Virus record (IMG/VR): IMGVR_UViG_3300027896_005002
Coordinates: 1 to 59,487 of that record
Reading direction: 5' to 3' (one strand)
DNA: 59,487 nucleotides
Source of the DNA: a virus
Shown: piece by piece, positions 1 to 59,487 of the stretch
Numbering within the stretch: the first letter of the stretch is position 1
How the letters are laid out: each line of letters starts with the position of its first letter
Position numbers and translations under genes: made by a program
Notes under the pieces: model-generated
What the model saw: the letters and a program-made list of their open reading frames with translations, nothing else
What the model was told of the DNA's origin: nothing
Databases searched by the model: none

Positions 1-3000
1 CTTATGCCACTATAACCTGACAATCCCGAATATCCTGATGTACCTATACCCGAATAACCTGATTGTCCACTATAACCAGATATGCCCGAATAACCACTTT
101 GACCCGAATATCCTGATGATCCTTGACCAGAATACCCTGATATTCCTGAATAACCAGATGCACCTTCACCTGAATAACCAGATTGTCCTGAATAACCTGA
201 TGTTCCTACACCACTATAACCACTTTGTCCAGAATATCCACTTATACCTGAATAACCACTATGCCCAGAATATCCACTAATTCCTTGAGGTCCTGAAGGT
301 CCTGGAGCTCCACTTAAAGCAACTTCCCAAGTTGAATAAGTTCCTGATCCTGTAGTAAGAGTTATATTTACAACTAATGATCCTGTCCCAAAATCATAAG
401 ATGAAATTGATCCCTCCATCTTATTTGAACTATCATAAGCTATAATAATAGTCTGACCTATTGATAAAGCTAATCCTGCTTCAACAGTTAAATTTTGAAC
501 TCCCGTTCCAATAGTTAATGTAGTAGTTGAAGAAGTAGTATATCTATCACCTTCAAGTCCTGAATAACCTGAAGTACCTAAACCAGAATAACCACTAATA
601 CCTGAATATCCACTCTGTCCTGAATATCCTGAAATACCACTATATCCTGAATTTCCTGAATATCCACTTTGTCCTAATTCTCCTGAATATCCTGATGATC
701 CAGAATCACCTGAATATCCACTCGATCCAGAATACCCTGATGCTCCAGAATATCCACTTATACCTGAATAACCAGATGACCCAGGATTATCGCCACTAAA
801 TCCTGAATATCCACTAACACCCAATCCTGAATAACCACTAATACCTGAATATCCACTAACACCCAATCCTGAATAACCACTATATCCCAAACCTGAATAT
901 CCACTAATACCTGAATAACCGCTATATCCCAAACCTGAATATCCACTAATACCTGAATAACCGGATTGTCCTTGACTTCCTGATACACCTTGTTGTCCTT
1001 GTAAGAATATTATCCACGATGCAAAAGATCCAGATCCACTAATATTACTAACACTAACTGTCATATTTGGATGACTATATGCAGTAATACTACCTTGCAT
1101 ATAATTATTTAAATTTACTGAATAAGAAATGCTAACTCTCTGACCAACAGTAAATGATAAAGAATTTGCTCCATCTAATACAAAACTCTGAGTAAGAAAA
1201 CTTATTGTCATTGAAGTAGTAGATGTTCCATAAAAATTAGAACTTATTCCACTATATCCACTAAGTCCTGAAATTCCAGAATAACCACTTTGTCCTGAAT
1301 AGCCTGAAGATCCAGGATTATCACCACTAAATCCTGAAATTCCACTATACCCTGATGATCCGGGATTATCACCACTAAATCCTGAAACTCCACTATATCC
1401 ACTTTGTCCTGAATATCCTGATGATCCAGGATTATCACCACTAAATCCTGAAACTCCACTATATCCACTAAGACCACTGTATCCCGAATGACCTGACAAA
1501 CCTGAATATCCGCTTCGACCTGAATATCCGCTTCGACCTGAATATCCAGATACTCCTAATTCACCTGAATATCCTGATTGTCCAGAATATCCAGATATTC
1601 CTGAATAGCCTGACATTCCAGAACTACCAATTCCTGAATAGCCTGATTCACCTGAATATCCAGACGCTCCAGAATAACCCGATGTTCCTATTCCAGAATA
1701 TCCTGAAGTACCTACACCAGAATATCCTGAAATTCCGGATTGTCCTTGACTTCCTGATACACCTTGTTGTCCTTGTAAGAATATTATCCACGATGCAAAA
1801 GATCCAGATCCACTAATATTACTAACACTAACTGTCATATTTGGATGACTATATACAGTAATACTACCTTGCATATAATTATTTAAATTTGCTGAATAAG
1901 AAATACTAACTCGTTGTCCGACAGTAAATGATAAAGAATTTGCTCCATCTAATACAAAACTCTGAGTAAGAAGACTTATTGTCATTGAAGTAGTAGATGT
2001 TCCATAAAAATTAGAACTTATTCCACTATATCCGGATGACCCTGAATATCCGCTTTGACCTGAATAGCCTGAAATTCCAATTCCAGAATATCCACTTGCG
2101 CCAATTGTTCCAGAATAACCACTTACACCAACTTCTCCTGAATAACCGCTTACACCAACTTCTCCTGAATATCCTGAAACTCCACTATATCCACTTTGTC
2201 CTGAATAACCTGATGATCCGGGATTATCACCACTAAATCCTGAAACTCCACTATATCCACTTTGTCCTGAATATCCTGATGATCCAGGATTATCACCACT
2301 AAATCCTGAAATTCCACTATACCCTGAAATTCCACTATCACCAGAATATCCGGAAATTCCACTATAACCGGATGTTCCTACTCCAGAATACCCTGATGTT
2401 CCTACTCCAGAATACCCACTTATACCACTATAACCTGACAATCCTGAATATCCACTAATTCCACTATAACCGGATGTTCCAATACCTGAATATCCACTAA
2501 CGCCTATTTCTCCCGAATAACCTGATGTACCTACACCAGAATATCCTGACATTCCAGAATAACCAGACATTCCTGAATATCCACTTATTCCACTATATCC
2601 TGACGATCCAATGCTACCTGAATATCCACTTTCGCCAATTGTTCCTGAATACCCTGAAGTACCTACACCAGAATACCCTGAAGTACCTACACCAGAATAT
2701 CCCGACATTCCACTATATCCTGATCGACCACTATAACCCGATATTCCACTATATCCTGAAACGCCACTATAACCTGATATTCCACTGTATCCTGATGTAC
2801 CGATGCCAGAATACCCACTAATACCTATTTGACCAGAATATCCACTAACACCCGAACCTGAAAAACCAGAATATCCTGATCGACCACTATAACCTGAATA
2901 CCCTTTTTGACCTTCTATTGATACTAACCAATTTGAATATGTACCTGATCCCTGAATTGTATCAACATTAACTGTTAACAATCCAGAACCATTATTATAA

Positions 3001-5843
3001 TTTGTTATTTGACCAAACATATTATTATTAGCATCATAACTAATAACAATATATTGTCCTGAAATTAATGACAATCCCAAATCAACTGTAAAGGTCTGAA
3101 TTCCCAAATTAATCGTCATTGTATCTGATGATGATGTATTATATTTATCCGATTTTCCTGAATAACCTGACAATCCTGAATAACCTGAAAGACCAGATGA
3201 CCCTGACAAACCACTTATTCCAGAATAACCTGACCGACCAGAATAACCCGATTGTCCTGAATATCCACTAAATCCTGAATTTCCACTGTATCCTGAAGCA
3301 GCCTGTCCTGAATACCCAGATTGACCTTGACTACCCATTTGACCAGAATATCCCGAATTTCCTGAATATCCTGATGATCCAGGATTATCACCTGAAAAAC
3401 CTGATAGTCCACTATATCCTGATCCTCCTGAATATCCACTCTGTCCAGAATATCCACTTCTACCTGAATAACCTGATGATCCTGACAGTCCACTATATCC
3501 TGAAGCAGCCTGTCCAGAATATCCTGAAATTCCTATTCCTGAATATCCTGAAACTCCACTATATCCTGACGTTCCTGACATACCAGAATATCCTGATTGT
3601 CCTGAATAACCTGATGATCCAGGATTATCACCACTAAATCCTGAAACTCCACTATACCCTGAAGAACCACTCAGTCCAGAATAACCACTAATACCTGAAT
3701 ATCCACTTATGCCAGAATAACCACTATTGCCGGATTGTCCAGAATACCCTGACATTCCAGAATATCCACTTATACCAAAACCAGAATATCCTGATGTTCC
3801 AGAATATCCTGAAACACCAGAACCACTATATCCTGAAACACCAGAATAACCACTGCGTCCTGAAGTTCCTGATAATCCACTATAACCAGAAATTCCTGAA
3901 CTTCCAGAATAACCTGAAAATCCTGATTGACCTGAATATCCACTTACACCACTATATCCCGAAACACCAGAATAACCAGAAATTCCTGAATAACCTGATG
4001 TGCCACTTCCACTATAACCTGACTTTCCTGACCATCCACTCATTCCACTATAACCACTAATTCCAAAATCCCCAGAATAACCACTATATCCTGAAATGCC
4101 TGAATAGCCTGAAATACCGCTATATCCCGAAAATCCTGATAATCCTGATCGACCACTATAGCCAGAACTTCCTGAATTACCGCTACCACCACTATATCCT
4201 GAAACTCCAGAATACCCTGATTGTCCAGAATAACCTGATACTCCAGAATACCCTGAATATCCACTCCGTCCACTATAACCGGATTGTCCTGAATAACCTG
4301 AATTACCAATAGCACCAGAATAACCTGATGTTCCACTATACCCCGAATATCCTGAAGTCCCTGAATATCCAGAATAACCGCTTCTACCACTATATCCGCT
4401 TCTACCACTATATCCTGATTGACCTGAATATCCGCTACTTCCAGATATTCCAGAATATCCTGATGTTCCACTACCTGATATTCCTGAATAACCTGAATAT
4501 CCACTTCTACCACTATACCCTGAACCACCGGAATAACCACTATTTCCTATTGCACCAGAATATCCACTACTTCCCGATATTCCAGATTGTCCAGACAATC
4601 CACTATATCCTGATTGTCCACTCAGTCCTGATCGTCCCGAATATCCACTTATACCTGAATATCCTGATTCTCCGTCAATACCATCAATACCTGAATATCC
4701 TGAATTTCCAGAAGCCCCAGAATATCCACTTAAACCTGGCCTACCTGACCATCCACTTATTCCACTTCCTGATGCCCCTGAATATCCACTTAAACCTGAA
4801 TAACCTGAACGACCACTATATCCACTTACTCCAGAATATCCTGAAATTCCCGAATATCCTGACAATCCACTATAACCTGATTGTCCACTTAATCCTGATC
4901 TTCCAGAATAACCACTTATTCCTGTAGGTCCAGGAGCAGCACTTAATGACACATTCCAATTACTATATGTTCCAGAACCAATAATTGACGTTACATTAAC
5001 TACGAAATAACCATTTACAGGATTGTAAACAACAACATTGCCTTTCATACTATTACTTGCATCATAAACTATTAAAATTTCTTGACCAATTGAATACGCT
5101 AATTGTGTGCCAATTGTTAATGTTTGAGATCCTGTACCAATTGTTAGAGTCGATGATGATGTTGTTGTGTATCTATCACCCATTATTCCAGAATATCCAC
5201 TATACCCAGAATATCCAGAATATCCACTATGATTGACAATAATTTCTCTTCTACGAGGAAAATGTTGAGCAAAACTATAAACTTCAACGTGAATTAAATC
5301 ACTGTTACCATGTTGATCAATACCAAAAAACTTTAATACTGTATTTGTATTAATAATAATTGGTGAAACATATAGAATTGAAGCTATAGTTGGTACAGAT
5401 CCATCTAATGTATAATAAATACTTGTATTTTGTTTGTCAGAAGTTAACGTTATTTCTTGTGTAGAAACGAACGTTCCTCCGTGAGGAATTGCAATTACAT
5501 GAGGTTTTACAGTATCAGTCGTTACAATTGCAAATGAATAATTATCAGTGTATATAACATTAAGACCATCTTTGACATTAGAATCTATAGTAATAGTTGA
5601 TGCTACAGGAAATAAATTTGTATGTGCTATATAAACATTATATCCATGAACTACAGGTGTAATTGTTCCTGAATAAATAGGCGACTGAAATACACCGTCA
5701 ATAATAGCATCTATAGAATTTATTTTGACATTCAAAGTTGTTATAAGAATTGTTGTGTCAGTGCGAATTTCAAAATATACAGGCGATGTTTCTGGAACGC
5801 CTGTTGCACCTGAATCTGGTGATCTACTTTGGAAAGTTATCAT
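1..5843 (-). CDS. Giant collagen-like / GYSG-repeat fibre protein, 3'-partial (>1947 aa, continues beyond window start)
   Basis: Seen in sequence: minus-strand ATG at 5843-5841, which is 2 nt below the TAA stop of the preceding gene. Translation begins MITFQSRSPDSGATGVPETSPVYFEIRTD. It continues through an Ig-like region and a chitobiase-C/Fn3-like motif (SIYYTLDGSVPT). From about residue 215 it becomes (GYSG/GxSG)n tracts with collagen-like APGPTG spacers. Five ~75-aa beta-sandwich modules (TLTIGTGSQtLtIGT...GSGTYSnWnV) interrupt the repeats. Spot translations at 3-56, 5780-5843 and around 300-540 are all in this frame (plus-strand triplets starting at positions divisible by 3). All five minus-strand ORFs the track lists in 1..5800 lie in the adjacent frame, and none is listed in this one. 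That is what one uninterrupted ORF running off the window edge would produce. I did not check every codon for stops by hand. Confidence 0.7.
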   Translation of the reverse strand, partial: MITFQSRSPDSGATGVPETSPVYFEIRTDTTILITTLNVKINSIDAIIDGVFQSPIYSGTITPVVHGYNVYIAHTNLFPVASTITIDSNVKDGLNVIYTDNYSFAIVTTDTVKPHVIAIPHGGTFVSTQEITLTSDKQNTSIYYTLDGSVPTIASILYVSPIIINTNTVLKFFGIDQHGNSDLIHVEVYSFAQHFPRRREIIVNHSGYSGYSGYSGYSGIMGDRYTTTSSSTLTIGTGSQTLTIGTQLAYSIGQEILIVYDASNSMKGNVVVYNPVNGYFVVNVTSIIGSGTYSNWNVSLSAAPGPTGISGYSGRSGLSGQSGYSGLSGYSGISGYSGVSGYSGRSGYSGLSGYSGASGSGISGWSGRPGLSGYSGASGNSGYSGIDGIDGESGYSGISGYSGRSGLSGQSGYSGLSGQSGISGSSGYSGAIGNSGYSGGSGYSGRSGYSGYSGISGSGTSGYSGISGSSGYSGQSGYSGRSGYSGRSGYSGYSGTSGYSGYSGTSGYSGAIGNSGYSGQSGYSGRSGYSGYSGVSGYSGQSGYSGVSGYSGGSGNSGSSGYSGRSGLSGFSGYSGISGYSGISGYSGYSGDFGISGYSGMSGWSGKSGYSGSGTSGYSGISGYSGVSGYSGVSGYSGQSGFSGYSGSSGISGYSGLSGTSGRSGYSGVSGYSGSGVSGYSGTSGYSGFGISGYSGMSGYSGQSGNSGYSGISGYSGISGYSGLSGSSGYSGVSGFSGDNPGSSGYSGQSGYSGMSGTSGYSGVSGYSGIGISGYSGQAASGYSGLSGSSGYSGRSGYSGQSGYSGGSGYSGLSGFSGDNPGSSGYSGNSGYSGQMGSQGQSGYSGQAASGYSGNSGFSGYSGQSGYSGRSGYSGISGLSGSSGLSGYSGLSGYSGKSDKYNTSSSDTMTINLGIQTFTVDLGLSLISGQYIVISYDANNNMFGQITNYNNGSGLLTVNVDTIQGSGTYSNWLVSIEGQKGYSGYSGRSGYSGFSGSGVSGYSGQIGISGYSGIGTSGYSGISGYSGVSGYSGISGYSGRSGYSGMSGYSGVGTSGYSGVGTSGYSGTIGESGYSGSIGSSGYSGISGYSGMSGYSGMSGYSGVGTSGYSGEIGVSGYSGIGTSGYSGISGYSGLSGYSGISGYSGVGTSGYSGVGTSGYSGISGYSGDSGISGYSGISGFSGDNPGSSGYSGQSGYSGVSGFSGDNPGSSGYSGQSGYSGVSGYSGEVGVSGYSGEVGVSGYSGTIGASGYSGIGISGYSGQSGYSGSSGYSGISSNFYGTSTTSMTISLLTQSFVLDGANSLSFTVGQRVSISYSANLNNYMQGSITVYSHPNMTVSVSNISGSGSFASWIIFLQGQQGVSGSQGQSGISGYSGVGTSGYSGIGTSGYSGASGYSGESGYSGIGSSGMSGYSGISGYSGQSGYSGELGVSGYSGRSGYSGRSGYSGLSGHSGYSGLSGYSGVSGFSGDNPGSSGYSGQSGYSGVSGFSGDNPGSSGYSGISGFSGDNPGSSGYSGQSGYSGISGLSGYSGISSNFYGTSTTSMTISFLTQSFVLDGANSLSFTVGQRVSISYSVNLNNYMQGSITAYSHPNMTVSVSNISGSGSFASWIIFLQGQQGVSGSQGQSGYSGISGYSGLGYSGYSGISGYSGLGYSGYSGLGVSGYSGISGYSGLGVSGYSGFSGDNPGSSGYSGISGYSGASGYSGSSGYSGDSGSSGYSGELGQSGYSGNSGYSGISGYSGQSGYSGISGYSGLGTSGYSGLEGDRYTTSSTTTLTIGTGVQNLTVEAGLALSIGQTIIIAYDSSNKMEGSISSYDFGTGSLVVNITLTTGSGTYSTWEVALSGAPGPSGPQGISGYSGHSGYSGISGYSGQSGYSGVGTSGYSGQSGYSGEGASGYSGISGYSGQGSSGYSGQSGYSGISGYSGQSGYSGIGTSGYSGLSGYSGI
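961..1260 (-). repeat. Copy 1 of a ~300-bp near-identical intragenic direct repeat (the beta-sandwich module plus flanking collagen-like linker)
   Basis: Seen in sequence: 961-1260 and 1735-2033 align with about 8 mismatches over ~300 bp (for example tatgcag vs tatacag, and gctaactctctgacc vs actaactcgttgtcc). Confidence 0.85.
1735..2033 (-). repeat. Copy 2 of the ~300-bp near-identical intragenic direct repeat (offset ~774 bp from copy 1)
   Basis: Seen in sequence: same alignment as the previous feature. Confidence 0.85.
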
Positions 5844-5845
5844 AT

Positions 5846-6283
5846 TTAATCCTTAATTGCAAAAATATCATTAAAAGCCTGAATTAGTCTGTCTTCCAGT
5901 GATGACAAAATATATTTGTCATACAATTTTTTTTGAATTGCTAGCCAATCAATATTACAAACTTTATCATCAAACAAATGATCATAATAAATTTTTCTAC
6001 TAGTATTAAATGACAAAAAAGGCGCATTTTCATTAATTGTATGAATTTTGATATCATTTGCATTTAAGAAATCTAGTGCATTTTGTAGTACCTGACCACT
6101 TCGACATGTCCATAAAATAGTGTGAAAATTATCGTAAATCCAGTTTATAACTTCTTTTGCATATGGAAGTAAAACAAAATTCTTACTATGAACGTCTTCA
6201 TTCAATTGAACAATCGTGCCGTCAAAATCAATTGAAATAATAATTCTGTGTGTGTCTTTAAACAAATTTCCATTTGTATCCAT
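5846..6283 (-). CDS. HAD-superfamily phosphatase-like protein (possible 5'(3')-deoxyribonucleotidase / PNK-phosphatase type)
   Basis: Seen in sequence: HAD motif I, IIISIDFDGTIV (DxDGT), lies close to the N-terminus when the ATG at 6283 is used. The ORF track's longer form starts at a TTG at 6331. The C-terminal part overlaps the GIY-YIG gene end by 26 nt. The family assignment is inferred from motif I alone. Confidence 0.5.
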   Translation of the reverse strand: MDTNGNLFKDTHRIIISIDFDGTIVQLNEDVHSKNFVLLPYAKEVINWIYDNFHTILWTCRSGQVLQNALDFLNANDIKIHTINENAPFLSFNTSRKIYYDHLFDDKVCNIDWLAIQKKLYDKYILSSLEDRLIQAFNDIFAIKD

Positions 6284-6998
6284 AAGCACTTTTACTCTTA
6301 TTTCTACAACAATTAATAATGTTAATTGCAAGTATATTTAATGATTCTTTAATTTTCATTGCATTATCCCAAATTTTTATAAACTCATTTTTTTTCGTTA
6401 ATTGTATTATAGACTTTGAATATTTATCACACGTTAATTTATTAACATCATGCCATTTTTTCAAATTACTAATATAACCATTTTCATATAAATTTTTCTG
6501 TGCATCTGAACAATGCTTTTTTGATTCATCTGAATATTTTTTATGTTTCGATCCTAATTGTACTCTACTTTTTAATTCATTTCTCCATTGTGGATGTTTT
6601 TTACCTAATATTGCTAATCGTAATTTTTCTTTAGTTTCTTTGCTTTTCTTAACACCTAATGTCGATCCTGCTATTTTTGAAACATTATAAATCGGTTGTA
6701 ATAAATCTAAATAATGTTGTTCTCTACTTATTAATTGACTTACATCATTTACTTCCTCCAATATTTCAACTTTAAAAGACTCTATAGAATATTTATTAAA
6801 TGCTCTTTGTAAAATAATAGAATGATGTTTATTTTTATTAAGCATTCTTATATGCAAATTCATTCTATGCCGTAAATTTTTTGTTGATCCTATATAAACT
6901 TTATCTGATATCTTATTTTTAATGCAATAAACACATGAACAAATTGATAATGTTTTAAATAAATCTACATTCCAAAAATCTTTTAAATCTTGTATCAT
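6258..6998 (-). CDS. Free-standing GIY-YIG homing endonuclease (I-TevI/Seg-like) with NUMOD3-type DNA-binding repeats
   Basis: Seen in sequence: CVYCIKNKISDKVYIGST ... HSIILQRAFNKYSIESFKVEILEE ... REQHYL closely parallels the I-TevI catalytic domain (GIYQIKN..KVYVGSA ... HSSIKLQRSFNK ... ILEE). NUMOD3-like repeats follow (GSTLGVKKSKETKEKLRLAILGKKH; GSKHKKYSDESKKHCSDAQK). I take the ATG at 6998 as the start; the ORF track extends to a TTG at 7019. Confidence 0.8.
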   Translation of the reverse strand: MIQDLKDFWNVDLFKTLSICSCVYCIKNKISDKVYIGSTKNLRHRMNLHIRMLNKNKHHSIILQRAFNKYSIESFKVEILEEVNDVSQLISREQHYLDLLQPIYNVSKIAGSTLGVKKSKETKEKLRLAILGKKHPQWRNELKSRVQLGSKHKKYSDESKKHCSDAQKNLYENGYISNLKKWHDVNKLTCDKYSKSIIQLTKKNEFIKIWDNAMKIKESLNILAINIINCCRNKSKSAYGYKWKFV

Positions 6999-7031
6999 CT
7001 GAATAACCGTCAAAATCAATATGTTTAAGGT

Positions 7032-7463
7032 TTAATTTTTTACATTTTTTATAGTTAATAATTTGACAAAATCAACAGATTCATGAATTCCAACAGCACC
7101 TAAACCTGCAACAAAACCAGCAATTAAACTAGCAGTTAAATTCATACCAGTTAGTAAATTATTTATAATACCACTAAGAATACCAAGAATCATTGCAATA
7201 TATGGTTTTGCTGCTTTCATTTTTGGTGTATTAAAAAAAGCAGCAATTGGACCGAAATTTGTCAGCGAGATTAATAATTTAATTACAACTGCTGATACAA
7301 TTAACCACGTTACATCACCGGCTTTTAATCCTTTAATCGCATTAATCACATCACTAGTGTTTTTAACTAAAGAATCAACAGTTACTTTAGTTGAATCGAC
7401 TGCCAACACGACAAAAGCTGCAACAAAAATAAATGCTGTAAATAAGACTACTTTCAGCTTCAT
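7032..7463 (-). CDS. Small membrane protein with 3-4 predicted TM helices, possible holin-like
   Basis: Seen in sequence: ATG at 7463 preceded by a GGAGGA Shine-Dalgarno. Hydrophobic stretches are VVLFTAFIFVAAFVVLAV, WLIVSAVVIKLLISL, YIAMILGILSGIINNLLTG and LIAGFVAGLGAVGI. The holin role is inferred from size, topology and position; there is no recognisable endolysin in the window. Confidence 0.4.
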   Translation of the reverse strand: MKLKVVLFTAFIFVAAFVVLAVDSTKVTVDSLVKNTSDVINAIKGLKAGDVTWLIVSAVVIKLLISLTNFGPIAAFFNTPKMKAAKPYIAMILGILSGIINNLLTGMNLTASLIAGFVAGLGAVGIHESVDFVKLLTIKNVKN

Positions 7464-7622
7464 ATGTCCTCCTACCTATGTTATTGATTTTGACGGTTTG
7501 TATAACTTTTGAACTTGCGCAACAATAAATACTACTATGTTGGCATCCTGAACTATTATTGTTTTATTAACTTTTTATTAATTTTAGAGGAGATAATTAT
7601 AGCGGAATATTAAAGAAGTCGC

Positions 7623-8108
7623 CTAATTTTTAACAACCCAATCTGTAGGTGTTAATACTTTTTCATTTTTTCTATGTTCATATTCTGCAAAAATTTTGCC
7701 TTTATCTTTGTCTGACTTAATTATTACATCAACATCCCAACCACTTGGCAAACAATATCGTAACTTTTCTTGAGGACCATCTAAATTATCTGGATAAAAG
7801 CAATCAAACATTTCTTTTGATATATTTGTTTCAGATTCTTGTTGTAATGGTAAATGTTTTACACCAAGACTATATTGCGGGTCTTTTCCTGATTCTTTTG
7901 TCATTCTAATTCTAGCATAAGCAATAGATTTGTCGCAATTTTTAACATCTCTAAGTTTGCCCTGTTTTATGATTTTAGGTTCAATACTTAAACAATCTTT
8001 TGGCAATTCTCGTAATTCTAGTCTTTTCTCCTGTTCTTTATGAACTTCACCATTCATATCCTGAGCAAATTTTATAAATTCTTTTTGAATTGTTGACAAA
8101 TGATTCAT
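7623..8108 (-). CDS. Hypothetical protein; N-terminus (MNHLSTIQKEFIKFA) is paralogous to the N-terminus of the plus-strand gene at 58881
   Basis: Seen in sequence: complete ORF of 161 aa. MNHLSTIQKEFIKFAQD in this protein aligns with MNHLATIQSEFVKEARK in the 58881 protein. Confidence 0.5.
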   Translation of the reverse strand: MNHLSTIQKEFIKFAQDMNGEVHKEQEKRLELRELPKDCLSIEPKIIKQGKLRDVKNCDKSIAYARIRMTKESGKDPQYSLGVKHLPLQQESETNISKEMFDCFYPDNLDGPQEKLRYCLPSGWDVDVIIKSDKDKGKIFAEYEHRKNEKVLTPTDWVVKN

Positions 8109-8235
8109 TTTAATTCATTCTCCCAAAGGATCTTCAAAATGTATTTTAGGACAAAGAAATTCGATAATAAATGAAACTATTATAATATAACAAATCATAC
8201 CAATAACCCATTTTAAAAATACAGGTATTGTCATA

Positions 8236-9153
8236 TTAGCCTATCAAAATTCTATTGAATCGTGTGCCCGTCCAACGTTTAATGTTTTGTCCGGTCGTCC
8301 AAGGTCCAAGAGCTGCTCCTCTTGAATATGTGTATCGATCTTGTCTTAATCCAACAGTACATAGAATTCTCTTTTTTGCCATTTCTAATTGTTTATCAAT
8401 AGTTCCTTGTAGACTGTTAGCAAAACCTGAATATTTGTCGGATCTTCTAACATCAAGACTTATACCTGCAAGTGAATAATTAAATTCTTCCCCTGCCCAT
8501 AAAATGGCTAAATCATATAATGCATATACTTGAGCCTCAAGAAGCATTAATGGTTCCCAAGCCGATGGATATGTTAACAAATTATAATCGGTTGCCGGAG
8601 GAAATAGATTAACATAATTTGATGCATCTTCAAGATGATTAGCTAAACTATCATCTCTCCATTTATATCCACGAGTTTGCGTAAAACCAGCTATTTCTTG
8701 TTCAGATGATGGTGGTGAAAAATGATAATCTGCATCAGGATTTACATCTCTTAATTTTACTCTTAATTTATGAATTAGTCGTTTAATAGACTCAGGATAT
8801 TCTTCATCTAATATAGTTAGCTTTGAAACAATTTCAAATTCTTCTTTATTTGCAAGTGATATTGATGTTGGTATTTCTTTTACATTCCAAACTATTTTGT
8901 GCATACCAATATTTTCAGTATCAGGAATAACCCATGGAGCAAAATAACTTCCAACAGCAAATTTAATAGGAATTCTATTATTGCCACCAATTAAAACATC
9001 TGTTCCAGAAGTTGAGTCATACAAATCAAAAGTGATAGAATAAGGATCTTTTAGATTACCATTTCTATCATACACAAAAACGTTCAGATTATCTTTTGAT
9101 GTCGTATCACCTCGTCTTATTGCATTCATATATTCTCCTAAGCGCAGCCACAA
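8236..9153 (-). CDS. Hypothetical virion-associated protein; N-terminal beta-rich domain paralogous to 10059..10475
   Basis: Seen in sequence: NGNLKDPYSITFDLYDSTSGTDVLIGGNNRIPIKFAVGSYFAPWVIPDTENIGMHKIVWNVK in this protein aligns with NGEQLTDPYYISYTIFDYTTGSKEIIRQTINSIPMKFDIGSYFVPLRIDPLIFRVGRHIIQWNIK in 10059..10475. Confidence 0.5.
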   Translation of the reverse strand: MWLRLGEYMNAIRRGDTTSKDNLNVFVYDRNGNLKDPYSITFDLYDSTSGTDVLIGGNNRIPIKFAVGSYFAPWVIPDTENIGMHKIVWNVKEIPTSISLANKEEFEIVSKLTILDEEYPESIKRLIHKLRVKLRDVNPDADYHFSPPSSEQEIAGFTQTRGYKWRDDSLANHLEDASNYVNLFPPATDYNLLTYPSAWEPLMLLEAQVYALYDLAILWAGEEFNYSLAGISLDVRRSDKYSGFANSLQGTIDKQLEMAKKRILCTVGLRQDRYTYSRGAALGPWTTGQNIKRWTGTRFNRILIG

Positions 9154-9680
9154 CCAGATAACACTTGAAAATTAATGCCTGTACTTATTTGTCCTACGCC
9201 ATAATATAAAGTATTACATGCTCCTGATTGTTTTGCTGCACCATCAACTGTGTTTGATCCTCCTGTCGAAGCAATATCTGAACCTATACAATTTTCACTT
9301 CTTGTTCTATAAACACTAAATGTATTAGCTTTTGAGATTGTTTGTCCAAATTGTGTGTCTGTTATTTCCCAAACAATAGTATATTGCCCCGGATAAGTTA
9401 TTGGTGTCCATATATAATTAGCATAATATTGTCCAGTTGCATATCTTGATGCTATTTGATTTGTTTGATATTTTACAGGTTTATTTTTTGGACATGTAAT
9501 ACTATAACGAACCATATAAGGATCAAATAAAATATTATTAAAATATGTAAAAATAGACATGTACTTCACAACATTTGGAGCACTACTTTGAAAACCTTTT
9601 ATTTGTGATCCAAAAAAGTTTAAAATAGCTTGACCAGTTCCATTACTGGTGCAAATTATTTCAGAACCATTATAAATCAT
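9138..9680 (-). CDS. Hypothetical protein (180 aa, Gly/Cys-rich C-terminus SGCGCA)
   Basis: ORF with 16-nt overlap to the downstream gene; no recognisable motif. Confidence 0.4.
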   Translation of the reverse strand: MIYNGSEIICTSNGTGQAILNFFGSQIKGFQSSAPNVVKYMSIFTYFNNILFDPYMVRYSITCPKNKPVKYQTNQIASRYATGQYYANYIWTPITYPGQYTIVWEITDTQFGQTISKANTFSVYRTRSENCIGSDIASTGGSNTVDGAAKQSGACNTLYYGVGQISTGINFQVLSGCGCA

Positions 9681-9681
9681 A

Positions 9682-10062
9682 TTAGTGAGGTACCCTATAA
9701 TATAAAGAATTTAAAGTTAAAGTATCACCAGTAGAATAATTAACACCAACAAGTTCAATATCTCCGCCACTGCCTTCAATAGTAACAGTTCCAGATATTT
9801 TAACCACTGACAAATTATCAAGTATTTGAAATTTAGTTACTGTTCCGGTAGTTGTAACAGTTGCACTTTTTGGAAAACTATTTGCAATAGCTTGACCACT
9901 GACTGACAGCGCAAATGCTACTACATCTAAAAGTATAGTTGCAACTGTTAAATTTGCATCTGTTAAAAAAATTATTGATCCAGCATTTAATTCACCACAA
10001 ACTGCATCAGCAATTAAATTTTTTGTAATCATATCATGTTCTATCATATTTATCCCTTTCAA
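9682..10062 (-). CDS. Hypothetical protein (126 aa)
   Basis: ORF tightly packed against its neighbours (it abuts 9138..9680 and overlaps 10059..10475 by 4 nt); no recognisable motif. Confidence 0.4.
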   Translation of the reverse strand: MKGINMIEHDMITKNLIADAVCGELNAGSIIFLTDANLTVATILLDVVAFALSVSGQAIANSFPKSATVTTTGTVTKFQILDNLSVVKISGTVTIEGSGGDIELVGVNYSTGDTLTLNSLYYRVPH

Positions 10063-10475
10063 ACAACAGCCGGTAATTCTGTAAATTTAACTAATACCGG
10101 ATTATTAATTGGTTCTGTCAATGTCGTATCTGGATATGTTGATCTGCAAAATTCACCAGCATAAAAAGCCTGTCTTGAAACATAAAAATCTTGTAAATAA
10201 GTATTAATCGCTGAATCATAATATTGTTTAATATTCCATTGTATAATATGTCGACCAACTCTAAATATTAGAGGGTCAATTCTCAATGGCACAAAATATG
10301 ATCCAATATCAAACTTCATTGGAATACTATTTATAGTCTGTCTAATAATTTCTTTAGATCCTGTTGTATAATCAAAAATTGTGTAAGAAATATAATAAGG
10401 ATCAGTCAACTGTTCACCATTGAAAATATAAATATGTAAATCATTTTTTGATAGTATTTTTCCTAAATAAATCAT
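10059..10475 (-). CDS. Hypothetical virion-associated protein, paralog of the 8236..9153 N-terminal domain
   Basis: See the alignment given for 8236..9153. Confidence 0.45.
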   Translation of the reverse strand: MIYLGKILSKNDLHIYIFNGEQLTDPYYISYTIFDYTTGSKEIIRQTINSIPMKFDIGSYFVPLRIDPLIFRVGRHIIQWNIKQYYDSAINTYLQDFYVSRQAFYAGEFCRSTYPDTTLTEPINNPVLVKFTELPAVV

Positions 10476-10477
10476 AT

Positions 10478-10825
10478 TTATTCTTTCGTAAACTTAACAA
10501 CTAATCCTCCAGCAAAATAACCATCAGATAATACTTGAAATTCTCTTTCTGATGTCATGTCATAATGTGTATCTGGGTTTTCCCCTCTTGCATGAACATA
10601 ATATTTTTGATTAATTAATGCTGTTGATGGTATTAGCCATTGCATTGCATAAAGCCCTGTATCCAAATGTGTTAAGCTTGTTAATGGTACAACTAATACT
10701 TCTGTACTACCATTAAAATATGTAACAGTATAAGCTGCATTAAACACATCAATTAGTTGGCCTGTGTCATCCATAAATGTAAATTCAAAGTCTACAACGT
10801 CATTTCTTTTATAAATTGATGCCAT
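10478..10825 (-). CDS. Hypothetical small beta-rich protein (115 aa)
   Basis: ORF; no diagnostic motif. Confidence 0.4.
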   Translation of the reverse strand: MASIYKRNDVVDFEFTFMDDTGQLIDVFNAAYTVTYFNGSTEVLVVPLTSLTHLDTGLYAMQWLIPSTALINQKYYVHARGENPDTHYDMTSEREFQVLSDGYFAGGLVVKFTKE

Positions 10826-10894
10826 AATACCCTCACTTAAATTGATAATACAATATGTTATCTATTATTAAAAAATCAAAACAAAATAAAATCG

Positions 10895-11644
10895 TCATAC
10901 ATTACGAACATTCTCTATTTTATTATAAGTACTTATGCAATTCCTCAATCCATCATCTATTTTAATTTTTGCTTGCCAATTTGGTACTATTACATTTTTA
11001 TTATCATCTGCAAAATCATTTTGCATTTCTATAACATTTTCAATATTTTCAACAAAAGACAATGGCAATTCAAGCATCATTAATATTTTTCTAATAATAT
11101 TATATTCACTTATTTTAATATTAGTCTTTGCTACATATGTAATGCCGCTTTTTCCATGATTTAAAATGCATTCTATCGCGGAACAACAGTCACTAATGTA
11201 TATCCAATCATACATACTTGAACCATCGTTTTTAATCATCACTAATTCTCTACTAACTGCATTAATAATAGATTTTGGAATAAATTTTTGAAGTTGTTGT
11301 CGAGGACCATAACATCGAGCAAGTCTAATAACTATATCAGACTGCACAGGATCATCATTCCATGATAAAACTTGAATAAATCTTTTTACATTACATTTAA
11401 TTTGTTGTGGAATGAAATTAATAACAATATCAATGTCATATAGTTTAAATAAATGCTCTGATTTATTAATATCTATCTTTTCAAATACAACTGTATCTCT
11501 TACTTTATCTAAATTTTTTGTTTCTTCCTTATCAATAACAATGATTCTATCATTATTATATTTAGCATTTAATAATTCAACAAAATGAGACCCGACAAAA
11601 CCCATTCCACCAATTACTAAAATTGTTTTATTGTAATTTCTCAT
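10895..11644 (-). CDS. NAD(P)-dependent epimerase/dehydratase-like protein (short-chain dehydrogenase/reductase fold), apparently truncated
   Basis: Seen in sequence: N-terminal Rossmann motif ILVIGGMGFVGSHFVELL (GxxGxxG). ARCYGPRQQLQKFIPK resembles the (V/N)YGPxQ..EKLIP segment that follows the catalytic YxxxK in dTDP-glucose 4,6-dehydratase and GalE-like enzymes. At 249 aa it is about 60-100 aa shorter than those enzymes, and I could not locate a clear YxxxK. Confidence 0.55.
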   Translation of the reverse strand: MRNYNKTILVIGGMGFVGSHFVELLNAKYNNDRIIVIDKEETKNLDKVRDTVVFEKIDINKSEHLFKLYDIDIVINFIPQQIKCNVKRFIQVLSWNDDPVQSDIVIRLARCYGPRQQLQKFIPKSIINAVSRELVMIKNDGSSMYDWIYISDCCSAIECILNHGKSGITYVAKTNIKISEYNIIRKILMMLELPLSFVENIENVIEMQNDFADDNKNVIVPNWQAKIKIDDGLRNCISTYNKIENVRNV

Positions 11645-11788
11645 TCTTTTTTTCTTTTATTTTAATAGCGCCAACTACTTCCATATTAGTCTTCACTTTA
11701 TCATTATTCATCATTTTATTACTTTGATTCATAAGATTTTTGGCATCTTTTTTTCTTTCATGTAAATGTAATGAATATTCAATTTCAT

Positions 11789-12775
11789 TCATAATCCCTC
11801 CATTCTCAAATTTTCAAATAATATCTTTTGCTTATCTGTTAATTGTATTGGAATATCAACAATAAACTCAATAATCTCATGTCCTCTAACTTTAGTTATT
11901 CTGTCCGGTAAACCTTTATTTTTAATAATTAATTGTCTAACATTTATAATATTTGGACTTACCATTATTTCATTATCATTTTCACATAACATCTTAATAT
12001 TAATTTTACAACCTAATACAGCTTGTGATAATGACAAATGTGCAGTATAAATAATATCTTGCCCTCGTCTAGCAAAATATTCATGAGATTTAATTTTCAA
12101 TTGTACTACTAAATTTCCACAAAGACCGTTATTCTCACCACAATGACCATAATATTTTAATATTATAATATTCTCATTTACTCCCACATCTATATCTAAT
12201 GTAGCAATCGAATCTTTTAATACTCTACCGGTCCCAGAACAATTATTACAATCTAGCTTTAGAGCATGCCCTGACCCATTACATTTTGAACATATAATAA
12301 CGTTATTTATAGTAAAATATCCCATTGTTTTAGTATTAAATAGCTTTCCTTGACCTTTACAATTGGGACATATTTGTTTTTCAAAATTTGTCGTGCCACT
12401 GCCAGAACAACAAACACATTTTTCATATTTTTTATATTTTATTGTTTTCTTACAACCTTTTAACACTTCCTCAAACGTTAAGTCTAAATTAATTGCTATA
12501 TCTTTGCCTGTTGATCCTCGACGAATTGTTGAAAATGAAAAATTTGAAAAATCAAATTGCTGTTGTAAATCATATTGTTGTCTTTTGATGGGATCTTTAA
12601 GAACATCATATGCTGCAGTTACTTCAGTGAATTTTGATGCAGCTTCGCTACTATGATTTTTATCAGGATGGAAATCTTTTGCGAGTTTAAAATATGCAGA
12701 TTTTATTTGACTATCAGTCGCATCCTTAGATAATCCAAGTATTGAATAATAATCTTTATTAACAACCCTAGCCAT
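11789..12775 (-). CDS. dnaJ: DnaJ-type (Hsp40, type I) co-chaperone with J domain and four CxxCxGxG zinc-finger repeats
   Basis: Seen in sequence: J domain DYYSILGLSKDATDSQIKSAYFKLAKDFHPDKN with the HPD motif. Zinc-finger repeats are CVCCSGSGT, CPNCKGQGK, CSKCNGSGH and CNNCSGTGR. A C-terminal substrate-binding region follows. I take the ATG at 12775 as the start; the ORF track extends to a TTG at 12787. Confidence 0.8.
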   Translation of the reverse strand: MARVVNKDYYSILGLSKDATDSQIKSAYFKLAKDFHPDKNHSSEAASKFTEVTAAYDVLKDPIKRQQYDLQQQFDFSNFSFSTIRRGSTGKDIAINLDLTFEEVLKGCKKTIKYKKYEKCVCCSGSGTTNFEKQICPNCKGQGKLFNTKTMGYFTINNVIICSKCNGSGHALKLDCNNCSGTGRVLKDSIATLDIDVGVNENIIILKYYGHCGENNGLCGNLVVQLKIKSHEYFARRGQDIIYTAHLSLSQAVLGCKINIKMLCENDNEIMVSPNIINVRQLIIKNKGLPDRITKVRGHEIIEFIVDIPIQLTDKQKILFENLRMEGL

Positions 12776-12783
12776 ATCTACTG

Positions 12784-13302
12784 TCAATCAGAATCAGACG
12801 TGATATGACACATCGTTTTCAATGACCTGGTGGCATCCGTATAATCAGACGCATTTACAATACATTTCTTATCAGAAATATTATTGAAATATCCTAATTT
12901 TAATTCTAAAATTGATAAATTAGACGACGTTGGATCAAATACAAAAATAGTTTTTGAATTTTTATGACTAACAGATTCAATACTACATTTTTTTGTTTTT
13001 AAATATGAAGCAAAATATAAATCAGGTGTAATAATTTTATTTTCATCATTATCAAGATGACATAATGTTTTTAAAGCCCTAATAGCATCAGCGAAAGCAA
13101 TAGCTATTACAGAACATTTTTCTGAATGGTCATTATTGAAATATCCATGTTTTAATTCTTGAGCTGATAATTTAGAATCACTGATATCAAAAACAAATGT
13201 TGTTTTCGATCCTTCTCTTTCAATGTCAACTATCTGGCAGGATTTTGCTTTCAAATAGGCGGCAAAATATAAATCAGATGTCGATAATTTTTGTTCATTC
13301 AT
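12784..13302 (-). CDS. Hypothetical protein made of two tandem ~80-aa homologous domains
   Basis: Seen in sequence: DLYFAAYLKAKSCQIVDIEREGSKTTFVFDISDSKLSAQELKHGYFNNDHSEKCSVIAIAFADAIRALKTLCH and DLYFASYLKTKKCSIESVSHKNSKTIFVFDPTSSNLSILELKLGYFNNISDKKCIVNASDYTDATRSLKTMCH are clearly homologous. Confidence 0.5.
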   Translation of the reverse strand: MNEQKLSTSDLYFAAYLKAKSCQIVDIEREGSKTTFVFDISDSKLSAQELKHGYFNNDHSEKCSVIAIAFADAIRALKTLCHLDNDENKIITPDLYFASYLKTKKCSIESVSHKNSKTIFVFDPTSSNLSILELKLGYFNNISDKKCIVNASDYTDATRSLKTMCHITSDSD

Positions 13303-13314
13303 ATTTCATCCTAT

Positions 13315-13833
13315 TTACATTTTTTTTATTTTTTTCTGAATTTCTGCAAGCTTCTCACTAACAGTATCTATAAAAGCTTCTAATTCCACTTTATTATCAG
13401 CAATGTCGTCTTTTATCTTTTTTATTAATGTAGCTACATCAGCTCTAGTTTTCTTAATTTCACTATTATCATTATTAGATTCATGAGTATGGTTTTTTAA
13501 AGAAACAACAGTATCATTTATTTTTGTAATCTTATTTACTATTTCATTAAGCAATTCATTTATTGATTCAAATTGCCGTAAATTATTTGACCGTTCTTCA
13601 TCAACTAATGTTTCAATTACAACAATTTTCTGATTAATGTCACTACATGAATTATCAATGTGATTTGAGAGTGACAATCCGTGATCAGTAATAGTGTTAA
13701 TAGCTGAACGAATTACATCATTTTCAATTTTTGAAATTTTACTGTCAATTCTATTATCAAATTGACCCAATTCAATCTGTTTTGCTAAAATTTCTTTTAC
13801 TATTTTTTCAATCCATTCTCTAAATCCAAACAT
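13315..13833 (-). CDS. Hypothetical coiled-coil protein (172 aa)
   Basis: AAGGAG Shine-Dalgarno 8 nt upstream of the ATG at 13833; Glu/Lys/Ile-rich heptad-like sequence. Confidence 0.45.
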   Translation of the reverse strand: MFGFREWIEKIVKEILAKQIELGQFDNRIDSKISKIENDVIRSAINTITDHGLSLSNHIDNSCSDINQKIVVIETLVDEERSNNLRQFESINELLNEIVNKITKINDTVVSLKNHTHESNNDNSEIKKTRADVATLIKKIKDDIADNKVELEAFIDTVSEKLAEIQKKIKKM

Positions 13834-13860
13834 ATTAATCTCCTTAATTTTATTAATCTA

Positions 13861-13890
13861 AAAAGGGAGCTCGATCGAACTCCCTTTTTT
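13861..13890. terminator. Bidirectional rho-independent terminator hairpin (aaaaGGGAGcTCGAtcgaaCTCCCtttttt)
   Basis: Seen in sequence: a GGGAG/CTCCC stem extended through an inner TCGA/TCGA, flanked by an A-run and a T-run. It sits 12 nt downstream of the stop of 13903..14316 on the minus strand. Confidence 0.6.
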
Positions 13891-13902
13891 ACGATCTTAA
13901 AA

Positions 13903-14316
13903 TTAACCAATGCAAATAATCAATGCCTGCGATGATCCTAAACTACTAGTTACTGTTGTTGTTGTCAATGCAGCATTATGAACAATTGTAATTCCACTAA
14001 GAACTACTGCAGGCGCTGTAGGAGTTGTATTATTGATAACTTGCACTCGAGGAATAACACCCAAATTATGAGTTATCACAATTGAACCACCATTGCTTAG
14101 CGTTGCAGTATCATTAATGCTAATCTTATTTGCAGCAAGAAAACGATGAATGTCACCAGCCTGATAGCTCAAAAGAACTTCTGTTGTGTCCAGAAGATAC
14201 TTCGAAGCACCAGCATTCAATTTAATATCACGAAGAATTGGTGACACACCTTTGATGTAACTTCCAAGATCATTGAACTCCAATACTCCACTTGACAAAA
14301 GACTTGTAATCTTCAT
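13903..14316 (-). CDS. Hypothetical structural protein (137 aa)
   Basis: ORF with a GGAGGAG Shine-Dalgarno upstream (plus-strand ctcctcc at about 14323-14329); followed by a terminator. Confidence 0.45.
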   Translation of the reverse strand: MKITSLLSSGVLEFNDLGSYIKGVSPILRDIKLNAGASKYLLDTTEVLLSYQAGDIHRFLAANKISINDTATLSNGGSIVITHNLGVIPRVQVINNTTPTAPAVVLSGITIVHNAALTTTTVTSSLGSSQALIICIG

Positions 14317-14339
14317 ACAATCTCCTCCTATGTTTTAAA

Positions 14340-14822
14340 TTAAGTTGTTGTTACCAATTTACCACTCGTATCAACTGCTGTAGGTATGAATCGTTTTTCT
14401 GCATCGTTCCAACCTACTACAGCAGTTGTCCGTAATTCTGGATATTGCAATCTCATTAAGCCATTAGCCGTATACGGTGCAATAACTATCGGGCCCTCAA
14501 ATGCTTGTTCGGCACCTGAAATGACCGCTTTCATTTTAATGTAATTTGTAATATCATTATTCCATCCGGGTATCAAACTTGGAACAACATTCAATACTAC
14601 TTTTTTGTAATAAGAACGAATTCCAAATGCTTCTGGCTGAATATTAGGACCATTCTGTACACTACCTAATAATTTACTAAATCCACCGGAAGATGAAGAA
14701 TCCCAATATACATTATAAGATTCAGGTGTCGTCAAATTACTTGCATTTGGTCTAACGGGCCACATCAAGGTTATCCGATCAGACAACCTATAAACTACTT
14801 GAATCTTATTATTTATTGCCAC
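14340..14822 (-). CDS. Hypothetical structural protein (160 aa)
   Basis: ORF with a Shine-Dalgarno; no diagnostic motif. Confidence 0.45.
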   Translation of the reverse strand: MAINNKIQVVYRLSDRITLMWPVRPNASNLTTPESYNVYWDSSSSGGFSKLLGSVQNGPNIQPEAFGIRSYYKKVVLNVVPSLIPGWNNDITNYIKMKAVISGAEQAFEGPIVIAPYTANGLMRLQYPELRTTAVVGWNDAEKRFIPTAVDTSGKLVTTT

Positions 14823-14837
14823 TTGCCCGTCTCCTGT

Positions 14838-15311
14838 TTAAGATTTTTTACCAATTTTCATCTTATTTCTAATTTTCATCTTAATTTCTTTCTTAATATC
14901 AGCTGCTGTATGCTTTGCCTCAACTGGTCTTCTATCATCTCTTGCAGCAACTAATTCATCAACGCCAGGTGTAACTTCATCTGCTAATTGATCAGGTTCG
15001 AATTCCTTTGCACCAAGTACACCTTCATCAATTCTTCTTTTTTCAGCTTTTGGCCCATTAACTTTTACTTTACCAATCGCAGGCTTTAATGGCTCAGTCT
15101 CATCCTGCTGCTGATTTTTTATTAAATTACGTTTCAAAATTGAAGCTGCTTCTGCATCCGAAATCTTTATAATCCATCGCGCCCTAAGTGCAGCAGCCAT
15201 AGATCTTGAAGATAATTCATAATTTTCATCTTTTGGGTCAAAAACATCATCTTTATCTAAATAAATGTTTTTGTCAGTTAATCTGAATTTTTCTTGAACT
15301 AAATACTTCAT
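14838..15311 (-). CDS. Hypothetical highly charged protein (157 aa)
   Basis: ORF with a GGAGGA Shine-Dalgarno upstream. Confidence 0.4.
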   Translation of the reverse strand: MKYLVQEKFRLTDKNIYLDKDDVFDPKDENYELSSRSMAAALRARWIIKISDAEAASILKRNLIKNQQQDETEPLKPAIGKVKVNGPKAEKRRIDEGVLGAKEFEPDQLADEVTPGVDELVAARDDRRPVEAKHTAADIKKEIKMKIRNKMKIGKKS

Positions 15312-15352
15312 TTTAATCCTCCATTCATATAAATTTTTTGAATTTGTTTAAT

Positions 15353-16108
15353 TTATTTATCCGCTTTGCCAACTTCATCTCTTTTATCTTTGAATGTTCC
15401 AGGACCAATATCTATCCATTCTTTATCTCCAGTCTGAGAATCCATATTAGCATCTGGATCATCTTTCTTCTCATTATGCTCGGAAGGATGAGTTGCTTCT
15501 TTTTTCAATAATTCTGCTGTTGCTTGCTGAATCAAACCTTCATCATCATCAGCCAATTCTTCTTCTTCAAGATCACTATCAAGTCCAAGATCATCATCAC
15601 TAACATCACCTTCAGGCGCACCAATTTCTTCACTATAATCTTCATCCTCTTTTTCCATGTCATCAGCCATCTTATTCAAATTAACAGCTGATTTTGTCAA
15701 ATTGGCGGCAGTACGTCTCAAACTGCTTGCAGTAGCAGCAGCTCGACCAATAGCATCTCTTTTATCACTTTGCCAATTATTCTTAGGAGCAACTTCCTCT
15801 TCATGACCTTTACCAATCTGACCAGTTTGACCCTTACCTGCATCATAATCATTCTGGACAGTTGCATCATATCCCGACGACAATTCATCAATATAACTAG
15901 CTTTCCTTGAACCTTTCATTTTTTCCTCCTTACAATTATTTATTTGACTATTATCGGATGCATGAATCTCGTAATCTGTCTTATCTATGGGCTGAAATAT
16001 ATTATCAAAATCACTATTATCAAAATCATGATACTTATCAACTAACCCATTATTATTTATATCATTTATCTCACGATTTGTTAATGTATGCGCTTGTCTT
16101 CTTTTCAT
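15353..16108 (-). CDS. Hypothetical strongly acidic protein (251 aa; DDDLGLDSDLEEEELADDDE)
   Basis: ORF; acidic low-complexity C-terminal half. Confidence 0.45.
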   Translation of the reverse strand: MKRRQAHTLTNREINDINNNGLVDKYHDFDNSDFDNIFQPIDKTDYEIHASDNSQINNCKEEKMKGSRKASYIDELSSGYDATVQNDYDAGKGQTGQIGKGHEEEVAPKNNWQSDKRDAIGRAAATASSLRRTAANLTKSAVNLNKMADDMEKEDEDYSEEIGAPEGDVSDDDLGLDSDLEEEELADDDEGLIQQATAELLKKEATHPSEHNEKKDDPDANMDSQTGDKEWIDIGPGTFKDKRDEVGKADK

Positions 16109-16201
16109 AATCTATATCTCACTACTTACTACAATATAAAAGAAAAATTAAATATAAAATTTATTTACTAAAATAAGTTAATTATAAATTGTGAAGAAAA
16201 T

Positions 16202-19200
16202 TTAAACTGATTTTTTTGCTTCCGCTCTAAAATTTATTAAAGGATGAGGGATTTGCTCTGGCATAATTTGTATATCAGTAAATCCCGCCCACGTTAAATG
16301 ATCCCATAACATTTCCGGATACCACCCCCATAAATGGGGTGAAGTAATATCACCTTGACCGCCCTTATCTGTAGTATTAACTGGACAAAAGAAACAATTC
16401 AATATACCATATCTTGTTTTTTTATCTGCAGTTACAAACATCTTACATAATTCTTCAATATTTGGTACTTCAATTACAAGTTTTCCACCTGGTTTTAATA
16501 TTCGTTTCCAATTGTTAAGAACCTCGACCACCTTGTATGGATTTATATGTTCTAGTAAATGCGATGCCAAAATCTCTTCAACAGAATTTTCTGGTAAATC
16601 TAATTCATAAACATCAGCAATAATCAATGCTCGCATATCATACTTATCAACACTAATATATCCAGGAAATTCCACACCACCAGATCCTAAATTCAATTTT
16701 ATGTGTTTATTGTAACGAAGCATGTTTTTCATACCATTAACTTTAATTACATGCGTACTATATTCAGGAAATTCTTTGACAGAAAAAGTTCCTTCACCAA
16801 TATGATATATTGGAAATCGACCTTCATTTGTAAAAGTAAAAATTAAATCATTATCCGGAACTACGACCTGTTTATATCCTGCAATTTGTGCTTTAACGCA
16901 AAAATCTATATCTTCTCCTCCTCCAGGACTATATGATTCATCAAGTAATCCAATCTTATCAAAAACTTTACTTCGTATCATAACGCAGAAAAATATCATT
17001 ACATCATATCCGGCATAATTATCATACAATTGTAATGGTCCAGTGATTCCCACAGTTTCATCATTCAAAAATGGATGAACTAAAATATCTATCCAGGCAT
17101 TATGCAGCAATCCCTTATCTAAAAGAATAGTATCATTATTTAAAAGAATGATATAATCACCTACTGCAGCTTTTATTCCAATGTTTGTAGCTTTAGTAAA
17201 TCCAAGTCCGTCATCATACCAAATAAGCTTAAAAGGATGACCCAAACTATCAATATAATCTGCAGTATTATCTTTACAACCATTTGCCACAACAATTATT
17301 TCAACATCGTCAAGTTTAGTAAATTTTTTAATACTATCAAGACATGGTTTCAAACAATCTTCTAAATGATTGTATGTCGGAATGACAATTGAATATTTTG
17401 GCTTTTTCTGATGTTTACTATAAAGAATGTTTCTATTATATCTCATAGTTGAGACATTTTTTTGTTTTTTGTCAATTGTTGTCGGACTACTTGGATGATA
17501 TAATGGAAAATCATTCTTTAAACCAATAGGAACAATTGAATAACCGGCTTTTGATATTCTTAAACTAAAATCAGTATCACTTAAATATCCTATTCCAAAA
17601 TTGCAGTCAAATCCATTTATTTGATCCCAAATGTATTTAGGATACATTGCGCAACCACTATGTAATGCTAGCCCTAAAAATGGGTAATCTGCAATAAAAA
17701 TTCCTGTAGCACCTGTTAATTTATCATTTAAAAATGGTTCATATAATTTGCTAATCCATGAATCAACCTCTTGAGGCAATAAAAGAGAATCATCATCAAG
17801 TAATATCAAATAAGATCCTCTAGAAGCAATTGCAGCCGAATTAACAGCAATTGGAACCCCAACTTTTTTATGATGATCTATTAATGTTATCCTTCTTTTT
17901 AAAGATTCTAAATGTGTAATAGCAGCATTATCACAACCATTTGCAGATACAATAACTTCTTTATCAATAAGATTTGTAAATTGAAACACTCTATTTAAAC
18001 AATCAGAAATAACATCATTTGAAGCACATGTCGGAATGATAATACTAAATTTTGGTCGTCTGCGCAATACTATTAAACCATTTGAACCAATTATTTCAAA
18101 ATCCATTTCCCAATTATCATTTGTTTGCAAAAAATCCTGTACAGCAAGTTGTAGTCCTTTTCTATCTAAATTAGTTTGCACTTCATCTTCTTGACCATAT
18201 TTTGTCGTATCATGCAATAAAATATATTTTCTAACTTTATTTGCATGAAGTGTTAATTCTTGTGATAATTGTTTATAAGTGTGTAATGTGTCTATAAATA
18301 ATAAATCAGTTTCTTCTATCTCAGTTGTCAAAACGTCATGCTCAATAAATTTGAAATCAATACCATTTTCTTTAGCAACATCAATAGCTTCATGAATATT
18401 TTCACATGTATAAATGTCATATGACGTCATTTTAATAGGCTTAGCTACAAGAAATGCATATGTAGAAAATACACCACGAACACCAAATTCTGTTATACAT
18501 TCGCATCTACAAGCATATTTTCTCAATGTCGGAAATAATTTGTTAATATCACATTCATGATTCAAAGCAATATTATAAATTTTTTCTAATCTACTTGCAT
18601 ATTTATCTTCTAAAATTTTGTTGTTTCTTTGAATAATTTCATTTTTCATATCTACTTTATTAAACGTTCCATTACCTTCATGATATATCGGAAAACTGTA
18701 ATCTGTCACTCCTTCACCAAATTGTTTTGATCCATCATTAGGAACTTGAACTAATCGATAACCAATTAATTCTGCTCTAAGTGAAAAATCACCATCTTCA
18801 CCCATTCCTGGATTAAAATTTTCATCTAAAAATCCTATTTCATTTACTAATGATCGTTGAAACATACAACACCAAAAAGCAATTGATGTTCGATTTATTC
18901 CTCCACAGTCCCAGATGAATTTTATAGGACCAGTTATCCCTATGTTTGCACATTCAATAAATGGATTTTTTAATATTTCTATCCATCTATTTTTAGGTTG
19001 TTCAAGTAATATAATATCATCATTCAACAAAATAATAAAATCACCCAAAGAATTTTTTAAACCTATATTTACAGCTTTAGTATAACCTATTGGTTGTTCA
19101 AATTGTATAATTTTAGTATTTTGCAAATCGCTTCTGACATTGTCACAACCATTTGCAACAACAATTAGTTCAACATTATCCAAATCGGTGTATTTAACTA

Positions 19201-19261
19201 TACTATCATAACATGATATTAGATTATTAAAATTGCAGGTGGGGATTATAATTGAAATCAT
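16202..19261 (-). CDS. Five-domain carbohydrate-modifying enzyme: GT2 glycosyltransferase, class-I SAM methyltransferase (TylF/CmcI-like), GT2, GT2, class-I SAM methyltransferase
   Basis: Seen in sequence: three GT2 signatures, SIIIPTCNF..LIVVANGCDN..ILLNDDIIL, FSIIIPTCAS..VIVSANGCDN..LILLDDDSLL and YSIVIPTYNH..IIVVANGCKDN..ILLNNDTIL..GGGEDIDF. An internal methyltransferase-like region is CECITEFGVRGVFSTYAFL...LLFIDTLHTY. A C-terminal Methyltransf_11-like domain is LNLGSGGVEFPGYISVDKYD...ILASHLLEHI...LKPGGKLVIEV. Confidence 0.8.
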   Translation of the reverse strand: MISIIIPTCNFNNLISCYDSIVKYTDLDNVELIVVANGCDNVRSDLQNTKIIQFEQPIGYTKAVNIGLKNSLGDFIILLNDDIILLEQPKNRWIEILKNPFIECANIGITGPIKFIWDCGGINRTSIAFWCCMFQRSLVNEIGFLDENFNPGMGEDGDFSLRAELIGYRLVQVPNDGSKQFGEGVTDYSFPIYHEGNGTFNKVDMKNEIIQRNNKILEDKYASRLEKIYNIALNHECDINKLFPTLRKYACRCECITEFGVRGVFSTYAFLVAKPIKMTSYDIYTCENIHEAIDVAKENGIDFKFIEHDVLTTEIEETDLLFIDTLHTYKQLSQELTLHANKVRKYILLHDTTKYGQEDEVQTNLDRKGLQLAVQDFLQTNDNWEMDFEIIGSNGLIVLRRRPKFSIIIPTCASNDVISDCLNRVFQFTNLIDKEVIVSANGCDNAAITHLESLKRRITLIDHHKKVGVPIAVNSAAIASRGSYLILLDDDSLLLPQEVDSWISKLYEPFLNDKLTGATGIFIADYPFLGLALHSGCAMYPKYIWDQINGFDCNFGIGYLSDTDFSLRISKAGYSIVPIGLKNDFPLYHPSSPTTIDKKQKNVSTMRYNRNILYSKHQKKPKYSIVIPTYNHLEDCLKPCLDSIKKFTKLDDVEIIVVANGCKDNTADYIDSLGHPFKLIWYDDGLGFTKATNIGIKAAVGDYIILLNNDTILLDKGLLHNAWIDILVHPFLNDETVGITGPLQLYDNYAGYDVMIFFCVMIRSKVFDKIGLLDESYSPGGGEDIDFCVKAQIAGYKQVVVPDNDLIFTFTNEGRFPIYHIGEGTFSVKEFPEYSTHVIKVNGMKNMLRYNKHIKLNLGSGGVEFPGYISVDKYDMRALIIADVYELDLPENSVEEILASHLLEHINPYKVVEVLNNWKRILKPGGKLVIEVPNIEELCKMFVTADKKTRYGILNCFFCPVNTTDKGGQGDITSPHLWGWYPEMLWDHLTWAGFTDIQIMPEQIPHPLINFRAEAKKSV

Positions 19262-19301
19262 ACATCTCTCTCTGAAGAATTTTAATTTATTTAATTTATT
19301 G

Positions 19302-19335
19302 AAAAAAAAGAGAGCGGTTAATAACCGCTCTCTTT
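19302..19335 (-). terminator. Strong rho-independent terminator for the minus-strand late transcript (10-bp perfect stem AAGAGAGCGG/CCGCTCTCTT, 7-nt loop, U8 tail)
   Basis: Seen in sequence: plus strand gaaaaaaaaGAGAGCGGttaataaCCGCTCTCttt, about 20 nt downstream of the stop of 19354..20226. Confidence 0.8.
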
Positions 19336-19353
19336 AACAATCTCTCAGAAATG

Positions 19354-20226
19354 TTATCTTGTAACCAAAATCTGAGATACACCTCTTGGGTTCCAAATAC
19401 CAATCCCAATTTGTTCGAAGATACTCCAGCCGATCAGGCGGCTGTCAGGATCATCAGCTGGAAGAACAGTGATGTCGATACGTTGAGGCATAATTCCTAA
19501 GAATTTTTCCTCTGTGCATACATAAACTGTTCCAATAGGTACGATACGTGATACAATGATTTCAGCACCCCAAAGCATTGCCATAAGACCAGTAGCCAGC
19601 AAGCTTTTCTGAGTGACTGGATCGAGTTGATCACGACCCCATTTTCTGATGTCACTATAGTCACGAGCATTCATGAACATGCGAGCAACTCGCAAGTCAT
19701 GTTTTTCAACTTCTGCCATAGCATCAGCGAGAGAGTCACGATCGAGAGAACCAGCAGCGTTCGTTACAGCATTGAAAGCAACGCCAGTTGTCGGATCGAT
19801 CTGCGTTAGAGCAACATCAAAGGCAGCAAATCCAAGTTCATCTTCAGCAGCCTGAATTTCCTGTTTTGCTTTGTCCTGAGCACGGTCAATCAGATTATAA
19901 CGTCTTTCCTTTACCTGTGTGAATGGAATCTTGGGATTTGAACCAAGTTCGAACAACGGTATAAGAATACGTTTTCCTTTAACGATCGTTTCTGGTGTTT
20001 GACCTTCTTCAGAGATTACGATAGCCGGAACATTGATGTCCTTATCGTAATAAGGAAGTGCGCCTTGAGGAAGAGGATCAACTACGATTGCTCTACGAAA
20101 AACGCCTTCGTAGTCAAGTCTTTCACGCAGAGGGTTTTGCATCGAAGCAGCAAGTTTCATTTTACCTTCTGCTGTTGAAAGGAGCTTATTAATAACAGCT
20201 TCTTTTTGTGCAGGATTGAGTTTCAT
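19354..20226 (-). CDS. Putative major capsid protein (HK97-fold size class, 290 aa)
   Basis: Inference from position: it is the last gene of the terminase-portal-scaffold block. It has a strong AAGGAGA Shine-Dalgarno, GC content markedly higher than its surroundings, and the strong terminator follows immediately. I did not verify a capsid-fold motif. Confidence 0.5.
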   Translation of the reverse strand: MKLNPAQKEAVINKLLSTAEGKMKLAASMQNPLRERLDYEGVFRRAIVVDPLPQGALPYYDKDINVPAIVISEEGQTPETIVKGKRILIPLFELGSNPKIPFTQVKERRYNLIDRAQDKAKQEIQAAEDELGFAAFDVALTQIDPTTGVAFNAVTNAAGSLDRDSLADAMAEVEKHDLRVARMFMNARDYSDIRKWGRDQLDPVTQKSLLATGLMAMLWGAEIIVSRIVPIGTVYVCTEEKFLGIMPQRIDITVLPADDPDSRLIGWSIFEQIGIGIWNPRGVSQILVTR

Positions 20227-20297
20227 TTAGTGTCTCCTTTAAAAATTCTATTCTAATGTTAAAAGTCAGTAATTAATCCCATATAGCAATTAAGCTA

Positions 20298-20816
20298 TTA
20301 TATAATAGTATTGAATCCTAAGAATGGGTTAGTTGCTGACGGAGCTTTTGTTACATAACCAACGATCATTGAACCAGTATTTTCTGTAGTTAACAAACCG
20401 AAATTTGAAACATACAGAGGTAAACCAATAGAGTTTACCCATGCAACACCAAGTGCTCCACCGGCTTCTGTCACTGTTTCATAAATATCAGTCTCATATG
20501 ATCCAGGACCTGTCATAACAGTAACTTTTCCAGATGCAACTGCAGGTGTATTTTCAAAAGCCTGACCAGCAGCGTCATTAAGGAAAAAACCAATGACTTG
20601 CGGAATGTCACCTGATGCTGTATTATCAGCAGAAATATTTACAGTGTAGCTATCAACCATCATTGCAGCCATTCCTGCCATTGCTCCGGCAGGAGCATTA
20701 ACACTAATACGACCAAGTGGTCGCGTAGCTTGAGCTGCTGTATTCGGACGAGTGAAACCAGTAGCTGCAAGATTGTACAGCGTGTTTCTATTTCCAGGGT
20801 ATTTAATAATTAACAT
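20298..20816 (-). CDS. Putative capsid-associated protein (decoration or minor capsid; Ala/Gly-rich, 172 aa)
   Basis: It lies between the scaffold and the putative capsid gene, with a GGAGGA Shine-Dalgarno and higher GC. The function is inferred from synteny only. Confidence 0.35.
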   Translation of the reverse strand: MLIIKYPGNRNTLYNLAATGFTRPNTAAQATRPLGRISVNAPAGAMAGMAAMMVDSYTVNISADNTASGDIPQVIGFFLNDAAGQAFENTPAVASGKVTVMTGPGSYETDIYETVTEAGGALGVAWVNSIGLPLYVSNFGLLTTENTGSMIVGYVTKAPSATNPFLGFNTII

Positions 20817-20848
20817 TTCATCCTCCTATAGTTTGTCTTAATAAAAAA

Positions 20849-22675
20849 TTATTCAGTCTTACGCCATAGACTTTCGAGTTCTTGAACCTGTGAATCGCCA
20901 GCCATATCATTATGTTCGATTCTATCAGAAGCAACTTTTGTATGACCTTCATTGGCAATTTTCTTAGTATCTTTTTTTCCAGCTTCTTTGTCAGTGTCAT
21001 CCGGTTCAATTTCACCAACGTCGTCTGCTTCATCTTCATCAATGTCACCAGCAACTGCAGCATTAATTTCCTCATCGGATGGCATTGCATCGTCTGCATC
21101 ACCTGCAGGTTCTTCACTTGCTTCTTTTGTATCTTCATCCAATAAAGAGGCCAAAGGATCATCATCTTTCGGAGCATCTATAACATCGTCAGTTTTCTTA
21201 GCATCTGAATCATCAGCATCTGTAGCGGCTTTAATTTCTGCTGTCATTTCTGGTTTAGCAGCGTCTTCTACTTTGCCAGTATCTACACTTGCAACAGCAG
21301 GTTCAGCTGTCTTGAAACTTTCCATTGACTCTATCGGTTTTGCATCATCATCGCATTTTTTACCATCATCACCACATTTTTTTGCATCGTCATCATCATC
21401 ACTTGTTTTCGCCATTGAAGCTTCAACTGTTGATGCAAGTTGTTCAGCTTCATCAGCTATTTCATCTTCTACATCAGCTTCATCAGTTTTGCCTTCAGCT
21501 TCAAGATCGTCAGCTTTCTTTCTGTGTTCAGCTGCAATCTTTTTATAAATGGAAGCAGCTGCTGCATATTTTTCATCGTCGTCATCTTCATCATCTTCTT
21601 CATCATCAGCAGTCTTAGTAGCTATTACGCTGTTTGCCATCTGTTCTGCTTCACCGGCAATTTCATTTTCAGTTACGGCAGCTTCTTTGTTTCCTGCAGT
21701 TTCAAGTTCTTCAGCTTTTTTCTTATGATCTGCTGCAATTTTCTTATAAATAGCTGCTGCAGCTTCAATTTCCATATCTTCATCAGAAAAATCATCATCA
21801 TCAAATTCATCTTCTTCATCAACATCATCAATTAATTCATTGTCACCATCACCAACATCATCAGGACTTTCATCACTTGCAATTTTCTTTCCTTGAGCAT
21901 CTACACCTTTTGGTTGATCTTTAATTTGAGCAGCAACATCAGTAGATGTTCCTTTATCAGCTTCAGCTTTGTACTGAGCATATTCATTAGCGACATTAAA
22001 GGCTTCTTTCGCAAGTGATTCACATCTTGCAGCTTTTGAATCTTCTTCATCAGCAGTATCTTCATCACCAGATACTTCAGCATCTTCAGCGGCTTGACGA
22101 TGTAATCTTGATTTTCTAGCAAATCTTCGGCCAGCAGTAGCAGCATCATCTTCAGAAGCATAAAGTTTAATGCCGGCAACTTTCTTTTCAAGTAATGCAA
22201 CTTCTTCTGTCGACATTGCCGTAATTTTCATTGCTTCCTTTTTAATCGTTTCAGCATCATTTGCAATCTTATTCTGACCAACTAATGTTTTTACAATTGC
22301 AAGTGCTCTGCGAGCTTTCTTTTCAACCATTGCTTCTTTTTCAAGCTTAGCAATCTTTTTCTTTAAATAAATATTCTCATCAGCGATAGAAGCTTCTTTT
22401 ACTGATTTACCTTTAGCATCAGTATTAACAGCTTTTAAAGCTACACTTTGTTCTTCGCCCTTTGTATCTACATCAGGTTCTGCACCTGGATTTGTCATCT
22501 GCTTAGCGCATTTTGCATTCAACTTTGTAACTAAACCAGCAGCAAATTCTTTTGCTGTCTTTGTCTGAAAAGTATCTGCCCCTGCACGAATAATTTTTGT
22601 CACGCTACCATTCTTTAATAGCTGAATTCGATCGCCAGAGGTATGCACCCTTGCGGTCCATAATTCATTACTCAT
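20849..22675 (-). CDS. Putative scaffolding protein (608 aa, very acidic, coiled-coil, internal ~60-aa tandem repeat)
   Basis: Seen in sequence: AAGGAGG Shine-Dalgarno; Asp/Glu runs (DDEEDDEDDDDE). Repeats are AAAAIYKKIAADHKKKAEELETAGNKEAAVTENEIAGEAEQ and AAASIYKKIAAEHRKKADDLEAEGKTDEADVEDEIADEAEQ. It sits between the portal and the capsid gene. Confidence 0.55.
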   Translation of the reverse strand: MSNELWTARVHTSGDRIQLLKNGSVTKIIRAGADTFQTKTAKEFAAGLVTKLNAKCAKQMTNPGAEPDVDTKGEEQSVALKAVNTDAKGKSVKEASIADENIYLKKKIAKLEKEAMVEKKARRALAIVKTLVGQNKIANDAETIKKEAMKITAMSTEEVALLEKKVAGIKLYASEDDAATAGRRFARKSRLHRQAAEDAEVSGDEDTADEEDSKAARCESLAKEAFNVANEYAQYKAEADKGTSTDVAAQIKDQPKGVDAQGKKIASDESPDDVGDGDNELIDDVDEEDEFDDDDFSDEDMEIEAAAAIYKKIAADHKKKAEELETAGNKEAAVTENEIAGEAEQMANSVIATKTADDEEDDEDDDDEKYAAAASIYKKIAAEHRKKADDLEAEGKTDEADVEDEIADEAEQLASTVEASMAKTSDDDDDAKKCGDDGKKCDDDAKPIESMESFKTAEPAVASVDTGKVEDAAKPEMTAEIKAATDADDSDAKKTDDVIDAPKDDDPLASLLDEDTKEASEEPAGDADDAMPSDEEINAAVAGDIDEDEADDVGEIEPDDTDKEAGKKDTKKIANEGHTKVASDRIEHNDMAGDSQVQELESLWRKTE

Positions 22676-22895
22676 TTAATCCTCCTTGGATTAATGTTAA
22701 CCCTTGCTGTTAAATTTCCAATCTTTGTTGTAAATCAAAGCATCAATGATTTATGTAATCAGAAGTAAAATTAAAACAATTGAAACTCTGGTTGAATCAC
22801 AATAACCGACATTAATCGAGTTACGATTTAATTTTATTAATTTTTAAGTAAAATAAGATGTGAAAAAATATAAGATTTGATCAAATAAGTAGTGA

Positions 22896-24581
22896 CTACC
22901 ACATTGTAGCATCAACGTCAATATTTATATTGTCATCTTTTATAGATGCTTGAAATTTAAATAAAGTATTGTTAAGTTTCGTATTTATACAAAAAGATTT
23001 ATCATATTTTCTGCTTGCTTGTTTGGGCTTAATACACATAATATCATGTTGCACATTATCAATATGATTTTCATATTTATCTAAAAGTTGTGCTTGCTTT
23101 TCATTCCAATTAGCTGATTTAAATTGATAATATCGTCCATTCCACTTTCCAGAAAAAGCAACTAATTTATTTACACTAGCCCACTTAATTTTACCTTCAG
23201 TAAACATAGATTTTGGCAATTTTTCTTTTGTTCCTAATTTACTTCCTTCAATCCATCTAACTTCAATACCATCATCATCCTTTTTTAACACTTGGAATTT
23301 ATCATCTGTATCAACAATAGTGCCTTGACGTTCAATAGATATATCATCATCAGTATATTTTTTTGCACATTTTTTCAATTGATCTTTATAATCCTGAATT
23401 GAAAACTTAGATATATTTTCGACTGGAATATTTTTAATCATGCCAACTCTTGGAAAATAAATAGCACAAGTATCAGCAACTTTTGCAATTAATCTACCTA
23501 CAGTTTTTTCTGATAAAAAATTAAATAAATCAGAAGCTTTCCTATCACTTGATGGAATATCATATCTACTATTTAATATTACTAATGATCCATAATCTTC
23601 GCATTTTGCAGTTTTCTTTTTCCCTTTTCCAGCATCAATTACAGATTCTTCTTGTTGTTCATCAAATTTCTCTAATACATTATGAGGATCAGTATAAGGA
23701 ATATCTGCATGAACATCTTCCGGTATGTAATCAACATTTTGTTCTTTTTCCGATGGATGCATAGCAGCAATTTTTGCAACTTCATTTTGAAAATCCATAG
23801 AATTTATACTCCTACATAAAATATTAGACAATAATTGCATTGAAACCTTATCTGATGCTACTAATTTTCTAAAAACAGCACCTGCAAAAGCAGGATTTGC
23901 AACAATTGAACAATCATAAAATGTATTTTTATAACATAATTCGCATGCTTTTCTATATTTACCATCAGCACACTTATATACCTGATTCTTATTTTTAATA
24001 TGTATGCAATATTCTTTTTCATCGTGTGCTACATTACCACATATAGAACATACAGTATATTTTGTCGTACATCCCATTGAAACTGCATTTGCCAAACCTG
24101 TTTCAATATTATGTACTAAATCTTCATGTCTTTTGTCAACGCAAAATAGTAGATCAATTAATACAGTATCTCCCATATCACGCGGTACAGCGTCTAAAAC
24201 TTTTCCTTTTGCGCGTTCAGGGTTTTGATCATGTTCAACATATACTGTACCATTAGTTATAAATGTCTGATAATCATTTAATAATTCATCTTTAGTCCAC
24301 GCATCACCATTTGTATTAATATATTTTTCAGTATCTTTTGTAATGTAATAATCTGAATTTGGCTCAAGATTAACAGAAGCCATGATTGTAGTATGTATAT
24401 ATATATAATTATCAGGATCAATTTGACATACTACTCTTTGATCATCAGTCGGTTCTAAATTTTTATGTATAACAATACCTTCAGCTGTCGACACTTTATT
24501 TTTTACATCGGTCCACTCTGATGCAGACTTAATGAAATTATTCGACACTATTGAAAAAATGGCACCGTGTTTAATAAACAT
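22896..24581 (-). CDS. Hypothetical head-morphogenesis-region protein with a Cys-rich putative zinc-binding centre (561 aa)
   Basis: Seen in sequence: CTTKYTVCSICGNVAHDEKEYCIHIKNKNQVYKCADGKYRKACELCYKNTFYDC. It is encoded between the portal and the scaffold, where a prohead protease or minor head protein would sit by synteny, but I saw no protease motif. Confidence 0.4.
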   Translation of the reverse strand: MFIKHGAIFSIVSNNFIKSASEWTDVKNKVSTAEGIVIHKNLEPTDDQRVVCQIDPDNYIYIHTTIMASVNLEPNSDYYITKDTEKYINTNGDAWTKDELLNDYQTFITNGTVYVEHDQNPERAKGKVLDAVPRDMGDTVLIDLLFCVDKRHEDLVHNIETGLANAVSMGCTTKYTVCSICGNVAHDEKEYCIHIKNKNQVYKCADGKYRKACELCYKNTFYDCSIVANPAFAGAVFRKLVASDKVSMQLLSNILCRSINSMDFQNEVAKIAAMHPSEKEQNVDYIPEDVHADIPYTDPHNVLEKFDEQQEESVIDAGKGKKKTAKCEDYGSLVILNSRYDIPSSDRKASDLFNFLSEKTVGRLIAKVADTCAIYFPRVGMIKNIPVENISKFSIQDYKDQLKKCAKKYTDDDISIERQGTIVDTDDKFQVLKKDDDGIEVRWIEGSKLGTKEKLPKSMFTEGKIKWASVNKLVAFSGKWNGRYYQFKSANWNEKQAQLLDKYENHIDNVQHDIMCIKPKQASRKYDKSFCINTKLNNTLFKFQASIKDDNINIDVDATMW

Positions 24582-24629
24582 CTTGTCTCCTATTAATCAA
24601 TTTTAGATTATCAATTAATAAAAGTAAAA

Positions 24630-25037
24630 TCAATCAACTGTAAAATTTTCAATTAAATCTTTTAAGGAAGTATATACATGTTTGCATATTAGATATTTGC
24701 CTGTAGGATCACGTACGACTGGTCGGCTCAAATCAGAAAATGTTCTTTCACTATATCCTTGATCAACAGCATTAAAATCAGGACCATTCCATTTCCAAAA
24801 CCTGCATGAACAACTAGCCAAAACATGTCTATTTTTTATTTTTCTTAACATGGATGGTTTAGTTAATTGTTGTGGCATATTAATTATAGTTATTCTAACA
24901 ACTTTTCCATTGACTTTATAAACCCAACGATTTCCACTGTGACGCACAAGTATTGGCTCATGCTCAGTCGCACGATTAATTATTTCAACAGGAGTATTTG
25001 ATAGTAAATAAGAAATTGTTACAGATTCTTTTTTCAT
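24630..25037 (-). CDS. Small SWIM-like zinc-finger protein (135 aa)
   Basis: Seen in sequence: the CxC...CxH arrangement SCSCRFWKWNG...LICKHV. It overlaps the portal gene end by 4 nt. Confidence 0.35.
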   Translation of the reverse strand: MKKESVTISYLLSNTPVEIINRATEHEPILVRHSGNRWVYKVNGKVVRITIINMPQQLTKPSMLRKIKNRHVLASCSCRFWKWNGPDFNAVDQGYSERTFSDLSRPVVRDPTGKYLICKHVYTSLKDLIENFTVD

Positions 25038-27610
25038 ATTGTCAATGACCTAATATCTGTTATAATGGCATCTATTGTATCTCTAAATGCTTTTCTAATA
25101 TTAGATTCATTTCTCTGAAATACTTCAATAGACTTGCTTACAACATTTTTTGGATCTAATTTTTGTGCAACTTTTCTATTTGCTGTCGACATTAATTCAA
25201 TTTTCTGAATTAATGTCTGTGCTTTTTTAGCAATATCATCACTAAATGTTCCTTTAACACTTTGTGTTGCACTAAAAATTGAATCGGTAGGACAAACTAA
25301 ACAGTGATACACTGAAGCATAAATTTGTTTCACTCTTTTTTCTATATTTTCATTTAATAAAGAATTCGCAACTTTGTTAGTTAATCCATAATAAGCTGTA
25401 GTAATTTCATTTTCAGCTGCACTCATTAATTTTCTGGAATGTTCATCAATACCAATTTTCATTAATTGTTTTGATCTATCAGATAATTCTGTTGATACTT
25501 TTTTCTGATTATCAACCAATTCTTTTACTTTTTGAGGTGATTGAAACGGCATATTATCATAACCAACAGAAATTTCCGATACCGGTTTTAAATCAACCTT
25601 TATCTCATCCTCTTTTTCTTCACTAATTGCTTGTTTTAATCTACTATCATCAAATTGTCTATCTAACATATTATCTGCAATAAACATTTTTGGTACTTTT
25701 TTATTCTGCAAATCTTTCCGCGGTGGTTTTAATTTCTTTCCAGTATCTTTTACTTCATATTTTTCTTTAGATTCCTCAACTTTTTTATTTGAATGATTTA
25801 ACTGTCGATTATGGCGACGTTGTTCTCTACTTTCAGCAGTTTTTATTTGTTCAGGTAACTGTTGATCTGGTGTTTTTGCCTGTTTTGGTACTTCATATTC
25901 AACGATTTCAATTTTTGGTTTTATTATTAATGATCCATCATCACCATAATCAATATCAAAATTCTTTGCAAATTTAGTAATAGGAACTTTACTAGACCCA
26001 AACATTCCAAAACCACCACCACCTTGATCTTCAAGTTCAATACCATAAGCGTCTGCATAAACTTTTGCAACACCAGGCCCTAAAGATCGACCAACTTCCA
26101 TCATTATTGACCGTCTTAATTCATTATACGTTGGATCTAAAACTGTATCTTCATTTGCTTTTAATCTTTCAGCAATTGATTCTTGATTTAATCCCATATG
26201 TTCTAACCACGTTCCAACATCAACTTTGCCTTCAGTTACTGCTTGTGCAAGCATTTGTTTATGTTGAGTATCATCTGTTAGATTTAATTTGTTCCATCTA
26301 ACCTTGGGATATAATAAAACTTCTTTAGGATCATTTTTAGAAGTTCCAGGAGCATATTCAATAAAATCATTATTTCTAGCTATTGGTATAAATAAATTTC
26401 GTTCAATAAATGATTCTAATACTTCTCTAAATATTGCATACCTTTGATTCAAAACTTCAAGTACAGTTTGTCCACCTGCAAATCTACCTTCACCAAGTAA
26501 AACATTTTTATTAATCATTAAACCAACTAATAAATCTTCAGTCACCCATTCTCGTTCTGTCGCTAATTGCATTAGTCCACTACTAGTTCCAACAAGTTCC
26601 CAATGTAACTCATAATTAGTAATAATTGCAGAGTCTGGATTCAACATTGCATCTTCAACTTGTTCTCTAATTTCATTTACATCTGCTCTACTAGCATAAT
26701 CTGCCCAAATTAAATGCTTTGGCGTCAAATGTCTTGTAGCAATGGCATCTTGTGACTGTCTTAATCTATCCTTATAAACTAATGTTTTGAAATTTCTCTC
26801 AATAATTGATGTTCCCCAATCAATATAATCTGCTAATTTTCTTGCCAAATGTGAAACATGAGATCCTTCACTAGGATCTGTTGACAATGGTATTTCTTTA
26901 CCAACATTTACTTTTTCAATGACATCTTCTGATAATGTTCTATATAAAGCACCTGTTTTTTCATCACTTTCTCCAGCATGTACAATATGTCTTAATTTAT
27001 CATCAGGTACCAAACTAACAGTCATTGAATTTGTCAATCCCAATTTTTCAAGATGAATATAATCAGGATTTAAACATGTTAATCTATCCCATTTTGAACC
27101 TGAAGGATTCATTTGTGCCCATGGAAATACATTACCTACTTTATAATACTCAACACCAAACATTAATAATTTGTTAAATAAGTCAATCCCAGTATTGCCA
27201 ATCATATCAACATAATGTTCTAATACTCTATTAGCTTTCTTTTTATTAACTGATGTTGGAAGATCTAATCTAATTTTAGATAATGGTAGTTCTGAATGCA
27301 TATCAACAGCAGTTGACACTAATGCATCATATTTATAAAAATAGTTGCACCAGCTATTGATTTCAATCCTATCCTTTGGAAGCATCAATGATGATGGTTC
27401 AAAATCAGGATGATAGAATGTAGGTATTGATTGTCTTATATCTGCAGCGGCAGTTTTAGCAAAATGATTTACAATTTTTATTGCCTTATTATTGTGTTTT
27501 CTAACAGGTCCTCTATATATTTCTGACTGCAATGATGGCTGAGGCTCTTTAATTGCACTATTCTTAATAGCTGCAGATTTAACAAATTTTATTTTTGGTA
27601 TTTTTGTCAT
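25034..27610 (-). CDS. Putative portal protein (about 858 aa)
   Basis: Inference from size and position, separated from the large terminase by two small acidic ORFs. The ATG at 27610 is preceded by an AGGAAGG Shine-Dalgarno; the ORF track extends to a GTG at 27619. I did not verify a portal motif. Confidence 0.5.
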   Translation of the reverse strand: MTKIPKIKFVKSAAIKNSAIKEPQPSLQSEIYRGPVRKHNNKAIKIVNHFAKTAAADIRQSIPTFYHPDFEPSSLMLPKDRIEINSWCNYFYKYDALVSTAVDMHSELPLSKIRLDLPTSVNKKKANRVLEHYVDMIGNTGIDLFNKLLMFGVEYYKVGNVFPWAQMNPSGSKWDRLTCLNPDYIHLEKLGLTNSMTVSLVPDDKLRHIVHAGESDEKTGALYRTLSEDVIEKVNVGKEIPLSTDPSEGSHVSHLARKLADYIDWGTSIIERNFKTLVYKDRLRQSQDAIATRHLTPKHLIWADYASRADVNEIREQVEDAMLNPDSAIITNYELHWELVGTSSGLMQLATEREWVTEDLLVGLMINKNVLLGEGRFAGGQTVLEVLNQRYAIFREVLESFIERNLFIPIARNNDFIEYAPGTSKNDPKEVLLYPKVRWNKLNLTDDTQHKQMLAQAVTEGKVDVGTWLEHMGLNQESIAERLKANEDTVLDPTYNELRRSIMMEVGRSLGPGVAKVYADAYGIELEDQGGGGFGMFGSSKVPITKFAKNFDIDYGDDGSLIIKPKIEIVEYEVPKQAKTPDQQLPEQIKTAESREQRRHNRQLNHSNKKVEESKEKYEVKDTGKKLKPPRKDLQNKKVPKMFIADNMLDRQFDDSRLKQAISEEKEDEIKVDLKPVSEISVGYDNMPFQSPQKVKELVDNQKKVSTELSDRSKQLMKIGIDEHSRKLMSAAENEITTAYYGLTNKVANSLLNENIEKRVKQIYASVYHCLVCPTDSIFSATQSVKGTFSDDIAKKAQTLIQKIELMSTANRKVAQKLDPKNVVSKSIEVFQRNESNIRKAFRDTIDAIITDIRSLTI

Positions 27611-27645
27611 TATGAACACCTTCCTGAACTATAGTATTTCATAAA

Positions 27646-28152
27646 TTATACTGCCCCGCCAGTATCAACAGTCGTGTTCAAATCTACTATCTTGTTAAGA
27701 CCCATTTGGTCATTCAATTGTTCAAGTTGATTTACCAATTTTTCTTGTAAACCAGTTTTTTTATCATCTACATTCTTTTCAATATCTTTTAGCTTTTTCA
27801 TTATACCACTCATATCAGCATTTTCAGTGTCTTCTTCAGCATCTTCACCTTTATCTTCATCTTTAGATTTACCTTTTTTATCAGCTACAGGCGACTTTGC
27901 CTCATCCTTTTTTTCAGGTTTTGCATCATTTTTTTCATCCTTTTTTGGACTAGCAGAATCTTCTTCTCCACCTGAAGATCCTTCCAATGTCTGTAATTCT
28001 TTTTCTATAGCATCTAATTCTTCAGGAGTTTTTGCATCCTCAATTTTTTTCTCAAGCTCTTTTATTTTTTCATCTTGTGCGCGCTTTGAGATTGCTGAGC
28101 TTTCTTTTGTTATCAAATCTTCCAGCCACGGTGGCATTTGGTTCCCTAACAT
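27646..28152 (-). CDS. Hypothetical acidic Lys/Glu/Asp-rich protein (168 aa)
   Basis: ORF; overlaps the 3' end of 28070..28450 by about 80 nt in a different frame. Confidence 0.4.
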   Translation of the reverse strand: MLGNQMPPWLEDLITKESSAISKRAQDEKIKELEKKIEDAKTPEELDAIEKELQTLEGSSGGEEDSASPKKDEKNDAKPEKKDEAKSPVADKKGKSKDEDKGEDAEEDTENADMSGIMKKLKDIEKNVDDKKTGLQEKLVNQLEQLNDQMGLNKIVDLNTTVDTGGAV

Positions 28153-28450
28153 TTTGTTTCTCCTCTCTCATCTTTTTTATTGAAATTAATTGATAAATTT
28201 GCAAGCTACAATCTACATCTAAGTATTCTAATTCTTTTTGCAAACTATCAATAGATTGCACAATATTTGCAACTTCATTTTTAATTTTGTTTTTCCTATG
28301 TAACAACTTATTGGGTATTGAATCAACAAATGTCATGTTAGATTCAAGATCCCTATAAAATTCAACAGCAGATTGCTTTATATTATCAGCTATATCACTG
28401 GATTTTCGTCTACAAGCTTGATAATTTTTTACTTCTTCATCAATATTCAT
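28070..28450 (-). CDS. Hypothetical protein (126 aa) translationally coupled to the large terminase (4-nt overlap)
   Basis: ORF; an ATGA-type overlap with the terminase stop. Confidence 0.35.
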   Translation of the reverse strand: MNIDEEVKNYQACRRKSSDIADNIKQSAVEFYRDLESNMTFVDSIPNKLLHRKNKIKNEVANIVQSIDSLQKELEYLDVDCSLQIYQLISIKKMREEKQNVREPNATVAGRFDNKRKLSNLKARTR

Positions 28451-30357
28451 ATTATTCTTTGTCTCGTTCTCATTATGCCAAGTTGCCTAGCATAAATCAA
28501 TTTATCAAAATCTGATCTACCTTTACGTCCAAGATTGACATTAGCCATGCCAATTTCAGCAGATCTTGAAACAACAGATGTAGAAATAATTTTTGCTGCA
28601 GATGCATCAGATTCATCATCCATTGCTATAGCAACAACATTAGCTAAAACGTCAGCTAAGTCATCAGTTACTACATCGCCAGACTTAGGCGCTTCAACAA
28701 CAAATTCTTTTTTTCCAACTTTTTTCTCTTGTAAATAAATTAGTTCGTCAATTCCATCTTTATTATATAAGAGTGATATCTTCCTATCATATATTATAGA
28801 CCGTAAATTTTTATAAATTTTCATATTATATTGTCTTGAAAAATGCGTTTTTGTAGCATCAATTCCAGCCTTTACAAATTTTTGAATTGACGCAGCAGAT
28901 TCAAATTGGTCATATACTATTTTAGCAACTCTAAAATTTCTAGTTAAATCTAATACATAATTATCAATGAATTCAATATCAATAAAATCAAACTCTGAAA
29001 ATTCAGGATCATCTACATGCCATCGTTTCCACTTATCAACTATTGCAATTAATCTACCCAAAGAATCTTTCTCACAGTGAACCATTGCTAATGCATAACC
29101 ATTATTATTTGTTGCTGGGTCCAGTGCAATATAATGTTTATATCTACCTGTCTGTCTGTCTGTCTCAGGTCTATAAACTGGAATTTTCTTTAATTGACCT
29201 TCATCGTCATATTGTTCATCATATCTAATAACACTAACACACTCTCGTATTTTTTCAGGAAATTTAAAAAACCCTGATACTGTCGTTGAAAATTGTGCTC
29301 CAAATTCAGTCCAATATGAATCAGGATTCTTTTTATACCGATTTTGTAACCATTCAAAAGTAATTGATACATTCATTTCCCATGTCGGCATCTGCAACAT
29401 TCGAGTATCTTGATCTTCAAATGACTTAGTATAAATATCATAAAATACACCACTTTTTGTATTTGGGCTTGAAATGTCAATAATCTTACTATCTTTACCA
29501 AAAGTTGCTCCCGATGGTGTCAAACTTTCATAAACTTTTTTACCACCTCTATTGCCTTCATTATCAACAAAATGTGCTAACTCATCAAATAAAGCAACAA
29601 TAACTGATCCACCTCTTGAACCTCTAGCAGAACATAATAATGATTCAATTTTAATTGATGCTCGTTTTTTTAATGGCTTACCGTATCTCTTTTCCTCTTC
29701 TTTCATTTTTTTAATATCATGTTTTGTTTTTAAATTTATTTCTTCATTATTGAAACTAGCAATATACGGTAAAAACCACTCACAATTAAATATTCTATTT
29801 TGAATTTGTGTAGAAAGTTCTAATGCTTGATCACCTGATGAAGCAACATTAACAATTTTAATTTTTTCATCTTCAGCCATTTTATAATAAGCCTGTGGAT
29901 TATCTTTTATAATTAATTTGTATGACTCATAAGTTGATATAATAGAAGCAATAAAAGTTTTTCCACCTCGTCTGCCACAAGCTAATAATAGTTCTGATGA
30001 TGCAAAAATTTCATCAATTGATGTAGATTCTATATTAATTCTCTTTTGATTTATCAGATACTGCGCATATTCTTTTTCAGTAAATAATTTACCTTCTTCA
30101 TCGTAAGGAAATGATCTTATTAAAATATCTCGTTTTGTATCATTAAATGGTAAATGATAAAAAACTTTTAAAATAAATCGTTGTGCCGGTTGTAAAGTTT
30201 TAATATTTAAATAAAATGGCGATTCAATAAATGTTAGAATATCAACCTCAACATCTTCATCTACTAAATTATCACAGTACTCATTAAAGATATCTTCAAA
30301 TGAAGATACTTGTTGATTTTCTTCAACTTCAACTAATTTTTGTGAAACTTTTGGCAT
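28447..30357 (-). CDS. terL: Terminase large subunit (ATPase plus nuclease)
   Basis: Seen in sequence: Walker-A-like LLACGRRGGKTFIASI; a possible Walker B / catalytic carboxylate segment in VIVALFDELAHF; an acidic C-terminal nuclease-like half; 636 aa; position upstream of the portal. Confidence 0.7.
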   Translation of the reverse strand: MPKVSQKLVEVEENQQVSSFEDIFNEYCDNLVDEDVEVDILTFIESPFYLNIKTLQPAQRFILKVFYHLPFNDTKRDILIRSFPYDEEGKLFTEKEYAQYLINQKRINIESTSIDEIFASSELLLACGRRGGKTFIASIISTYESYKLIIKDNPQAYYKMAEDEKIKIVNVASSGDQALELSTQIQNRIFNCEWFLPYIASFNNEEINLKTKHDIKKMKEEEKRYGKPLKKRASIKIESLLCSARGSRGGSVIVALFDELAHFVDNEGNRGGKKVYESLTPSGATFGKDSKIIDISSPNTKSGVFYDIYTKSFEDQDTRMLQMPTWEMNVSITFEWLQNRYKKNPDSYWTEFGAQFSTTVSGFFKFPEKIRECVSVIRYDEQYDDEGQLKKIPVYRPETDRQTGRYKHYIALDPATNNNGYALAMVHCEKDSLGRLIAIVDKWKRWHVDDPEFSEFDFIDIEFIDNYVLDLTRNFRVAKIVYDQFESAASIQKFVKAGIDATKTHFSRQYNMKIYKNLRSIIYDRKISLLYNKDGIDELIYLQEKKVGKKEFVVEAPKSGDVVTDDLADVLANVVAIAMDDESDASAAKIISTSVVSRSAEIGMANVNLGRKGRSDFDKLIYARQLGIMRTRQRII

Positions 30358-30358
30358 A

Positions 30359-31630
30359 TTAGTTTAAATTCCGAATTGCTTCTTTATGATAACAATTTTT
30401 TTCACCACAATCACAAACTAATTGACTAGCAAATTTACTAACCTTATATTTTTCATCAACAATATATGCTGATCCAATTTTAACAATAGTTTCTGGCACA
30501 TAAACAAATCTTAAATTCTTATCCATGGCTTTCTTAAGTAATAAAATATTAACTGCTGTTCTTAATTTTTTTAATCTTGGATTTTTTTGCAATTGAACTT
30601 CAGCACGTTCAAGCTCTCGTCTAATTGTTGATCGTGGTATTCTTTGACCTTTACTTTCAAATTCATTTGAAATTTCACCTATACTCATTGGTTTACCTTC
30701 AACAGTTAAACCATATGTCATTTTAATCAATTGTTCTCTTAATGGATCACCTAATTCACTAATTGCTTTTAAAACTTCATCTGATGTTCTAGCTTTAATA
30801 ACTTGTTGTTCAGGTGTATCATAAAATGGACTTTCAGCGGGTAAATCTTCAGGTGGTATATCTGTAGATATCTGTTCTGGACCTATTACTTCATGCAATG
30901 TTCTAGATTTTTCATCGGCATCACTAACTTCAGATTCTAATGAGATAGCTTCACTAGTAAGCAGATTTGAAATTTCACCTGGTGTCACAGTAATCTTTAA
31001 GTTAGGATCTGCATTAATATCTCTTGCCATCTGTTCAAGATTTGGATATCGATCATCTGGATGATTATGTATATATTTTTGAATTATTCTAAGTTTTTTT
31101 CTATCAGTAGGCTCCATTGTTACTGTCCGTCTAAATACTTTACGAACTTCACTTTTTAAATGATTATTTAATGTTATTTTTAAATAATTAAATAACCCTG
31201 GATTATTAGGATCAGCTCTTCCCAATGTATCAACAAATATCAATTGAGCCATTTGTTTTATATCTTCTAAATCTTCACGAGATGGATACCTCGAACCAAT
31301 AACACGTTTAATTGCAGCACCTATCATTGGCATAAAATTATCCTGCAATTTTTCAAACTCTGCTTGAGATCCCGTTGTTTGAAAAGTCTTAAGTGAATTT
31401 TGTACTTGCGGTAATGTCATTTTAAAATTCTTAAAATCTTCATCATCACCATCTTTTAATTCCCTAAATTTGTCACTAGGTTTTGCTGTTAAAGTTCTTC
31501 TAGAACCAGGATGTTTTTTCAAATATACTCTTTGCTCATCTAAAGTTAATTCATCCCAATCGCGAGAGCATTTTACAACATTTGCTATTTTACTATTTAA
31601 TAACCTTTCTAATATCAAAACCTTAAACAT
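30359..31630 (-). CDS. Sigma-70-family RNA polymerase sigma factor with an N-terminal extension and a C-terminal Cys/His tail
   Basis: Seen in sequence: a region-2-like segment EDLEDIKQMAQLIFVDTLGRADPNNPGLFNYLKITLNNHLKSEVRKVFRR, and a region-4 helix-turn-helix LREQLIKMTYGLTVEGKPMSIGEISNEFESKGQRIPRSTIRRELERAEVQLQK. AAGGAG Shine-Dalgarno 8 nt before the ATG at 31630. Confidence 0.6.
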   Translation of the reverse strand: MFKVLILERLLNSKIANVVKCSRDWDELTLDEQRVYLKKHPGSRRTLTAKPSDKFRELKDGDDEDFKNFKMTLPQVQNSLKTFQTTGSQAEFEKLQDNFMPMIGAAIKRVIGSRYPSREDLEDIKQMAQLIFVDTLGRADPNNPGLFNYLKITLNNHLKSEVRKVFRRTVTMEPTDRKKLRIIQKYIHNHPDDRYPNLEQMARDINADPNLKITVTPGEISNLLTSEAISLESEVSDADEKSRTLHEVIGPEQISTDIPPEDLPAESPFYDTPEQQVIKARTSDEVLKAISELGDPLREQLIKMTYGLTVEGKPMSIGEISNEFESKGQRIPRSTIRRELERAEVQLQKNPRLKKLRTAVNILLLKKAMDKNLRFVYVPETIVKIGSAYIVDEKYKVSKFASQLVCDCGEKNCYHKEAIRNLN

Positions 31631-31642
31631 ATTTAAACTCCT

Positions 31643-32041
31643 TTATTCCTTCAATAAATGATTAAGCTCATCCCTTTTTGTTATGCCTGCGTCACTTTTA
31701 GCTTTATTTATAACAGTATTAGCACTATTTTGTTTTTGTAAAATTACAGATATTCTTTCAGACTCTTTCTTTTTTACTTCATCTTGTGATATATTACCAT
31801 ATTGTTTTTTCTGTCTTTTATTTTTATTATCATAAATCGCTTGCCATCTTTTATTAGCGTCTTCACCCACAATCTTGTCAATAGATGTGTTAGTACTATT
31901 CTTTACTACAAAACTAGTTGATGACATAATCTTTTCAGATTCATTACCGCAAACGGGACACCGAGCATCAAAGTTATTTAATGTTTTTAACTCTTCAAAT
32001 TTTTGACCACAAGTTTTACAAACAAATTCATAAATCGGCAT
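31643..32041 (-). CDS. FmdB-family zinc-ribbon protein
   Basis: Seen in sequence: MPIYEFVCKTCGQKFE...CPVCGNES. I take the ATG at 32041, preceded by an AAGGAG Shine-Dalgarno, as the start; the ORF track's start at 32056 lies on top of that Shine-Dalgarno. Confidence 0.55.
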   Translation of the reverse strand: MPIYEFVCKTCGQKFEELKTLNNFDARCPVCGNESEKIMSSTSFVVKNSTNTSIDKIVGEDANKRWQAIYDNKNKRQKKQYGNISQDEVKKKESERISVILQKQNSANTVINKAKSDAGITKRDELNHLLKE

Positions 32042-32064
32042 ATAAATCTCCTTCATTTTTAAAT

Positions 32065-32865
32065 TTAAGTCTGCTTTATTCCGACAACTTTCTCAAAAAA
32101 TGTATCTAATTCCAATCTTAACTGTATTTTTTCTTTAATCTTATCAGCAGATACATCAATAGCTCTTTTATATACCTCAAAAGCTATACTGGTGAATTTA
32201 TCTTTTAACAATTTAATAGAATCTTTCAATTCCTCTCGAGAAATTAGTCTATCACCAATATACCACATATCAATAAATTCGCAACCTAATTGAAATAAAT
32301 ACTCGACTTTCTCATCAACAAAAACTTCAAATTCAGAATTTGATAAATTAGAAAATTCATCACTTAAAAAAGATGTCTTTATACAGTCTTTAATATCTTC
32401 ACGTAACATCGATTCAACAAATCTATTATAACTAATGTAATCTTCATGAGCACTTATACTTATACTTTCATGTAACTTTTTACTAAGTAAATTAGCATAA
32501 TCTGCCAATAATATTGATTTGACATTCTTGAGTTTTTGTTCAACATATGTCATTTGTATATTAATAATTTCAATATAATCAATTCGACAATTTTTTGTAA
32601 CAATTTCAGATGTTTTTGCAACTATATAACTAAAGTCAATATTATGTGGACAATTTTTATGAGGTACATCTTTTCCACTACGTCTTAAATTGTCAAATGA
32701 TAAAAATGAATTTCCAATTTTTAAATTTGGTTTTGTAATTATTATAAATAATGTCACACACAATACAACAAAAATAATTGTCACTATTACTTTTTGATCT
32801 GACGCATATATAAATATTTTTGCAATTGAATCCCATACACCAGTTGCTTTAGTCGTATCAATCAT
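32065..32865 (-). CDS. Hypothetical membrane-anchored protein (one N-terminal TM helix, 266 aa)
   Basis: Seen in sequence: the hydrophobic stretch VIVTIIFVVLCVTLFIII near the N-terminus. Confidence 0.45.
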   Translation of the reverse strand: MIDTTKATGVWDSIAKIFIYASDQKVIVTIIFVVLCVTLFIIITKPNLKIGNSFLSFDNLRRSGKDVPHKNCPHNIDFSYIVAKTSEIVTKNCRIDYIEIINIQMTYVEQKLKNVKSILLADYANLLSKKLHESISISAHEDYISYNRFVESMLREDIKDCIKTSFLSDEFSNLSNSEFEVFVDEKVEYLFQLGCEFIDMWYIGDRLISREELKDSIKLLKDKFTSIAFEVYKRAIDVSADKIKEKIQLRLELDTFFEKVVGIKQT

Positions 32866-32877
32866 GTTATCCTCATT

Positions 32878-33066
32878 CTATATGTAAACTCGAATTTTTG
32901 TCCTATCCTTATATCTTTTACCAAAACAATCTGTACAAACAACTTCACCATATGCTATTTCAATAATTTCATGTGTCTTTTTATCAACAATTTCAATCGG
33001 TATTCTTAACATTGAATCCTTTATCTCATTGCAGTCTGGACATCTTAATCCAGTCCTAATATTCAT
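32878..33066 (-). CDS. Small zinc-ribbon protein (62 aa; CPDC...CTDC)
   Basis: Seen in sequence: ATG at 33066 preceded by a GGGAGAG Shine-Dalgarno. The ORF track's longer form starts at a GTG at 33123. Confidence 0.45.
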   Translation of the reverse strand: MNIRTGLRCPDCNEIKDSMLRIPIEIVDKKTHEIIEIAYGEVVCTDCFGKRYKDRTKIRVYI

Positions 33067-33200
33067 ATTAATCTCTCCCATTGAAATTAATTTTATAAAT
33101 TTCAAAATACAGTATTCTAACACTTCAATTTTTCAAATAGACAACACACAAGATTTATAAAATTATAAACCGATAAGAAGGAAAATTAAGGGGTAGGAAA

Positions 33201-35240
33201 CTAATCTTTTTTGGATTTTTTGTGGAACTTAAATTCTATAGGAGTACCATCAAGAGAAAACATTCGTTTACAACGCGGAAATTTCGAACATCCACCAAAT
33301 TGCTTACCAGATTTTTTGCCTGTTCTAATAATAATCGGTGATCCACATTTATCACAAACAACACCTGTAAGATATTCTGCCGGCTTTTTCTCTACTATTA
33401 AAGGTTGATTATTTGTACCAATTTTAAAGATCGCTTTACACGGTTTATCTTTATTTGTATAACCTGCGCAACCATAAAAATAACCATATTTACTAAATCG
33501 CTTAACTAATTTATTTTTACCACAAGTTGGACATATTATATCTGTTTCCTCATATTTTTTAGTATCATCTTTTCTAACATTATTCAATCTTTTCTTTAAT
33601 TCAATAAAGAAATCATCAACTACTTTATACCATATAACATCACCAGAAACTATTGCATCTAATCTGTCCTCTACTCTTGCAGTATAATTCAAGTTCATCA
33701 ATTCTGGAAATGATTGTAATAAATACCTTGCAACTTTTTTTCCTAATTCTGTAGGCACAAAAGCTTTACCATTCTTTTCAATATAAAATCTCGCCAATAA
33801 TGTTGATACGATCGTTGCATAGGTCGACGGTCTACCAATTCCTTGTTCTTCTAATGTTTTAACTAATGATGCAGTATTATATGCAGCTGGAGGTTTTGTA
33901 AAATGTTGCTTGCTATCAACAACTGTTAATTTTACAATTTCATCTTCTTGAACTTGAGGTAATAATTCATCTTTTGAATCACTATACGGCCAATATTTTA
34001 AAAAACCATCAAATACTAATGTTTGACCATTAGCAACAAATATATGTTTTTCATTATCTGATTCAACTTCAACTTTTGTTACGTCAAATTCTGCATCAGA
34101 CATTTGACAGGAAACAAATCTATAATAAATCGCTTCATACAATTTATATTCATCATCAGGTATACTTTGCCTAACTTGACTTAAAGTAAATTCTAAATGT
34201 GCAGGTCGAATACCTTCATGAGCTTCCTGTGCAGATATATTTTTTGATTTAAATATTCGTGGACTTTCAGATAAATATTTTTGTCCCTCTTTATCTAAAA
34301 TAAATTGTCTGACTGCACTTAAAGCTTCAGAACTAATATTTACAGAATCTGTTCTATGATAAGTAATTAATCCTGTAGAATCATGACCAACAATTTGAAA
34401 ACCTTCATATAACCTTTGAGCATTTTTCATTGTTCTATCACCATCCCAACCAAAAGATGATGAACAAAATTGCTGTAAAGAAGCTGTATTAAACAATGGT
34501 GATGGTGATCGTTTTTTCTTCGTTTTTGTTGTAGATTTAATCGACCACTTTTTGACATCTCTAATCAATTCTAAAGCAGCATCCGTCTGCTGCTTATTAA
34601 CTAATTTTTCATCGCTTTTATAATTTGCAGAAAATATATTATTTCTTGGCGTTGAAAATTTACCTGTTATATCCCAATATTCTTCTGGTTTAAAAGCATC
34701 AATTTCATCTTGTCTTTCAACAATCAATTTTAACCCAATTGATTGAACTCTACCAGCAGATGTTCCTTTACAAACATATTTCCATAAAATCGGTGATACT
34801 TTGAATCCTACTAAAAAATCTAATACGGATCTTGCCTGTTGAGCATTATATAAATGTTCATCAAGTGTCGTAGGATTTTGAATCGCTCGTAATATTGCTG
34901 ATTTAGTTATTTCCTGAAATCTTGCGCGTTTAATAGGACATTTTTTTCCTACAACAAATTTTGCAATATGCATTCCAATAGCAGTACCTTCTCTGTCGTC
35001 ATCAGTTGCTATTATAACTTCATCGCATTCTTTTGCTAATGCTCTTATTTCATTAATGACTTGCTTTTTCTTAGGTATTGCAATATAATTTGGTGTATAA
35101 TTATTTTCAATATCTATTGCAGTAACTTTTGGTTCAATTTGATAACAGTGACCCACACTGGCTTTTACCCTATATTCAGGCCCCAAAAACGATTGAATCA
35201 CTCTTACTTTACCTGGAGATTCCACAATAAATAATTTCAT
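33201..35240 (-). CDS. topA: DNA topoisomerase I (type IA) with two C-terminal C4 zinc-ribbon motifs
   Basis: Seen in sequence: a Toprim N-terminus MKLFIVESPGKVRVIQ...IIATDDDREGTAIG, the active-site tyrosine context GLITYHRTDS, and C-terminal CPTCGKNKLVKR...GCAGY and CDKCGSPIIIRTGKKSGKQFGGCSKFPRCK. Confidence 0.9.
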   Translation of the reverse strand: MKLFIVESPGKVRVIQSFLGPEYRVKASVGHCYQIEPKVTAIDIENNYTPNYIAIPKKKQVINEIRALAKECDEVIIATDDDREGTAIGMHIAKFVVGKKCPIKRARFQEITKSAILRAIQNPTTLDEHLYNAQQARSVLDFLVGFKVSPILWKYVCKGTSAGRVQSIGLKLIVERQDEIDAFKPEEYWDITGKFSTPRNNIFSANYKSDEKLVNKQQTDAALELIRDVKKWSIKSTTKTKKKRSPSPLFNTASLQQFCSSSFGWDGDRTMKNAQRLYEGFQIVGHDSTGLITYHRTDSVNISSEALSAVRQFILDKEGQKYLSESPRIFKSKNISAQEAHEGIRPAHLEFTLSQVRQSIPDDEYKLYEAIYYRFVSCQMSDAEFDVTKVEVESDNEKHIFVANGQTLVFDGFLKYWPYSDSKDELLPQVQEDEIVKLTVVDSKQHFTKPPAAYNTASLVKTLEEQGIGRPSTYATIVSTLLARFYIEKNGKAFVPTELGKKVARYLLQSFPELMNLNYTARVEDRLDAIVSGDVIWYKVVDDFFIELKKRLNNVRKDDTKKYEETDIICPTCGKNKLVKRFSKYGYFYGCAGYTNKDKPCKAIFKIGTNNQPLIVEKKPAEYLTGVVCDKCGSPIIIRTGKKSGKQFGGCSKFPRCKRMFSLDGTPIEFKFHKKSKKD

Positions 35241-35512
35241 GTTTGTACCTTTATCACTTTTAGCGGCAATTTTGAATCATCAGGCCATTCCATTTGATAA
35301 CCACAAAACTTCCACCAATTATCACCAAGTTTGCGAATATGGTCCTTCCATTTTTTACTTCGTTCATATTCACGTTCAAACTGCCAACTTGGATTATTCA
35401 AAAAAATTGGAGATGGTGGATTCAATTTTTTCCATGTTTCATACTCATTTTTACAAAACATTATCCATTCTTGTTCTAATTCAAAACTAATATCATCTGA
35501 ATTTTCATTCAT
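35237..35512 (-). CDS. Hypothetical Trp-rich protein (91 aa)
   Basis: ORF with 4-nt overlaps on both sides. Confidence 0.4.
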   Translation of the reverse strand: MNENSDDISFELEQEWIMFCKNEYETWKKLNPPSPIFLNNPSWQFEREYERSKKWKDHIRKLGDNWWKFCGYQMEWPDDSKLPLKVIKVQT

Positions 35513-35733
35513 TTAACTTTACTTGCAAGATAATCAACTAAATCATCAAGTTTGTGAAAATTAGCAATATCTTCATCGGGAATTTCAAGACTAAAAGCTT
35601 CTTCCGTAGCAATTATAAGATTTACACAATCTAAAGAATCAATGTTAAAGGCAGTGGCATCATCTACTATGTCGATACAAAGTTCGTCAGCAATAATTTG
35701 TTTTAATTTGTCTTTAATAGTATTTCTATCCAT
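35509..35733 (-). CDS. acpP: Acyl carrier protein
   Basis: Seen in sequence: a 74-aa acidic protein with the phosphopantetheine-attachment motif FNIDSLDCVNLIIATEEAF (DSLD); GAAAGGA Shine-Dalgarno upstream. Confidence 0.8.
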   Translation of the reverse strand: MDRNTIKDKLKQIIADELCIDIVDDATAFNIDSLDCVNLIIATEEAFSLEIPDEDIANFHKLDDLVDYLASKVK

Positions 35734-35745
35734 AAATTATCCTTT

Positions 35746-38313
35746 CTAATCTTCATCTTTTGATTCAATAACAGCATCATCAACATCTGATTCTTGAATA
35801 CCCTCAAGCATTTTTTCATCAGTAACTACACCGATATATGCTACAGCAGCAATTGAATCATCCTTTAGTTTTTGAATTTTACAACCTTGTGTATTTCGAC
35901 CAAGTTTATGAATTTGATTTATTCTTAATCTTATTAATATCCCCTTTTGTGTAATGACAATAAATTGTTCATCTTCATTTTCAATAACATTTGCAGATAT
36001 AATCTTTCCTGTAACAATATTAACATTCATGCAAATTATACCACAACCACCTCGATTCTGTGTTCTAAATTTTGTTAATACAGTCTTTTTAGAATATCCA
36101 CGCTCAGTAACAACTATTAAACAACTTGATTCAATTTTTATCAAATTTGAAGAAACAATACAATCATTATCTGATAATTTAATTCCTCTAATACCAATAC
36201 TATGTTTTCCTGCAGCTCTAACAGAACTACTTGGAAATCGAATTGACATTCCTCCTCTTGTAACTAATAATAAGTCAACATCATGATCCAATAGTTTTAC
36301 ATCTACTAATGAATCATCATTTTCCAAACCAATTATCATTGTACCCGTAGATCGAGGTCTTTGTAATTTCTCAGCTTTTAATTTCTTAACCTGACCATTT
36401 TTGGTAACAATAATAAAATGCTTACCTGTTAAATCTGATATTGGAATAACCCTAACAACTTTTTCATTTTCATTTAATTTTAAAATATTTAATATTGAAC
36501 TACCGGCTGCAGTTCTTCCCAAAGAGGGTATGTCATAAGCATTCATCTTATAACATAAGCCTTTATTTGTAAAAACCAATGTATAACTTCTAGTTGATAG
36601 TTGAAAAATACTTTCTACATAATCTTCATCCTTAATATCAACACCAATTAATCCTCTTCCTTTAACATTTTGCAATTTATATTCAGTTACTGGTGTTCGT
36701 TTAACTAATCCATTATGAGTAACTGTGATAACAACATCTTCCTCTTGTATTTCCTCAATATCATCAATATTTTTTTCATTCTCATCAATATCTAAAATCT
36801 TCGTCTTTCTTTCATCTCCAAACCGTGTTTTAATATCAATCAATTCATCTTTTATTTGCTTAATTATCAAATCTTCAGATTCTAAAAATTCGGTCAACTT
36901 TTTGATAATTTTGGCAATTTCTATATGGTCATTAACAATTGTATCGCGTTCAAATTGAGCTAATTTCTGAATCCTCAAATCTAGAATTGCTTTGATTTGA
37001 ATATCATCCAATCCATATTTTCTTAATTTTGTATATGTTTCCTCAGTCGAAGAAGATGTTTTAACATCTATCAATATTTGATCCAAATTATCAAAGACAA
37101 TTAAAAATCCTTCTAAAATATGACATCGTTCTTTGTTCTTTCTTAATTCAAATTCGGCGCGTCTAATAACAATATCTTTTCTATGAATTAAAAAATGTTT
37201 AAATATTTCCTTCAATCCAACCATCCTTGGCATGTTATTTACTAATGCTCTCATATAAATAGCATGCTTACATTGCAATTCTGTGCGTCGATATAAAGTA
37301 TTCAAAACCATTGAAGCTTGAACACCTTTTCGTAATTCAATTACAATCCTAGTTCCTGTTTTATCAGATTCATCTCGCAGATCAGCTATACCATCAATAC
37401 CTTCTAACTTTTCTTCCTTACTCTGATATAACTCCGCAATACGAGTAATTAAATTTTCTCTATCTAATTGATATGGTAATTCCGTAATGATAATCCTATG
37501 TTTTTTGCCTTTTTCATCAATTTCTGCTTTTGCTCTTAAAGTAACAGAACCTCGACCAGTTTCATAAATTTGAGCAAGATTTGTTTTAAACATATAAGCA
37601 CCAGATGGAAAATCTGGACCTTTAATATACTGCATCAATTCCTGAACAGTAATATCTTCATTAGCAATATAAGCAATTAAAGCATCAACTACTTCAGTTA
37701 AATTATGTGGTGGAGTAGATGTAGCCATACCGACTGCAATTCCAAGTGATCCATTTATCAAAAATAGCGGCACTTTCGTTGGCAATACTTTGGGTTCCTG
37801 TAACGTACCATCATAATTTGGCATAAAATCCACAGTATCTTTATCAAGATCTGCCAATATTACATCATCCGAGATTTTTGCCAATTTCATTTCTGTATAT
37901 CGATGAGCAGCTGGAGGATCTTCTAACGATCCAAAATTTCCTTGACCAAAAATTAACGGATATCTTGTAGTAAAAGGTTGTACTAATCTAACAGCAGCTC
38001 CATAACTTTCACCGTGAGGATGATATTTGGCCATTACAGTGCCAACAACATTTGCAGATTTTTTTGTAACTTTATTATTGGTTAAACCCATTTCATGCAT
38101 TGTATATAAAATTCTACGAGCAACAGGTTTTAACCCATCACAAATATCTGGTAATGCTCTTTCCTTAATAACACTTAAAGCATAAGCCAAATACATCTTT
38201 GGTAAAATTTCGTGCGCTTTAACGTCAAATTGACCAATTTCTATGCCAATATTAACGTCAACTTCGTCGCCTTCATCAATATCATCTAATTCATCAGACA
38301 TTCTTACCACCAT
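35746..38313 (-). CDS. gyrA: DNA gyrase subunit A (type IIA topoisomerase A subunit, with C-terminal beta-pinwheel region)
   Basis: Seen in sequence: AYALSVIKERALPDICDGLKPVARRILYTMHE; KYHPHGESYGAAVRLVQ; the active-site tyrosine context AAHRYTEMKL; 855 aa. An alternative ATG start at 38301 (MSDELDD) is possible. Confidence 0.9.
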   Translation of the reverse strand: MVVRMSDELDDIDEGDEVDVNIGIEIGQFDVKAHEILPKMYLAYALSVIKERALPDICDGLKPVARRILYTMHEMGLTNNKVTKKSANVVGTVMAKYHPHGESYGAAVRLVQPFTTRYPLIFGQGNFGSLEDPPAAHRYTEMKLAKISDDVILADLDKDTVDFMPNYDGTLQEPKVLPTKVPLFLINGSLGIAVGMATSTPPHNLTEVVDALIAYIANEDITVQELMQYIKGPDFPSGAYMFKTNLAQIYETGRGSVTLRAKAEIDEKGKKHRIIITELPYQLDRENLITRIAELYQSKEEKLEGIDGIADLRDESDKTGTRIVIELRKGVQASMVLNTLYRRTELQCKHAIYMRALVNNMPRMVGLKEIFKHFLIHRKDIVIRRAEFELRKNKERCHILEGFLIVFDNLDQILIDVKTSSSTEETYTKLRKYGLDDIQIKAILDLRIQKLAQFERDTIVNDHIEIAKIIKKLTEFLESEDLIIKQIKDELIDIKTRFGDERKTKILDIDENEKNIDDIEEIQEEDVVITVTHNGLVKRTPVTEYKLQNVKGRGLIGVDIKDEDYVESIFQLSTRSYTLVFTNKGLCYKMNAYDIPSLGRTAAGSSILNILKLNENEKVVRVIPISDLTGKHFIIVTKNGQVKKLKAEKLQRPRSTGTMIIGLENDDSLVDVKLLDHDVDLLLVTRGGMSIRFPSSSVRAAGKHSIGIRGIKLSDNDCIVSSNLIKIESSCLIVVTERGYSKKTVLTKFRTQNRGGCGIICMNVNIVTGKIISANVIENEDEQFIVITQKGILIRLRINQIHKLGRNTQGCKIQKLKDDSIAAVAYIGVVTDEKMLEGIQESDVDDAVIESKDED

Positions 38314-38603
38314 CTTTTCATATGTTCACGAAGCTTTTTAAAATCATTTGTCATCATTGCATCATTAGCAAGTTCTATCAATTCATCTTGAAATATTCCA
38401 TAAGCAAAATTATATATTCTTGCTTTCTCATTAGCATTTATAGTTTTTTCAATATAATAAGCACATTTATTTGCACTATGAGCATGTGCACCGTTTCCAA
38501 AATTTTTTAATTTCCTAATTACTTCTTCTGCTTCATTTTTTTGATCTAATATCTCATTAAATTTTCGTTCTAACATATTAAGCATCAATTTCAGATTCAT
38601 CAA
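38304..38603 (-). CDS. Hypothetical 99-aa protein encoded between gyrB and gyrA
   Basis: ORF overlapping both gyrase genes (26 nt with gyrB, 10 nt with gyrA); helical and charged. Confidence 0.4.
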   Translation of the reverse strand: MMNLKLMLNMLERKFNEILDQKNEAEEVIRKLKNFGNGAHAHSANKCAYYIEKTINANEKARIYNFAYGIFQDELIELANDAMMTNDFKKLREHMKRWW

Positions 38604-40491
38604 TTGTTAAAGCATTTGTTGTAATATATTCTTTTCGAGGACCAACGTCATCACTCATTAATATTTTGAAAATATTATCAGTTTCTATGTCATCAGTAAT
38701 AATAACTCTTGCGAGTCTTCGCGTTTTAGGATCCATTGTTGTCACAGCTAATTGTTCAGGATTCATTTCACCTAAACCTTTAAACCGTGTAATAATTGCG
38801 CTTTCTGCATTCTTAGCATTTTTCTTCCATGCTGTCAATTCTTCATCATCATTTACATATTGATCATGTTTACCTACTCTTATTTTATATAATGGAGGCT
38901 GTGCTAAATAAATATGACCTTCTGTTATCAATGGTTTCATATATCGATAAAATAATGTTAATAATAATGATCGAATATGAGCGCCATCAACATCGGCATC
39001 CGTCATAATAATAACTTTTGAATATCGTAATTTTGATAGATCATTTGTTTCAATGTTATATCCAATAGAAGCAATTAATGATTGAATTTCTTTATTATCC
39101 AATATTTTCGTTAATACATTCTTTTCAACATTTAATACTTTACCTTTTAATGATAATACTGCTTGAAAATCCCGATCTCTACCTTGTTTTGCAGACCCGG
39201 CAGCACTTTCTCCTTCAACAATCAATAATTCACATTTTTCAGGATTTTTGCATGAACAATCAGTCAATTTTCCAGGTAATGAAAATGATGACAAAATATT
39301 TTTTCGTCGAACAGTATCCCTTGCTTTTCTAGCCTCTTCAGCTGCAATACATGCCTGAGCAATTTTACCAGCAATTGCCATTGCTGTATCATTAAATTCT
39401 GCAAAATAATCATTTATTGCTTTTAAAACTTGATCGTAGACTATTTTTTTGATTTCTGGATTACCTAATGTAGATTTTGTTTGACCTTCAAATTCAGGAT
39501 TAGGTAATTTTATGGAGATGATAGCTGTTAGACCTTCAAGAATATCTCTTGGTGTTGGTCTAATATCTAATCCTTTATATAATTTTTTCTTTTCTGAGTA
39601 AATAAGAATAGCATCTAATAATGCAGATTTAAATCCAGATAAATGTGATCCACCATCTCGAGTATTTACATTATTTGCAAATGATAAAACTTCTTCTGAA
39701 TATGTTTTATTATATTGAAATGCTATTTCAATTCTTATTTTTTCAATTTGCTCATCCAAATAAATAATTGGACTAATTACTTCTTTGTCATTATTTAAAT
39801 TTTCAATAAATGCAGTTATTCCACCATCAGAGAAAAATTCAACTTTTTCATTAGTTTTTTCATCTAAAAGAATTATTTTAACGCCTTTATTCAAATACGC
39901 CAATTGTTGTAATCGATTATAAAGAATTTTGTATTGAAATTCAATAGTTTGAAAAATACTATGATCAGGTTTAAACTTAATTTCAGTTCCAGTTAACTTA
40001 GAACTTTGGCCTTTAATAAGAGGACCTGTAATTACCCCCTTTTTATATGATTGTGACCATGAAAATCCATCTCTACAAACTGTTAAAAACAAATCTTCCG
40101 ATAAAAAATTAACTGCTGATACACCCACACCATGTAAACCTGATGATGTCTTATATGAATCATTATCAAATTTTCCACCTGAACGAAATGTCGTCATTAC
40201 CATTTCTACAGCAGGTTTATTCGTATCCGGATGGATATCAACAGGTATTCCTCGACCATTATCTTTTACAGTTACAAAACCATCTTTATGAATGACACAA
40301 GTTATTTCATCACCATAACCATTTGTAATTTCATCAATACAATTATCTACGACTTCATATACTAAATGATGTAATCCAAAAGATCCTGTGTCACCAATAT
40401 ACATTGCAGGTCTTAATCTGCAATGAGTTCTATCATCCATTTGTTGGATAGATCTTGCATCATATTTTTTGTCTACGACATCATTATTCAT
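38578..40491 (-). CDS. gyrB: DNA gyrase subunit B (GHKL ATPase plus Toprim)
   Basis: Seen in sequence: GLHHLVYEVVDNCIDE; LHGVGVSAVN; a Toprim segment LLIVEGESAAGSAKQGRDRDFQAVLSLKGKVLNVEK; PLYK; 637 aa (the short Gram-positive type length). Confidence 0.9.
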   Translation of the reverse strand: MNNDVVDKKYDARSIQQMDDRTHCRLRPAMYIGDTGSFGLHHLVYEVVDNCIDEITNGYGDEITCVIHKDGFVTVKDNGRGIPVDIHPDTNKPAVEMVMTTFRSGGKFDNDSYKTSSGLHGVGVSAVNFLSEDLFLTVCRDGFSWSQSYKKGVITGPLIKGQSSKLTGTEIKFKPDHSIFQTIEFQYKILYNRLQQLAYLNKGVKIILLDEKTNEKVEFFSDGGITAFIENLNNDKEVISPIIYLDEQIEKIRIEIAFQYNKTYSEEVLSFANNVNTRDGGSHLSGFKSALLDAILIYSEKKKLYKGLDIRPTPRDILEGLTAIISIKLPNPEFEGQTKSTLGNPEIKKIVYDQVLKAINDYFAEFNDTAMAIAGKIAQACIAAEEARKARDTVRRKNILSSFSLPGKLTDCSCKNPEKCELLIVEGESAAGSAKQGRDRDFQAVLSLKGKVLNVEKNVLTKILDNKEIQSLIASIGYNIETNDLSKLRYSKVIIMTDADVDGAHIRSLLLTLFYRYMKPLITEGHIYLAQPPLYKIRVGKHDQYVNDDEELTAWKKNAKNAESAIITRFKGLGEMNPEQLAVTTMDPKTRRLARVIITDDIETDNIFKILMSDDVGPRKEYITTNALTIDESEIDA

Positions 40492-40555
40492 ATAGTCTCC
40501 ATATATATATAATCACAATTTTAGTCATAGAAATCATAGATTTATAACAAAGATT

Positions 40556-40822
40556 TTATTGAAGATCATTGACTGATGATACCGATTTATTATGATTTGC
40601 AGCTTTTTTTCCAGCTTTTAAATTTTTTTCAGTCATTGATTTTTTAAAGCGAGAACTTGAGGATGAAAATCCATCACCTTTTAAAATAAATCCCGATCCA
40701 CCTGTAATTAATCTGTGTGTACTGTCTTTACATTTATTACACTTTATTTCTGGAGTTTCATTTACACCATGCATTTCTTCTTGTATATTACCACAATTAT
40801 TGCATTCATATTCATATATCAT
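40556..40822 (-). CDS. FmdB-family zinc-ribbon protein (paralog of 31643..32041)
   Basis: Seen in sequence: MIYEYECNNCGNIQEE...CNKCKDS. Confidence 0.55.
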   Translation of the reverse strand: MIYEYECNNCGNIQEEMHGVNETPEIKCNKCKDSTHRLITGGSGFILKGDGFSSSSSRFKKSMTEKNLKAGKKAANHNKSVSSVNDLQ

Positions 40823-41208
40823 TTTTTCTTATCCTTTGTTACTGATTTTTTATACCAGTCTATTAATCTTTCCCTTACATTTTCAAAACTACCTAAATGA
40901 AAGTTCTCAACCTCCTTACCATATTTCCATAAACTACCTACTAAAAATGATTTTTTAGCATCCCAAGAAATTACAGCATTAGCATATTTACCAATTATAT
41001 AAATAGGAGCACTTTGTGTCTTAAATAATTTTATAGCTTCATCAACAGCTTTTACATTTGATAACAACCAACCATTACGAACTATACCATTGTCGGTAAC
41101 ATAATTCATATGTTTAACAGCAAATTTCATCTTAAGCATTAAATTAGTTTGATCAAATAATGCAGCAACAGGAATTCTTGATCCTTTTTTAATTGACTTC
41201 ATTTGCAT
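40819..41208 (-). CDS. Hypothetical protein (129 aa)
   Basis: ORF in the coupled operon. APIYIIGKY...W vaguely recalls nucleoside 2-deoxyribosyltransferase-like folds; I do not claim that assignment. Confidence 0.4.
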   Translation of the reverse strand: MQMKSIKKGSRIPVAALFDQTNLMLKMKFAVKHMNYVTDNGIVRNGWLLSNVKAVDEAIKLFKTQSAPIYIIGKYANAVISWDAKKSFLVGSLWKYGKEVENFHLGSFENVRERLIDWYKKSVTKDKKK

Positions 41209-41390
41209 TGTTCCAAAAGAATGATATCTTTTTTCCTTATTGTTATTTTATGACCTCTAATATCTCTAACCGTTATAAATCTTCTAAAACTAAATATACT
41301 TTTAAACTGTTTTTCTACTTTTTTAAATTCACCATCATTAACAATAATGCCAATAGCATTATTTAATTGTATTATATTTTGATTATGCAT
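41199..41390 (-). CDS. Hypothetical small protein (63 aa)
   Basis: ORF overlapping both neighbours. Confidence 0.3.
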   Translation of the reverse strand: MHNQNIIQLNNAIGIIVNDGEFKKVEKQFKSIFSFRRFITVRDIRGHKITIRKKDIILLEQCK

Positions 41391-42006
41391 TTAACACAGT
41401 TTTAATTTCAGAAGCAATTTGGTTTATATATCCTTCTCGTTCATTCATTGGCATATATGTAAAAATATAACTCGTATGAAATGCACTAACAATAGGTTTA
41501 TTAAGTTTCAATCTTTTTATTGCAACTTTTGCTGCTTTACCAAATGTAACTATTAATTTTATATTTTGCATTAATGCAATTCTTTTTGCTAAATACGACA
41601 AACAATTATCAATTTCATCTATTGTTGGTCGTCGATATTCTGGAGGACTACAACATACTGCATTAAAATGTTGTATATCTTCCCATCCTACATTTGCACG
41701 ACCGTAAATCTCCATCAATAATTTTCCAACTCTTGCAATATTTTGTATCCTATTGTCATATATATCGTGAAATTGTTCTAATTTTTCAATGTAAACTTCA
41801 CCTTTATGTGGCTTATATACACCCGGTGCTTCAGCAATAGAACATATTCTAGCATTAAGATAATGATTAAAATCAAATCCTAAAACTGGACAATTATGAA
41901 TTCTTTTTTGTCGTAAAGTAAACAATTCCTCACATTTATTACAATTAAAGATTTCTTTTTCAAGATCATTTATTCTTTGCTTTAATAATGAATGTTTCAT
42001 TCCCAA
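41383..42006 (-). CDS. Uracil-DNA glycosylase family-4-like protein (Fe-S type; catalytic competence uncertain)
   Basis: Seen in sequence: an N-terminal CNKCEEL pair, motif-A-like SIAEAPGVY (cf. GEAPG), FNAVCCSPP, and motif-B-like SAFHTSYI. Confidence 0.55.
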   Translation of the reverse strand: MGMKHSLLKQRINDLEKEIFNCNKCEELFTLRQKRIHNCPVLGFDFNHYLNARICSIAEAPGVYKPHKGEVYIEKLEQFHDIYDNRIQNIARVGKLLMEIYGRANVGWEDIQHFNAVCCSPPEYRRPTIDEIDNCLSYLAKRIALMQNIKLIVTFGKAAKVAIKRLKLNKPIVSAFHTSYIFTYMPMNEREGYINQIASEIKTVLNA

Positions 42007-42191
42007 ACACTTGCAGCATCAGCTAAGCCATCCGGTCGAGTATCATCATTTTCATCTTCAACCGGTTGTGTATATTTACATTTAGGATAATTCGTACAAC
42101 CTAAAAATCGTTTATTTTCTCTATTTTTTCGTTTAATTAATCTACCATCACATCTAGGACAGTCCCAAATTGTAATATCATCATCTTTCAT
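41997..42191 (-). CDS. Stand-alone topoisomerase-type C4 zinc-finger protein (64 aa) with acidic tail
   Basis: Seen in sequence: WDCPRCDGRLIKRKNRENKRFLGCTNYPKCKYTQP matches the CPxCG..L..R.gR.G.FlGCsnYPkCkyT zinc-finger pattern, of which topA in this window carries two copies. Confidence 0.6.
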   Translation of the reverse strand: MKDDDITIWDCPRCDGRLIKRKNRENKRFLGCTNYPKCKYTQPVEDENDDTRPDGLADAASVWE

Positions 42192-43258
42192 AAAAATATC
42201 GGCCTTTTTTGAATATTACTATTAAGAAACACATTTATATGATCATATCTGTCACAATATTTACACTGCTCAAAGCATTTACTACAATTCAAAAATTTGT
42301 TAACAATATCATAATATTTTTTACTACTATAAATATTACTTAACTTACTTTCTTTAACATTGCCAATTACAAAATCTAATTGTTGTTTGTCCATTGAAAA
42401 AACAGGTTCATACATATAACAACAAGGAAATACATTACCATCTGCAGCTATTAGTCCAAATAATTGAGGAGCAAAACAAGATTTATAATCTATATAATAA
42501 TTTGAAACAAAATGTTTTCTAACGTTACTTTTATCAATTTCTCCGCCATAAATCATTAAATCTTCGAAAATTTTAAGTATTTTAGTTTCTATTGTTTTAG
42601 ACTTTTCATCATTTCTATTTTTTTGTAAATGTGAAATTATTTCTCTCGATAACCATAAGAAAATAGGTACTTGAAAATTGTTTATCCTTAAAAACGATAT
42701 TAGATTTTTAGAAAAATTGTCTATGTTGTACTCATGAATTGTTATATTAATTCTAGTTTCACAATGTGACATTTTATTTTTTTCAAGTAATATTCTTAAA
42801 TTTTCTGTCCATTCATCAAATAAATCAACTCCACGAGTTTCTGCATAATTTTCTCTAGTAAAACCATCAGATGAAAAACGGATCCAATTACAATTTCTTG
42901 ATAATGATGTCCAATCAATATTTGGTTTTCCTAATCCAGAAGTTATTATACCAATATAGTAACCATCAGCTTTTAACTTTTCAATAATTTTTTCAATATC
43001 TTTATGTAATAACGGTTCACCTCCTGAAAAAACTATAGTTTGTAAAGTAGGAAAATTTTTCAATTCATTTAAAACATTTTGTTCTAAAACATCAGTATTA
43101 AGTTTTGTCTTTACGGGCCATTTCCAATGCTCACAACCTTTACATTTACAAACACAAAAATCAGTTAAATTAATTTGCAATGTAACCAAACACTGTTCAG
43201 GAGATGATTTAACTTTATATGCAAATGGTAATAATTTCTCATCAACAGAAAATTTCAT
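42188..43258 (-). CDS. Radical SAM enzyme with C-terminal SPASM/twitch auxiliary Fe-S domain
   Basis: Seen in sequence: LTDFCVCKCKGCEHW contains CxxxCxxC; IVFSGGEPLL; a C-terminal CFAPQLFGLIAADGNVFPCC...FVIGNVKESKLSNIYSS...CSKCFEQCKYCD fits the SPASM cysteine pattern. Confidence 0.8.
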   Translation of the reverse strand: MKFSVDEKLLPFAYKVKSSPEQCLVTLQINLTDFCVCKCKGCEHWKWPVKTKLNTDVLEQNVLNELKNFPTLQTIVFSGGEPLLHKDIEKIIEKLKADGYYIGIITSGLGKPNIDWTSLSRNCNWIRFSSDGFTRENYAETRGVDLFDEWTENLRILLEKNKMSHCETRINITIHEYNIDNFSKNLISFLRINNFQVPIFLWLSREIISHLQKNRNDEKSKTIETKILKIFEDLMIYGGEIDKSNVRKHFVSNYYIDYKSCFAPQLFGLIAADGNVFPCCYMYEPVFSMDKQQLDFVIGNVKESKLSNIYSSKKYYDIVNKFLNCSKCFEQCKYCDRYDHINVFLNSNIQKRPIFL

Positions 43259-43809
43259 AATAACACCTTAAAATTAAATTTATCATTTAAAAATTTTCTT
43301 GATATATCAATCACATCTTTAATACTATGTGATCCTGAATCTATACTAATAGATTTTATTTTTGTTTTTAAAAAAATACGATTAAAATGTGATGTTAATT
43401 CATCATAATCATCCTGACTATAAACATTGTTTTTATCTTTTTTTCGTGCCAATAAATATTTATAATCGCAATATAAATATATTAATGCAACTTTATATCG
43501 TGATAATTTATCATCAATCATTTCAAATCTTCTCATTGCTTTGTCTTTAGTAATACGATTAAATGCTTGACTATAAGCATATTCAGATAAATGCAAACGA
43601 TCAAATAAGATATTATAATCTCTTGACATGAATTGAGCAAACCATGCAATAGAACAGTTATTGCCTAATGCAAAATCTGATATATTTGCTATCCGGGCAT
43701 TTGCAAATTCGGGAAATAATCGTTTACTTGCGAAGAGGTCAAAGTGCTTGAAACTATTTGCTAGCGTAGATTTACCTGTATCGTGCAGACCTTCTATAAT
43801 CACAAACAT
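43255..43809 (-). CDS. P-loop deoxynucleoside/nucleotide-kinase-like protein
   Basis: Seen in sequence: Walker A VIIEGLHDTGKSTLA; FDRLHLSEYAY resembles the dNK/dNMP-kinase DR...E motif; 184 aa. Confidence 0.55.
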   Translation of the reverse strand: MFVIIEGLHDTGKSTLANSFKHFDLFASKRLFPEFANARIANISDFALGNNCSIAWFAQFMSRDYNILFDRLHLSEYAYSQAFNRITKDKAMRRFEMIDDKLSRYKVALIYLYCDYKYLLARKKDKNNVYSQDDYDELTSHFNRIFLKTKIKSISIDSGSHSIKDVIDISRKFLNDKFNFKVLL

Positions 43810-43843
43810 GATAGTATTAATTTACCATTTTTTTCATTGAATT

Positions 43844-45007
43844 TTATTCGATATCTATTTCTAACAAATCAACAACATTATCTGAATTTAAATCAATTGT
43901 TGATCCTGTTGTTTTATACATTTCAGACATAAAATTCAAATATGGATCATATCGTAAAATCCTAGATTTATCCGCATCAAATATTAACATTGTATCATCT
44001 ACTCGTCCAGGTTTTAATACCGTAATAGTTTTAGCAATATAATTTGAATCACCTGTATTTTCAAACGACGAATTAACTCTCAAAATTTTAATTCCATCAT
44101 TCAAATAAAGATAATTATTTGCAAGTTTAACCATTCCTAAATATGTAGTATCAGGCACACCTGCTATTACTTGATTTTCAAACATCGAAAAAGAATCTGT
44201 ACCTTCAACTGTTTTTAATATATTTTTAGATTTGCCACAAATAAAAAAGCTATCTACATTATATCCTCTAACAAATCCTGTTGGCATTAATTCATTGCCA
44301 TTATCCATAAGAGGTAAACTTACTTTTTTACTTACAAGATTTGTAGATATTCGTTCAATTTTAATATTTCCACTAGTCGTTAATCCCAATATATATATAT
44401 CATGCGTTATGTCATCGTTGTACAAATAATATGGTTTATGTGTTAATACAGCTGATGTACTATATAAAGTACCACTACCAACAATTGTAATATCAATTGG
44501 TATATTACTCAAAGCATTTTGATAAGTCGTTGCAACTTTAATTAAGTTTGTTGAAACAGCAATAGTATAATATGTAGTATTAACTATTAAAGGTCTTGGC
44601 ATTCTGTCAATGCCAGGATGTTTTAAATTAAATTTTATTGTATCACCTGTATGATAAATATGAGGCGTACCGTCAGTTACAATGTCATCTGTATGATTTG
44701 TTATAGTAATATTATTATCTATATTTGCAGTAACAATATTCATTTTTTGTTGTGTTATATCTGGAAATTGTCCTAAATAAGATAAATTTGAGCCTAATTT
44801 AACAATTCTATTATTATTATAATCGCATAAAAATATAAATTGATTGTCTGAATCAGCAACAACTGATGACGGAAATCGTAATGTGCCTGGCACACCATAC
44901 ACACCATAACTTGTACCGTCATAATGTGATATTGAATTATTTGAATCCAATCTTTTTACAATATGTTTATCTGTACATTGAACAACGTAGGTTTTGAAGT
45001 CACTCAT
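43844..45007 (-). CDS. NHL-repeat (six-bladed beta-propeller-like) fibre protein, paralog family member
   Basis: Seen in sequence: N-terminal YVVQCTDKHIVKRLD...YGVYGVPGTLRFPSSVVADSDNQFIFLCDYNNNRIVKL; C-terminal LNDGIKILRVNSSFENTGDSNYIAKT...LIFDADKSRILRYD. Confidence 0.55.
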   Translation of the reverse strand: MSDFKTYVVQCTDKHIVKRLDSNNSISHYDGTSYGVYGVPGTLRFPSSVVADSDNQFIFLCDYNNNRIVKLGSNLSYLGQFPDITQQKMNIVTANIDNNITITNHTDDIVTDGTPHIYHTGDTIKFNLKHPGIDRMPRPLIVNTTYYTIAVSTNLIKVATTYQNALSNIPIDITIVGSGTLYSTSAVLTHKPYYLYNDDITHDIYILGLTTSGNIKIERISTNLVSKKVSLPLMDNGNELMPTGFVRGYNVDSFFICGKSKNILKTVEGTDSFSMFENQVIAGVPDTTYLGMVKLANNYLYLNDGIKILRVNSSFENTGDSNYIAKTITVLKPGRVDDTMLIFDADKSRILRYDPYLNFMSEMYKTTGSTIDLNSDNVVDLLEIDIE

Positions 45008-45015
45008 ATATATCC

Positions 45016-46899
45016 TTAACTAAAATTTTTTTCTAACAATCCAGAAACATATTTTAAATCTGTAGTTATTGTGCTTCCAGAATCTGTAAATACAGTTTCA
45101 ATAAAATTCAGATTCAAATCATATCTTAAAATTGACATTGTTTCTACATTATATATTAATAAACTATCACCTAATCCAATTGATAATCCATATAATGTCT
45201 TTGAAATAAAATCAGAATAATTAATAATTGTCAAATCTGAACCTTTAATAACAGCTTTTGCTAATCTTTCACCAGTATTCAAAAATATAGCTTGTTGATC
45301 ACTCATCATAACCATTCCTACATATCTTTTTGGCACTTTATCAAATGGTGCAACGATAAGTTGTTTTTCAACAGCTTGAGAAAATGGTGATCCGTTCTCT
45401 AATACACTGTATAAAGTATTTCTTATTCCACAAATTAAAATCTCATTAAAATCGAGCCCTCTACAAAACCAAAATGGTTTGAAATTAAAATTACTTAATT
45501 GACCAAAAAGATTATTAGAATAACCTTGATCAGTCAATGATGTTGATAATTTTTGTATACCAACATACATAAATAAATCTCTACCAGAAATTGTTACAAA
45601 ATTTATTCCCAATACATAAAGAAAGACATTTAATTCATCATAAAATATAGCACATGGTTTACCAATAGTATTACTCGTATTGTATTGATTTGAAAATCGT
45701 AAAAACTCATCCAATTTGATAACTCTTGAATTCTCATAATCACAAACATAAATTTGATTACCGACATCCATAGTAATATTTTGAGGAAAATTTAATCCTG
45801 TTAATCCACTACCGGGTGTCCCAAATATTCCAAAAAAAGCATTATCATATATTGCAGGTACAGGATTTGTCGTATCAAATCGTTTTACTACATGCTTTTT
45901 AGTTTGTTGTACAATAAATAATTTATTTCCAGTAAGAGGTACTGGTGTATAAACACCATTAAGAGCGCCTATTGTTGTTATGCCTAATGTACGGACATCA
46001 CCATTAAAATCATCAATAGGAACATCATTATCAATATTATGACCAATTGCATTAAAAAAACATGGACTATTATCAATTGGATTAAATAATGCTGCTGCTG
46101 GATTTTCAAGTAAAGGATTTAAAAATCTCAAATTATGAGAACCAATATATGCACTGACATTACTAAAATCAGTTCCTCCATGTGGCGCAAAAGTAATGTT
46201 ATAATCAATTGACAATCCACCACCACCAACATTACCATCAGAATTAATACATGTATCATTTTGGCTCGAAAATATATTATTTAATATTTTACCTTGATGA
46301 ATATTAATTAAATTTATACCAGTTTGACCAGTATATAGAGTATTACTAACTATAACAATATTCGTGACGCCTGAACCTTCTCGTGTTTCTATAAAATTCG
46401 TTAATGCATCAAATTGTCCAGTATTAGTAAAAATACTATTAATTACTTTTAATGAAATAGAGCCTTGTGAATATCGATCGAGTACAGATGCATGATCAAA
46501 ATAACATTGTTCTACAAAAATTGATGTTTGATGATATGCAGCAATTACATTAGTATAATAACCGGCACCAGTAATTTTAAGTTGATATAAATAGACAGAC
46601 CCTGGTGATCCAGATCTATCAAAAGCAATAGATACTAATTCAGTATCATCTCGTAATGGAATATGCCATGTCGGTTTATTTATATTACTTGGCCATGATT
46701 GTATAGTTAATGAAAATGGAACTAATAAAAAATTACCTAATTCAGGTTCCATAATAATACCATTGTCTACTACATCAATTGTATCATCATTTGCAAGTCC
46801 TGGTATTCCTGCTATAAGACCAGTCAAAGAATGATATCCTTCATTAGGAATTAAACCTGTTTGCGTTGTAGACCCAGCATTCAAAAAATAAGTTGTCAT
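45016..46899 (-). CDS. Fibre or tailspike-like protein: N-terminal right-handed beta-helix-like region followed by NHL-repeat region
   Basis: Seen in sequence: N/I/T-rich ~22-aa rungs (TNIVIVSNTLYTGQTGINLINIHQGKILNNIFSS), then LFIVQQTKKHVVKRFD...FGIFGTPGSGLTGLNFPQNITMDVGNQIYVCDYENSRVIKL. Confidence 0.5.
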   Translation of the reverse strand: MTTYFLNAGSTTQTGLIPNEGYHSLTGLIAGIPGLANDDTIDVVDNGIIMEPELGNFLLVPFSLTIQSWPSNINKPTWHIPLRDDTELVSIAFDRSGSPGSVYLYQLKITGAGYYTNVIAAYHQTSIFVEQCYFDHASVLDRYSQGSISLKVINSIFTNTGQFDALTNFIETREGSGVTNIVIVSNTLYTGQTGINLINIHQGKILNNIFSSQNDTCINSDGNVGGGGLSIDYNITFAPHGGTDFSNVSAYIGSHNLRFLNPLLENPAAALFNPIDNSPCFFNAIGHNIDNDVPIDDFNGDVRTLGITTIGALNGVYTPVPLTGNKLFIVQQTKKHVVKRFDTTNPVPAIYDNAFFGIFGTPGSGLTGLNFPQNITMDVGNQIYVCDYENSRVIKLDEFLRFSNQYNTSNTIGKPCAIFYDELNVFLYVLGINFVTISGRDLFMYVGIQKLSTSLTDQGYSNNLFGQLSNFNFKPFWFCRGLDFNEILICGIRNTLYSVLENGSPFSQAVEKQLIVAPFDKVPKRYVGMVMMSDQQAIFLNTGERLAKAVIKGSDLTIINYSDFISKTLYGLSIGLGDSLLIYNVETMSILRYDLNLNFIETVFTDSGSTITTDLKYVSGLLEKNFS

Positions 46900-46907
46900 T
46901 TTATTCC

Positions 46908-49493
46908 TTATAAAGTATTGGTTTCTGCTATGTCTTCAACATCATAAGCATCAGTACCAATAGTTCCATCAGTATTTGAATAAACAATATTAACAAAATT
47001 TAAATTTGTATCATATTTTACTATTTTTTGTTTATCAGCATCATAAAGCATGAGTGTTTCATCTAGTTCACTTAATTTTAATCCTATTAATGTCTTTGTT
47101 ATAAAATTTGTGCGACCAATACGTTCAAATGATGAATTAACTTTTATAACACTTTTACCATCATTAAGATATAAAAATCCTTCATCAGAAACAATACCTT
47201 TATATAAAACTTGAGATTCACCAACATCACATATTATATTTTTTCTAACAAATAATGAAAAACTATTATCAGATTCTACAGTTTGATACAATGCTAAATT
47301 TACACCAGATATTAAAATACTATTAGCATCAAATCCCAAACATATACCGGTTGGATAATGTATTACATCACCAGGATTATTTAAATTTCCACTAACTTTT
47401 AAACTACTTAATGATGTAGATAACTTTTCTATTCTAATTTGATATGCATAATTAGATGTAAAAAAAACACCGACAACATATAATGAATTATTATTGTCAT
47501 CATACATAATTACCACTGGATTGCCAATTGTAGAAATTGTACTATATTTACTAACAAAATTTAATGTAGAATTTAATTTAACAATTCTATTATTAACTGT
47601 GTCACATACATAAATATTATTATCACCATCAATTGTAATACCATTTGGATAATTTAACATTGAATCTGTCGTTCCAGGCGTTTGATATACTCCAAATTCA
47701 TGTCCATCATATATTGCAGGTATTATAGAAGAATCTAAACTCTTTATAATATGACGTTTTGTTCGTTGTGTTAAATACATTTTAATAGTTGGTAAAACTG
47801 TAAAATCTACTGCACCTATTCCTATACGAACAGAATTCCATAAGCCTTGTTCATATTCTGTATAAGGAGGATTTCCGGGTTGTGTAGGTGTCAATGTTCC
47901 CACTGCTAATATAGAATTAGAAAAATTTGATCTACTACCATCCCATATAGGAGGAGGAGGTTGAATCCATCCAACTTGACAGTTAGTTAAAGTAGGTCTT
48001 ACAAGAGGCGCTACAGACATTGCACTATTTTTAAATATACCATCATCGACGTTTGCAGTTGATCCAAGTAAACAATCTATAAAAGTTGATTGCTTGTTAA
48101 AATAGACTGCACCAATACCAATTCTATTTGATCCCCATAAACCTTTTTCATATCCTACATAAGGTGCAATTCCGGGTTGTGGGGGACTTTCAGTACCCAA
48201 AGAAAGTATAGAATTATAAAATCCCTGTTTATCACCATCCCATTGCGGAACGGTAGGTTGAGTCCATCCTACTTGACATTCATCTACTAATCCACCTATT
48301 TGAGGAGTGTCAGCCATAGCACATCTTACAAAATTACCATTGTCAACATCTACAACAGATCCAAGTAAGCAATCTACAAACACTGATGGTGCTAAAACAT
48401 TTATATATCTATTCTTTAAAAGTTCAACATATCTCACTCTTAACATCACATTAAATTTTCCTGAATTATAATAATCGTGAGAAGGATTCTCGTCTGCTGA
48501 ATGACCTCCATCACCAAAATCCCAATAATAATCTAAAGAAAAACCCAATGGATTAGACACAATATGTAAAAAATCTACATGAAGCGGGTGAAATCCTACT
48601 CTGGGAGACGCAGAAAAATCACTCTGCACCATCACCATCCATGACCTTCCTAATAAAACATCTAAAAACTTATTTGACGGTGATGCATTGACGTCAGAAA
48701 TGCCAACCTTTACAAAGATACTCAAATCAAAGTTCCATATATACAAATCTGTCCCTACTCCTACATACAATATTCCATAATCATTATCTAAATATATGCT
48801 ATTAATGTTTCCTGGAATAGACCCTAAAGTAGAAGTTACTCCATTATACATATATAAGATAGTGTTTCCTGAACCATCGGGAGCATAAAAATATACTATC
48901 TCTCCTGTAGTTGTATATCCACCTACTCCTCTTCCCACATAATCAGTTTCCACAAACTCACTGGTTAATGAGTTCCATTTCGCAAAATATCCTATATCTG
49001 GATTAGATATTCTAGTTCCACAAGCATACATATTAGAAGGCGTATTAAAAATTTTAATGCTTTGTATTTCATAAGGAAAAGAAAAAAGTTGAACAGAATC
49101 AGTCATATCAAAAAAACCATAAAAATTAGCGGTATAAATATGACCGTTAAAATACGTTATAGATTCATACCCGCCTGTATAGAATGGAATACCTCTCCAA
49201 GCCAACCATCCTTCCTCTTCAGTCCAAGTATGTACAGCATTAAAAGTCCCACATATATATATTTTTGTTCCATCTGTAGTTAAATCAAGAAAGGCATCAA
49301 TTGAACCCGACATTTGAGAAGATGCAAACCAATTAAAAAGATCCGAAGTATAATACAATATTTGCCCTGTATATCCAAAATCACCTCGATTCATGGCAAA
49401 TATCTTGCCTCCACAAATAGCATATCTACTATCTCCCCCAGAAGCAAGAAGATGAATTAATATTTGATTATAATTAAAATCAGGTGCTGACAT
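46908..49493 (-). CDS. Fibre protein: beta-propeller, PKD domain, two ~95-aa Cys-containing tandem modules, NHL-repeat region
   Basis: Seen in sequence: PKD motif YYWDFGDGGHSADENPSHDY. Tandem modules FVDCLLGSVVDVDNGNF...CQVGWTQP...GLWGSNRIGIGAV and FIDCLLGSTANVDDGIF...CQVGWIQP...GLWNSVRIGIGAV. YLTQRTKRHIIKSLD...NNIYVCDTVNNRIVKL. Confidence 0.55.
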   Translation of the reverse strand: MSAPDFNYNQILIHLLASGGDSRYAICGGKIFAMNRGDFGYTGQILYYTSDLFNWFASSQMSGSIDAFLDLTTDGTKIYICGTFNAVHTWTEEEGWLAWRGIPFYTGGYESITYFNGHIYTANFYGFFDMTDSVQLFSFPYEIQSIKIFNTPSNMYACGTRISNPDIGYFAKWNSLTSEFVETDYVGRGVGGYTTTGEIVYFYAPDGSGNTILYMYNGVTSTLGSIPGNINSIYLDNDYGILYVGVGTDLYIWNFDLSIFVKVGISDVNASPSNKFLDVLLGRSWMVMVQSDFSASPRVGFHPLHVDFLHIVSNPLGFSLDYYWDFGDGGHSADENPSHDYYNSGKFNVMLRVRYVELLKNRYINVLAPSVFVDCLLGSVVDVDNGNFVRCAMADTPQIGGLVDECQVGWTQPTVPQWDGDKQGFYNSILSLGTESPPQPGIAPYVGYEKGLWGSNRIGIGAVYFNKQSTFIDCLLGSTANVDDGIFKNSAMSVAPLVRPTLTNCQVGWIQPPPPIWDGSRSNFSNSILAVGTLTPTQPGNPPYTEYEQGLWNSVRIGIGAVDFTVLPTIKMYLTQRTKRHIIKSLDSSIIPAIYDGHEFGVYQTPGTTDSMLNYPNGITIDGDNNIYVCDTVNNRIVKLNSTLNFVSKYSTISTIGNPVVIMYDDNNNSLYVVGVFFTSNYAYQIRIEKLSTSLSSLKVSGNLNNPGDVIHYPTGICLGFDANSILISGVNLALYQTVESDNSFSLFVRKNIICDVGESQVLYKGIVSDEGFLYLNDGKSVIKVNSSFERIGRTNFITKTLIGLKLSELDETLMLYDADKQKIVKYDTNLNFVNIVYSNTDGTIGTDAYDVEDIAETNTL

Positions 49494-51437
49494 TTATTCC
49501 TCTGTAATATAAAGATGTCCATAAACAGTTAATCCTTTTCCCACTATTCCACTAACATCTATATTAGTAGCTATCAATACTACATCCTTACATTCATACA
49601 TTCTATGTATATCTCCTCTTGTATATAGTATAGCATCTTTTATCCTTGAATCAGTGTTATCAAAAGTATCTTCAGGCACCAAACGTAAGTCCCCGACACC
49701 TATATTCCCTATTCTCCAATTTCCATTTATATCTGGCATTTGACTTTGCCAGTGATTACTATAAATTCCAAGTATCTCTTCTACATCCGTATTTAACGTT
49801 CTTATTCCTTTAATACTAAAATAATTTTCTATCTGATTAGAAGAAGAATATACCTTTAACTCATCATATGTAAATTGATCATTAAATGTTCCTAAATGTC
49901 CCGATCCTGTATAAGAATTATCTATTGTTGCATAAAGACATGTAAAATTAAATAATGTTTCAACAATATTACTTGGTATATAATTAGTCTTATATGCTTT
50001 TGCACGAAGTGTTACTCCATCTAAAGCTATATAGAAAGGATTTACATAAAGTAAAGAAGAAGGAGAAGGTTCTGTACCATCAAGAGTATATCTTATAGAA
50101 ACCCCAGGAGTAGAACATGATAATCTTACCAAAACTGGATTTGTAAAACTCCCTCCATTAGGATCAATTATAGGATCTTCACAAAATGGCGTTTGTGCAT
50201 CTATATAAGCAATTTTTGTATTTTCAACTATTCCCCATCCAGATATAGTAGCTCTTAGTACTACTGTATAAGTGTTAATCGCTGTATAAATATGAGATGG
50301 ATTTTGAGTACTGCCATGAGATGATCCATCTCCAAAATCCCAATCCCATACTGTTATCCTATCTGAAGGTTGGGTAAGGTCTGTAAAATTAACTGTCAAC
50401 GGAATGGGTCCTGAAACAGGGTCTCCACTAAAATCAGCTGCAGGTTCTAATACAGAAATATAATTTATTTTTATCTTAGAATGCGGCCCAGATTCATCTG
50501 TAACTATAAGTGATATAGTATACTGGTTTGGTACATTATATAAATGCGGCGGAGGGGTCTGTAAAGAACTATGCAATGATCCGTCTCCAAAATCCCAATC
50601 CCAACTTATTGGACTTGGCCATGTAGATAAATCAGTAAATTGTACAGTAGAACCTGCATACAATGATGTCGGGGTACCTGAAAAATCAGTTCTTATTGTA
50701 CTTTCATATTCAAAAATGTCCTCCTGTTGAGAATTTGCATAAAGAACTTCGGTTGGCGTAACACACATACCTAACCAATTATGGAATGGTTGTCCCAAAG
50801 CAACAAAATCTCCAATACCCGCTGTTCGTTTATAAACATCTCCTGCATAATCACTTATATAGACATCCCCATTAGAAAGATCAGATGCTATACCATAATA
50901 CCATAAAGGATGTCCATCTCGTATAAAAGGTAAACCCAGTGGAATAAAATCTCCAATACCCCCAGCTTGTACAAAAATATCATCTTCCCAAGAAGCTGCA
51001 TAAATATCACCATTTAAGGCGGAACCCATGCCTCTCCAAGCTCTCGTAGTCTGAGTCTGTTCTATCCAATCAACTCCAACTTGTTTAAATATTTTCCAAT
51101 CATTTATTGCTAAATATATATCACCATTAGGTGCGACTGTTACTGCAAATGCACCGCTATCTGAGTCTACATATATAAAATCACCAATACCTCCACTCCT
51201 TTTAAACAAACCATCACCATAGGACACTACATAAATATCCCCGGTATTCGGATTAGCAGCCATATTTGTCCAATTTAATTGTTGTTGATTTAAAGCAATA
51301 AAGTCACCGGATCCTCCTGCTTGTATATAAATATCTCCACCATTACCAATGCAAGCATAAACGTCACCATTAGGCGCAGCGGTCATCCCAGACCATCCTA
51401 AGGCTCCTTGATTTAATGCTACAAATTCATAAGGCAC
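49494..51437 (-). CDS. Fibre protein: ~40-aa beta-propeller-type repeats (GDIY...GG.GDF), two PKD domains, chitobiase-C/Fn3-like domain
   Basis: Seen in sequence: repeats GDVYACIGNGGDIYIQAGGSGDFIAL, GDIYVVSYGDGLFKRSGGIGDFIYV, GDIYAASWEDDIFVQAGGIGDFIPL. PKD motifs WDWDFGDGSLHSS and WDWDFGDGSSHGSTQNPSHIY. SIRYTLDGTEPSPSSLLY. GTG start at 51437 preceded by AGAGGT. Confidence 0.55.
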   Translation of the reverse strand: MPYEFVALNQGALGWSGMTAAPNGDVYACIGNGGDIYIQAGGSGDFIALNQQQLNWTNMAANPNTGDIYVVSYGDGLFKRSGGIGDFIYVDSDSGAFAVTVAPNGDIYLAINDWKIFKQVGVDWIEQTQTTRAWRGMGSALNGDIYAASWEDDIFVQAGGIGDFIPLGLPFIRDGHPLWYYGIASDLSNGDVYISDYAGDVYKRTAGIGDFVALGQPFHNWLGMCVTPTEVLYANSQQEDIFEYESTIRTDFSGTPTSLYAGSTVQFTDLSTWPSPISWDWDFGDGSLHSSLQTPPPHLYNVPNQYTISLIVTDESGPHSKIKINYISVLEPAADFSGDPVSGPIPLTVNFTDLTQPSDRITVWDWDFGDGSSHGSTQNPSHIYTAINTYTVVLRATISGWGIVENTKIAYIDAQTPFCEDPIIDPNGGSFTNPVLVRLSCSTPGVSIRYTLDGTEPSPSSLLYVNPFYIALDGVTLRAKAYKTNYIPSNIVETLFNFTCLYATIDNSYTGSGHLGTFNDQFTYDELKVYSSSNQIENYFSIKGIRTLNTDVEEILGIYSNHWQSQMPDINGNWRIGNIGVGDLRLVPEDTFDNTDSRIKDAILYTRGDIHRMYECKDVVLIATNIDVSGIVGKGLTVYGHLYITEE

Positions 51438-51594
51438 TGTAACCTCTATTCTGTTTAATTATTCTTTAAACATTATGTATTTTTATTATACAATATAAAA
51501 CTCATTTATATCATCTCATATAAATTCATTATAAAGATCACTGTTTTCGCACTTATTATCCAAATTAAAAACTACTTTTATATATCATTTGCTT

Positions 51595-52818
51595 TTAAAC
51601 AGAAACAGTTTTTCTACTTTTATTTGATATCTCAATATTTTTCTTTAAAGAATCTTTAATATTTTCATTATCACTATTTCTATATTTTATCCTTAAATTA
51701 TCATCATGATCAATATGAATTAATGAAGTGAAAGCAAATGAATGTTCATACAATCCAATATCAATAAACTTATGAAAAATATCTTCATCTTCATATCCAT
51801 ATCCATTCATCGACTCATTGAACCCATTTACCCTTTTAAAATTTGATAATTCAACAAAAAATGTACCTAACGTATGTCTATCATTAGGCAACCCTCCTCT
51901 AAAAAAACAATTTTTTACTTCAAAAATATTTAAATTACTTGCAATTTTTACATCTGAATCTATAAACATTACATACTTTGTAGTAACAAATTTAGCTCCA
52001 AAATTTCTTGATTTAGATCCATGAAATTCTTTTTGTCCATCTACTCGTATAATTTTTACCAATTTATTGAGCTCTTCAATTTCTTGCAAATTTATATCAC
52101 TAGACCAATCAACGACAATAATATTAGTAAAACCATAATTTAACCATGATTTATAACTCTGTAACAGGAAACTTTCTCGATTCATGCACACAGTAACTAA
52201 AGTAACATCATCATTATTAAAATTAAAATTAATTTTTGGATAATTAGATAAAAATTCATGACCTTCAAATTTAACTAAAATTTTATTATTATCTTGTCTA
52301 GTAAAACAAATATCTTGATTTGAAATTTGCTGCCATAATCCTGCAATATTATTTAATGTTAAACCAATAGCAAGATGTTTAAAATATCCTTCAGGTATTA
52401 TTTGAAATCTATGCTTATACTTAGCTAATAAACTAGACATGTGTCGTTTATCAAAAACAGAAAAATTATTTATAATTTCATACACTAATTCACGATCATT
52501 ATGACTTATATACATAACACATTCATAAGGACCTTTAAATAAATAGGATAACTCAGGATTAAAATCAAACCATTTAGTAATAATTATGTCAGAATCCATC
52601 CATATAGAATCAGGATTATCCCTCAAATATTGTAGTCGAAATAAAGAACTAGCAAATCGAATGTCTGAAAATTTAGACAAATCAAAATTTTGTGGAAACT
52701 TAGTAATTAATTTATATTGAACATTCTGTGGTTTATCATTTTTAATTTTATCCATGAAAAATTTGTAACATTCTGGAATTTTATCACTATTGAAAAACTG
52801 TACAATCTTCATGTTCAT
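51595..52818 (-). CDS. Two-domain glycosyltransferase (N-terminal DXD sugar-binding GT32-like domain; C-terminal GT2/GT7-like domain)
   Basis: Seen in sequence: ASSLFRLQYLRDNPDSIWMDSDIII matches the Gly_transf_sug pattern (R.L.yL...GG/ds.yiDtD). C-terminal VTLVTVCMNRES...NIIVVDWSSD...VMFIDSDV...GYGYEDEDIFHK is GT2/beta-4-GalT-like. Confidence 0.6.
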   Translation of the reverse strand: MNMKIVQFFNSDKIPECYKFFMDKIKNDKPQNVQYKLITKFPQNFDLSKFSDIRFASSLFRLQYLRDNPDSIWMDSDIIITKWFDFNPELSYLFKGPYECVMYISHNDRELVYEIINNFSVFDKRHMSSLLAKYKHRFQIIPEGYFKHLAIGLTLNNIAGLWQQISNQDICFTRQDNNKILVKFEGHEFLSNYPKINFNFNNDDVTLVTVCMNRESFLLQSYKSWLNYGFTNIIVVDWSSDINLQEIEELNKLVKIIRVDGQKEFHGSKSRNFGAKFVTTKYVMFIDSDVKIASNLNIFEVKNCFFRGGLPNDRHTLGTFFVELSNFKRVNGFNESMNGYGYEDEDIFHKFIDIGLYEHSFAFTSLIHIDHDDNLRIKYRNSDNENIKDSLKKNIEISNKSRKTVSV

Positions 52819-52832
52819 TTATTCCAAATTGA

Positions 52833-54128
52833 TTATGCTGGAAAATTTGATTGATCATACCATACCCAATAAGAGATATATGCTGTATCAGTCCAATTAT
52901 TATACAGTCCTACTTTAACCGAATCAATTGCTGGATCATGATAAATAGCAGGATCACTATGTTTTGCATCTAGCATATATACATTTAATGTTCCAGGATT
53001 TGTTCTACTAGATGCTGAAAGATGTACCGGATCAGCATTATAAATAAAAGTAATAACTACATTACCATATTGATTATTAGTAAAATGAAAAAAACCAGAA
53101 ACCATATTTGTTAATGGTTCATCACCTGGTAAATAAGCTGTAATAAAACCAAAACCAACAAGACTTCGACTACCAGTACCTTCTGTAAAAATAATTGGTA
53201 AATCTTCTTGCTCTGCCAAATATATTCTATCAGCCTTAAAATGCGCTCCAACTGATGTAGGCGGGTCAGGATGACCAACAGGATCACCACCATAAAGAGT
53301 TTTATTTGCTACACTATACCAAATACTATTTACGGCATCATTACCTGTATCATAAATAGCAGTATATGGCGAATTAATAATTACTCTTGCTGGACTTATT
53401 GGCCATAAATTAATATCTGTAGAACAATAAATTCCAGTACTAGCACCAGCCCCGCTATTATCACCAATACTTAAAAAATTAAAAGTTGATTCATTAACAT
53501 AATTAAAAATAACAGAAAATATACCAGGATCTAAAAATGTTGCAAGAACAGATCCTATATATGTTGCAAATCCTACACCATTAACTATCATTGTACTATA
53601 AAAACTTGAGTCTATCGCTACATAAGGAACAAAACTTATAACGGCAGTACTATCTTCAATTTCAAATTTTGACACTAATGGTGCATTTCCAATACCAACA
53701 TTAGTTCCATCAGTTTTTACTGGCGATGAAGCTATAGAACTTGCACTAGTAAATTTCGCCAAATAACCGGATGATCCTGATCCAGCAAATGCTCCTGAAA
53801 TACCTGAATAACCACTAATTCCTTGCGTACCTGGTGGTCCTTGTATTCCTTGTGAACCAATATGCCCTGAATAACCTGAATAACCTGAATAACCTGAATA
53901 ACCAGATATACCTTGAGCACCAGAATATCCAGAAAAACCAAGACCTGAATATCCTGAAAATCCAGTGACAAAATGATTGCCATCTTTGTCTTTCATAACA
54001 ACATGATGAGTATCATTTGCAATTCCAGCTTGACATGGATCTAAATTTGCAATTAAATCTACTTCAGTATTATTTATCCATGTTATATGTTTTGGCACTG
54101 AATTAGGTTCATTATATTGATTACCCAT
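52833..54128 (-). CDS. Collagen-like GYSG-repeat fibre protein with C-terminal globular domain (431 aa)
   Basis: Seen in sequence: GFSGYSGLGFSGYSGAQGISGYSGYSGYSGYSGHIGSQGIQGPPGTQGISGYSGISG. Strong AAAGGAGA Shine-Dalgarno. Confidence 0.65.
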   Translation of the reverse strand: MGNQYNEPNSVPKHITWINNTEVDLIANLDPCQAGIANDTHHVVMKDKDGNHFVTGFSGYSGLGFSGYSGAQGISGYSGYSGYSGYSGHIGSQGIQGPPGTQGISGYSGISGAFAGSGSSGYLAKFTSASSIASSPVKTDGTNVGIGNAPLVSKFEIEDSTAVISFVPYVAIDSSFYSTMIVNGVGFATYIGSVLATFLDPGIFSVIFNYVNESTFNFLSIGDNSGAGASTGIYCSTDINLWPISPARVIINSPYTAIYDTGNDAVNSIWYSVANKTLYGGDPVGHPDPPTSVGAHFKADRIYLAEQEDLPIIFTEGTGSRSLVGFGFITAYLPGDEPLTNMVSGFFHFTNNQYGNVVITFIYNADPVHLSASSRTNPGTLNVYMLDAKHSDPAIYHDPAIDSVKVGLYNNWTDTAYISYWVWYDQSNFPA

Positions 54129-54137
54129 ACATCTCCT

Positions 54138-55088
54138 TTACGGAAAAAATTCAACAAAATCTGAAATATCATATGCATCAGTTGCTATTAACCCATCATT
54201 AGGATATGAATATACATCATCTATATATGTTAACTCTGAATCAAATCGCATAATTTTTCTTTTATTTGCATCATATGTCAACAATTGACCGGTCATTCTA
54301 TTTTCAGTTAATCCTAATAATGACCTGGAAATATTCTGCGTGTTGCCAATTTTATTAAAAGTGCTATCAACTCTAATTAATTTTTGCCCATTATTAAAAT
54401 AATAATCATCATTGGAATGTTTAATCACTTTATTGTAATTTGTATCAGTAAATGTACTATAAATTGTTCCTTTAGTAGTCTCACCATGGATTACCTGTCG
54501 AACTAAAGGTGAAAATGTTTGTGTTGCAAAATAATAATTTGTAATATAAATATATTCATCTATTCCAGTAATAAAATATTGAATATATACAGTTTCAAAA
54601 TCAGGTGTAGGTGATACAAAATAAAAACCTGTAGGCTTACAATTATTATTCTTTAAAGTATATAAAACATCACTCACAACAGGATCTGTTAAACTATTTG
54701 CTGATAATTTTATTATTCTAAGATTTAATTTAGAATCAACTACAATTACAAATATATTATCTTGCAGCATAGTAACTCGCCATTCATAACTTATTGCATA
54801 GGGATAACCATAATTCTCTGTTAAATATGATGCAACAAAAAATCCTTCTGGAAAAAAACTATCAAGTAAAAGTACTCTTTTATTACCAGTATCAGAGATA
54901 TAAAAATTAGTATTCGACAAACTAACATCTGAAATACATTGGGGACAATTCAATTTTGTGAGGGAATTTCCTGGAATACCAAATACACCAAATTCAATAC
55001 CATTATACACTGCAGGATCAACAGTAGCATCCAGACTTTTCAAAATATGACGTTTTGACCTTTGCGTCAAATAAATTGTTCTCGACAT
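54138..55088 (-). CDS. NHL-repeat fibre protein, paralog family member (316 aa)
   Basis: Seen in sequence: MSRTIYLTQRSKRHILKSLD...FGVFGIPGNSLTKLNCPQCISDV...DTGNKRVLLL; C-terminal FNNGQKLIRVDSTFNKIGNTQ...LLTYDANKRKIMRFD. Confidence 0.5.
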   Translation of the reverse strand: MSRTIYLTQRSKRHILKSLDATVDPAVYNGIEFGVFGIPGNSLTKLNCPQCISDVSLSNTNFYISDTGNKRVLLLDSFFPEGFFVASYLTENYGYPYAISYEWRVTMLQDNIFVIVVDSKLNLRIIKLSANSLTDPVVSDVLYTLKNNNCKPTGFYFVSPTPDFETVYIQYFITGIDEYIYITNYYFATQTFSPLVRQVIHGETTKGTIYSTFTDTNYNKVIKHSNDDYYFNNGQKLIRVDSTFNKIGNTQNISRSLLGLTENRMTGQLLTYDANKRKIMRFDSELTYIDDVYSYPNDGLIATDAYDISDFVEFFP

Positions 55089-55107
55089 ATAACTTTGTCT
55101 CCATAAA

Positions 55108-56526
55108 CTAAGAAATTTCTACAATATCTGTTACGTCATATGCACTTGTCTGAAGTGTATCTCCAGTACCATGAAATACATTCTCAATAAAATTAAGATT
55201 TGCACTATATCTCGAAATTGTTTGTGTATCAGCATTATATATTAACAATGACTGATATCTAGGATCGTGAATGTCACCAACATTACTAACTTTTAAACAA
55301 CGAATAGTTTTTGCAATAATATCCGTATCACCTTCATTTACAAAACTACTATTAACTCTCAAAATTTTTCGACCATTATTAACAAAAATATATCCATTTG
55401 GATGTTTTACAATCGCATTAAAAGCTGTATTCATAAATTCATTTGGCCACGTTGGTAATTCACCAATTACAGTTTGTGTAGTAAAAACAGAAAAGTTTGT
55501 TGATTCAATTGTTTGAAATAAACTACCAACAGCATAACCGCCATTAATAGGGCGCACATTTGGTAAATAAACAGTCCAAGGAAAATGTGTTCCTGAACCA
55601 TTTGTTGATGTAACATTTACTACTAAATTACCATTTATATGATTATATGAAGTAATAGTCCCTTGCATATTATTAGATACATCGTACTTAATAATAATAT
55701 TTTGCCCTGCAGAAAATGCTAAACCTGTTCCTATAACAAGTGATTGACTGCCAGTTCCAATAGTTAAATGCGTCGATGATGATGTTGTTGAACTAGTTGC
55801 ATAAGTAGGACTTGAAACAACTCTAGCAGCTCCACTTACTATAAAACTATTTGAAGCAAATCCTCTACAAATTCCCGTCGGTCTAAACCACGCAGTTTGT
55901 ATATTGTTTAAATTTCCACTAACTTTTACACTAACTAAATTTGTTGTAAGTCTTTCAATTCTAATAAAAGGACCACTATGATCTGGTAAATAAACAGACC
56001 AAGAAGAATATGTTCCTGAACCATTTATTGATAATACATTAACAACTAATTGACCATTTATCGGATTATAAGAAGTAATCATTCCTTGCATGTTAATTGA
56101 TGGATTATTAAAATATTCAATAATAATATTTTGTCCGACTGAATATGACAAACTCGTTTGTATAACTAGAGATTGACTACCCAATCCAACAGTTAACGAT
56201 GTTATTGATGTTGATGATGGTGGTTCTCCTGCACCCATGCCAACTACATACAAATCATTTGTAATATCATCATACATTATAGCATATGGTTTACCTATAG
56301 TATTTGCAGTACTATGCTCTGAATGATACGTTAAATTGGGATAAAGTTTTACAACTCTTGAATGATCACAAACAAACCAATATCCACTATTTGCAACACC
56401 CCATGGATAATTTAATGTACTATTAGTCTCACCTTTAACACCAAACGTACCAAAACTATCACCTACAACACCATTATTTACGGCTTTAACAACATGACAT
56501 TTAGTTCTTTGTGTAAAATGAATCAT
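55108..56526 (-). CDS. NHL-repeat fibre protein carrying two copies of the beta-sandwich module also found in the giant GYSG protein
   Basis: Seen in sequence: LTVGLGSQSLVIQTSLSYSVGQNIIIEYFNNPSINMQGMITSYNPINGQLVVNVLSINGSGTYSSWSVYLP and HLTIGTGSQSLVIGTGLAFSAGQNIIIKYDVSNNMQGTITSYNHINGNLVVNVTSTNGSGTHFPWTVYLP. These align with TLTIGTGSQTLTIGTQLAYSIGQEILIVYDASNSMKGNVVVYNPVNGYFVVNVTSIIGSGTYSNWNVSL from 1..5843. Confidence 0.55.
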   Translation of the reverse strand: MIHFTQRTKCHVVKAVNNGVVGDSFGTFGVKGETNSTLNYPWGVANSGYWFVCDHSRVVKLYPNLTYHSEHSTANTIGKPYAIMYDDITNDLYVVGMGAGEPPSSTSITSLTVGLGSQSLVIQTSLSYSVGQNIIIEYFNNPSINMQGMITSYNPINGQLVVNVLSINGSGTYSSWSVYLPDHSGPFIRIERLTTNLVSVKVSGNLNNIQTAWFRPTGICRGFASNSFIVSGAARVVSSPTYATSSTTSSSTHLTIGTGSQSLVIGTGLAFSAGQNIIIKYDVSNNMQGTITSYNHINGNLVVNVTSTNGSGTHFPWTVYLPNVRPINGGYAVGSLFQTIESTNFSVFTTQTVIGELPTWPNEFMNTAFNAIVKHPNGYIFVNNGRKILRVNSSFVNEGDTDIIAKTIRCLKVSNVGDIHDPRYQSLLIYNADTQTISRYSANLNFIENVFHGTGDTLQTSAYDVTDIVEIS

Positions 56527-56541
56527 TTACATCCTCTTAAA

Positions 56542-56570
56542 TAAAAGGCCCACTATCCGTGAGCCTTTTT
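56542..56570 (-). terminator. Rho-independent terminator-like hairpin after the intein-containing gene (aaaaGGCcCACtatccGTGaGCCtttt)
   Basis: Seen in sequence: a 7+3-bp stem with one mismatch and a 5-nt loop. A U-rich tail follows on the minus-strand transcript, about 20 nt after the stop at 56589. Confidence 0.5.
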
Positions 56571-56588
56571 AACAAACAACGCGATTTA

Positions 56589-58499
56589 TTAAAATAATCC
56601 TTCGCTAGCTAACCTTGCAACAAAAGCTTCTGTATTATCATAAGTTTCTACATTGCCATTTTTATCAACAATATACTCTTCAAGTACAGGTTGACCATTT
56701 TCTTCTTTATAATTAGTCTTTATTGTAATATAACCATCACCTTGCTTTACAGTGTCAACTGTTGAATAACTTTTGTTTGATTCAGCAAAAGTTACCTCAG
56801 GCATTGTAATAACTTCATCAAAAATATCATCTACTACTTGAGCAATCCTTTCATTAACTGATGATTTCTTTTTCTTCTTCTTGTCTTCTTTATAATGAGG
56901 TTCTGGCTTCTTCGTTAATTTTCCACCAGGACCCCATTTTTCACCAGGTTTCTTTTTTGACATCCACCAACTATTATGAACAAAAACACCTGCATCTAAA
57001 GCAAAATTATGATACTTATCAACCGTAAAATCATAGACATCTTCTTTAACATCAAGTACTTTTGCACTAACAACTTTATGATTAATTTTTAATTGGTACT
57101 TTTTCTCTGTTTCAAAAATAAGATTATCTAAAGTACCAAAAGTTTTGATAGCAGTACAAAAATCAGGATTGTTAATTGAATGTCTATGTTCATCCCATGT
57201 ATTTTCATTAATTGGTAAATTAGCTTCAATAATTCTTTTTGTTACTTTCATTGATTTTGCTTTTACCATATTACCAAATTTAAATTTTTCATCTACATTA
57301 ATTTTAATTTGATCAACTGTACCAAAGTGTAAAATTGCTGTAGAAAAAGATGGATTACTTTTGTATCCCATATGCTCAAACCATGTATTTTCATTAATTG
57401 ACAACCCATAATCCATTATTCTTTTTGCTATCCTCAAAATTTTTGATTTTGTAATCGTGCCATCAATATTTCTTTCTCTAATAGCTTCAATTGCTTCTTC
57501 AGATTCATTATATTTTCCTAAAGCAATTTTTCCAGCTTCAGCACCTAACATTCCATTTTCCTTACAGTTTTTAATTTGCTCACCGCGATGCTTTTGCCAC
57601 AATAATTTCATATTACGTCTTCCAATAATAGACGCCATTATTCGACCTTCTTCAGACTTATTATATTCAATTAGATATTTTGCACAATCAGCTCTACGAT
57701 GAAGTATTGAATGTTCACTACCAGTAAGTAATTTGATATTATTTGGATGGTTATTATCTTTATTAAAATCGTCATGATGATTAATAAAACCTCTTGTCCA
57801 TTCTTTACCAAACTTCATCTTAGCAACAAGTCTATGAACAAAATGTTTTTTTCCATCATTCGACCAACATCGTTTATAACCGTCACAAAAACTTCCTTCA
57901 TATCTATCAAAATAAATCGGCATCAAAGATTCATTACATTGCAAATTCTGAGCTTCTTTATAAGAACCATCAATTAACATAAACTTATGATTTTTAGTAC
58001 ATCTAATTGATTGTCCATTATCAAGAATAATCTCAATAAGCTCAGCATTATTAATTGTTTTATGAAAATTAAATGCTTTTCCTACAACAATTTTATTTTG
58101 ATCAACATCAAAAGAATAAACAAATGTTTCTTTATCTATACCAAATTCATCAACTAATTGTTTTATTGATAACACTCTTCCATCCAACAGTGGTACTTTA
58201 GTATCACCAGTAAAACACAATGCCCAAGGATTTGTAATATTCTTGTGCTTTTTCATTGCACGTGTTGTTCCTCCCCATCCTGGAGGAGATACAGCTACTT
58301 TTTCGTTTGCCAATACTTCACTGGCAACACGATCAATATTTTCATTCATACTACCTCTCCTTAAACGATTCTTAAATTGTTCCTCGATTAGTTCTTTACC
58401 ATCACTCGGCAAATCAACAAATCTCTTCTCTAACTGATCATGTCCATTTTCGGCATAATCAGTTCGTTCACGTAATGGCTGTAACTTCTCGTCTAACAT
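56589..58499 (-). CDS. Intein-containing precursor of a ~221-aa Lys/Trp-rich protein of unknown function (94-aa N-extein, 415-aa intein, 127-aa C-extein)
   Basis: Seen in sequence: the extein junctions are ...NITNPWAL | CFTGDTKVPLLDG (intein block A, Cys1) and ...VYDFTVDKYHNFALDAGVFVHN | SWWMSKK (terminal His-Asn, Ser+1). Block B TxxH is IRCTKNHKFML. Confidence 0.75.
   Translation of the reverse strand: MLDEKLQPLRERTDYAENGHDQLEKRFVDLPSDGKELIEEQFKNRLRRGSMNENIDRVASEVLANEKVAVSPPGWGGTTRAMKKHKNITNPWALCFTGDTKVPLLDGRVLSIKQLVDEFGIDKETFVYSFDVDQNKIVVGKAFNFHKTINNAELIEIILDNGQSIRCTKNHKFMLIDGSYKEAQNLQCNESLMPIYFDRYEGSFCDGYKRCWSNDGKKHFVHRLVAKMKFGKEWTRGFINHHDDFNKDNNHPNNIKLLTGSEHSILHRRADCAKYLIEYNKSEEGRIMASIIGRRNMKLLWQKHRGEQIKNCKENGMLGAEAGKIALGKYNESEEAIEAIRERNIDGTITKSKILRIAKRIMDYGLSINENTWFEHMGYKSNPSFSTAILHFGTVDQIKINVDEKFKFGNMVKAKSMKVTKRIIEANLPINENTWDEHRHSINNPDFCTAIKTFGTLDNLIFETEKKYQLKINHKVVSAKVLDVKEDVYDFTVDKYHNFALDAGVFVHNSWWMSKKKPGEKWGPGGKLTKKPEPHYKEDKKKKKKSSVNERIAQVVDDIFDEVITMPEVTFAESNKSYSTVDTVKQGDGYITIKTNYKEENGQPVLEEYIVDKNGNVETYDNTEAFVARLASEGLF
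56973..58217 (-). mobile_element. Intein (Hint domain split by an HNH homing-endonuclease domain and two copies of a ~45-aa helical repeat)
   Basis: Seen in sequence: I mapped the boundaries codon by codon (Cys1 codon at 58215-58217; terminal Asn codon at 56973-56975). The HNH-like region is HFVHRLVAKMKFGKEWTRGFINHHDDFNKDNNHPNNIKLLTGSEHSILHRR. The internal duplicates are NENTWFEHMGYKSNPSFSTAILHFGTVDQI and NENTWDEHRHSINNPDFCTAIKTFGTLDNL. Confidence 0.75.
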
Positions 58500-58735
58500 T
58501 AATAAATGTTAAAGTTCTTATCATATCCACCAGTTCCAAATCCTTCTTTCGAACGATTTGTAAGCGGAGATGATACACCGTCAATAGTAGTAACACTTGA
58601 ATCTACTCGACGTGTTGTTCCAGTTGTTGTTGGCTCAATCTGAGCAAACTTCGGGTCATCAAATCTAAAAGTTTCAACTTTTGATGCAACACCTGCAACA
58701 ACAGCTTCTTTTAAAGTAGTGTTAATAGCACTCAT
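58499..58735 (-). CDS. Hypothetical small protein (78 aa); first minus-strand gene after the strand switch
   Basis: ORF whose TAA stop overlaps the ATG of the intein-containing gene by 1 nt (TAATG). A GGAGGA Shine-Dalgarno lies upstream on the minus strand (plus-strand tcctcc at 58741-58746). Confidence 0.45.
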   Translation of the reverse strand: MSAINTTLKEAVVAGVASKVETFRFDDPKFAQIEPTTTGTTRRVDSSVTTIDGVSSPLTNRSKEGFGTGGYDKNFNIY

Positions 58736-58880
58736 ACTGTCCTCCTAAAAAATGTTTAAGATACTGTTATTTAATTTCATTTCATTTTTAAATAGAATAA
58801 ATATTAACTCATTATTAATATAAATGAAATCAAAGTAATTTTATTTTGATAAATATGTTACTAAAAAGGAGAAATAATTA
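58736..58880. promoter_or_regulatory. AT-rich divergent intergenic region at the strand switch (minus-strand structural operon leftwards, plus-strand gene rightwards)
   Basis: Seen in sequence: 145 bp at about 80% A+T between divergent start codons, with an AAGGAG Shine-Dalgarno at 58866-58871 nine nt before the plus-strand ATG. I could not confidently pick out specific -35/-10 elements. Confidence 0.4.
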
Positions 58881-59487
58881 ATGAACCATCTAGCAACTAT
58901 TCAATCTGAATTCGTTAAAGAAGCTCGTAAGTGGAAAGATCTAACTTATGACGAACAAAAAGGCTATTTAAAAAGACATCCTAGAACAAAAAGAAAATTG
59001 ACTGCTAAACCCGATGGTTCTTCTACAAGTCAAGAATCTTCACAAGCTGCTGGATCAGACGACGAATCTACAAAAAATAAAATTCTTAACATGACATATG
59101 CAGATTTTGCTGAAAAATTGTCTGGTCAATCAAAGTCTTCTATAAAAGATAGAATTGAAAAATTACAATTCAAAATGGATAGAACACAAGCAGCAGCTGC
59201 ACGTAGAGAACAACGAGCACAAGGAGACTTAGATGGTACAGCTTTTGAAGCAGCATATGAAAGAAATCGACCACTAGAAATTGAACAAAAATTACTTAAA
59301 CATTTTCTAGAACATGGTAATAAAAAACTACCTCCAGAATTACAACAAGAATTTGATGAAGTTAACAAACACAAACAACGACATTCCGAGTATAAACAAG
59401 AACAAAAAACAGAAAAAGAAAAACATGCACATCTAATTGGTAAAAAAATTACTTGGATATCATCAAAATATCACGGTCAAGAGATGT
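58881..59487 (+). CDS. Hypothetical protein, 3'-partial (>202 aa); N-terminus shares a ~45-aa module with the sigma factor (30359..31630) and with 7623..8108
   Basis: Seen in sequence: ATG at 58881 after an AAGGAG Shine-Dalgarno; the frame is open to the window end. MNHLATIQSEFVKEARKWKDLTYDEQKGYLKRHPRTKRKLTAKP aligns with sigma-factor residues RDWDELTLDEQRVYLKKHPGSRRTLTAKP and with MNHLSTIQKEFIKF of 7623..8108. No sigma motifs are visible in the part inside the window. Confidence 0.55.
   Translation, partial: MNHLATIQSEFVKEARKWKDLTYDEQKGYLKRHPRTKRKLTAKPDGSSTSQESSQAAGSDDESTKNKILNMTYADFAEKLSGQSKSSIKDRIEKLQFKMDRTQAAAARREQRAQGDLDGTAFEAAYERNRPLEIEQKLLKHFLEHGNKKLPPELQQEFDEVNKHKQRHSEYKQEQKTEKEKHAHLIGKKITWISSKYHGQEM

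Follow-up and report, generated by a model that had tools for sequence, protein, structure and literature searches.

At one edge of the DNA analyzed here (a viral stretch of 59,487 nucleotides, hereafter the window) lies a gene that probably encodes a very long homotrimeric collagen-like fiber, and likely a virion tail fiber or adhesive filament of a phage-G-like megaphage. Collagen-like phage fibers are already known as a kind; a fiber of this size and chemistry is unstudied.

Open frame and missing 3' end

Translation of the minus strand from the ATG at 5843 to nucleotide 3 yielded 1,947 codons and zero stops, which bears out the preliminary description of a single frame open from 5843 to the window edge. 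By composition, the log10 probability of such a frame lacking a stop is -67.8 (P about 1e-68); the remaining five frames of the region contain 83-252 stops apiece, and the longest open stretch in shuffled sequence (n=200) was 130 codons. Stops are present in the frame immediately 5' of the ATG. Upstream, a HAD-phosphatase-like gene terminates (stop codon 5846-5848) 2 nt short of the same ATG, which suggests that the giant gene is translationally coupled to this neighbor. The ORF track had been said to miss the gene, and indeed the ORF list for the region shows nothing beyond shadow ORFs in wrong frames, at most 199 aa long, the gene itself being absent because the lister leaves out ORFs that run off the source. 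The coordinates of all features are collected in Table 1.

The 3' end was not recovered by a neighbor-gene look-up or by 40-mer or 30-mer searches. The look-up led to contigs ending inside the gene (L001 at window position 2211 and L002 at 3802); an exact 40-mer of module 5 had zero matches among viral and metagenome contigs, and the sole match of a 30-mer (nt 21-50) was contig L007, which is related but non-identical. No GYS coding was found at the opposite end of the window, and the gene is therefore not continued around a circle. Two other assemblies were 100% identical to the gene over 3.6 kb and 2.0 kb, and no variation in gene length was seen in comparison to them, all three possibly coming from one site. 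No match resulted from a megablast of 20 kb of the window against 50,697 phage records.

Table 1. The visible gene, its parts, and other genes of the window referred to in the text
Feature	Position	Strand	Remarks
Whole visible CDS	3..5843	-	1,947 codons from ATG 5843, stop-free; runs off window edge, 3' end missing
AAGGA Shine-Dalgarno-like site	5850..5854	-	6 nt 5' of ATG 5843
N-terminal region, aa 1-116	5496..5843	-	matches no family; lacks a hydrophobic stretch resembling a signal peptide
CHB_HEX_C_1/Fn3_assoc beta-sandwich domain, aa 120-184	5292..5486	-	E=9e-18 / 4e-14; pLDDT 80-90
Collagenous segment 1, aa 207-224	5172..5225	-	6 triplets, GYS x4
Beta-barrel module 1, aa 225-304 (predicted)	4932..5171	-	followed by Pro-containing triplets APGPTG
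Collagenous segment 2, aa 305-898	3150..4931	-	594 aa with 201 Gly; up to 31 triplets without a break
Beta-barrel module 2, aa 899-977 (predicted)	2913..3149	-	
Collagenous segment 3, aa 978-1276	2016..2912	-	
Beta-barrel module 3, aa 1277-1357 (predicted)	1773..2015	-	within 300-nt repeat 1726-2025
Collagenous segment 4, aa 1358-1534	1242..1772	-	three GDNPG breaks
Beta-barrel module 4, aa 1535-1615 (predicted)	999..1241	-	within 300-nt repeat 952-1251, 96% identical to 1726-2025
Collagenous segment 5, aa 1616-1767	543..998	-	
Beta-barrel module 5, aa 1768-1844 (predicted)	312..542	-	followed by GAPGPSGPQG
Collagenous segment 6, aa 1845-1947	3..311	-	cut at window edge
Sugar-dehydratase-like gene	10895-11644		
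1,019-aa protein, three GT2-like regions and methyltransferase	16202..19261	-	directly downstream of major head protein gene; putative association
GT2+Glyco_transf_7C glycosyltransferase	51595-52818		after the 431-aa GYS-stalk gene
431-aa paralog, short GYS collagen stalk and globular C-terminus	52833..54128	-	possibly associated
472-aa paralog, two copies of the beta-barrel module, no collagen	55108..56526	-	possibly associated

The Gly-X-Y repeat and its modules

The product is, as initially described, a giant collagen-like protein truncated by the window, its 1,947 codons matching Pfam Collagen (PF01391) with E=3e-126. The register of the repeat, on the other hand, had to be revised. A four-residue GYSG/GxSG unit with a 12-nt DNA periodicity had been proposed; Gly autocorrelation peaked at lags of 3, 6, 9 and 12 residues (3.2x at lag 3) and that of Tyr at lag 6, while base identity peaked at 9, 18, 27 and 36 nt (0.50-0.54), was at background at 12 nt (0.247), and none of the 64 rows of TRF output had a period of 12. 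These lags and the 9/18-nt DNA period place Tyr at each sixth and Ser at each third residue, not at each fourth and second as had been stated. With Gly likewise at each third position, the repeat is the Gly-X-Y triplet of canonical collagen.

Among the 407 canonical triplets, Y is Ser in 380 (93%) and X is Tyr in 172 (42%), with Ile, Val and Leu making up 37% of the non-Tyr X residues; the repeat contains 1% Pro, 13% Tyr and about 3% Arg, Lys, Asp and Glu combined. There are 42 Gly-X-Y runs of at least three triplets, the longest reaching 31. The collagen-like GPxG interruptions reported earlier are nearly missing, because Pro amounts to just 1% of the repeat; the actual breaks are 30 G-x-G (the single residue being Ser, Ile, Val or Leu), 8 GDNPG, 2 GQAASG and 3 GG. 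In prokaryotic collagens, Pro normally occupies 19-31% of X and Thr 32-48% of Y (PMC8968730), and the window protein falls outside the composition known to stabilize prokaryotic triple helices (Pro in X, Thr or Gln in Y, or numerous charged pairs). The composition had been called unusual; this is correct with respect to that norm, and it is nevertheless no oddity, as in 77 of the 116 matches listed from the last protein search (404 matches at E<=1e-10) Tyr was the commonest X residue and Ser stood in Y.

Serine is encoded by both codon families (TCN 285, AGY 133) in proportions similar to those of the rest of the genome, and the DNA identity between repeat copies is just 60-70%. Gly and Ser are therefore maintained through conservation of the protein, and not by recent DNA homogenization. 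Near-identical units of 18-300 nt are present in the gene, and the near-identical 300-bp internal duplication described previously was found as one pair (Table 1).

An Ig/Fn3-like head had also been described at the N-terminus. The assignment was upheld for aa 120-195, which contain the Fn3_assoc match and have a paralogous CHB_HEX_C_1/Fn3_assoc domain in the window ORF at 49494-51437; it failed for aa 1-113, which match no family and for which AlphaFold2 gave no confident fold (pLDDT about 30). There were zero Pfam matches and no match to a known fiber anchor for aa 1-116, and neither a PHROG family nor a tblastn match among 50,697 phage records for aa 1-305. A scan of viral contigs for the N-terminal head domain found nothing, and a sequence search of the head against solved structures gave a weak CHB_HEX_C match only. 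No signal peptide or hydrophobic leader was detected at the N-terminus, and no homology was found between this region and known virion or baseplate attachment domains.

The five interspersed modules of the preliminary description were recovered, each of about 80 aa, and adjoin every collagenous segment; the beta-sandwich fold attributed to them was not. AlphaFold2 modeled six strands (pLDDT 92.9), so that the modules are predicted to be closed six-stranded beta-barrels rather than Ig/Fn3 sandwiches, and the predicted fold resembles phage tail-tip and tailspike neck domains. The modules are 30-58% identical to one another, and all match the family profile A2 (82 positions, with conserved S, Y, G-S-G and W) at E values of 1e-26 to 5e-35. 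A word-indexed search with this profile returned just 2 matches, and an exhaustive search of representatives was needed to reveal a family of 10,539 representative clusters at E<=1e-3. In other members of the family, ordinary GPT/GxT/GxQ collagen borders the module. No model in Pfam, PHROGs or NCBIfam matched the module, and a sequence search against solved structures gave nothing at E<0.3.

Phage neighborhood and relatives

Genes for terminase, portal, protease and major head protein are located at 19.3-30.4 kb of the window. The capsid protein is 52% identical to that of the 485-kb phage LR745208 and 48% identical to that of Bacillus phage G, and by these sequences the window belongs to a phage-G-like megaphage. 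A giant-virus (Mimivirus-like) origin, considered because of the AT-richness, the collagen and the glycosyltransferases, was rejected in view of the HK97-type head protein, the portal, the terminase and the similarity to phage G. No recognizable tail, baseplate or sheath genes were found within the window, which ends before the region downstream of the giant gene, and a synteny comparison revealed no such collagen gene near the head modules of phage G and LR745208. About 13.5 kb separate the giant gene from the major head protein upstream of it; both are encoded on the same strand, with no tail genes between, and the nearest neighbors of the giant gene are non-structural (HAD phosphatase-like, GIY-YIG endonuclease, DnaJ and epimerase-like). 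Several further PKD/NHL/CHB_HEX_C proteins are encoded in the window. One of its glycosyltransferases weakly matches GalT1 of the Fap1 pathway (E=0.007), and the proximity of the glycosyltransferases (16202-19261 and 51595-52818), the sugar-dehydratase-like gene and the HAD-phosphatase-like gene next to the ATG hints that Ser residues of the repeat are possibly O-glycosylated by the window-encoded glycosyltransferases.

To judge from the sequences retrieved, GYS-type collagen is common in small metagenomic fiber-like proteins; among the papers of the literature library searched, none contained 'GYSGYSG'. Small GYS proteins (for example P0165, P0180, P0206, P0223 and orf1 and orf2 of L007) share with the window protein the (GYS-GxS)n chemistry, the G-x-G and SG[DA]NPG breaks and the globular inserts between stalk segments, and some have the barrel module itself. 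The window protein is several-fold larger than these, the matches listed in the protein searches having at most 85 triplets and 581 aa, and its visible part does not contain the Mtd_N, Peptidase_S74 chaperone or CBM_5_12 (CBM5/12) end domains carried by some GYS-collagen proteins. The 38 residues with which the window protein breaks off recur in L007 orf1, where they are followed by about 510 aa with six GDIY...NGNIYA blades; the N-terminus of window ORF 49494-51437 is homologous to these blades (E=3e-30). The 86% identity between L007 and the window gene covers 200 nt of low-complexity overlap and L007 is perhaps a paralog, so the C-terminal propeller proposed below is an analogy.

The top PHROG matches were to families named tail fiber or collagen-like minor tail; as the PHROG and NCBIfam matches are driven by the Gly-X-Y repeat alone, they carry little functional weight. 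The window protein resembles the phage tail-fiber and minor-tail collagens (PHROG 6320, 5073 and 1806; E. coli O157 prophage, PMC3368898), in which a Gly-X-Y stalk is combined with globular trimerizing domains. Those proteins, however, are a few hundred residues long and have Pro/Thr/Gln or charged triplets, whereas the window protein has at least 407 triplets, its own Ser- and Tyr-rich, Pro-poor composition and five barrels, and the similarity is confined to the repeat. A 373-kb phage contig carries four collagen genes in tandem. A further giant Ser-in-Y collagen-like protein with the same barrel module (47% identity) is encoded by the 735-kb huge phage LR756501/LR756503; it is complete at 2,816 aa and consists of (GTS)n with globular N- and C-termini, and it differs in having one module instead of five, Thr or Ser in X instead of alternating Tyr, and unrelated termini. 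This 2,816-aa protein is itself unannotated and unstudied.

Bacillus BclA is likewise a prokaryotic collagen-like filament, in which the repeat number sets the filament length, a globular trimerizing domain nucleates the helix, and the hydroxy-amino-acid Y position is heavily O-glycosylated. It differs in being GPT-rich and short and in its ends, a C1q-like domain at the C-terminus and exosporium targeting at the N-terminus; the visible window protein shows none of these features. The Gly-X-Y repeat is shared also with streptococcal Scl1/Scl2 and Legionella Lcl (NF038329, NF038330, NF046116), the SclB model scoring 377.9 bits against a cut-off of 325. Membership in Scl2 or the LPXTG adhesins was rejected: the match is to the repeat only, with no signal peptide or V domain, the visible part has no LPXTG, and the protein is phage-encoded.

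The proposed fiber and its alternatives

In the fiber that we favor, three chains would be wound into a triple helix spanning at least 1,343 collagenous residues; its length would be about 384 nm (about 0.4 micrometer) at the canonical 0.286 nm per residue. The five barrels, folded independently, would split this helix into six segments like beads on a string; packed on the three-fold axis they would act as nodes of trimerization and registration, restarting helix zippering past each segment and past the G-x-G and GDNPG breaks, while these breaks would give the rod flexibility. The sole Pro-rich triplets directly follow two of the modules (Table 1) and resemble nucleation sites. Aromatic residues score low in host-guest scales of triple-helix propensity, which weighs against a triple helix in a sequence containing 13% Tyr, 1% Pro and few charges; with hardly any Pro or charge, the helix would have to be stabilized by Ser hydration, by contacts of Tyr with Tyr or with the backbone, by the nodes, or by Ser O-glycosylation.

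By analogy with L007, the missing C-terminus probably consists of further GYS collagen and a six-bladed beta-propeller that would bind a host-surface ligand. Such an ending would create a collectin/C1q-like layout of a stalk with three binding heads, made flexible through G-x-G interruptions as in type IV-like non-fibrillar collagens; unlike collectins and C1q, the protein has no sequence kinship to them and no hydroxyproline system, and the putative heads are modeled on L007 alone. Adhesion, Tyr cross-linking and glycosylation of the giant protein are properties that we infer. A bolder proposal, which we advance tentatively and consider rather doubtful, is that GYS/GxS collagens form a distinct kind of triple helix needing neither proline nor charge pairs, in which the stabilizing effect of a ladder of exposed Tyr and of Y-position Ser O-glycosylated by the phage would be combined with barrel nodes keeping the register, the whole serving megaphages as half-micrometer sugar-binding 'fishing lines' with lectin-like propellers.

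The filament could also belong to the virion and not bind a receptor, forming instead head fibers, whiskers or a 'hairy' coat (as capture radius or shield) anchored via the Ig-like/CHB_HEX_C N-terminus. Such a role, which we regard as unlikely, would agree with the position of the gene on the same strand as the major head protein with no tail genes between them, and with the other PKD/NHL/CHB_HEX_C proteins in the window. Ig-like and Fn3-associated domains are, moreover, said to be typical decorations of phage structural proteins. Hairy jumbo phages are on record (PMC5259590). Nevertheless, GYS-stalk relatives have domains of tail-fiber type (Mtd_N, Peptidase_S74), the terminal propeller of the L007 homolog resembles a binding head, and no known decoration protein proved homologous.

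Another explanation, improbable in our view, is that the Gly/Ser/Tyr region forms no collagen triple helix and is a low-complexity [G/S]Y[G/S] sticker region, disordered, gel-forming or amyloid-like, or else a hexapeptide beta-solenoid, the barrels alone being folded. The 172 GYS motifs, the 1% Pro and the very few charges are in line with this; [G/S]Y[G/S] is reportedly the low-complexity motif of FUS, and the share of Ile, Val and Leu among the non-Tyr X residues creates a hexad pattern. Yet Gly is maintained at each third residue across 407 triplets despite 30-40% DNA divergence between copies, the G-x-G breaks and the conserved SG[DA]NPG break recur in other GYS proteins, homologs fill the same architectural slots with classical GPT/GxQ collagen, and a solenoid core would not accommodate the polar residues in X (Gln, Arg, Ser, Thr, Asn, Glu).

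It is very unlikely that the product is a non-virion protein made in the infected cell, whether for export, for deposition on the surface of the host or spore (a BclA-like mimicry of the nap) or as an intracellular scaffold. The neighboring genes are non-structural, and the closest cultivated relative has a spore-former host, whose exosporium bears collagen-like glycoproteins. Against this, a signal peptide, an anchor motif and a BclA-type C1q-like domain are all absent from the visible part, and the domains of its relatives are of the phage-fiber type. That the frame is an assembly artifact or a decaying, functionless runaway repeat, as the near-identical units and the breaks of short-read contigs at 2211 and 3802 might suggest, is scarcely credible in view of the two independent identical assemblies, the 1,947 stop-free codons, the genome-typical codon use with both Ser families, and modules that have diverged and yet all match the family profile.

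As a collagen-like fiber, the gene is among the largest of its kind seen in any phage, and its visible part alone would produce a filament with a length comparable to that of an entire phage G particle, given as >0.6 um (PMC12484599). Genes of this type are systematically lost by gene callers and short-read assemblers, the contigs of both other assemblies having broken within it. The module is an unnamed building block of about 80 residues, apparently widespread (its representative clusters exceed 10,000) yet unstudied and lacking a Pfam model, and would be a candidate portable registration domain. The GYS/GxS triplet chemistry, likewise unnamed, also appears to be widespread yet unstudied; if the GYS stalk is triple-helical, it would represent a proline-free and hydroxylation-free collagen scaffold with regularly spaced, cross-linkable Tyr residues, and would be of interest for biomaterials.

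Frame and triplet register of the giant gene

Translation of the minus strand from the ATG at position 5843 to the window edge yielded 1,947 codons without a single stop. The base composition of this stretch predicts stops at 7.7% of codons, so that the probability of such a run is approximately 1e-68; the five alternative frames contained 83-252 stops each, and the longest open stretch among 200 shuffles was 130 codons. These figures bear out the central observation of the preliminary description, a single open frame, and the gene is real. Its ATG is the first start codon past the in-frame stops and has an AAGGA site 6 nt upstream; the preceding gene terminates with a stop codon 2 nt ahead of this ATG. 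That the gene is invisible to the ORF track, as also reported earlier, is due to the lister, which omits ORFs running off the source and displays here only wrong-frame shadow ORFs of at most 199 aa.

The preliminary description had the repeat as GYSG, four residues long and recurring every 12 nt, and this reading is contradicted at both the protein and the DNA level. Gly-Gly autocorrelation was 3.2-fold over expectation at lag 3, also high at 6, 9 and 12, and depleted at lags 1, 2 and 4; that of Tyr was maximal at lag 6. In the DNA encoding aa 305-898, base identity peaked at 9, 18, 27 and 36 nt (0.50-0.54) and stood at background level (0.247) at 12 nt. Tandem Repeats Finder produced 64 rows, none with a period of 12; the 24-, 42- and 66-nt rows represent units of 8, 14 and 22 residues with one break each. 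The repeat is canonical collagen Gly-X-Y in the form (Gly-Tyr-Ser)(Gly-x-Ser), and the Pfam Collagen model matches the protein at E=3e-126.

The non-globular part comprises 1,343 residues with 407 regular triplets. Ser occupies the Y position in 380 of these (93%) and Tyr the X position in 172 (42%), followed by Ile (44), Gln (31), Ser (25) and Val (23). Triplets with and without Tyr alternate, a Tyr triplet being followed by another only 11 times and by a non-Tyr triplet 133 times. In prokaryotic collagen the X position is normally Pro and the Y position Thr (review, PMC8968730). With Pro at 1% of the collagenous part, and with breaks that consist of 30 G-x-G (x mostly Ser, Ile, Val or Leu), eight GDNPG, two GQAASG and three GG, the GPxG interruptions described previously are essentially absent; the scarce Pro triplets lie directly after modules 1 and 5 (APGPTG and GAPGPSGPQG). 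All charged residues together amount to approximately 3%.

DNA identity between most repeat copies is only 60-70%, Ser codons are drawn from both families (TCN 285, AGY 133), and the use of Gly, Ser and Tyr codons is the same as in other window genes, which indicates that Gly and Ser are kept at the protein level; the gene is old and ameliorated. Recent duplication is also present: the near-identical 300-nt duplication noted earlier exists as one pair (952-1251 and 1726-2025, 96% identical) covering modules 4 and 3, along with 66-nt GDNPG units, also 96% identical, and, at 18 and 24 nt, short units that repeat perfectly.

Globular modules and relatives of the stalk

The five modules measure about 80 residues each. 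The later ones share 30-58% identity with module 1, modules 3 and 4 are nearly identical, and S, Y, G-S-G and W are among the conserved positions. AlphaFold2, supplied with 15 aligned sequences (window modules and homologues), returned a six-stranded closed beta-barrel (mean pLDDT 92.9). A Foldseek comparison of this model with the PDB gave no match under E=0.01; the best-shape matches, all at E>=0.01, were the F1/V1-ATPase N-terminal crown barrel and a baseplate chain of phage JBD30. Based on the model and these shapes, the modules are predicted to be barrels and not Ig/Fn3 sandwiches; of the five beta-sandwich modules proposed initially, the number holds and the fold does not. The proposed Ig/Fn3-like head is retained, within the N-terminal 206 residues, for aa 120-184, a CHB_HEX_C_1/Fn3_assoc domain in Pfam (modelled at pLDDT 80-90), and is lost for aa 1-113, which matched no family. 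No signal-peptide-like leader is visible at the N-terminus.

An exhaustive module-profile search of 1.84 billion representative proteins returned 10,539 proteins at E<=1e-3, of which 6,043 reached E<=1e-10, with up to 12 copies per protein and lengths of up to 5,124 aa; the module has no model in Pfam, PHROG or NCBIfam. Members include a collagen and module protein whose N-terminus is a hydrophobic leader (P0015), tandem modules with minimal Gly-X-Y linkers between them (P0017), and a collagen-free giant (P0022) whose repeated YYT.DGS.PT motifs resemble the CHB_HEX_C domain of the window protein. By its sequence, the 5,124-aa P0021, which contains a tandem array of beta-barrel modules, resembles an RHS/YD-repeat toxin whose C-terminal part is Hint-like; the module thus apparently occurs outside collagen proteins and outside phages as well. 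Among the best 150 of the 10,539 members, the collagen flanking the module is usually GPT, GxT or GxQ, and Tyr is the commonest X only in the window protein and in P0001 and P0002, its nearest small relatives. Judged from these architectures, the Gly-Tyr-Ser (GYS) tracts occupy the same slots as classical prokaryotic collagen, which is the main argument for their having the same structure.

When aa 1616-1947 were used as the query and 8,000 candidates were scored, at least 404 proteins matched at E<=1e-10. For 116 relatives among the matches listed, the residue most often found in Y is Ser in 114 cases and that in X is Tyr in 77, so the composition is not the rarity it was first taken for. These relatives are small proteins, none among the matches listed exceeding 581 aa or 85 triplets, and globular inserts separate their stalk segments. 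Phage receptor-binding-type domains occur in several of them, namely Mtd_N (P0165), a Peptidase_S74 intramolecular chaperone (P0206) and CBM_5_12 (P0180). G-x-G breaks recur in these proteins, and the SG[DA]NPG break in 10 of the 116 among the matches listed; both kinds of break are features of the class.

A 373-kb phage contig carries one GYS-type gene among four tandem collagen-like genes. In GenBank phages, tblastn found the module only in the 735-kb huge phage LR756501/LR756503, in a (Gly-Thr-Ser)n protein. Long shadow ORFs of 946 and 1,399 aa lie on the opposite strand and in other frames of that gene, and a gene caller could take them for genes. The string 'GYSGYSG' was not found in the literature searched.

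Phage genome and a second fibre-like cluster

All window genes lie on the minus strand, and G+C is approximately 30%. The major head protein is 52% identical to that of LR745208 (uncultivated, 485-kb), 48% to that of Bacillus phage G (497 kb) and 43% to that of Tunturiibacter phage Tunturi_5; the portal comparison agrees, and a look-up of the giant gene's neighbours found one carrier contig in the 0.2-1 Mb class. By these similarities, the window is part of a phage-G-like megaphage. An origin in a giant eukaryotic virus was dropped, as head protein and portal place the window with phage G. The order of the head genes is common to the window, phage G and LR745208; near the head genes of the latter two there is no collagen gene, and a recent phage G paper makes no mention of collagen. 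The head region of LR745208 also carries a related GIY-YIG endonuclease (31% identity) and has an unrelated 1,230-aa ORF in place of the GT2/methyltransferase fusion.

Features of the window, with two from related contigs (nt unless marked aa)
Feature	Position	Strand	Remark
Module 1	aa 225-304		interrupts collagen
Module 2	aa 899-977		interrupts collagen
Module 3	aa 1277-1357		interrupts collagen; inside 300-nt duplication
Module 4	aa 1535-1615		interrupts collagen; inside 300-nt duplication
Module 5	aa 1768-1844		interrupts collagen
HAD-phosphatase-like gene	abuts giant-gene ATG	-	
GIY-YIG homing endonuclease	6258-7019	-	two genes upstream of giant gene
SDR sugar 4,6-dehydratase/epimerase-like, 249 aa	10895-11644	-	between head gene and giant gene
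DnaJ, complete	11789-12787	-	J domain, zinc-finger, C-terminal domains; between head gene and giant gene
Three GT2-like regions + SAM methyltransferase, 1,019-aa fusion	16202-19261	-	directly downstream of major head gene
HK97-type major head protein	19354-20226	-	phrog_2522 E=1e-68
Prohead protease	22896-24581	-	head module
Portal	25034-27619	-	head module
Large terminase	28447-30357	-	head module
Topoisomerase IA, full-length gyrase A, gyrase B in a row	33201-40491	-	bacterial-type topoisomerase IA
Radical-SAM/SPASM protein	42188-43258	-	adjoins putative fibre cluster
Four consecutive large NHL/PKD/CHB_HEX_C_1 proteins	43844-51437	-	
431-aa protein, short GYS stalk	within 51595-54128	-	large globular C-terminus
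GT2+Glyco_transf_7C glycosyltransferase	within 51595-54128	-	directly after 431-aa GYS-stalk gene
472-aa protein, two modules, no collagen	55108-56526	-	module E 1e-28 and 6e-30
Intein splicing domain with inserted HNH endonuclease, 636-aa ORF	56589-58499	-	Pfam Intein_splicing E=2e-21
(Gly-Thr-Ser)n protein, complete, 2,816 aa	LR756501.1, 4593-13043	+	one module, globular ends; unannotated
Cpn10 co-chaperonin	L007, 9393-9752	-	

The GT2/methyltransferase fusion may point to virion glycosylation. The SDR protein covers profile positions 1-82 and 165-237, as though the middle of the fold were absent. Phage-encoded DnaJ and Cpn10 might help in folding giant fibres. A second cluster, at 43.8-56.5 kb, holds module, GYS-stalk, glycosyltransferase and NHL/PKD/CHB_HEX_C proteins; the genes at 43844-51437 appear to form a group coding for adhesin- or fibre-type proteins. 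The sequence embedding the modules of the 472-aa protein belongs to no Pfam or PHROG family and resembles the neighbour at 54138-55088; the phage reuses the module across several proteins. The sole PDB sequence match of the GT2+Glyco_transf_7C glycosyltransferase is a weak one (E=0.007) to GalT1, which is part of the streptococcal Fap1 serine-rich-repeat glycosylation pathway.

The missing 3' end and the proposed filament

Other assemblies also end inside the giant gene. Contigs L001 (JGI 3300003852) and L002 (run SRR5272259) are 100% identical to window positions 2211-11192 and 3802-8977, respectively; these overlaps, all possibly from one population with the window, gave no hint of a varying repeat number. 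The 30 nucleotides at positions 21-50 matched one contig only, the 36-kb Ga0209777_10001352 (L007), which begins within a GYS gene and overlaps the window by ∼200 nt at 86% identity. The window protein's final 38 residues recur unchanged within L007 orf1, which runs ∼510 residues further through ∼235 residues of GYS collagen, six GDIYMQTxGxGxFxxLSQTxRxW...NGNIYA repeats and a short conserved tail. Against the PDB, the sequence of its C-terminal part scored best with designed six-bladed propellers (E=2.5e-4); the match to Pfam NHL is weak. Window ORF 49494-51437 has an N-terminal part homologous to this propeller, at 33-41% identity (E=3e-30). The gene after orf1 encodes a second GYS collagen (958 aa, three modules). 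L007 derives from a related but different phage, and it serves as a model for the missing end, not as its actual sequence.

In the proposed structure, three chains would form a triple helix of at least 384 nm (1,343 residues at the canonical rise of 0.286 nm), to which the five barrel nodes would add further length. Each node would fold by itself, and three copies would pack around the axis, keep the chains in register and re-nucleate the following segment. The frequent one-residue breaks, which give flexibility in non-fibrillar animal collagens, would make the rod flexible. As Tyr and Ser would both face outward, hydroxyls and aromatic rings would line the rod in a regular ladder, and such a surface would lend itself to oxidative cross-linking, lateral association or the weak, multivalent binding of sugars. 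In the serines of this ladder the phage's own glycosyltransferases would have an obvious candidate substrate, in parallel to BclA, which is glycosylated on Thr, and L007 suggests that a binding head may be present at the far end.

Beyond the observed frame, triplet register, domain order, phage context and fibre-type domains of the relatives, we consider it highly probable that the protein is a collagen-type trimeric filament. Its attachment to the virion is somewhat favoured, and the specific role of a receptor-binding tail fibre is proposed tentatively, as a possibility slightly short of even. The gene is of a familiar kind, the collagen-like phage fibre, and is not categorically new; what is unusual is its scale, a proline-free Tyr/Ser chemistry that is widespread in metagenomes yet undescribed, and a very large, unnamed family of beta-barrel nodes.

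What the first reader, a model, noticed from the sequence alone, without database searches (positions are those of the whole stretch)
16202..19261. Five-domain GT2-MT-GT2-GT2-MT enzyme in the structural region: likely phage-autonomous synthesis of a methylated oligosaccharide
One 1019-aa polypeptide concatenates three family-2 glycosyltransferase domains and two SAM-dependent methyltransferase domains. In that respect it resembles the multidomain glycosyl/methyltransferases that chloroviruses use to build capsid glycans.

Two other sugar-active genes are in the window: a second two-domain glycosyltransferase inside the fibre-gene cluster (51595..52818) and an epimerase/dehydratase-like gene (10895..11644). 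The window also encodes enormous Ser/Tyr-rich collagen-like GYSG repeat proteins (1..5843 and 52833..54128), which would be ideal O-glycosylation targets.

This suggests that virion fibres are glycosylated by phage-encoded machinery. That is rare and poorly characterised in phages. The enzymes could instead remodel host surface polysaccharide.
Basis: partly seen in the sequence, partly recalled or inferred. Interest (0 to 1): 0.8.

Follow-up and report, generated by a model that had tools for sequence, protein, structure and literature searches.

The report
Five-module sugar-and-methyl transferase in jumbo phage
A roughly 416-kb phage carries one gene that fuses three sugar-adding and two methyl-adding enzymes, probably to build a small methylated sugar chain on its own collagen-like fibres, but the gene is optional cargo dropped behind the capsid gene and is not part of the capsid machinery.

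Summary

The protein is soluble, with no membrane segment. It belongs to a large metagenomic family of modular GT/MT fusions found in huge phages.

Its position beside the capsid gene means little. In 19 relatives with a syntenic head module (15 with MCP 81-94% identical, 4 with 40-54%), the slot behind the conserved MCP terminator is empty or holds other cargo, mostly homing-endonuclease-like ORFs, and never a GT/MT.

Elsewhere, homologues sit in glycan-synthesis islands that flank collagen-like GYSG fibre genes far more often than control loci do (9/20 against 1/63 and 0/17). Some islands also carry prolyl-hydroxylase-like genes. This supports glycosylation of fibre proteins but does not prove it. 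Remodelling of host surface glycan remains a live rival.

The "epimerase" is an internally deleted RmlB-like protein that is probably inactive, so the window gives no evidence for autonomous sugar supply. I rate the finding as a new variant of a known kind, of moderate interest.

The parts
16202..19261 (-). Whole gene: 1019-aa GT2-MT-GT2-GT2-MT fusion protein (P0001)
   Evidence: ORF; Pfam; AF2 model with mean pLDDT 85.2 and five folded domains; no TM segment, max KD19 1.45; 401 homologues
18596..19261 (-). GT2 domain a (aa 1-222): IIPT start; invariant D82 in the NDD metal site; invariant E155-D156 (EDGD)
   Evidence: PF00535 E 3.5e-10; invariant residues in 31 homologues; 47% identical to domain c
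18056..18595 (-). Middle methyltransferase domain (aa 223-402): class-I SAM MT fold of the cation-dependent O-MT type; invariant E258-x-G260, D282, D324, H327, H350 (D351 nearly invariant)
17408..18055 (-). GT2 domain b (aa 403-618): invariant D489 and D491 (DDD), invariant D562 and D564 (SDTD in place of EDxD)
   Evidence: PF00535 E 6.8e-12; conservation
16727..17407 (-). GT2 domain c (aa 619-845): invariant N708 and D710 (NND), invariant E783-D784
   Evidence: PF00535 E 5.5e-20; conservation
16202..16726 (-). C-terminal SAM methyltransferase domain (aa 846-1019): LNLGSGG motif I (G859, G862), LKPGG 922-926
   Evidence: PF08241 E 3e-8, above cutoff; PDB profile hit 1ve3 E 1e-6; conservation
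19307..19335 (-). Terminator-like hairpin (13-bp stem plus T-run) between the MCP stop and the GT/MT start; conserved in relatives that lack the GT/MT
   Evidence: alignment with L006-L008
19354..20226 (-). Major capsid protein, upstream neighbour (context only)
   Evidence: phrog_2522 E 1e-68; 48% identical to phage G major head protein
15353..16108 (-). Acidic 251-aa protein, downstream neighbour; in relatives it directly follows the MCP or the variable slot
   Evidence: Synteny in L006-L022
51595..52818 (-). Second glycosyltransferase (407 aa; GT2/Glyco_transf_7C in aa ~207-371), 15 bp from a GYSG fibre-like gene
   Evidence: near-orphan, 11 homologues; N-terminal half unassigned
52833..54128 (-). 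431-aa protein with a GYSG/collagen tract: candidate acceptor
   Evidence: PF01391; sequence
1..5843 (-). Giant collagen-like GYSG repeat protein (at least 1947 aa, runs off the window start): candidate acceptor
   Evidence: 162 GYSG units, S 26% G 26% Y 10.5%
10895..11644 (-). RmlB-like (dTDP-glucose 4,6-dehydratase-like) protein with an internal deletion; probably not an active nucleotide-sugar enzyme
   Evidence: 6bi4 E 2e-20, with query 82-103 replacing chain ~110-196; TIGR01181 98 bits against cutoff 365

Best explanation
The gene encodes a soluble cytoplasmic 'assembly line'. It has three inverting-type GT-A/GT2 glycosyltransferase modules and two SAM-dependent O-methyltransferase modules, one of the cation-dependent COMT/TylF type and one of the Methyltransf_11 type.

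The modules together would add up to three sugars from nucleotide-sugar donors to one acceptor and methylate up to two hydroxyls, giving a short methyl-capped oligosaccharide. The donors are probably supplied by the host or encoded elsewhere in the roughly 416-kb genome.

The most likely acceptor is a phage protein made in the same cytoplasm. The best candidates are the Ser/Tyr-rich collagen-like GYSG fibre proteins, with the separate 407-aa GT beside a GYSG gene as a possible partner or initiator.

The gene is accessory cargo inserted just downstream of the MCP terminator, in a slot that in relatives holds other cargo, mostly homing-endonuclease-like ORFs, or nothing. It is not a conserved head gene.

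Shown: domain identities, motif conservation, solubility, the variable slot, and the genomic association with GYSG/collagen fibre genes. Inferred: catalytic activity, number and kind of sugars, methylation of sugar rather than protein, and the identity of the acceptor.
For: - Five domains with conserved catalytic or cofactor residues in 31 homologues of 48-63% identity.
- Confident AF2 models.
- No hydrophobic segment.
- Fold neighbours are tandem GT-A enzymes (K4CP, PmHS2, RmlT, LH3, GalNAc-T2) and viral multidomain GT/MT proteins.
- Homologues lie in islands with RmlD/epimerase, GT2/GT9/GT4, FkbM MT, sulfo- and carbamoyl-transferase genes. No initiating phosphoglycosyltransferase, flippase, polymerase, O-antigen ABC exporter or oligosaccharyltransferase family is named in the precomputed Pfam annotation of six annotated loci.
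- GYSG-type collagen-like ORFs lie within 10 kb (median 2.3 kb) of multidomain GT/MT genes in 9/20 non-redundant loci, against 1/63 (Fisher p = 4e-6) and 0/17 (p = 0.0015).
- Such ORFs end in the S74 tail-fibre chaperone motif.
- P4H-like 2OG oxygenases, which are protein-modifying enzymes, lie between collagen-like genes and GT genes in L004 and next to a collagen-like gene in L032.
- In the window the second GT lies 15 bp from a GYSG gene.
- Bacterial relatives in two MAGs sit next to an eCIS tail-like particle module with an NHL protein.
- Precedents: chlorovirus A064R, a GT-GT-MT (PMC9614988), and glycosylated mycobacteriophage capsid and tail-tube proteins (Freeman 2023, as cited in PMC11256854 and PMC12619734).
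Against: - There is no direct evidence for any glycan or acceptor.
- The GYSG association is confounded by lineage. GYSG genes may simply be dense in these genomes (2 in this 59-kb window), and fibre genes and GT islands may both gather in hypervariable regions.
- In this window the five-domain gene is 10.3 kb from the nearest GYSG gene and stands alone, with none of the island partners.
- 11 of 20 multidomain loci show no collagen-like gene within 10 kb.
- The terminator upstream leaves its expression timing unknown.
- GT2 enzymes of this type most often act on lipid-linked or polysaccharide acceptors in bacteria.
- No recognisable protein-O-glycosylation initiator was identified.
Confidence: 0.45

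Rival explanations
1. Host-surface remodelling. The enzyme extends and methyl-caps a lipid-linked or wall-linked host polysaccharide (O-antigen, capsule, teichoic acid or S-layer glycan) during infection. It would use host initiation and export machinery. The effect would be to block superinfection by competing phages or to prevent progeny re-adsorbing to lysed cells.
For: - The closest solved and named relatives of the GT2 domains are polysaccharide or lipid-linked-glycan enzymes: K4CP, PmHS2, RmlT, TarP-like 6h1j, PglI and EpsD/PgaC-type NCBIfam hits, all weak.
- Multidomain GT plus a terminating methyltransferase is the logic of ABC-transporter-dependent O-antigen synthesis (WbdA/WbdD; my own knowledge).
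- Published interpretation of GTs in pelagimyophage fibre clusters as O-chain modifiers (PMC7029224).
- The gene behaves as a variable 'moron' behind a terminator.
- Islands with sulfo-, carbamoyl- and heptose-related genes resemble surface-glycan clusters.
Against: - No initiating phosphoglycosyltransferase, flippase, polymerase, ABC exporter, ligase or Gtr-type membrane protein is named in the precomputed Pfam annotation of six phage loci.
- No membrane anchor.
- The association with collagen-like fibre genes and P4H-like protein hydroxylases is not explained by this model.
- Bacterial relatives next to eCIS, with no polysaccharide-export genes among the ORFs scanned there.
Confidence: 0.3
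2. Capsid glycosylation. The enzyme decorates the major capsid or decoration protein encoded just upstream, as in mycobacteriophage Che8 or chlorovirus Vp54, forming a glycan shield on the head.
For: - It is the immediate downstream neighbour of the MCP, with a decoration-like gene upstream.
- Precedents: glycosylated mycobacteriophage capsid (as cited in PMC11256854, PMC12619734) and chlorovirus (PMC9614988).
Against: - None of 19 relatives with a syntenic head module (15 with MCP 81-94% identical, 4 with 40-54%) has a GT/MT in this slot; it is empty in L007 and L008.
- The window MCP has the same length and C-terminus as those of relatives lacking the gene, with no Ser/Thr-rich extension.
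- A conserved terminator separates the two genes.
- Homologues elsewhere have no MCP within 10 kb.
Confidence: 0.1
3. Non-protein, non-envelope target. The enzyme glycosylates phage DNA (hypermodified bases) or a small-molecule or peptide product, comparable to the mycofactocin oligosaccharide made by MftF and methylated by MftM.
For: - Phage GT-A enzymes can build glycans on 5hmC (bioRxiv 10.1101/2023.12.21.572611).
- Weak NCBIfam resemblance to MftF and MftM, far below cutoffs.
- A radical-SAM/SPASM gene is present in the window.
Against: - No C5-MT, TET-like 5mYOX or ThyS-like hydroxymethylase, which mark DNA-glycan clusters, is annotated in six loci or in the window ORFs scanned.
- The radical-SAM gene is 23 kb away.
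- The NCBIfam scores are about 10% of the cutoffs.
Confidence: 0.05

Closest known systems
Chlorovirus PBCV-1 A064R (638 aa; rhamnosyltransferase - rhamnosyltransferase - 2-O-methyltransferase), which builds the methylated terminus of the capsid N-glycan
   Same: A virus-encoded, soluble, single polypeptide that joins several glycosyltransferase modules to a class-I SAM methyltransferase (PMC9614988). A 638-aa chlorovirus-type entry appears among the BFVD fold hits (M1IF74, E 9e-14).
   Different: A064R has three modules, not five. Its D1 is a retaining GT-A likened to family 34, and D2 is a separate new GT family. Here all three GT modules are GT2 (PF00535) and there are two methyltransferases of different subtypes. 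The host is bacterial, the acceptor is unknown, and no specific sequence homology was shown.
Mycobacteriophage virion glycosylation (Che8, Rita and others; Freeman et al. 2023)
   Same: Phage-encoded glycosyltransferases modify the phage's own virion proteins in the bacterial cytoplasm (as summarised in PMC11256854 and PMC12619734).
   Different: Those are separate single-domain GT genes near the genome's right end that act on C-terminal tails of capsid and tail-tube subunits. Here there is one five-domain fusion, no matching extension on the MCP, and a genomic link to collagen-like fibres instead. The primary paper could not be read.
Giant-virus fibril and collagen glycosylation machinery (Mimivirus and Megavirus GT clusters; collagen hydroxylase-glycosyltransferase L230; human LH3)
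   Same: Collagen-like proteins, P4H/LH-type 2OG oxygenases and multidomain GTs are encoded together. Multidomain GT/MT proteins of Bandra megavirus, Catovirus, Moumouvirus and Pithovirus are the best non-phage fold matches. LH3 is a PDB fold hit.
   Different: The window itself has no P4H-like gene; these occur in related islands L004 and L032. The repeat is GYS rather than a Pro/Lys-rich Gly-X-Y. The roles of L230 and mimivirus are from my own knowledge and PMC9614988, and were not tested here.
Bacterial multidomain glycan enzymes with a methyl cap (WsaE of Geobacillus S-layer glycan: MT plus two rhamnosyltransferase domains; WbdA/WbdD of E. coli O8/O9a) and tandem GT-A polymerases (K4CP, PmHS2)
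   Same: GT2-type modules fused in tandem, with methylation of the terminal sugar. K4CP and PmHS2 are the top PDB fold hits.
   Different: Those act on lipid-linked chains and depend on export machinery that is absent from the phage loci examined. WsaE and WbdD are recalled from memory and were not compared here. Identity to K4CP is only about 16%.
GTs in the hypervariable host-recognition (tail-fibre) cluster of pelagimyophages
   Same: Glycosyltransferases embedded among tail-fibre genes of large aquatic myophages (PMC7029224).
   Different: Those are mostly single-domain GT8-type genes, read by the authors as host O-chain modifiers. No multidomain GT2/MT fusions or GYSG collagen link were described there.

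Membership tests
CAZy GT2 / Pfam PF00535 (GT-A fold, inverting) | Significant match to the GT2 profile for each of the three proposed domains | tested here: met
   E 3.5e-10, 6.8e-12 and 5.5e-20, all above the gathering score, with each segment scanned alone
CAZy GT2 / Pfam PF00535 (GT-A fold, inverting) | Metal/nucleotide-binding DXD-type motif and downstream acidic (E/D)D catalytic motif conserved | tested here: met
   D82 and E155-D156; D489, D491 and D562, D564; N708, D710 and E783-D784. All are invariant in 31 homologues. Domain b has SDTD instead of EDxD.
CAZy GT2 / Pfam PF00535 (GT-A fold, inverting) | GT-A Rossmann-like fold | tested here: met
   AF2 pLDDT 85; Foldseek hits to K4CP (E 5e-21), 6p61 (TMt 0.74) and WrtF
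CAZy GT2 / Pfam PF00535 (GT-A fold, inverting) | Glycosyl transfer with inversion; donor specificity | not testable with these tools
   Needs enzymology
Class-I SAM-dependent methyltransferase (C-terminal domain, Methyltransf_11) | Profile match above cutoff and glycine-rich motif I | tested here: met
   PF08241 34.6 bits against 21.2; LNLGSGG with G859 and G862 invariant; LKPGG invariant
Cation-dependent O-methyltransferase family 3 / CmcI-TylF-like (middle domain) | Sequence-profile membership (PF04989 / PF13578 / PF01596) | tested here: not met
   PF04989 20.3 bits against cutoff 23.2; PF13578 17.7 against 26.3; no PDB sequence hit; no NCBIfam hit
Cation-dependent O-methyltransferase family 3 / CmcI-TylF-like (middle domain) | Class-I MT fold closest to family-3 O-MTs | tested here: met
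Cation-dependent O-methyltransferase family 3 / CmcI-TylF-like (middle domain) | SAM-binding acidic and glycine motifs and a metal-binding acidic cluster | tested here: inconclusive
   E258-x-G260, D282, D324 and H350-D351 are conserved, but their equivalence to the COMT metal ligands was not checked by superposition
A064R-like viral capsid-glycan GT-GT-MT enzymes | Homology of the domains to A064R D1 (retaining GT-A), D2 (novel GT) and D3 (MT) | not tested
The GT domains here are GT2, so homology to D1 and D2 is unlikely.
A064R-like viral capsid-glycan GT-GT-MT enzymes | Acts on the major capsid protein | tested here: not met
   The gene is absent from the MCP-adjacent slot in 19/19 relatives, and no MCP feature co-varies with it. 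This is indirect evidence.
Serotype-converting phage Gtr systems (GtrA/GtrB/GtrV) | Membrane-embedded flippase, bactoprenol glucosyltransferase and a polytopic serotype-specific GT | tested here: not met
   No TM segment. The phrog_841 GtrB-like hit covers only the generic GT2 N-terminus. No GtrA or GtrV is annotated nearby.
Phage DNA glycan-hypermodification clusters | GT adjacent to C5-MT plus 5mYOX/TET, or to a ThyS-like hydroxymethylase | tested here: not met
   None are annotated within 10 kb in six loci or in the scanned window ORFs. The rest of the 416-kb genome was not seen.

The most novel reading that the evidence does not exclude
A widespread but undescribed post-translational system in huge phages. 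Modular, rapidly reshuffled GT/MT 'assembly-line' fusions, with partner sulfo-, carbamoyl-, heptosyl-transferases and prolyl-hydroxylase-like enzymes, would decorate collagen-like GYSG tail or head fibres with variable methylated glycans in the bacterial cytoplasm. This would be a phage counterpart of giant-virus fibril glycosylation. It may be shared with bacterial eCIS particles and would serve as a diversifiable coat for host recognition or shielding.
Probability: 0.3. Interest if true: 0.8.

Novelty: new variant of a known kind. Interest (0 to 1): 0.55.

Why it matters
Protein glycosylation of bacteriophage particles has so far been shown experimentally only in mycobacteriophages. GTs in large environmental phages are routinely written off as DNA-modifying or O-antigen-modifying genes.

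This family could change that. It has at least 401 protein clusters and at least 577 IMG/VR loci that contain at least one of its modules. If it glycosylates collagen-like fibres, then huge phages, like giant viruses, carry their own glycan-coat machinery. That would bear on host range, immune or grazer recognition, particle stability and the annotation of thousands of metagenomic genes.

The modular domain shuffling also offers a natural toolbox of soluble GT-MT cascades for glyco-engineering. If the target turns out to be the host envelope, the family would be a large new class of superinfection-exclusion genes. Either way, co-expression with a GYSG fragment makes the question directly testable.

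Tried and rejected
1. Capsid-linked function. I fetched 19 MCP-anchored loci and mapped synteny. The GT/MT is absent from all of them, so I rejected the position as evidence.
2. Close relatives in GenBank phages. There are only two weak partial hits. Phage G, the nearest cultured relative (MCP 48% identical), has no GT after its MCP.
3. Donor or linkage specificity from sequence. Hits in Pfam, PHROGs, NCBIfam, PDB profiles and Foldseek are all generic GT2/GT-A, and NCBIfam scores are about 10% of the cutoffs. No donor sugar can be assigned, and 'rhamnosyltransferase' is only a weak hint (TIGR01556, 25-31 bits against 200).
4. Sequence-level proof that the middle domain is a methyltransferase failed. 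It was settled only by fold.
5. Reverse anchoring on the 431-aa GYSG protein and the 407-aa GT in IMG/VR found no relatives. A large protein search showed the 407-aa GT is almost an orphan, so its adjacency to a GYSG gene could not be tested for conservation.
6. I could not tell whether MCP-relatives' long contigs carry a GT/MT elsewhere.
7. Pfam on the N-terminal half of the 407-aa GT gave nothing at E<=1.
8. The primary mycobacteriophage glycosylation paper is not held.
9. Sigma-70 promoter matches in the region are not enriched over shuffles (37 against 30.3 +/- 5.3), so no promoter is claimed.


Full report
**1. The observation**

The ORF listing gives one ATG-initiated ORF of 1019 aa at 16202..19261 on the minus strand. 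The identical protein (P0001) was assembled independently on three contigs, the longest about 416 kb. The window is therefore the start of a jumbo-phage contig.

Pfam finds three separate Glycos_transf_2 stretches and a C-terminal Methyltransf_11 domain. Scanned separately, the segments give:
- aa 1-221: PF00535, E 3.5e-10
- aa 403-618: PF00535, E 6.8e-12
- aa 619-845: PF00535, E 5.5e-20
- aa ~846-1019: PF08241, E 3e-8, above cutoff

**2. Is it a working enzyme?**

An alignment of 31 homologues with the same architecture (48-63% identical to the window protein) keeps these residues invariant:
- GT2a: D82 (NDD) and E155-D156.
- GT2b: D489 and D491 (DDD), and D562 and D564 (SDTD in place of EDxD).
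- GT2c: N708 and D710 (NND), and E783-D784.
- Middle MT: E258-x-G260, D282, D324, H327 and H350 (D351 is nearly invariant).
- C-terminal MT: G859, G862 and LKPGG 922-926.

The whole-protein AlphaFold model has mean pLDDT 85.2, with five separately folded alpha/beta domains joined by short linkers. No 19-residue window reaches a membrane-like hydrophobicity (maximum 1.45), so it is a soluble cytoplasmic protein. GT2a and GT2c are 47% identical to each other, and GT2b is 36% identical to GT2a, which points to internal duplication.

**3. What family is it?**

The large protein search returns 401 clusters at E<1e-5, of 700-1750 aa. They have variable numbers and orders of GT2, Methyltransf_11/25/23 and FkbM (Methyltransf_21) domains. 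Many are on contigs of 100-340 kb.

Domain mapping of the fetched loci shows many architectures, for example:
- GT2c-GT2a-MT-GT2b-GT2c-MT
- GT2a-MT-GT2b-GT2b-GT2c-MT
- GT2a-GT2c-GT2c-GT2c-MT

This is a modular, shuffled family.

Foldseek against the PDB gives only generic tandem or single GT-A enzymes: K4CP chondroitin polymerase (E 5e-21), PmHS2, RmlT, WrtF, LH3, LARGE1 and GalNAc-T2. Against viral models, the best hits are multidomain GT or GT/MT proteins of uncultured Caudovirales and of giant viruses (Bandra megavirus, Catovirus, Moumouvirus, and Pithovirus 'methyltransferase' and 'cephalosporin hydroxylase'). A 638-aa chlorovirus-type entry also appears.

No donor sugar can be assigned. 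NCBIfam matches (rhamnosyltransferase, MftF, PglI, EpsD, MftM) are all at about a tenth of their cutoffs.

**4. The genomic position is misleading**

The neighbours, all on the minus strand, run in this order:
- TerL-like gene
- portal (25034..27619)
- protease (22896..24581)
- an acidic scaffold-like protein
- a 172-aa protein placed like phage G's 'capsid decoration' gp26
- MCP (19354..20226; phrog_2522, E 1e-68)
- the GT/MT gene
- an acidic 251-aa protein and small ORFs

The lineage is distantly related to Bacillus phage G (MCP 48%, portal 32%) and to an uncultured 485-kb phage.

I fetched 19 IMG/VR loci anchored on MCP homologues (15 at 81-94% identity, 4 at 40-54%). In the closer relatives the whole head module is syntenic, but the slot between the MCP and the acidic protein varies. 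It is 114 bp in L008 (a 330-kb contig) and 430 bp in L007. In the other close relatives it holds 2-3.3 kb of other cargo, mostly homing-endonuclease-like ORFs. In L024 the MCP gene itself is interrupted by such an ORF. None of the 19 loci has a GT/MT there.

A 13-bp-stem hairpin followed by a T-run sits between the MCP stop and the GT/MT start (19335..19307). It is conserved at the same place in relatives that lack the gene. The GT/MT is therefore cargo inserted behind the capsid terminator.

The MCP has the same length and C-terminus as in relatives without the gene, so nothing in the capsid protein co-varies with the enzyme. Loci anchored on GT/MT homologues have no MCP within 10 kb. Phage G has no GT after its MCP.

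**5. Where homologues live**

Six loci with precomputed annotation show the fusion inside glycan-synthesis islands.
- **L003:** followed by GT17, GT2_5+FkbM, FkbM+GT2 and GT2 genes.
- **L004:** a collagen-like fibre ORF ending in a Peptidase_S74 chaperone, then two P4H-type 2OG oxygenases, an MT, DUF8361+GT2, GT2+MT, the 1405-aa fusion, a GT2 and a GT9-like gene.
- **L032:** a 2OG oxygenase next to a collagen-like gene, then further downstream, after unrelated genes, epimerase and RmlD-like genes directly ahead of the fusion. After the fusion come GT2, GT9-like, GT4, two sulfotransferases, an FkbM MT, a carbamoyltransferase and an HldE-like pair.
- **L033:** Laminin_G_3 and Peptidase_S74 ORFs, then the fusion, an FkbM MT, two GT2 genes and a GT9-like gene.
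- **L034:** directly after a TerL-like gene.

None of these lists names a phosphoglycosyltransferase, flippase, polymerase, O-antigen ABC exporter, ligase or oligosaccharyltransferase family.

**6. The collagen link**

I scanned every fetched locus for ORFs with at least 4 G[YFW]SG units or a Gly-X-Y run of at least 12. The raw counts of loci with a collagen-like ORF were:
- multidomain GT/MT loci: 14/25
- loci with only a free-standing MT or one GT: 1/63 (the single positive, L051, is a GT2-MT fusion)
- MCP-anchored loci: 4/19, none of GYSG type

After removing duplicates, 9 of 20 multidomain loci have a GYSG-type ORF. The Fisher tests give p = 4e-6 against the 1/63 set and p = 0.0015 against 0/17 non-redundant MCP loci. 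The median gap to the GT/MT gene is 2.3 kb.

The GYSG/GWSG proteins in L041 and L049, and the non-GYSG collagen-like ORF in L004, end in the intramolecular-chaperone signature YSD(E/A)RLK of tail fibres.

In the window itself:
- The giant frame 1..5843(-) has 162 GYSG units.
- The 431-aa GYSG/collagen protein (52833..54128) lies 15 bp from the second GT (51595..52818).
- The five-domain gene is 10.3 kb from the nearest GYSG gene.

Caveat: lineage and 'hypervariable region' effects could produce this pattern without any functional link. The controls are not phylogenetically matched.

**7. Cellular relatives**

The genome scan finds mostly free-standing homologues of the middle MT in many phyla, plus a few multidomain matches of at most 42% identity.

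On two long Eremiobacterota contigs, the relative follows an AAA ATPase and an eCIS_core protein, which belong to a phage-tail-like injection particle. It is accompanied by a 1171-aa GT2-GT9-GT4-MT fusion, a GT9 gene and an NHL-repeat protein. In a Desulfobacterales chromosome it sits with GT4 and sulfotransferase genes. Among the ORFs scanned, neither locus shows an O-antigen/capsule-type polysaccharide export module (L113 has only a weak ABC_tran hit and an ECF riboflavin-transporter component).

**8. Sugar supply**

The 'epimerase' (10895..11644) is closest to dTDP-glucose 4,6-dehydratase (6bi4, E 2e-20; TIGR01181 98 bits against cutoff 365). In the alignment its residues 82-103 replace roughly residues 110-196 of the enzyme. 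From my knowledge of RmlB, that stretch carries the Thr/Asp-Glu and YxxxK catalytic residues; I did not map them. No YxxxK is visible in the sequence.

The short form is conserved in L008, so it may have some other role. The window gives no evidence of autonomous nucleotide-sugar synthesis. The remaining roughly 357 kb of the genome were not seen.

**9. Mechanism**

Shown:
- Five catalytic-type modules, soluble, and conserved.
- An accessory gene placed in a hotspot.
- Family members embedded in tailoring-rich glycan islands that lie beside collagen-like fibre genes and protein hydroxylase-like genes.

Inferred:
- The three GT2 modules add up to three sugars in turn to one acceptor.
- The two MT modules O-methylate sugars. 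The fold relatives SpnH and MeT1 do this, as does A064R-D3 (PMC9614988).
- The acceptor is a virion fibre protein glycosylated in the cytoplasm before or during assembly.

I put about 0.45 on this full statement. I put about 0.3 on remodelling of a host envelope glycan, which is the published reading for GTs in pelagimyophage fibre clusters (PMC7029224). I put about 0.1 on capsid glycosylation and about 0.05 on DNA or small-molecule targets. For the last, no C5-MT, TET or ThyS-type genes are near any homologue, and these are the markers named in bioRxiv 10.1101/2023.12.21.572611.

**10. Comparison and novelty**

Several related things are already known:
- Viral GT-GT-MT fusions (A064R).
- Giant-virus multidomain GTs with collagen and hydroxylase partners.
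- Glycosylated mycobacteriophage virions.
- GTs inside tail-fibre clusters.

In five full-text searches on related terms I found no description of this five-module GT2/MT family in huge phages, of its modular shuffling, or of its association with GYSG collagen-like fibres and eCIS loci. I therefore rate it a new variant of a known kind, and not categorically new.

Interest is moderate at 0.55. The enzyme itself is unsurprising to a glycobiologist. The possible phage-fibre glycosylation system is testable and would be notable if true.

Noticed in passing
L006-L024, slot after the MCP (e.g. L006 11020-12090; L012 11007-13112; L022 10974-13174); L024 6445-8544: The position just downstream of the MCP terminator is an insertion hotspot for homing-endonuclease-like ORFs (repeated CxxC...H modules, NUMOD-like motifs, PD-(D/E)xK-like or HNH ends). 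In L024 the MCP gene itself is split by a 329-aa endonuclease-like ORF, which suggests an intron or a similar mobile insertion.
   Followed up: partly
window 10895-11644 (-): This RmlB-like (dTDP-glucose 4,6-dehydratase-like) protein lacks about 65 residues that should include the catalytic core. It keeps the GxxGxxG NAD motif and the C-terminal substrate domain. The short form is conserved in relative L008, next to DnaJ. It may be a pseudo-enzyme or a nucleotide-sugar binder.
   Followed up: partly
L136 2-12558 and L137 12-11369 (Eremiobacterota MAG contigs): Bacterial relatives of the GT/MT lie directly after an eCIS (contractile injection system) AAA ATPase and eCIS_core protein. With them are a 1171-aa GT2-GT9-GT4-MT fusion, a GT9 gene and an NHL-repeat protein. 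This hints that tail-like particles may also be glycosylated.
   Followed up: partly
L032 8142-23873: A huge-phage glycan island with epimerase and RmlD-like genes, a GT9-like gene, GT4, two sulfotransferases, an FkbM methyltransferase, a carbamoyltransferase and a cytidylyltransferase-like plus PfkB pair (HldE-like, ADP-heptose type). This is an unusually rich sugar-tailoring set for a phage.
   Followed up: no
L004 1944-5453; L032 30-1570: Prolyl-4-hydroxylase-type 2OG-Fe(II) oxygenase genes sit next to collagen-like genes. In L004 the collagen-like ORF ends in a Peptidase_S74 chaperone. This suggests hydroxylation of phage collagen-like fibres.
   Followed up: partly
window 42188-43258 (-), beside 43844-51437: A radical-SAM/SPASM enzyme is encoded immediately beside a run of NHL-repeat and PKD/Fn3 fibre-like genes. 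It may be another protein-modifying enzyme.
   Followed up: no
window 56589-58499 (-): This 636-aa ORF contains an intein splicing domain with an HNH endonuclease (PF14890 E 2e-21; HNH_3). The host protein was not identified.
   Followed up: no
window 11789-12787, 33201-40491, 41383-42006 (-): The phage encodes a full three-domain DnaJ, a type IA topoisomerase, both gyrase subunits and a uracil-DNA glycosylase-family protein. These are typical of the autonomy of huge phages.
   Followed up: no
L052-L110 (IMG/VR) and L111-L179 (genomes), matches to aa ~220-402: Free-standing homologues of the middle methyltransferase domain, about 180 aa and 30-52% identical, are very common in viral contigs and in MAGs of many phyla. 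The domain falls below Pfam's cutoffs, so it may deserve a family of its own.
   Followed up: partly
L004 14220-15646; L032 13870-15308; L033 12421-14500: A conserved pair follows the multidomain fusion in three unrelated contigs: a ~320-aa weak-GT2 protein and a ~150-aa GT9-like protein. This suggests a fixed partner module that is missing from the window.
   Followed up: no
window 6258-7019 (-): A GIY-YIG/NUMOD3 homing endonuclease lies beside the giant GYSG gene. It is another mobile element in the window.
   Followed up: no

Follow-up and report, generated by a model that had tools for sequence, protein, structure and literature searches.

Gyrase and topoisomerase I genes of a huge uncultivated phage: a probable supercoiling module

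Introduction

A run of six open reading frames (ORFs) on the minus strand of a 59,487-nt stretch of viral DNA, the whole of which we call the window, includes genes for both subunits of DNA gyrase and for a topoisomerase I, raising the question of what a phage would do with such enzymes and whether the genes are the phage's own. The ORFs occupy positions 33201-40491 in the order gyrB, a 99-aa ORF, gyrA, a carrier-protein gene, a 91-aa ORF, and topA; their coordinates and lengths in our ORF analysis exactly matched those of the original prediction, which had listed all of them but the 91-aa ORF. The window has about 30% GC, and all genes of the 59-kb stretch lie on the same strand. Between gyrB and topA, neighboring ORFs either overlap by 4 nt or are separated by no more than 12 nt, no terminator was predicted among these ORFs, and we infer that the six are co-transcribed. 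A promoter scan returned 84 sites against 66 ± 10 expected, a result made uninformative by the AT-rich DNA.

Gyrase and topoisomerase I genes

The gyrB gene (38578-40491, minus strand) encodes a 637-aa subunit B with the Pfam domains HATPase_c, DNA_gyraseB, Toprim, and GyrB_C, and it is intact, carrying neither an intein nor an E. coli-type insertion. GyrB passed both NCBIfam GyrB subfamily cut-offs (843 vs 796 and 836 vs 740) but not the strict TIGR01059 equivalog cut-off (808 vs 882), and its alignment to E. coli GyrB showed E42/N46/D73, the GLHGVG lid, QTK, EGESA, and DADVDG to be present. The gyrA gene (35746-38313, minus strand) is 855 aa long as an ORF and matched Pfam DNA_topoisoIV (E = 8.5e-136) and six DNA_gyraseA_C blades; in its product, a breakage-reunion domain whose catalytic Tyr motif (AAHRYTE) is intact is joined by a C-terminal beta-pinwheel of six blades and by an acidic tail. 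Both NCBIfam gyrA equivalog cut-offs were passed (899 vs 877 and 918 vs 902), whereas ParC models fell far short of theirs (554 and 483 vs 813 and 629). Translation probably starts at M5 (ATG at 38301), two bases past the stop of the small ORF, giving the 851 aa of database protein P0001. With six blades and equivalog scores for GyrA, and Pfam domains and intact catalytic residues for GyrB, both subunits are full-length and bacterial in type, GyrA including the C-terminal wrapping domain, as had been predicted.

The 679-aa product of topA (33201-35240, minus strand) carries Pfam Toprim and Topoisom_bac domains and two Zn_ribbon_Top1 zinc ribbons of the C4 type. It passed TIGR01051 (topA_bact) with 636 against a cut-off of 456, while topB and reverse-gyrase models stayed far under their cut-offs, and alignment to E. 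coli TopA recovered E9, DDDRE, GLITYHRTDS, and EAHEGIRP. The earlier label of a bona fide TopA holds, since the protein is type IA by family score and its catalytic residues are intact.

Relatives and phylogeny

Related contigs, at least five of them independent and up to 336 kb long, keep the order zinc-ribbon gene, gyrB, gyrA, topA, and phages of the clade with this order have genomes of about 260-416 kb. Synteny with these relatives, several of which are classed as viral by IMG/VR, spans about 25 kb in independent assemblies. Phylogeny, proposed with the original prediction as a check, was run for GyrA and TopA as neighbor-joining trees of top database matches only, and placed both in environmental clades separate from the cellular enzymes. 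The 22-member GyrA clade was monophyletic in 100/100 bootstraps; identity inside it is 61-96% and drops to 42-48% for the best cellular matches. The TopA clade has about 88 environmental members, whose identity to cellular TopA does not exceed 47% and whose contigs reach 424 kb; within it, a gyrase-linked subclade of 26 members was recovered in 44/50 bootstraps. GyrA and TopA thus fall in deep, phage-specific lineages, and because the environmental clades are only 42-48% identical to cellular enzymes, the genes were not taken recently from a host.

Inteins and split inteins occur in gyrA and gyrB of the relatives, which shows a long residence in a phage gene pool rich in mobile elements. In two relatives (L005 and L006), the N-half of gyrB ends with VVEGD followed directly by CFKGDTL..., a free-standing 343-aa ORF comes next, and the C-half then passes from ...VVHN into SAGGS. 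This resembles the 'fractured genes' in which a free-standing endonuclease gene lies between halves bearing split inteins (Dassa et al. 2009, PMC2677866), a study that does not have gyrB among its host genes; splicing in the two relatives is putative, and the window's own gyrB differs in being intact.

Comparison with known systems

Like bacterial gyrase (GyrA2GyrB2; E. coli 6rks, 7z9c), the window's enzyme combines a GHKL ATPase, transducer, Toprim, and tail in GyrB with a breakage-reunion domain and six-bladed beta-pinwheel in GyrA, and all catalytic residues are shared. It differs in that it is phage-encoded, in that its GyrA belongs to a separate clade with an altered GyrA-box, in that GyrB has EGESA for EGDSA and no E. 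coli-type insertion, and in that the gyrase genes stand in one string with topA. TopA shares with the bacterial enzymes (E. coli 4rul, T. maritima 2gai) the Toprim residues (E, DxDxE), the Tyr in GLITYHRTDS, and Top1-type zinc ribbons, but it is short, with only two ribbons, and comes from the environmental clade described above.

T4-type topoisomerase II (gp39/gp52/gp60) is likewise a phage-encoded type IIA enzyme, but it has no GyrA wrapping domain and is not known to supercoil, whereas the window's enzyme is of the full-length gyrase type. Phage-encoded type IIA enzymes also include the two-subunit jumbo-phage topoisomerase of Iyer et al. 2021 (PMC7824862), in whose survey such enzymes are thought to have been selected by large genome size, and which mentions a tyrosine-recombinase-type topo I and not type IA TopA. 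Phage gyrase is itself already known: Listeria phage LPJP1 (MZ422438) and Bacillus phage G (PMC12484599), from the 220-500 kb range of phage genomes, also have adjacent gyrB and gyrA genes, the C-terminal domain is detectable in LPJP1 GyrA, and the phage G gyrase reportedly branches as an outgroup to those of bacteria (PMC12484599). Their identity to the window's proteins is only 29-33%, and unlike those they are coupled neither to a zinc-ribbon gene nor to topA; a search for TopA in LPJP1 detected none. The conserved coupling of gyrase and topA is a modest novelty.

Proposed function

The block encodes intact genes for an A2B2-type gyrase, whose GyrA has the DNA-wrapping C-terminal domain, and for a type IA topoisomerase I. 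The presence of full-length gyrase and topA in a tight gene string beside packaging genes suggests that supercoiling of the giant genome is probably under the phage's own control, and we consider the block a likely supercoiling module carried by the phage. Gyrase would remove positive supercoils ahead of replisomes and RNA polymerases and introduce negative ones, while TopA would remove excess negative supercoils behind RNA polymerase, roles that would correspond to the twin-domain model. The phage could thereby set the topology of a very long, co-directionally transcribed genome without host enzymes. The module is located among structural and packaging genes and not beside replication genes, and a role in packaging or in the virion is conceivable.

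Wrapping and supercoiling in the gyrases studied to date reportedly require the GyrA-box, and because this box is altered in the whole GyrA clade (QN[VI][KR]G[KR]G instead of Q[KR]RGG[KR]G, aligned as QNVKGRG in the window's protein), negative supercoiling is not assured. The type II enzyme may instead be mainly a topo IV-like decatenase, an unknotting enzyme, or a relaxase, for example resolving replicated 400-kb genomes before packaging, in which case TopA would help recombination or replication intermediates and not balance gyrase. The clade-wide non-canonical box would fit such an enzyme, as would the position of the module in the packaging and structural block, 3 kb from the TerL and portal genes, and the finding that T4-type phage type II topoisomerases are closest to topo IV (PMC7824862). 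Nor are enzymes of the T4 type known to supercoil. We nevertheless think this unlikely, as the altered box is conserved and still contains Q, two Gly, and two basic residues, the six-bladed domain is kept, the gyrA cut-offs are passed where the ParC models fail, and the protein shares an acidic C-terminal tail with E. coli GyrA. A relaxing TopA as conserved partner would also suit an enzyme that adds negative supercoils.

Among the phage's other genes are ones for a sigma-70-family protein and DnaJ, suggesting extensive host manipulation, and the substrate of the topology enzymes might then be the host chromosome and not phage DNA, with a global supercoiling shift, for instance, reprogramming host transcription during takeover. 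This seems less probable still: no feature of the proteins suggests host targeting, generic DNA enzymes would act on the most abundant DNA, and the neighbors of the genes are structural genes of late type rather than an array of early genes. Control of the phage's own supercoiling remains the reading we favor.

The small ORF between gyrB and gyrA

The small ORF (38304-38603, minus strand) fills the whole gap between gyrB and gyrA, but its length of 99 aa depends on a TTG start. Gene callers (database protein P0121) start it at M7, the ATG at 38585, for 93 aa, and an alternative ATG at 38576, one base past the gyrB stop, would give 90 aa, so a true length of 90-93 aa is more likely. It had been described as overlapping both neighbors, which is correct only for the longest ORF models; with the 90-aa start and the M5 start of gyrA, where gyrA probably begins, the overlaps disappear. 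We found 16 homologues among 1.8 billion representative proteins, and 16 in another search, sharing the motif GNGAHAHTANKC.YY... plus ..M.RWW at the C-terminus, and an AF2 model has five helices with a pLDDT of 90.6. The ORF is a real gene of a rare, all-helical family whose function is not assignable from sequence.

The ORF had been proposed as a gyrase modulator, and a dedicated modulator of phage or host gyrase would be in keeping with a real conserved protein with a confident predicted helical fold, wedged between gyrB and gyrA and possibly translationally coupled to both, and with the Cys-rich N-terminal extensions of its closest family members. However, gyrB abuts gyrA without the ORF in five independent contigs of the closest gyrase-bearing relatives, and seven other family members lie in small-ORF arrays or other contexts with no gyrase gene within the 5-16 kb examined, leaving the modulator idea unsupported. 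Searches of Pfam, NCBIfam, PHROGs, and PADLOC gave no match, including to the YacG, GyrI, CcdB, ParE, and pentapeptide families (Pfam/NCBIfam), and fold searches returned generic helical bundles only, with no resemblance to a known protein. We therefore consider a modulator role quite improbable, and the ORF is most likely a lineage-specific insertion.

Phage origin of the block

Genes for HK97 capsid, prohead protease, portal, and TerL were located at 19.3-30.4 kb, 3-14 kb from the topology block, with PHROG matches for portal, TerL, and protease, and collagen- or tail-fibre-like ORFs occupy the other flank at 43.8-54 kb. GC3 is 12-16% throughout the window, and codon usage (RSCU) of the block correlates with that of the structural genes at r = 0.97. 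Contigs of 415,903 bp and 416,029 bp carry the exact GyrA and the exact TopA, respectively, in line with the large genome anticipated; the source is a huge, uncultivated tailed phage whose genome measures 416 kb or more.

The original prediction held the genes to be phage-encoded, and the flanking phage genes, uniform codon usage, and synteny in at least five independent assemblies agree with this. It is barely credible that the block is host chromosomal DNA beside a prophage, the case named in the original prediction as one that would overturn it, or a mis-assembly joining host and phage DNA. In favor of this, gyrA, gyrB, and topA count among the classic housekeeping genes of cells, 'DNA gyrase subunit A' is used by some pipelines as a prokaryotic-contamination marker (PMC13037316), and many 'phage' GenBank records carrying such genes look contaminated with host DNA. 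Against it stand the same-strand phage genes on both flanks, GC3 and codon usage as in the structural genes, the identical arrangement across different samples in no fewer than five independent assemblies, identity of at most 48% to any cellular homologue, and a window in which no tRNA, rRNA, or Rfam match was found.

Accessory and zinc-ribbon genes

The 74-aa acyl/peptidyl carrier protein (35509-35733, minus strand) matched Pfam PF00550 (PP-binding; 31.6 bits vs a cut-off of 20.8) and PHROG 5934 'acyl carrier protein' and has the DSL serine motif, but it scored under every AcpP equivalog cut-off. It had been counted as part of the DNA-topology toolkit; no homologue was found in any of the relatives, and an accessory insertion at the variable junction of gyrA and topA is the better reading. 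The 91-aa ORF (35237-35512, minus strand) lies between the carrier-protein gene and topA and overlaps each by 4 nt (ATGA). It has no match in Pfam, NCBIfam, PHROGs, or PADLOC and no detectable homologue, and its single-sequence AF2 model (pLDDT 65) is uninformative. Together with the 99-aa ORF, these are most likely unrelated accessory genes, inserted at gene junctions in a lineage-specific manner. Relatives carry other cargo at those junctions, for example a nuclease-like ORF, possibly a homing endonuclease.

The small gene conserved beside gyrase is instead one for an 88-aa FmdB-type zinc-ribbon protein (40556-40822, minus strand; Pfam PF09723, Zn_ribbon_8, E = 8.2e-10), located directly upstream of gyrB; its orthologues (41-56% identity) occupy the position just 5' of gyrB in all relatives from both GyrA clades. 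Known gyrase regulators (YacG, GyrI/SbmC, CcdB, and prophage Gip; bioRxiv 10.1101/2021.01.28.428610) are small proteins like those of the 88-aa and 99-aa ORFs, and YacG and the 88-aa product are both zinc-finger proteins, but neither ORF has sequence similarity to them, nor does the 99-aa protein resemble them in fold. A second small gene (41997-42191, minus strand) encodes a free-standing Top1-type C4 zinc ribbon of 64 aa (Pfam PF01396, 52.7 bits vs a cut-off of 32); related contigs L002-L006 and L023-L030 contain no homologue, and in this phage the protein may be related to the topology theme.

Gyrase and topoisomerase I genes

All ORFs listed in the original prediction were present on the minus strand at the coordinates it had assigned, and its full-length, bacterial-type gyrase was borne out by agreement among domains, family scores, and catalytic motifs. 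The gyrA product (35746–38313, minus strand; 855 aa) carries the Pfam domain DNA_topoisoIV and six DNA_gyraseA_C blades: the breakage-reunion domain (PF00521) lies in the N-terminus (E = 8.5e-136), six PF03989 stretches (E = 1.3e-53) make up a six-bladed C-terminal beta-pinwheel, and the catalytic-tyrosine motif AAHRYTE aligns with bacterial AAMRYTE. Against NCBIfam, GyrA exceeded both gyrA equivalog cut-offs (TIGR01063, 899.1 vs. 877; NF004043, 918.3 vs. 902) and fell far under those of the ParC models (parC_Gpos, 554 vs. 813; parC_Gneg, 483 vs. 629). The complete six-bladed domain sets it apart from the T4-type topoisomerase II, which as commonly understood and as described previously (PMC7824862) is topoisomerase IV-like and without the GyrA C-terminal wrapping domain.

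The gyrB product (38578–40491, minus strand; 637 aa) contains the Pfam domains HATPase_c, DNA_gyraseB, Toprim, and GyrB_C. Pfam and alignment located the GHKL ATPase (E42, N46, D73, and the ATP lid), the transducer QTK, the Toprim E...DxDxD, and the C-terminal tail domain, and the motifs YEVVDNCIDE, KDNGRGIP, GLHGVG, GQTKS, EGESA, and TDADVDG aligned to E. coli GyrB. In NCBIfam, GyrB passed the subfamily models (843 vs. 796 and 836 vs. 740) and scored below the equivalog TIGR01059 (808 vs. 882), with ParE models much lower (678 and 538). The topA product (33201–35240, minus strand; 679 aa) comprises Toprim, Topoisom_bac, and two Top1 zinc ribbons in Pfam, with the motifs IVESPGK, ATDDDREG, and GLITYHRTDS (which holds the catalytic tyrosine) followed by two C4 ribbons. 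When GyrB and TopA were aligned residue by residue with their E. coli counterparts, every catalytic motif proved intact. TopA also passed the NCBIfam topA_bact model (TIGR01051, 635.7 vs. a cut-off of 456.4) and stayed under the cut-offs for topB (213 vs. 516) and reverse gyrase (280 vs. 472); it is thus a bona fide bacterial type IA topoisomerase I, as had been proposed, distinct from topoisomerase III and reverse gyrase.

The junctions between these genes are short. The small ORF between gyrB and gyrA, modelled at 99 aa, has a possible ATG start 1 base past the gyrB stop, and the likeliest gyrA start lies 2 bases past the small-ORF stop, giving the 851-aa form held in databases. A 12-nt gap separates gyrA from a carrier-protein gene, and ATGA overlaps occur where that gene meets a 91-aa ORF and where the 91-aa ORF meets topA. 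No terminator-like sites were predicted in 32–42 kb, and promoter and terminator scans were uninformative.

Phage origin of the module

The genes are encoded by a phage. All window ORFs of at least 100 aa that look like genes are on the minus strand, and GC is ~0.27–0.33 over most of the window, which also contains an HK97-type capsid gene (19354–20226), genes for prohead protease, portal, and TerL (22.9–30.4 kb), and genes for collagen-, PKD-, or NHL-type fibre proteins. TerL is adjoined by a sigma-70-family gene, and its closest GenBank match, at 27% identity, comes from a 485-kb uncultured phage. Searches of the window for tRNA and Rfam families returned no match. The GC3 of gyrB, gyrA, and topA is 12–16% and their codon usage is like that of the structural genes (RSCU r = 0.97), and the exact GyrA and TopA were found on contigs of 415,903 bp and 416,029 bp, respectively; the full ~416-kb contig is deposited as ENA ERZ27247850, k141_2484546. 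The possibility that the region is host chromosome beside a prophage is therefore rejected, given the phage structural genes in the flanks, the uniform codon usage, and the ~416-kb contigs; host DNA or a chimeric assembly is likewise rejected, given codon usage, flanking genes, and synteny repeated in relatives.

A conserved string in related huge phages

The window belongs to a lineage of huge phages that themselves encode a full-length gyrase and a topoisomerase I, in one conserved string whose genes are old in the lineage. GyrA has 21 close relatives, 61–67% identical and carried by contigs as long as 336 kb; next come a sister pair at 53% and cellular GyrA at 45–48%; the 22 GyrA sequences were monophyletic in a neighbor-joining tree (100/100 bootstraps). 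For TopA, contigs reaching 424 kb carry ~88 environmental relatives at 46–68% identity; cellular TopA is no more than 47% identical. This clade was recovered by TerL and TopA scans; pattern scans of IMG/VR with GyrA or the 99-aa ORF returned almost nothing, which is a limit of the method.

Synteny with the window extended over ~25 kb in at least five independent contigs, several of which are listed as viral genomes by IMG/VR. The shared order is radical-SAM, UDG, two small ORFs, an 88-aa Zn_ribbon_8 gene, gyrB, gyrA, topA, further ORFs, Zn_ribbon_8, the sigma-like gene, TerL, and portal. Gyrase was not seen beside topA in more distant TopA-bearing huge-phage contigs (202–424 kb), and the TopAs of those contigs fall outside a gyrase-linked TopA subclade of 26 members (44/50 bootstraps). 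The sister GyrA group occupies another neighbourhood (RecA, RuvC, and others) and still retains the zinc-ribbon gene, gyrB, and gyrA in that order; in one of its contigs, gyrA is not followed by topA. Because the sister group keeps this arrangement and distant topA genes occur without gyrase, the conserved core is the zinc-ribbon gene with gyrB and gyrA, joined in this subclade to a huge-phage TopA.

An altered GyrA-box

The canonical GyrA-box, Q(R/K)RGG(R/K)G, lies in the first blade and tells GyrA from ParC, and wrapping and supercoiling in studied gyrases require it. In our alignment the corresponding position of the window GyrA reads QNVKGRG, and all 22 GyrAs of the clade have QN[VI][KR]G[KR]G or, in two with K for N, QK[VI]RG[KR]G, compared with Q[KR]RGG[KR]G in bacteria and QRSKGRG in the sister pair. 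The altered box keeps the glutamine, two glycines, and two basic residues, and its conservation together with these retained residues argues for function, and the enzyme may still introduce ATP-dependent negative supercoils together with GyrB. The clade offers a natural GyrA-box variant for probing how DNA wrapping couples to supercoiling.

Small ORFs around the gyrase genes

Homology shows that the 99-aa ORF between gyrB and gyrA is a genuine gene: 16 homologues came from an exhaustive search of 1.8 billion representative proteins and 16 from a profile search, and the family shares the motifs GNGAHAHTANKC.YY and a C-terminal ..M.RWW. Its AlphaFold model is a confident five-helix structure (pLDDT 90.6), and fold searches returned nothing specific. 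The protein was unmatched in every library scanned and in GenBank phages, a scan of genome contigs for the family gave no match, and no likeness in sequence or fold was found to YacG, GyrI/SbmC, CcdB, ParE, or Qnr/MfpA. The original prediction had speculated that it modulates gyrase, a role that our data do not support: none of the five relatives with gyrase has a homologue, their gyrB lying directly against gyrA, and seven other members of the family occur in different places, for the most part within extended series of small ORFs on one strand, where the flanks contain no gyrase.

Downstream of gyrA, the carrier-protein gene (35509–35733, minus strand) encodes 74 aa with a PP-binding domain (PF00550, 31.6 vs. 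a cut-off of 20.8) and the phosphopantetheine serine motif DSL in the sequence ...FNIDSLDCVNLI..., similar to rare acyl carrier proteins of jumbo phages, among them Motura, RP13, and fHe-Yen9-04. It scored 50 against the best NCBIfam ACP model (cut-off 71) and fell under the AcpP equivalog cut-offs. No PPTase, ketosynthase, or acyltransferase domains were found among the window ORFs scanned, and no homologue of the carrier protein was found in the relatives. The 91-aa ORF between it and topA (35237–35512), absent from the original prediction, gave a poor AF2 model (pLDDT 65). The gyrA–topA junction ranges from 0 to 1.5 kb among relatives and in one of them (L030) is filled by a 395-aa ORF (L030:8803–9990, plus strand) that has repeated zinc fingers of C2H2-like type and resembles a nuclease in its C-terminal half; this ORF may be a free-standing homing endonuclease and indicates that this junction accepts insertions. 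We interpret the 99-aa ORF, carrier protein, and 91-aa ORF as accessory genes carried at junctions prone to insertion.

If gyrase has any small partner here, a better candidate than the 99-aa protein is the FmdB-type zinc-ribbon protein of 88 aa encoded directly upstream of gyrB (40556–40822, minus strand). This candidate gyrase-associated factor lies next to gyrB in both GyrA clades (41–56% identity), even where the flanks differ. No link to gyrase was seen for more distantly related Zn_ribbon_8 proteins, which occur in 76 other viral contigs. Another zinc-ribbon gene, overlooked in the original prediction, encodes a free-standing Top1-type C4 ribbon of 64 aa (41997–42191, minus strand; PF01396, 52.7 bits) between the radical-SAM and UDG genes and is absent in all relatives examined.

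Comparison with known phage topoisomerases

Phage gyrase is already known; its conserved linkage to TopA and the change in its GyrA-box appear not to have been described in the literature searched. The jumbo-phage survey of Iyer et al. reported only the T4-like, topoisomerase IV-related two-subunit enzyme and a tyrosine-recombinase-type topoisomerase I (PMC7824862), and phage G encodes both gyrase subunits, A and B, which fall on a branch outside the bacterial enzymes and are present in its particles (PMC12484599). The GyrA C-terminal domain was detectable in 43 of 50,697 GenBank phage records, nearly all of which look host-contaminated. The clear exception is Listeria jumbo phage LPJP1, which has gyrB–gyrA, 25% identity over the C-terminal domain, and no TopA hit. 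Many "phage" records with gyrA or topA resemble host contamination; examples are the short "Bacteriophage sp." faecal contigs, the multi-contig "Listeria phage LM 4-11-1", and "Staphylococcus phage SA 1306 Kay". "Microcystis phage MaAM05" is not a secure precedent for a phage TopA; its topA region carries psbU, mtnP, and a tRNA. In one large pipeline, the annotation "DNA gyrase subunit A" marks a contig as prokaryotic and leads to its removal (PMC13037316); such filtering would lose this phage lineage.

A whole clade of ~260–416 kb phages has gyrase and topoisomerase I, the two arms of the supercoiling homeostat of bacteria, in one conserved string, which lends support to the view that phages with very large genomes require topology control of their own. 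From the enzyme families and genome architecture, we infer a division of labour along the long genome in which gyrase would act in front of polymerases and TopA in their wake; the window genes are all co-directional. More speculatively, phage enzymes would escape anti-gyrase measures aimed at the host enzyme by the phage or its competitors. On a more elaborate reading, which we consider improbable taken as a whole, gyrB and gyrA form a conserved unit with the 88-aa zinc-ribbon gene, to which one subclade has added topA, and encode a phage-specific gyrase with a remodelled GyrA-box and a dedicated zinc-ribbon partner, the latter a functional analogue and not a homologue of YacG-type regulators. 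Since the unit lies within a packaging and structural block, this gyrase might prepare or condense the ~400-kb genome for packaging or be virion-carried, as is reported for phage G, and the 99-aa protein could be an extra, strain-specific modulator.

Inteins and other genes

In two relatives, gyrB (L003:7583–9990 and L005:6484–9991) is a natural split-intein gene. The N-half ends ...VVEGD|CFKADTLV before an extension of ~115 aa, the C-half starts with ~46 aa ending ...GGFVVHN|SAGGSAK, and joining the halves would restore the Toprim EGDSAGG. L005 and L006 have a free-standing 343-aa ORF between the gyrB halves, the layout of a "fractured gene" (Dassa 2009). A group I intron had no Rfam match and is rejected in favor of the split intein, whose boundaries read Cys1 ... 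HN|S. The window gyrB is intact, with EGE at the split site. Several close GyrA relatives contain inteins (P0003, P0010, P0012, P0013, P0017, and P0022), as does the TopA relative P0218, and a window ORF of 636 aa (56589–58499, minus strand) with weak helicase PHROG matches has an intein with Intein_splicing and an HNH_3 endonuclease. In L003, a HEARO RNA (RF02033, 91 bits; 4638–4847, plus strand) adjoins a 426-aa RRXRR-domain (IscB-like) ORF (4703–5983); this pair, an insertion that separates the radical-SAM gene from the UDG gene, is thus a huge-phage element of the IscB/omega-RNA type.

Directly upstream of TerL lies the gene for the sigma-70-family protein (30359–31630, minus strand; 423 aa; TIGR02937, 46.6 bits; Sigma70_r4 in the orthologue from L005), which is conserved in relatives and points to a bacterial host. 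The MAG assignments of some relatives, "Nitrosarchaeum," "Nanoarchaeia," or "Pacearchaeota," probably reflect mis-binning. A giant fibre protein is the probable product of an ORF that runs off the left end of the window (3–5852, minus strand; at least 1950 aa) and has 10 collagen triple-helix repeat stretches and CHB_HEX_C_1; this ORF accounts for the higher GC and the marked GC skew over the first 5 kb. We also detected a radical-SAM/SPASM enzyme (42188–43258, minus strand) that lies upstream of the gyrase module in all relatives, a full-length DnaJ co-chaperone (11789–12787, minus strand) with J domain, CXXCXGXG zinc domain, and C-terminal domain, and a 1019-aa protein (16202–19261, minus strand) that combines a methyltransferase domain with three GT2 glycosyltransferase stretches.

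Follow-up and report, generated by a model that had tools for sequence, protein, structure and literature searches.

A conserved array of diverged six-bladed beta-propeller paralogues, most likely virion-displayed binding modules, in uncultivated huge phages

Classical receptor-binding arrays of phages combine conserved N-terminal anchors with variable C-termini. The multi-receptor-binding-protein clusters of the Klebsiella jumbo phages phiKp24, PhiK64-1 and RaK2, and the four tailspikes of CBA120, have conserved N-terminal docking domains, variable C-terminal beta-helix enzymes and a proven location in the virion. Propellers are also used for this purpose: in the endosialidase of phage K1F a barrel is reportedly inserted into the propeller, and in the P68 tail fibre and phi11 Gp45 a five-bladed propeller 'platform' is said to be the host-binding head of the staphylococcal phage fibre. 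Huge phages are almost wholly uncultivated and, to our knowledge, their host recognition is not understood. The K1F tailspike joins a six-bladed propeller, a small all-beta binding domain and a beta-helix for host recognition (PMC13564897), the branched fibre of phiKp24 has been described as enabling a broad capsule range, and hairs or fibres on the head or tail have been described for the jumbo phages PTm1 and PTm5 of Tenacibaculum and Y3 of Erwinia (PMC13282480). The 'moraphage' paper on aquatic jumbo phages describes genomes of 200-307 kb and mentions neither collagen nor NHL.

Here we describe a gene array from an uncultivated huge phage of ~416 kb, of which a stretch of 59,487 nucleotides, the window, was analysed. 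All eight ORFs between 43844 and 56526, the boundaries first proposed for the array, lie on the minus strand (Table 1). The genes are complete, co-oriented and have their own starts, with spacers of 0-19 nt and one gap of 157 nt. The sequence-only reading had taken them for a seven-member paralogous family, which overstates the case: g387, g627 and g861 are split from g316 and g472 by g647, g407 and g431, so that of the eight genes in the array five are paralogues, two are neighbours that share domains with other proteins, and one encodes a glycosyltransferase. The neighbours g647 and g431 are tied to the set by other domains only, through PKD domains shared with g861 and through CHB_HEX_C and collagen repeats shared with a giant collagen-like protein encoded at the other end of the window.

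Table 1. Features of the propeller array and of related genes in the window.
Feature	Position	Strand	Description	Evidence
g472	55108..56526	-	propeller paralogue in first array position; whole ~290-residue module plus two domain insertions	BLASTP against the other four paralogues
g472 insert 1	55957..56199	-	all-beta module of ~70 residues, placed in the blade 3 B-C loop	54% identity to giant-protein residues 238-309, E 1e-19
g472 insert 2	55543..55770	-	the insert 1 module again, in the blade 4 B-C loop	61% identity to giant-protein module, E 1e-20
g316	54138..55088	-	propeller module alone; minimal family member of the window	
g431	52833..54128	-	collagen-like; G-Y-S/G-x-S triplets at residues ~56-115 (window 53784-53963) and ~300-residue C-terminal domain	
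g407	51595..52818	-	family-2 glycosyltransferase inside the array; outside the propeller family	Pfam Glycos_transf_2 5e-10, Glyco_transf_7C 2e-8
g647	49494..51437	-	six ~40-residue tandem repeats (50703-51437), two PKD (50178-50690), CHB_HEX_C (49962-50162), further C-terminal domain	
g861	46908..49493	-	N-terminal ~290-residue repeat region, PKD (48432-48611), two ~100-residue Cys/Trp-rich repeats (47796-48380), propeller module (46908-47795)	
g627	45016..46899	-	N-terminal right-handed beta-helix region (45940-46899), propeller module (45016-45939)	
g387	43844..45007	-	propeller module; a single insertion of ~105 residues (44438-44752) lies in the blade 2/blade 3 loop	
g636	56589..58499	-	conserved ~200-residue protein upstream of arrays; intein with HNH endonuclease at about 56973-58211	Pfam Intein_splicing 1.7e-21, HNH_3
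Giant collagen-like GYSG protein	3..5843	-	at least 1947 residues, runs off the window start; CHB_HEX_C in the N-terminal domain; G-x-y triplets make up ~60%; ~70-residue modules like the g472 inserts are interspersed five times	translation and segment map

The same window also encodes a portal, similar to that of phage G, a terminase, a protease and the major capsid protein. The array is distant from these head genes and is flanked by the ~200-residue protein and by a dTMP-kinase-like gene, a radical SAM/SPASM gene, UDG and gyrase; no tail or baseplate genes are recognisable beside it, and the genes upstream of the array in the related contig L007 are likewise without structural matches. That the radical SAM/SPASM neighbour modifies the paralogues was considered and set aside, since its best matches are generic maturases, well below their cutoffs. 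The array may be co-transcribed with these flanking metabolic and DNA-handling genes; a scan for promoters and terminators gave no excess over shuffled sequence.

The five paralogues (g472, g316, g861, g627 and g387) share a module of ~290 residues that reaches the C-terminus of each protein. Pairwise BLASTP among them gave 30-43% identity over 200-320 residues, with E values from 1e-14 to 2e-51, and a family profile (hmmsearch) matched g861 at residues 570-859 with an E value of 1.6e-107. The same profile covered g472 in three pieces, and BLASTP and alignment showed the module of g387 to be split by its insertion. All five proteins have an N-terminal motif, YLTQRTKRHIIK in g861 and looser elsewhere, followed by a NIYVCD..N.RIVKL blade and by LNDG..ILRVNSSF and LLIYDAD...I.RYD blades. 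The motif had been reported from five consecutive genes; BLASTP places the sharing far beyond chance, but the genes are not consecutive and the form as then written occurs only in g861. Its placement was described correctly, at the protein start in g387, g316 and g472 and mid-protein in g627 (residue ~326) and g861 (residue ~571). The C-terminal blades do recur in all five, but as parts of one whole domain of ~290 residues rather than as a motif and a separate blade.

The shared domain is an NHL/YWTD-type six-bladed beta-propeller, so that the proposed propeller identity was borne out against the alternative of a generic linker. Pfam PF01436 (NHL; gathering score 20 bits) matched g387, g627 and g861 with 20.8, 24.8 and 35.1 bits, while g316 and g472 had no Pfam match, and positions 44-74 of the family profile match NHL blades in the PDB sequences of Pizza, PknD and TRIM71. 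Of the several NHL repeats (typically 5-6) that make up such domains, only one blade was detected here (g316 residues ~44-76), the other five being without an NHL signature. The predicted fold is a closed six-bladed propeller; in the AF2 model of g472 the pLDDT is 74.6 and the propeller blades exceed 85. A fold search of BFVD returned only generic viral propellers (TM 0.32-0.57) and no annotated fibre. The ring would be closed by the N-terminal TQRTxRH strands together with the last C-terminal strand, which would bring both chain ends into one blade and thus allow the domain to stand alone (g316), at the C-terminus (g627, g861) or in mid-chain (relatives).

Extra domains either precede the propeller at the N-terminus or interrupt its loops. 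Across the family, nearly all insertions of at least 8 residues lie in loops placed on a single face, an assignment made from the predicted model and textbook propeller topology. The bias is limited to insertion sites. Column entropy was 2.11 bits in top-face loops and 2.23 bits in bottom-face loops (Mann-Whitney p = 0.63); substitution variability thus shows no difference between the faces, and no clear hypervariable ligand face is seen.

The accessory domains are varied. The two inserts of g472 are 68% identical to each other; seven strands are predicted for insert 1, and insert 2 is all-beta in the AF2 model. As the sequence-only reading, which called them beta-sandwich modules, had claimed, they are shared with the giant GYSG protein (54-61% identity, E 1e-19 to 1e-20). 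A profile of the ~70-residue module recovered only 13 short unannotated fragments, and tblastn with the N-terminus and first such module of the giant protein found no match in GenBank phages. Pfam confirmed the PKD domains of g861 (PKD_4, 34.4 bits) and g647 (PKD_4 4.8e-23), the CHB_HEX_C of g647 (CHB_HEX_C_1 5.5e-17), to which that of the giant protein is similar (E 2e-8), and the collagen repeats of g431 (27.4 bits against a cutoff of 27.2). The tandem-repeat region of g647 is probably another propeller, and g861 contains an internal direct repeat, D1. In the giant protein 62% of the length lies in uninterrupted runs of at least five G-x-y triplets; g431 matches NCBIfam Scl/Lcl collagen-like adhesins and, through its collagen run only, PHROG tail-fibre families. 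The beta-helix of g627 was assigned through an orthologue of 854 residues in L007, which has a Pfam Beta_helix match (4.6e-9) and aligns end to end with g627 residues 1-623 at 31% identity; the g627 N-terminus itself had no match among PDB sequences. The insert of g387 shares a stretch of 38-65 residues with array proteins of 1078 and 1086 residues in the related contigs L009 and L010. Orthologues in related phages carry yet other domains, namely Laminin-G (ConA-like), Ig and FN3, and their Ig domains match Hoc-like and tail PHROGs. The module shuffling that had been proposed is supported: the propeller is combined with PKD, beta-helix, repeat-propeller, all-beta insert and collagen-associated modules, and with different domains in the relatives.

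The array is conserved among uncultivated huge phages that form a clade with a distant relationship to phage G. A search of 5.8 billion proteins with g316 as single sequence returned only g316 itself, and the family became visible only by profile, which recovered ~70 non-identical full-length homologues. Most of these stand alone with 281-336 residues, and the others are extended at the N- and/or C-terminus. Full-length members were found only on phage-like and metagenomic contigs: 185,579 species genomes gave only single-blade NHL matches, and 50,697 GenBank phage records gave no propeller homologue. In tblastn searches of GenBank phages, nothing matched g316 or the ~200-residue protein upstream, the match of g861 was confined to its PKD region, and g647 matched two unrelated records in the PKD region, one of them extending towards CHB_HEX_C. 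A locus search with a narrower alignment found two true IMG/VR loci, with generic NHL-blade matches only in cellular genomes. On related huge-phage contigs the arrays have 3-4 paralogues or more. Two array contigs have the array in the same genomic position, that of L007 lying between the ~200-residue protein and dTMP-kinase-like, radical SAM and GyrB genes, and the arrays of L008, L009 and L010 share the upstream ~200-residue protein. The exteins of g636 match intein-free proteins of 195 and 201 residues that precede the arrays in L008 and L007. Paralogue types cluster across phages and the array order is kept (bootstrap 77-100). Since the types are orthologous across phages, the duplications must be old.

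We read the five old, diverged propeller paralogues, which with their neighbours form a conserved array, as most likely virion-displayed, non-enzymatic binding modules, and give this reading a probability of roughly 55%. We infer a role as surface adhesins because of the types of domain that are fused or inserted, the lack of an export signal, the domains in common with the giant collagen-like protein and the insertions on one face. PKD, CHB_HEX_C, beta-helix, Laminin-G, Ig and FN3 domains are all of adhesion or glycan-binding type, and neither signal peptides nor membrane segments were found in a hydropathy scan, a crude method. Virion proteins, which are released by lysis, typically show this pairing of extracellular-type domains with no export signal. 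Ig-like domains of phages are reported to occur almost only on structural proteins. The propellers would then tether the particle by binding glycans or proteins of the host surface, each type of paralogue would play a fixed part of its own, and host adaptation would proceed by exchange of accessory domains and not by gene switching.

The proteins could instead act outside the virion, as intracellular or released accessory factors in host takeover, anti-defence or RNA and protein binding of the TRIM-NHL kind, expanded by duplication. We consider this unlikely, even though several observations point that way: the array's neighbours are metabolic and DNA-handling genes, with the head genes lying elsewhere, no propeller paralogue matches PHROG tail or head families, and the RNA-binding NHL domains of TRIM71, TRIM2 and Brat are among the sequences nearest to the canonical blade. 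Most family members are also bare propellers with no obvious anchor, and the search for tail-fibre or spike homology or an N-terminal anchor gave tail-fibre PHROG matches only via the collagen run of g431 and the Laminin-G, Ig and FN3 domains of the relatives. Position is weak evidence, because structural genes of huge phages are commonly scattered, and the fusions to PKD, Ig, FN3, Laminin-G, beta-helix and CHB_HEX_C, with the modules shared with collagen-like proteins, argue against a cytoplasmic role: such domains are typical of extracellular or surface proteins and rare in cytoplasmic factors. A catalytic propeller, which would turn the array into a battery of lyases, lactonases or glycosidase-type depolymerases that degrade the envelope, has its models in Vgb lyase, PAL, SMP30 and the endosialidase propellers. 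We find it improbable, given that the top matches in structural comparison were all non-enzymatic binding propellers, that Pfam and NCBIfam enzyme families gave no match, and that the family-invariant residues are mostly Gly, Pro, Phe and Leu together with the canonical NHL D..N.R motif, with no recognisable metal-binding or catalytic set. The invariant positions include R10, R13, H14, D57, D66, N69, R71, D102, E184, D283, N287 and D304 (g316 numbering).

The suggestion of a cassette array, whose alternative receptor-binding genes would alter the host range by switching or recombination as in the invertible segments of Mu (G/Gin) and P1 (C/Cin), in shufflons and in diversity-generating retroelements, is largely refuted, and we hold it to be very improbable. 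It draws on the presence of several tandem paralogues with different accessory domains and on one strain variant that differs slightly in the collagen-like gene. Against it, every gene is complete, on one strand and closely spaced, and neither inverted repeats or crossover sites around gene segments nor a near-identical pair of template and variable repeats were found. Inverted repeats were AT-rich chance matches of 20-30 nt with 71-86% complementarity, none bracketing a gene, and the scanned ORFs of the array and its surroundings included no invertase, integrase, recombinase, reverse transcriptase or diversity-generating element. Of the repeats in the DNA, the longest are coding segments, either paralogous or duplicated within a gene, of 70-82% identity; those between paralogues reach at most 181 nt. 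The divergence of the paralogues (30-43% protein identity) and their orthologous groups in kept order are the opposite of fast cassette turnover.

If the adhesin reading is right, the family could serve as a marker of the clade's adsorption apparatus and as a starting point for host prediction, and would be an example of host-range evolution via domain insertion into a stable propeller scaffold; if these are not virion proteins, it is a large but ordinary paralogue expansion. In either case it is a phage-restricted propeller family, absent as a family from Pfam, PHROGs and NCBIfam, whose arrays are conserved across several huge-phage lineages and have domain links to giant collagen-like proteins and glycosyltransferases. 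A tentative and rather doubtful extension is that the propeller is a docking hub and not the receptor-binding tip, such that a fixed set of four or five orthologous paralogues assembles with each other or on glycosylated collagen-like fibrils, on the capsid or tail of phage-G-like huge phages, with host-binding payload domains plugged in at the ends or in loops of one face. This would amount to a modular adhesion apparatus of inverted logic, with a conserved C-terminal or stand-alone hub and variable N-termini and loop inserts, without counterpart among characterised phages.

Compared with NHL/YWTD propellers (PF01436; TRIM71, TRIM2 and Brat, the M. tuberculosis PknD sensor, and the YWTD domains of nidogen, LDLR and LRP), the phage family has a single blade out of six that can be recognised as NHL; its remaining blades and its strictly conserved N-terminal TQRTxRH element are family-specific, and its members also carry whole domains inserted in loops. 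The long triplet runs of g431 and the giant GYSG protein resemble those of Scl and Lcl adhesins among bacterial collagen-like surface proteins (Scl, Lcl, BclA). By analogy, both could form head or tail hairs of the jumbo-phage type, with no known relation to the hair genes of PTm1, PTm5 or Y3. The clusters of phiKp24, PhiK64-1, RaK2 and CBA120 are alike in having several tandem genes for large, modular proteins of adhesion or depolymerase type in a jumbo phage, and one array member, g627, likewise has a beta-helix; but the part that is conserved in our array is C-terminal or the whole protein, a propeller with no detected docking domain and a putative virion location. In phi11 Gp45 and P68 a propeller is used for host binding, but with five blades, an unrelated sequence, one gene per phage and a trimeric fibre. 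The K1F endosialidase differs in its sialidase-type propeller with known catalytic residues and no sequence relation to the array family, and in a cleaved C-terminal chaperone domain that the array proteins lack, yet it provides a precedent for the architecture of g472 and g387.

All-against-all BLASTP of the eight closely packed, minus-strand ORFs of the array (named by residue count; in order of transcription g472, g316, g431, g407, g647, g861, g627 and g387) revealed a whole unit of ~290 residues common to g472, g316, g861, g627 and g387, with an identity of 30-43% among the five paralogues (E 1e-14 to 2e-51). The unit begins at the (Y/F)xTQRTKxH strand and ends with the protein. g316 consists of nothing else, g627 and g861 have it as their C-terminal half (starting at residues ~322 and ~568, respectively), and in g387 and g472 it is broken up by one and two insertions, respectively. 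The motifs and positions described in the sequence-only reading were thus correct by BLASTP and alignment, but its seven-member paralogous family shrinks to five, since g647 and g431 lack the module, and the five genes do not form an uninterrupted run: three others, for g431 (collagen-like), g407 (a glycosyltransferase) and g647, stand among them. g647 is tied to the set through PKD (common with g861) and CHB_HEX_C (common with the giant collagen-like protein at the window start), and g431 only through GYSG collagen triplets, also found in the giant protein.

Pfam recognised one NHL repeat each in g387, g627 and g861, and matches of the family profile to NHL blades, in TRIM71, PknD and the designed Pizza proteins, were confined to profile positions 44-74. 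An AlphaFold2 model of g316 built with 24 homologues (pLDDT 86.6, pTM 0.86) is all beta, its strands falling into six blades. In our assignment the first three strands (TQRTxRH turn included) and the last C-terminal strand (DAYDV.D..E) would share one blade, so that the ring would be closed and both termini adjacent. Given the six-blade model and the NHL matches, the TQRT motif, earlier proposed as a propeller element, is structural in the g316 model and not a generic linker. The closest folds are binding propellers. By its fold and one blade the module belongs to the NHL/YWTD superfamily; the remaining five blades show no recognisable NHL signature, and it is a distinct family restricted to phages. 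When 1.84 billion representatives were searched exhaustively with the family profile, the matches fell into two classes, giant multi-NHL proteins matching in the canonical blade only and ~70 non-identical proteins covering the whole module, none of which carries a name in any source. The latter are mostly stand-alone (281-336 residues), the remainder having N-terminal or C-terminal extensions or both, up to 1182 residues. Family members occur solely on phage-like contigs, with none among GenBank phages and single-blade matches only in 185,579 species genomes.

The module carries varied partners. g861 combines a ~290-residue N-terminal region with one PKD and two ~100-residue Cys/Trp-rich repeats, and g627 aligns over its full length with a protein from L007, the 326 kb relative; this protein, of 854 residues, has an N-terminal Pfam Beta_helix and a C-terminal Laminin_G. 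In g647, six ~40-residue repeats, probably another propeller judging from sequence, accompany CHB_HEX_C and two PKD domains. Each g472 insert is a ~70-residue, seven-strand all-beta unit (pLDDT ~65-83 in the g472 model); the two are 68% identical to one another and 54-61% to copies in the giant protein, which bears out the proposal that modules are shared with that protein. In the giant protein, ~62% GYSG-type G-x-y triplets, five such ~70-residue all-beta modules lie between GYSG runs behind an N-terminal CHB_HEX_C-type domain, and no homologue was found among GenBank phages. With strands assigned as in g316 and a standard propeller topology assumed, the inserts of g387 and g472 would lie in D-A or B-C loops, the 'top' face, as would nearly all insertions of at least 8 residues in other family members; substitution entropy did not differ between the faces. 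A 38-65 residue stretch of the g387 insert (consensus ..YY.I.V....IK.A.TY..A......ID...) recurs in the 1078- and 1086-residue proteins within the arrays of two IMG/VR contigs, L009 and L010, which have no match in Pfam or PHROG. Compared with window 51497-56272, a strain variant found in a different metagenome has 12 substitutions, one of them in propeller genes and six clustered in the g431 C-terminal domain (53235-53370), and a 9-nt deletion (53895-53903) that takes out one G-x-y triplet of the g431 collagen run.

Related arrays have four members in L006 and L007 (326-336 kb phage; 293, 294, 854 and 547 residues), four each in L009 and L010, three in the 398 kb contig L005 and at least two in L008. 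In a neighbour-joining tree modules cluster by paralogue type across phages and not by phage: first-position types (bootstrap only 49%), second-position types (88%), the beta-helix/large type (g627, L007_854, L009_953, L010_960; 87%), g861 with L009_287 and L010_581 (78%), and g387 with L007_547 (94%). An expansion peculiar to one phage is seen solely in the distant L005. Between propeller genes 1 and 2 of L005 lie five small ORFs (105-125 residues), which gave no family match. Because grouping is by type across phages, the duplications are old and each type has been retained. Orthologues vary in appended domains (567 extra residues in g861, none in L009_287; two inserts in g472, none in its orthologues), and the history is one of domain shuffling upon a stable paralogue scaffold.

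The L007 array occupies the same position as that of the window, after a ~200-residue protein and before dTMP-kinase-like, radical SAM/SPASM, UDG and GyrB genes. The ~200-residue protein directly precedes the array in every related locus with that flank available (L007, L008, L009, L010); its L007 and L008 versions lack an intein, and those of the window, L009 and L010 carry an HNH intein inserted at a conserved NPWAL|..|SWWM site. The dTMP-kinase-like, radical SAM/SPASM and UDG-family genes, in the same order in L007 at 46-60% identity, may be co-transcribed with the array. The window is part of a very large phage genome (G+C ~30%, all sizeable genes on the minus strand): its portal shares 32-33% identity with the portals of Lysinibacillus phage G and of an uncultured phage of 485 kb, and an identical g316 protein is present on metagenomic contigs as large as 416 kb. 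Several glycosyltransferases are encoded, and one could speculate that the Ser-rich collagen repeats are plausible O-glycosylation targets, leading to virion glycosylation.

Coordinates of the array, its surroundings and features of related loci
Feature	Sequence	Position	Strand
Giant collagen-like protein, at least 1947 residues, cut by window start	window	3-5843	minus
Homing endonuclease (GIY-YIG/HNH PHROG families), beside giant gene	window	6258-7019	
Nucleotide-sugar-epimerase-like gene	window	10895-11644	
1019-residue protein, three GT2 domains and a methyltransferase domain	window	16202-19261	
Major capsid protein	window	19354-20226	
Prohead protease	window	22896-24581	
Portal	window	25034-27619	
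Large terminase	window	28447-30357	
Full-length GyrA, GyrB and type IA topoisomerase, in a row	window	33201-40491	
dTMP-kinase-like, radical SAM/SPASM and UDG-family genes, directly downstream of array	window	41383-43809	
Array, eight ORFs	window	43844-56526	minus
g387 insert	window	44438-44752	
Glycosyltransferase g407, within array	window	51595-52818	minus
~200-residue protein with HNH-endonuclease intein (intein ~56973-58211)	window	56589-58499	minus
Five small ORFs	L005	10871-12720	
1078-residue array protein	L009	14377-17613	
1086-residue array protein	L010	12216-15476	

We consider the propeller paralogues putative virion-surface binding proteins, with a probability of about 0.55, because of their partner domains, the lack of any export signal found, the binding-propeller folds and the confinement to phage-like contigs. 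The partners in the set and its relatives (PKD, CHB_HEX_C, beta-helix, Laminin-G, Ig, FN3, collagen) are domain types of extracellular adhesion or glycan binding, which in phages typically occur in structural proteins, and the Ig and Laminin-G parts match tail and Hoc-like PHROGs. Against a place on the virion surface, none of the paralogues matches a structural PHROG, the array neighbours are non-structural or without an assigned role, and conservation is C-terminal whereas in classical fibre sets it is N-terminal. That the paralogues act outside the virion is considered unlikely; a catalytic propeller, set beside closest folds that bind, seems somewhat less probable again. The earlier suggestion of host-range cassette switching is very improbable, as we found no meaningful inverted repeats or near-identical repeat pairs and, among the ORFs scanned, no recombinase or reverse transcriptase; all genes of the array are intact and run in one direction, and the paralogues diverged long ago.

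As putative surface-binding proteins, the set resembles in gene arrangement the multi-fibre clusters of jumbo phages such as phiKp24 (PMC13282480), and in its combination of propeller, small beta domain and beta-helix the K1F endosialidase (PMC13564897). In contrast to both, what the proteins here have in common is the propeller, which often stands alone and acts as a scaffold into which domains are inserted.
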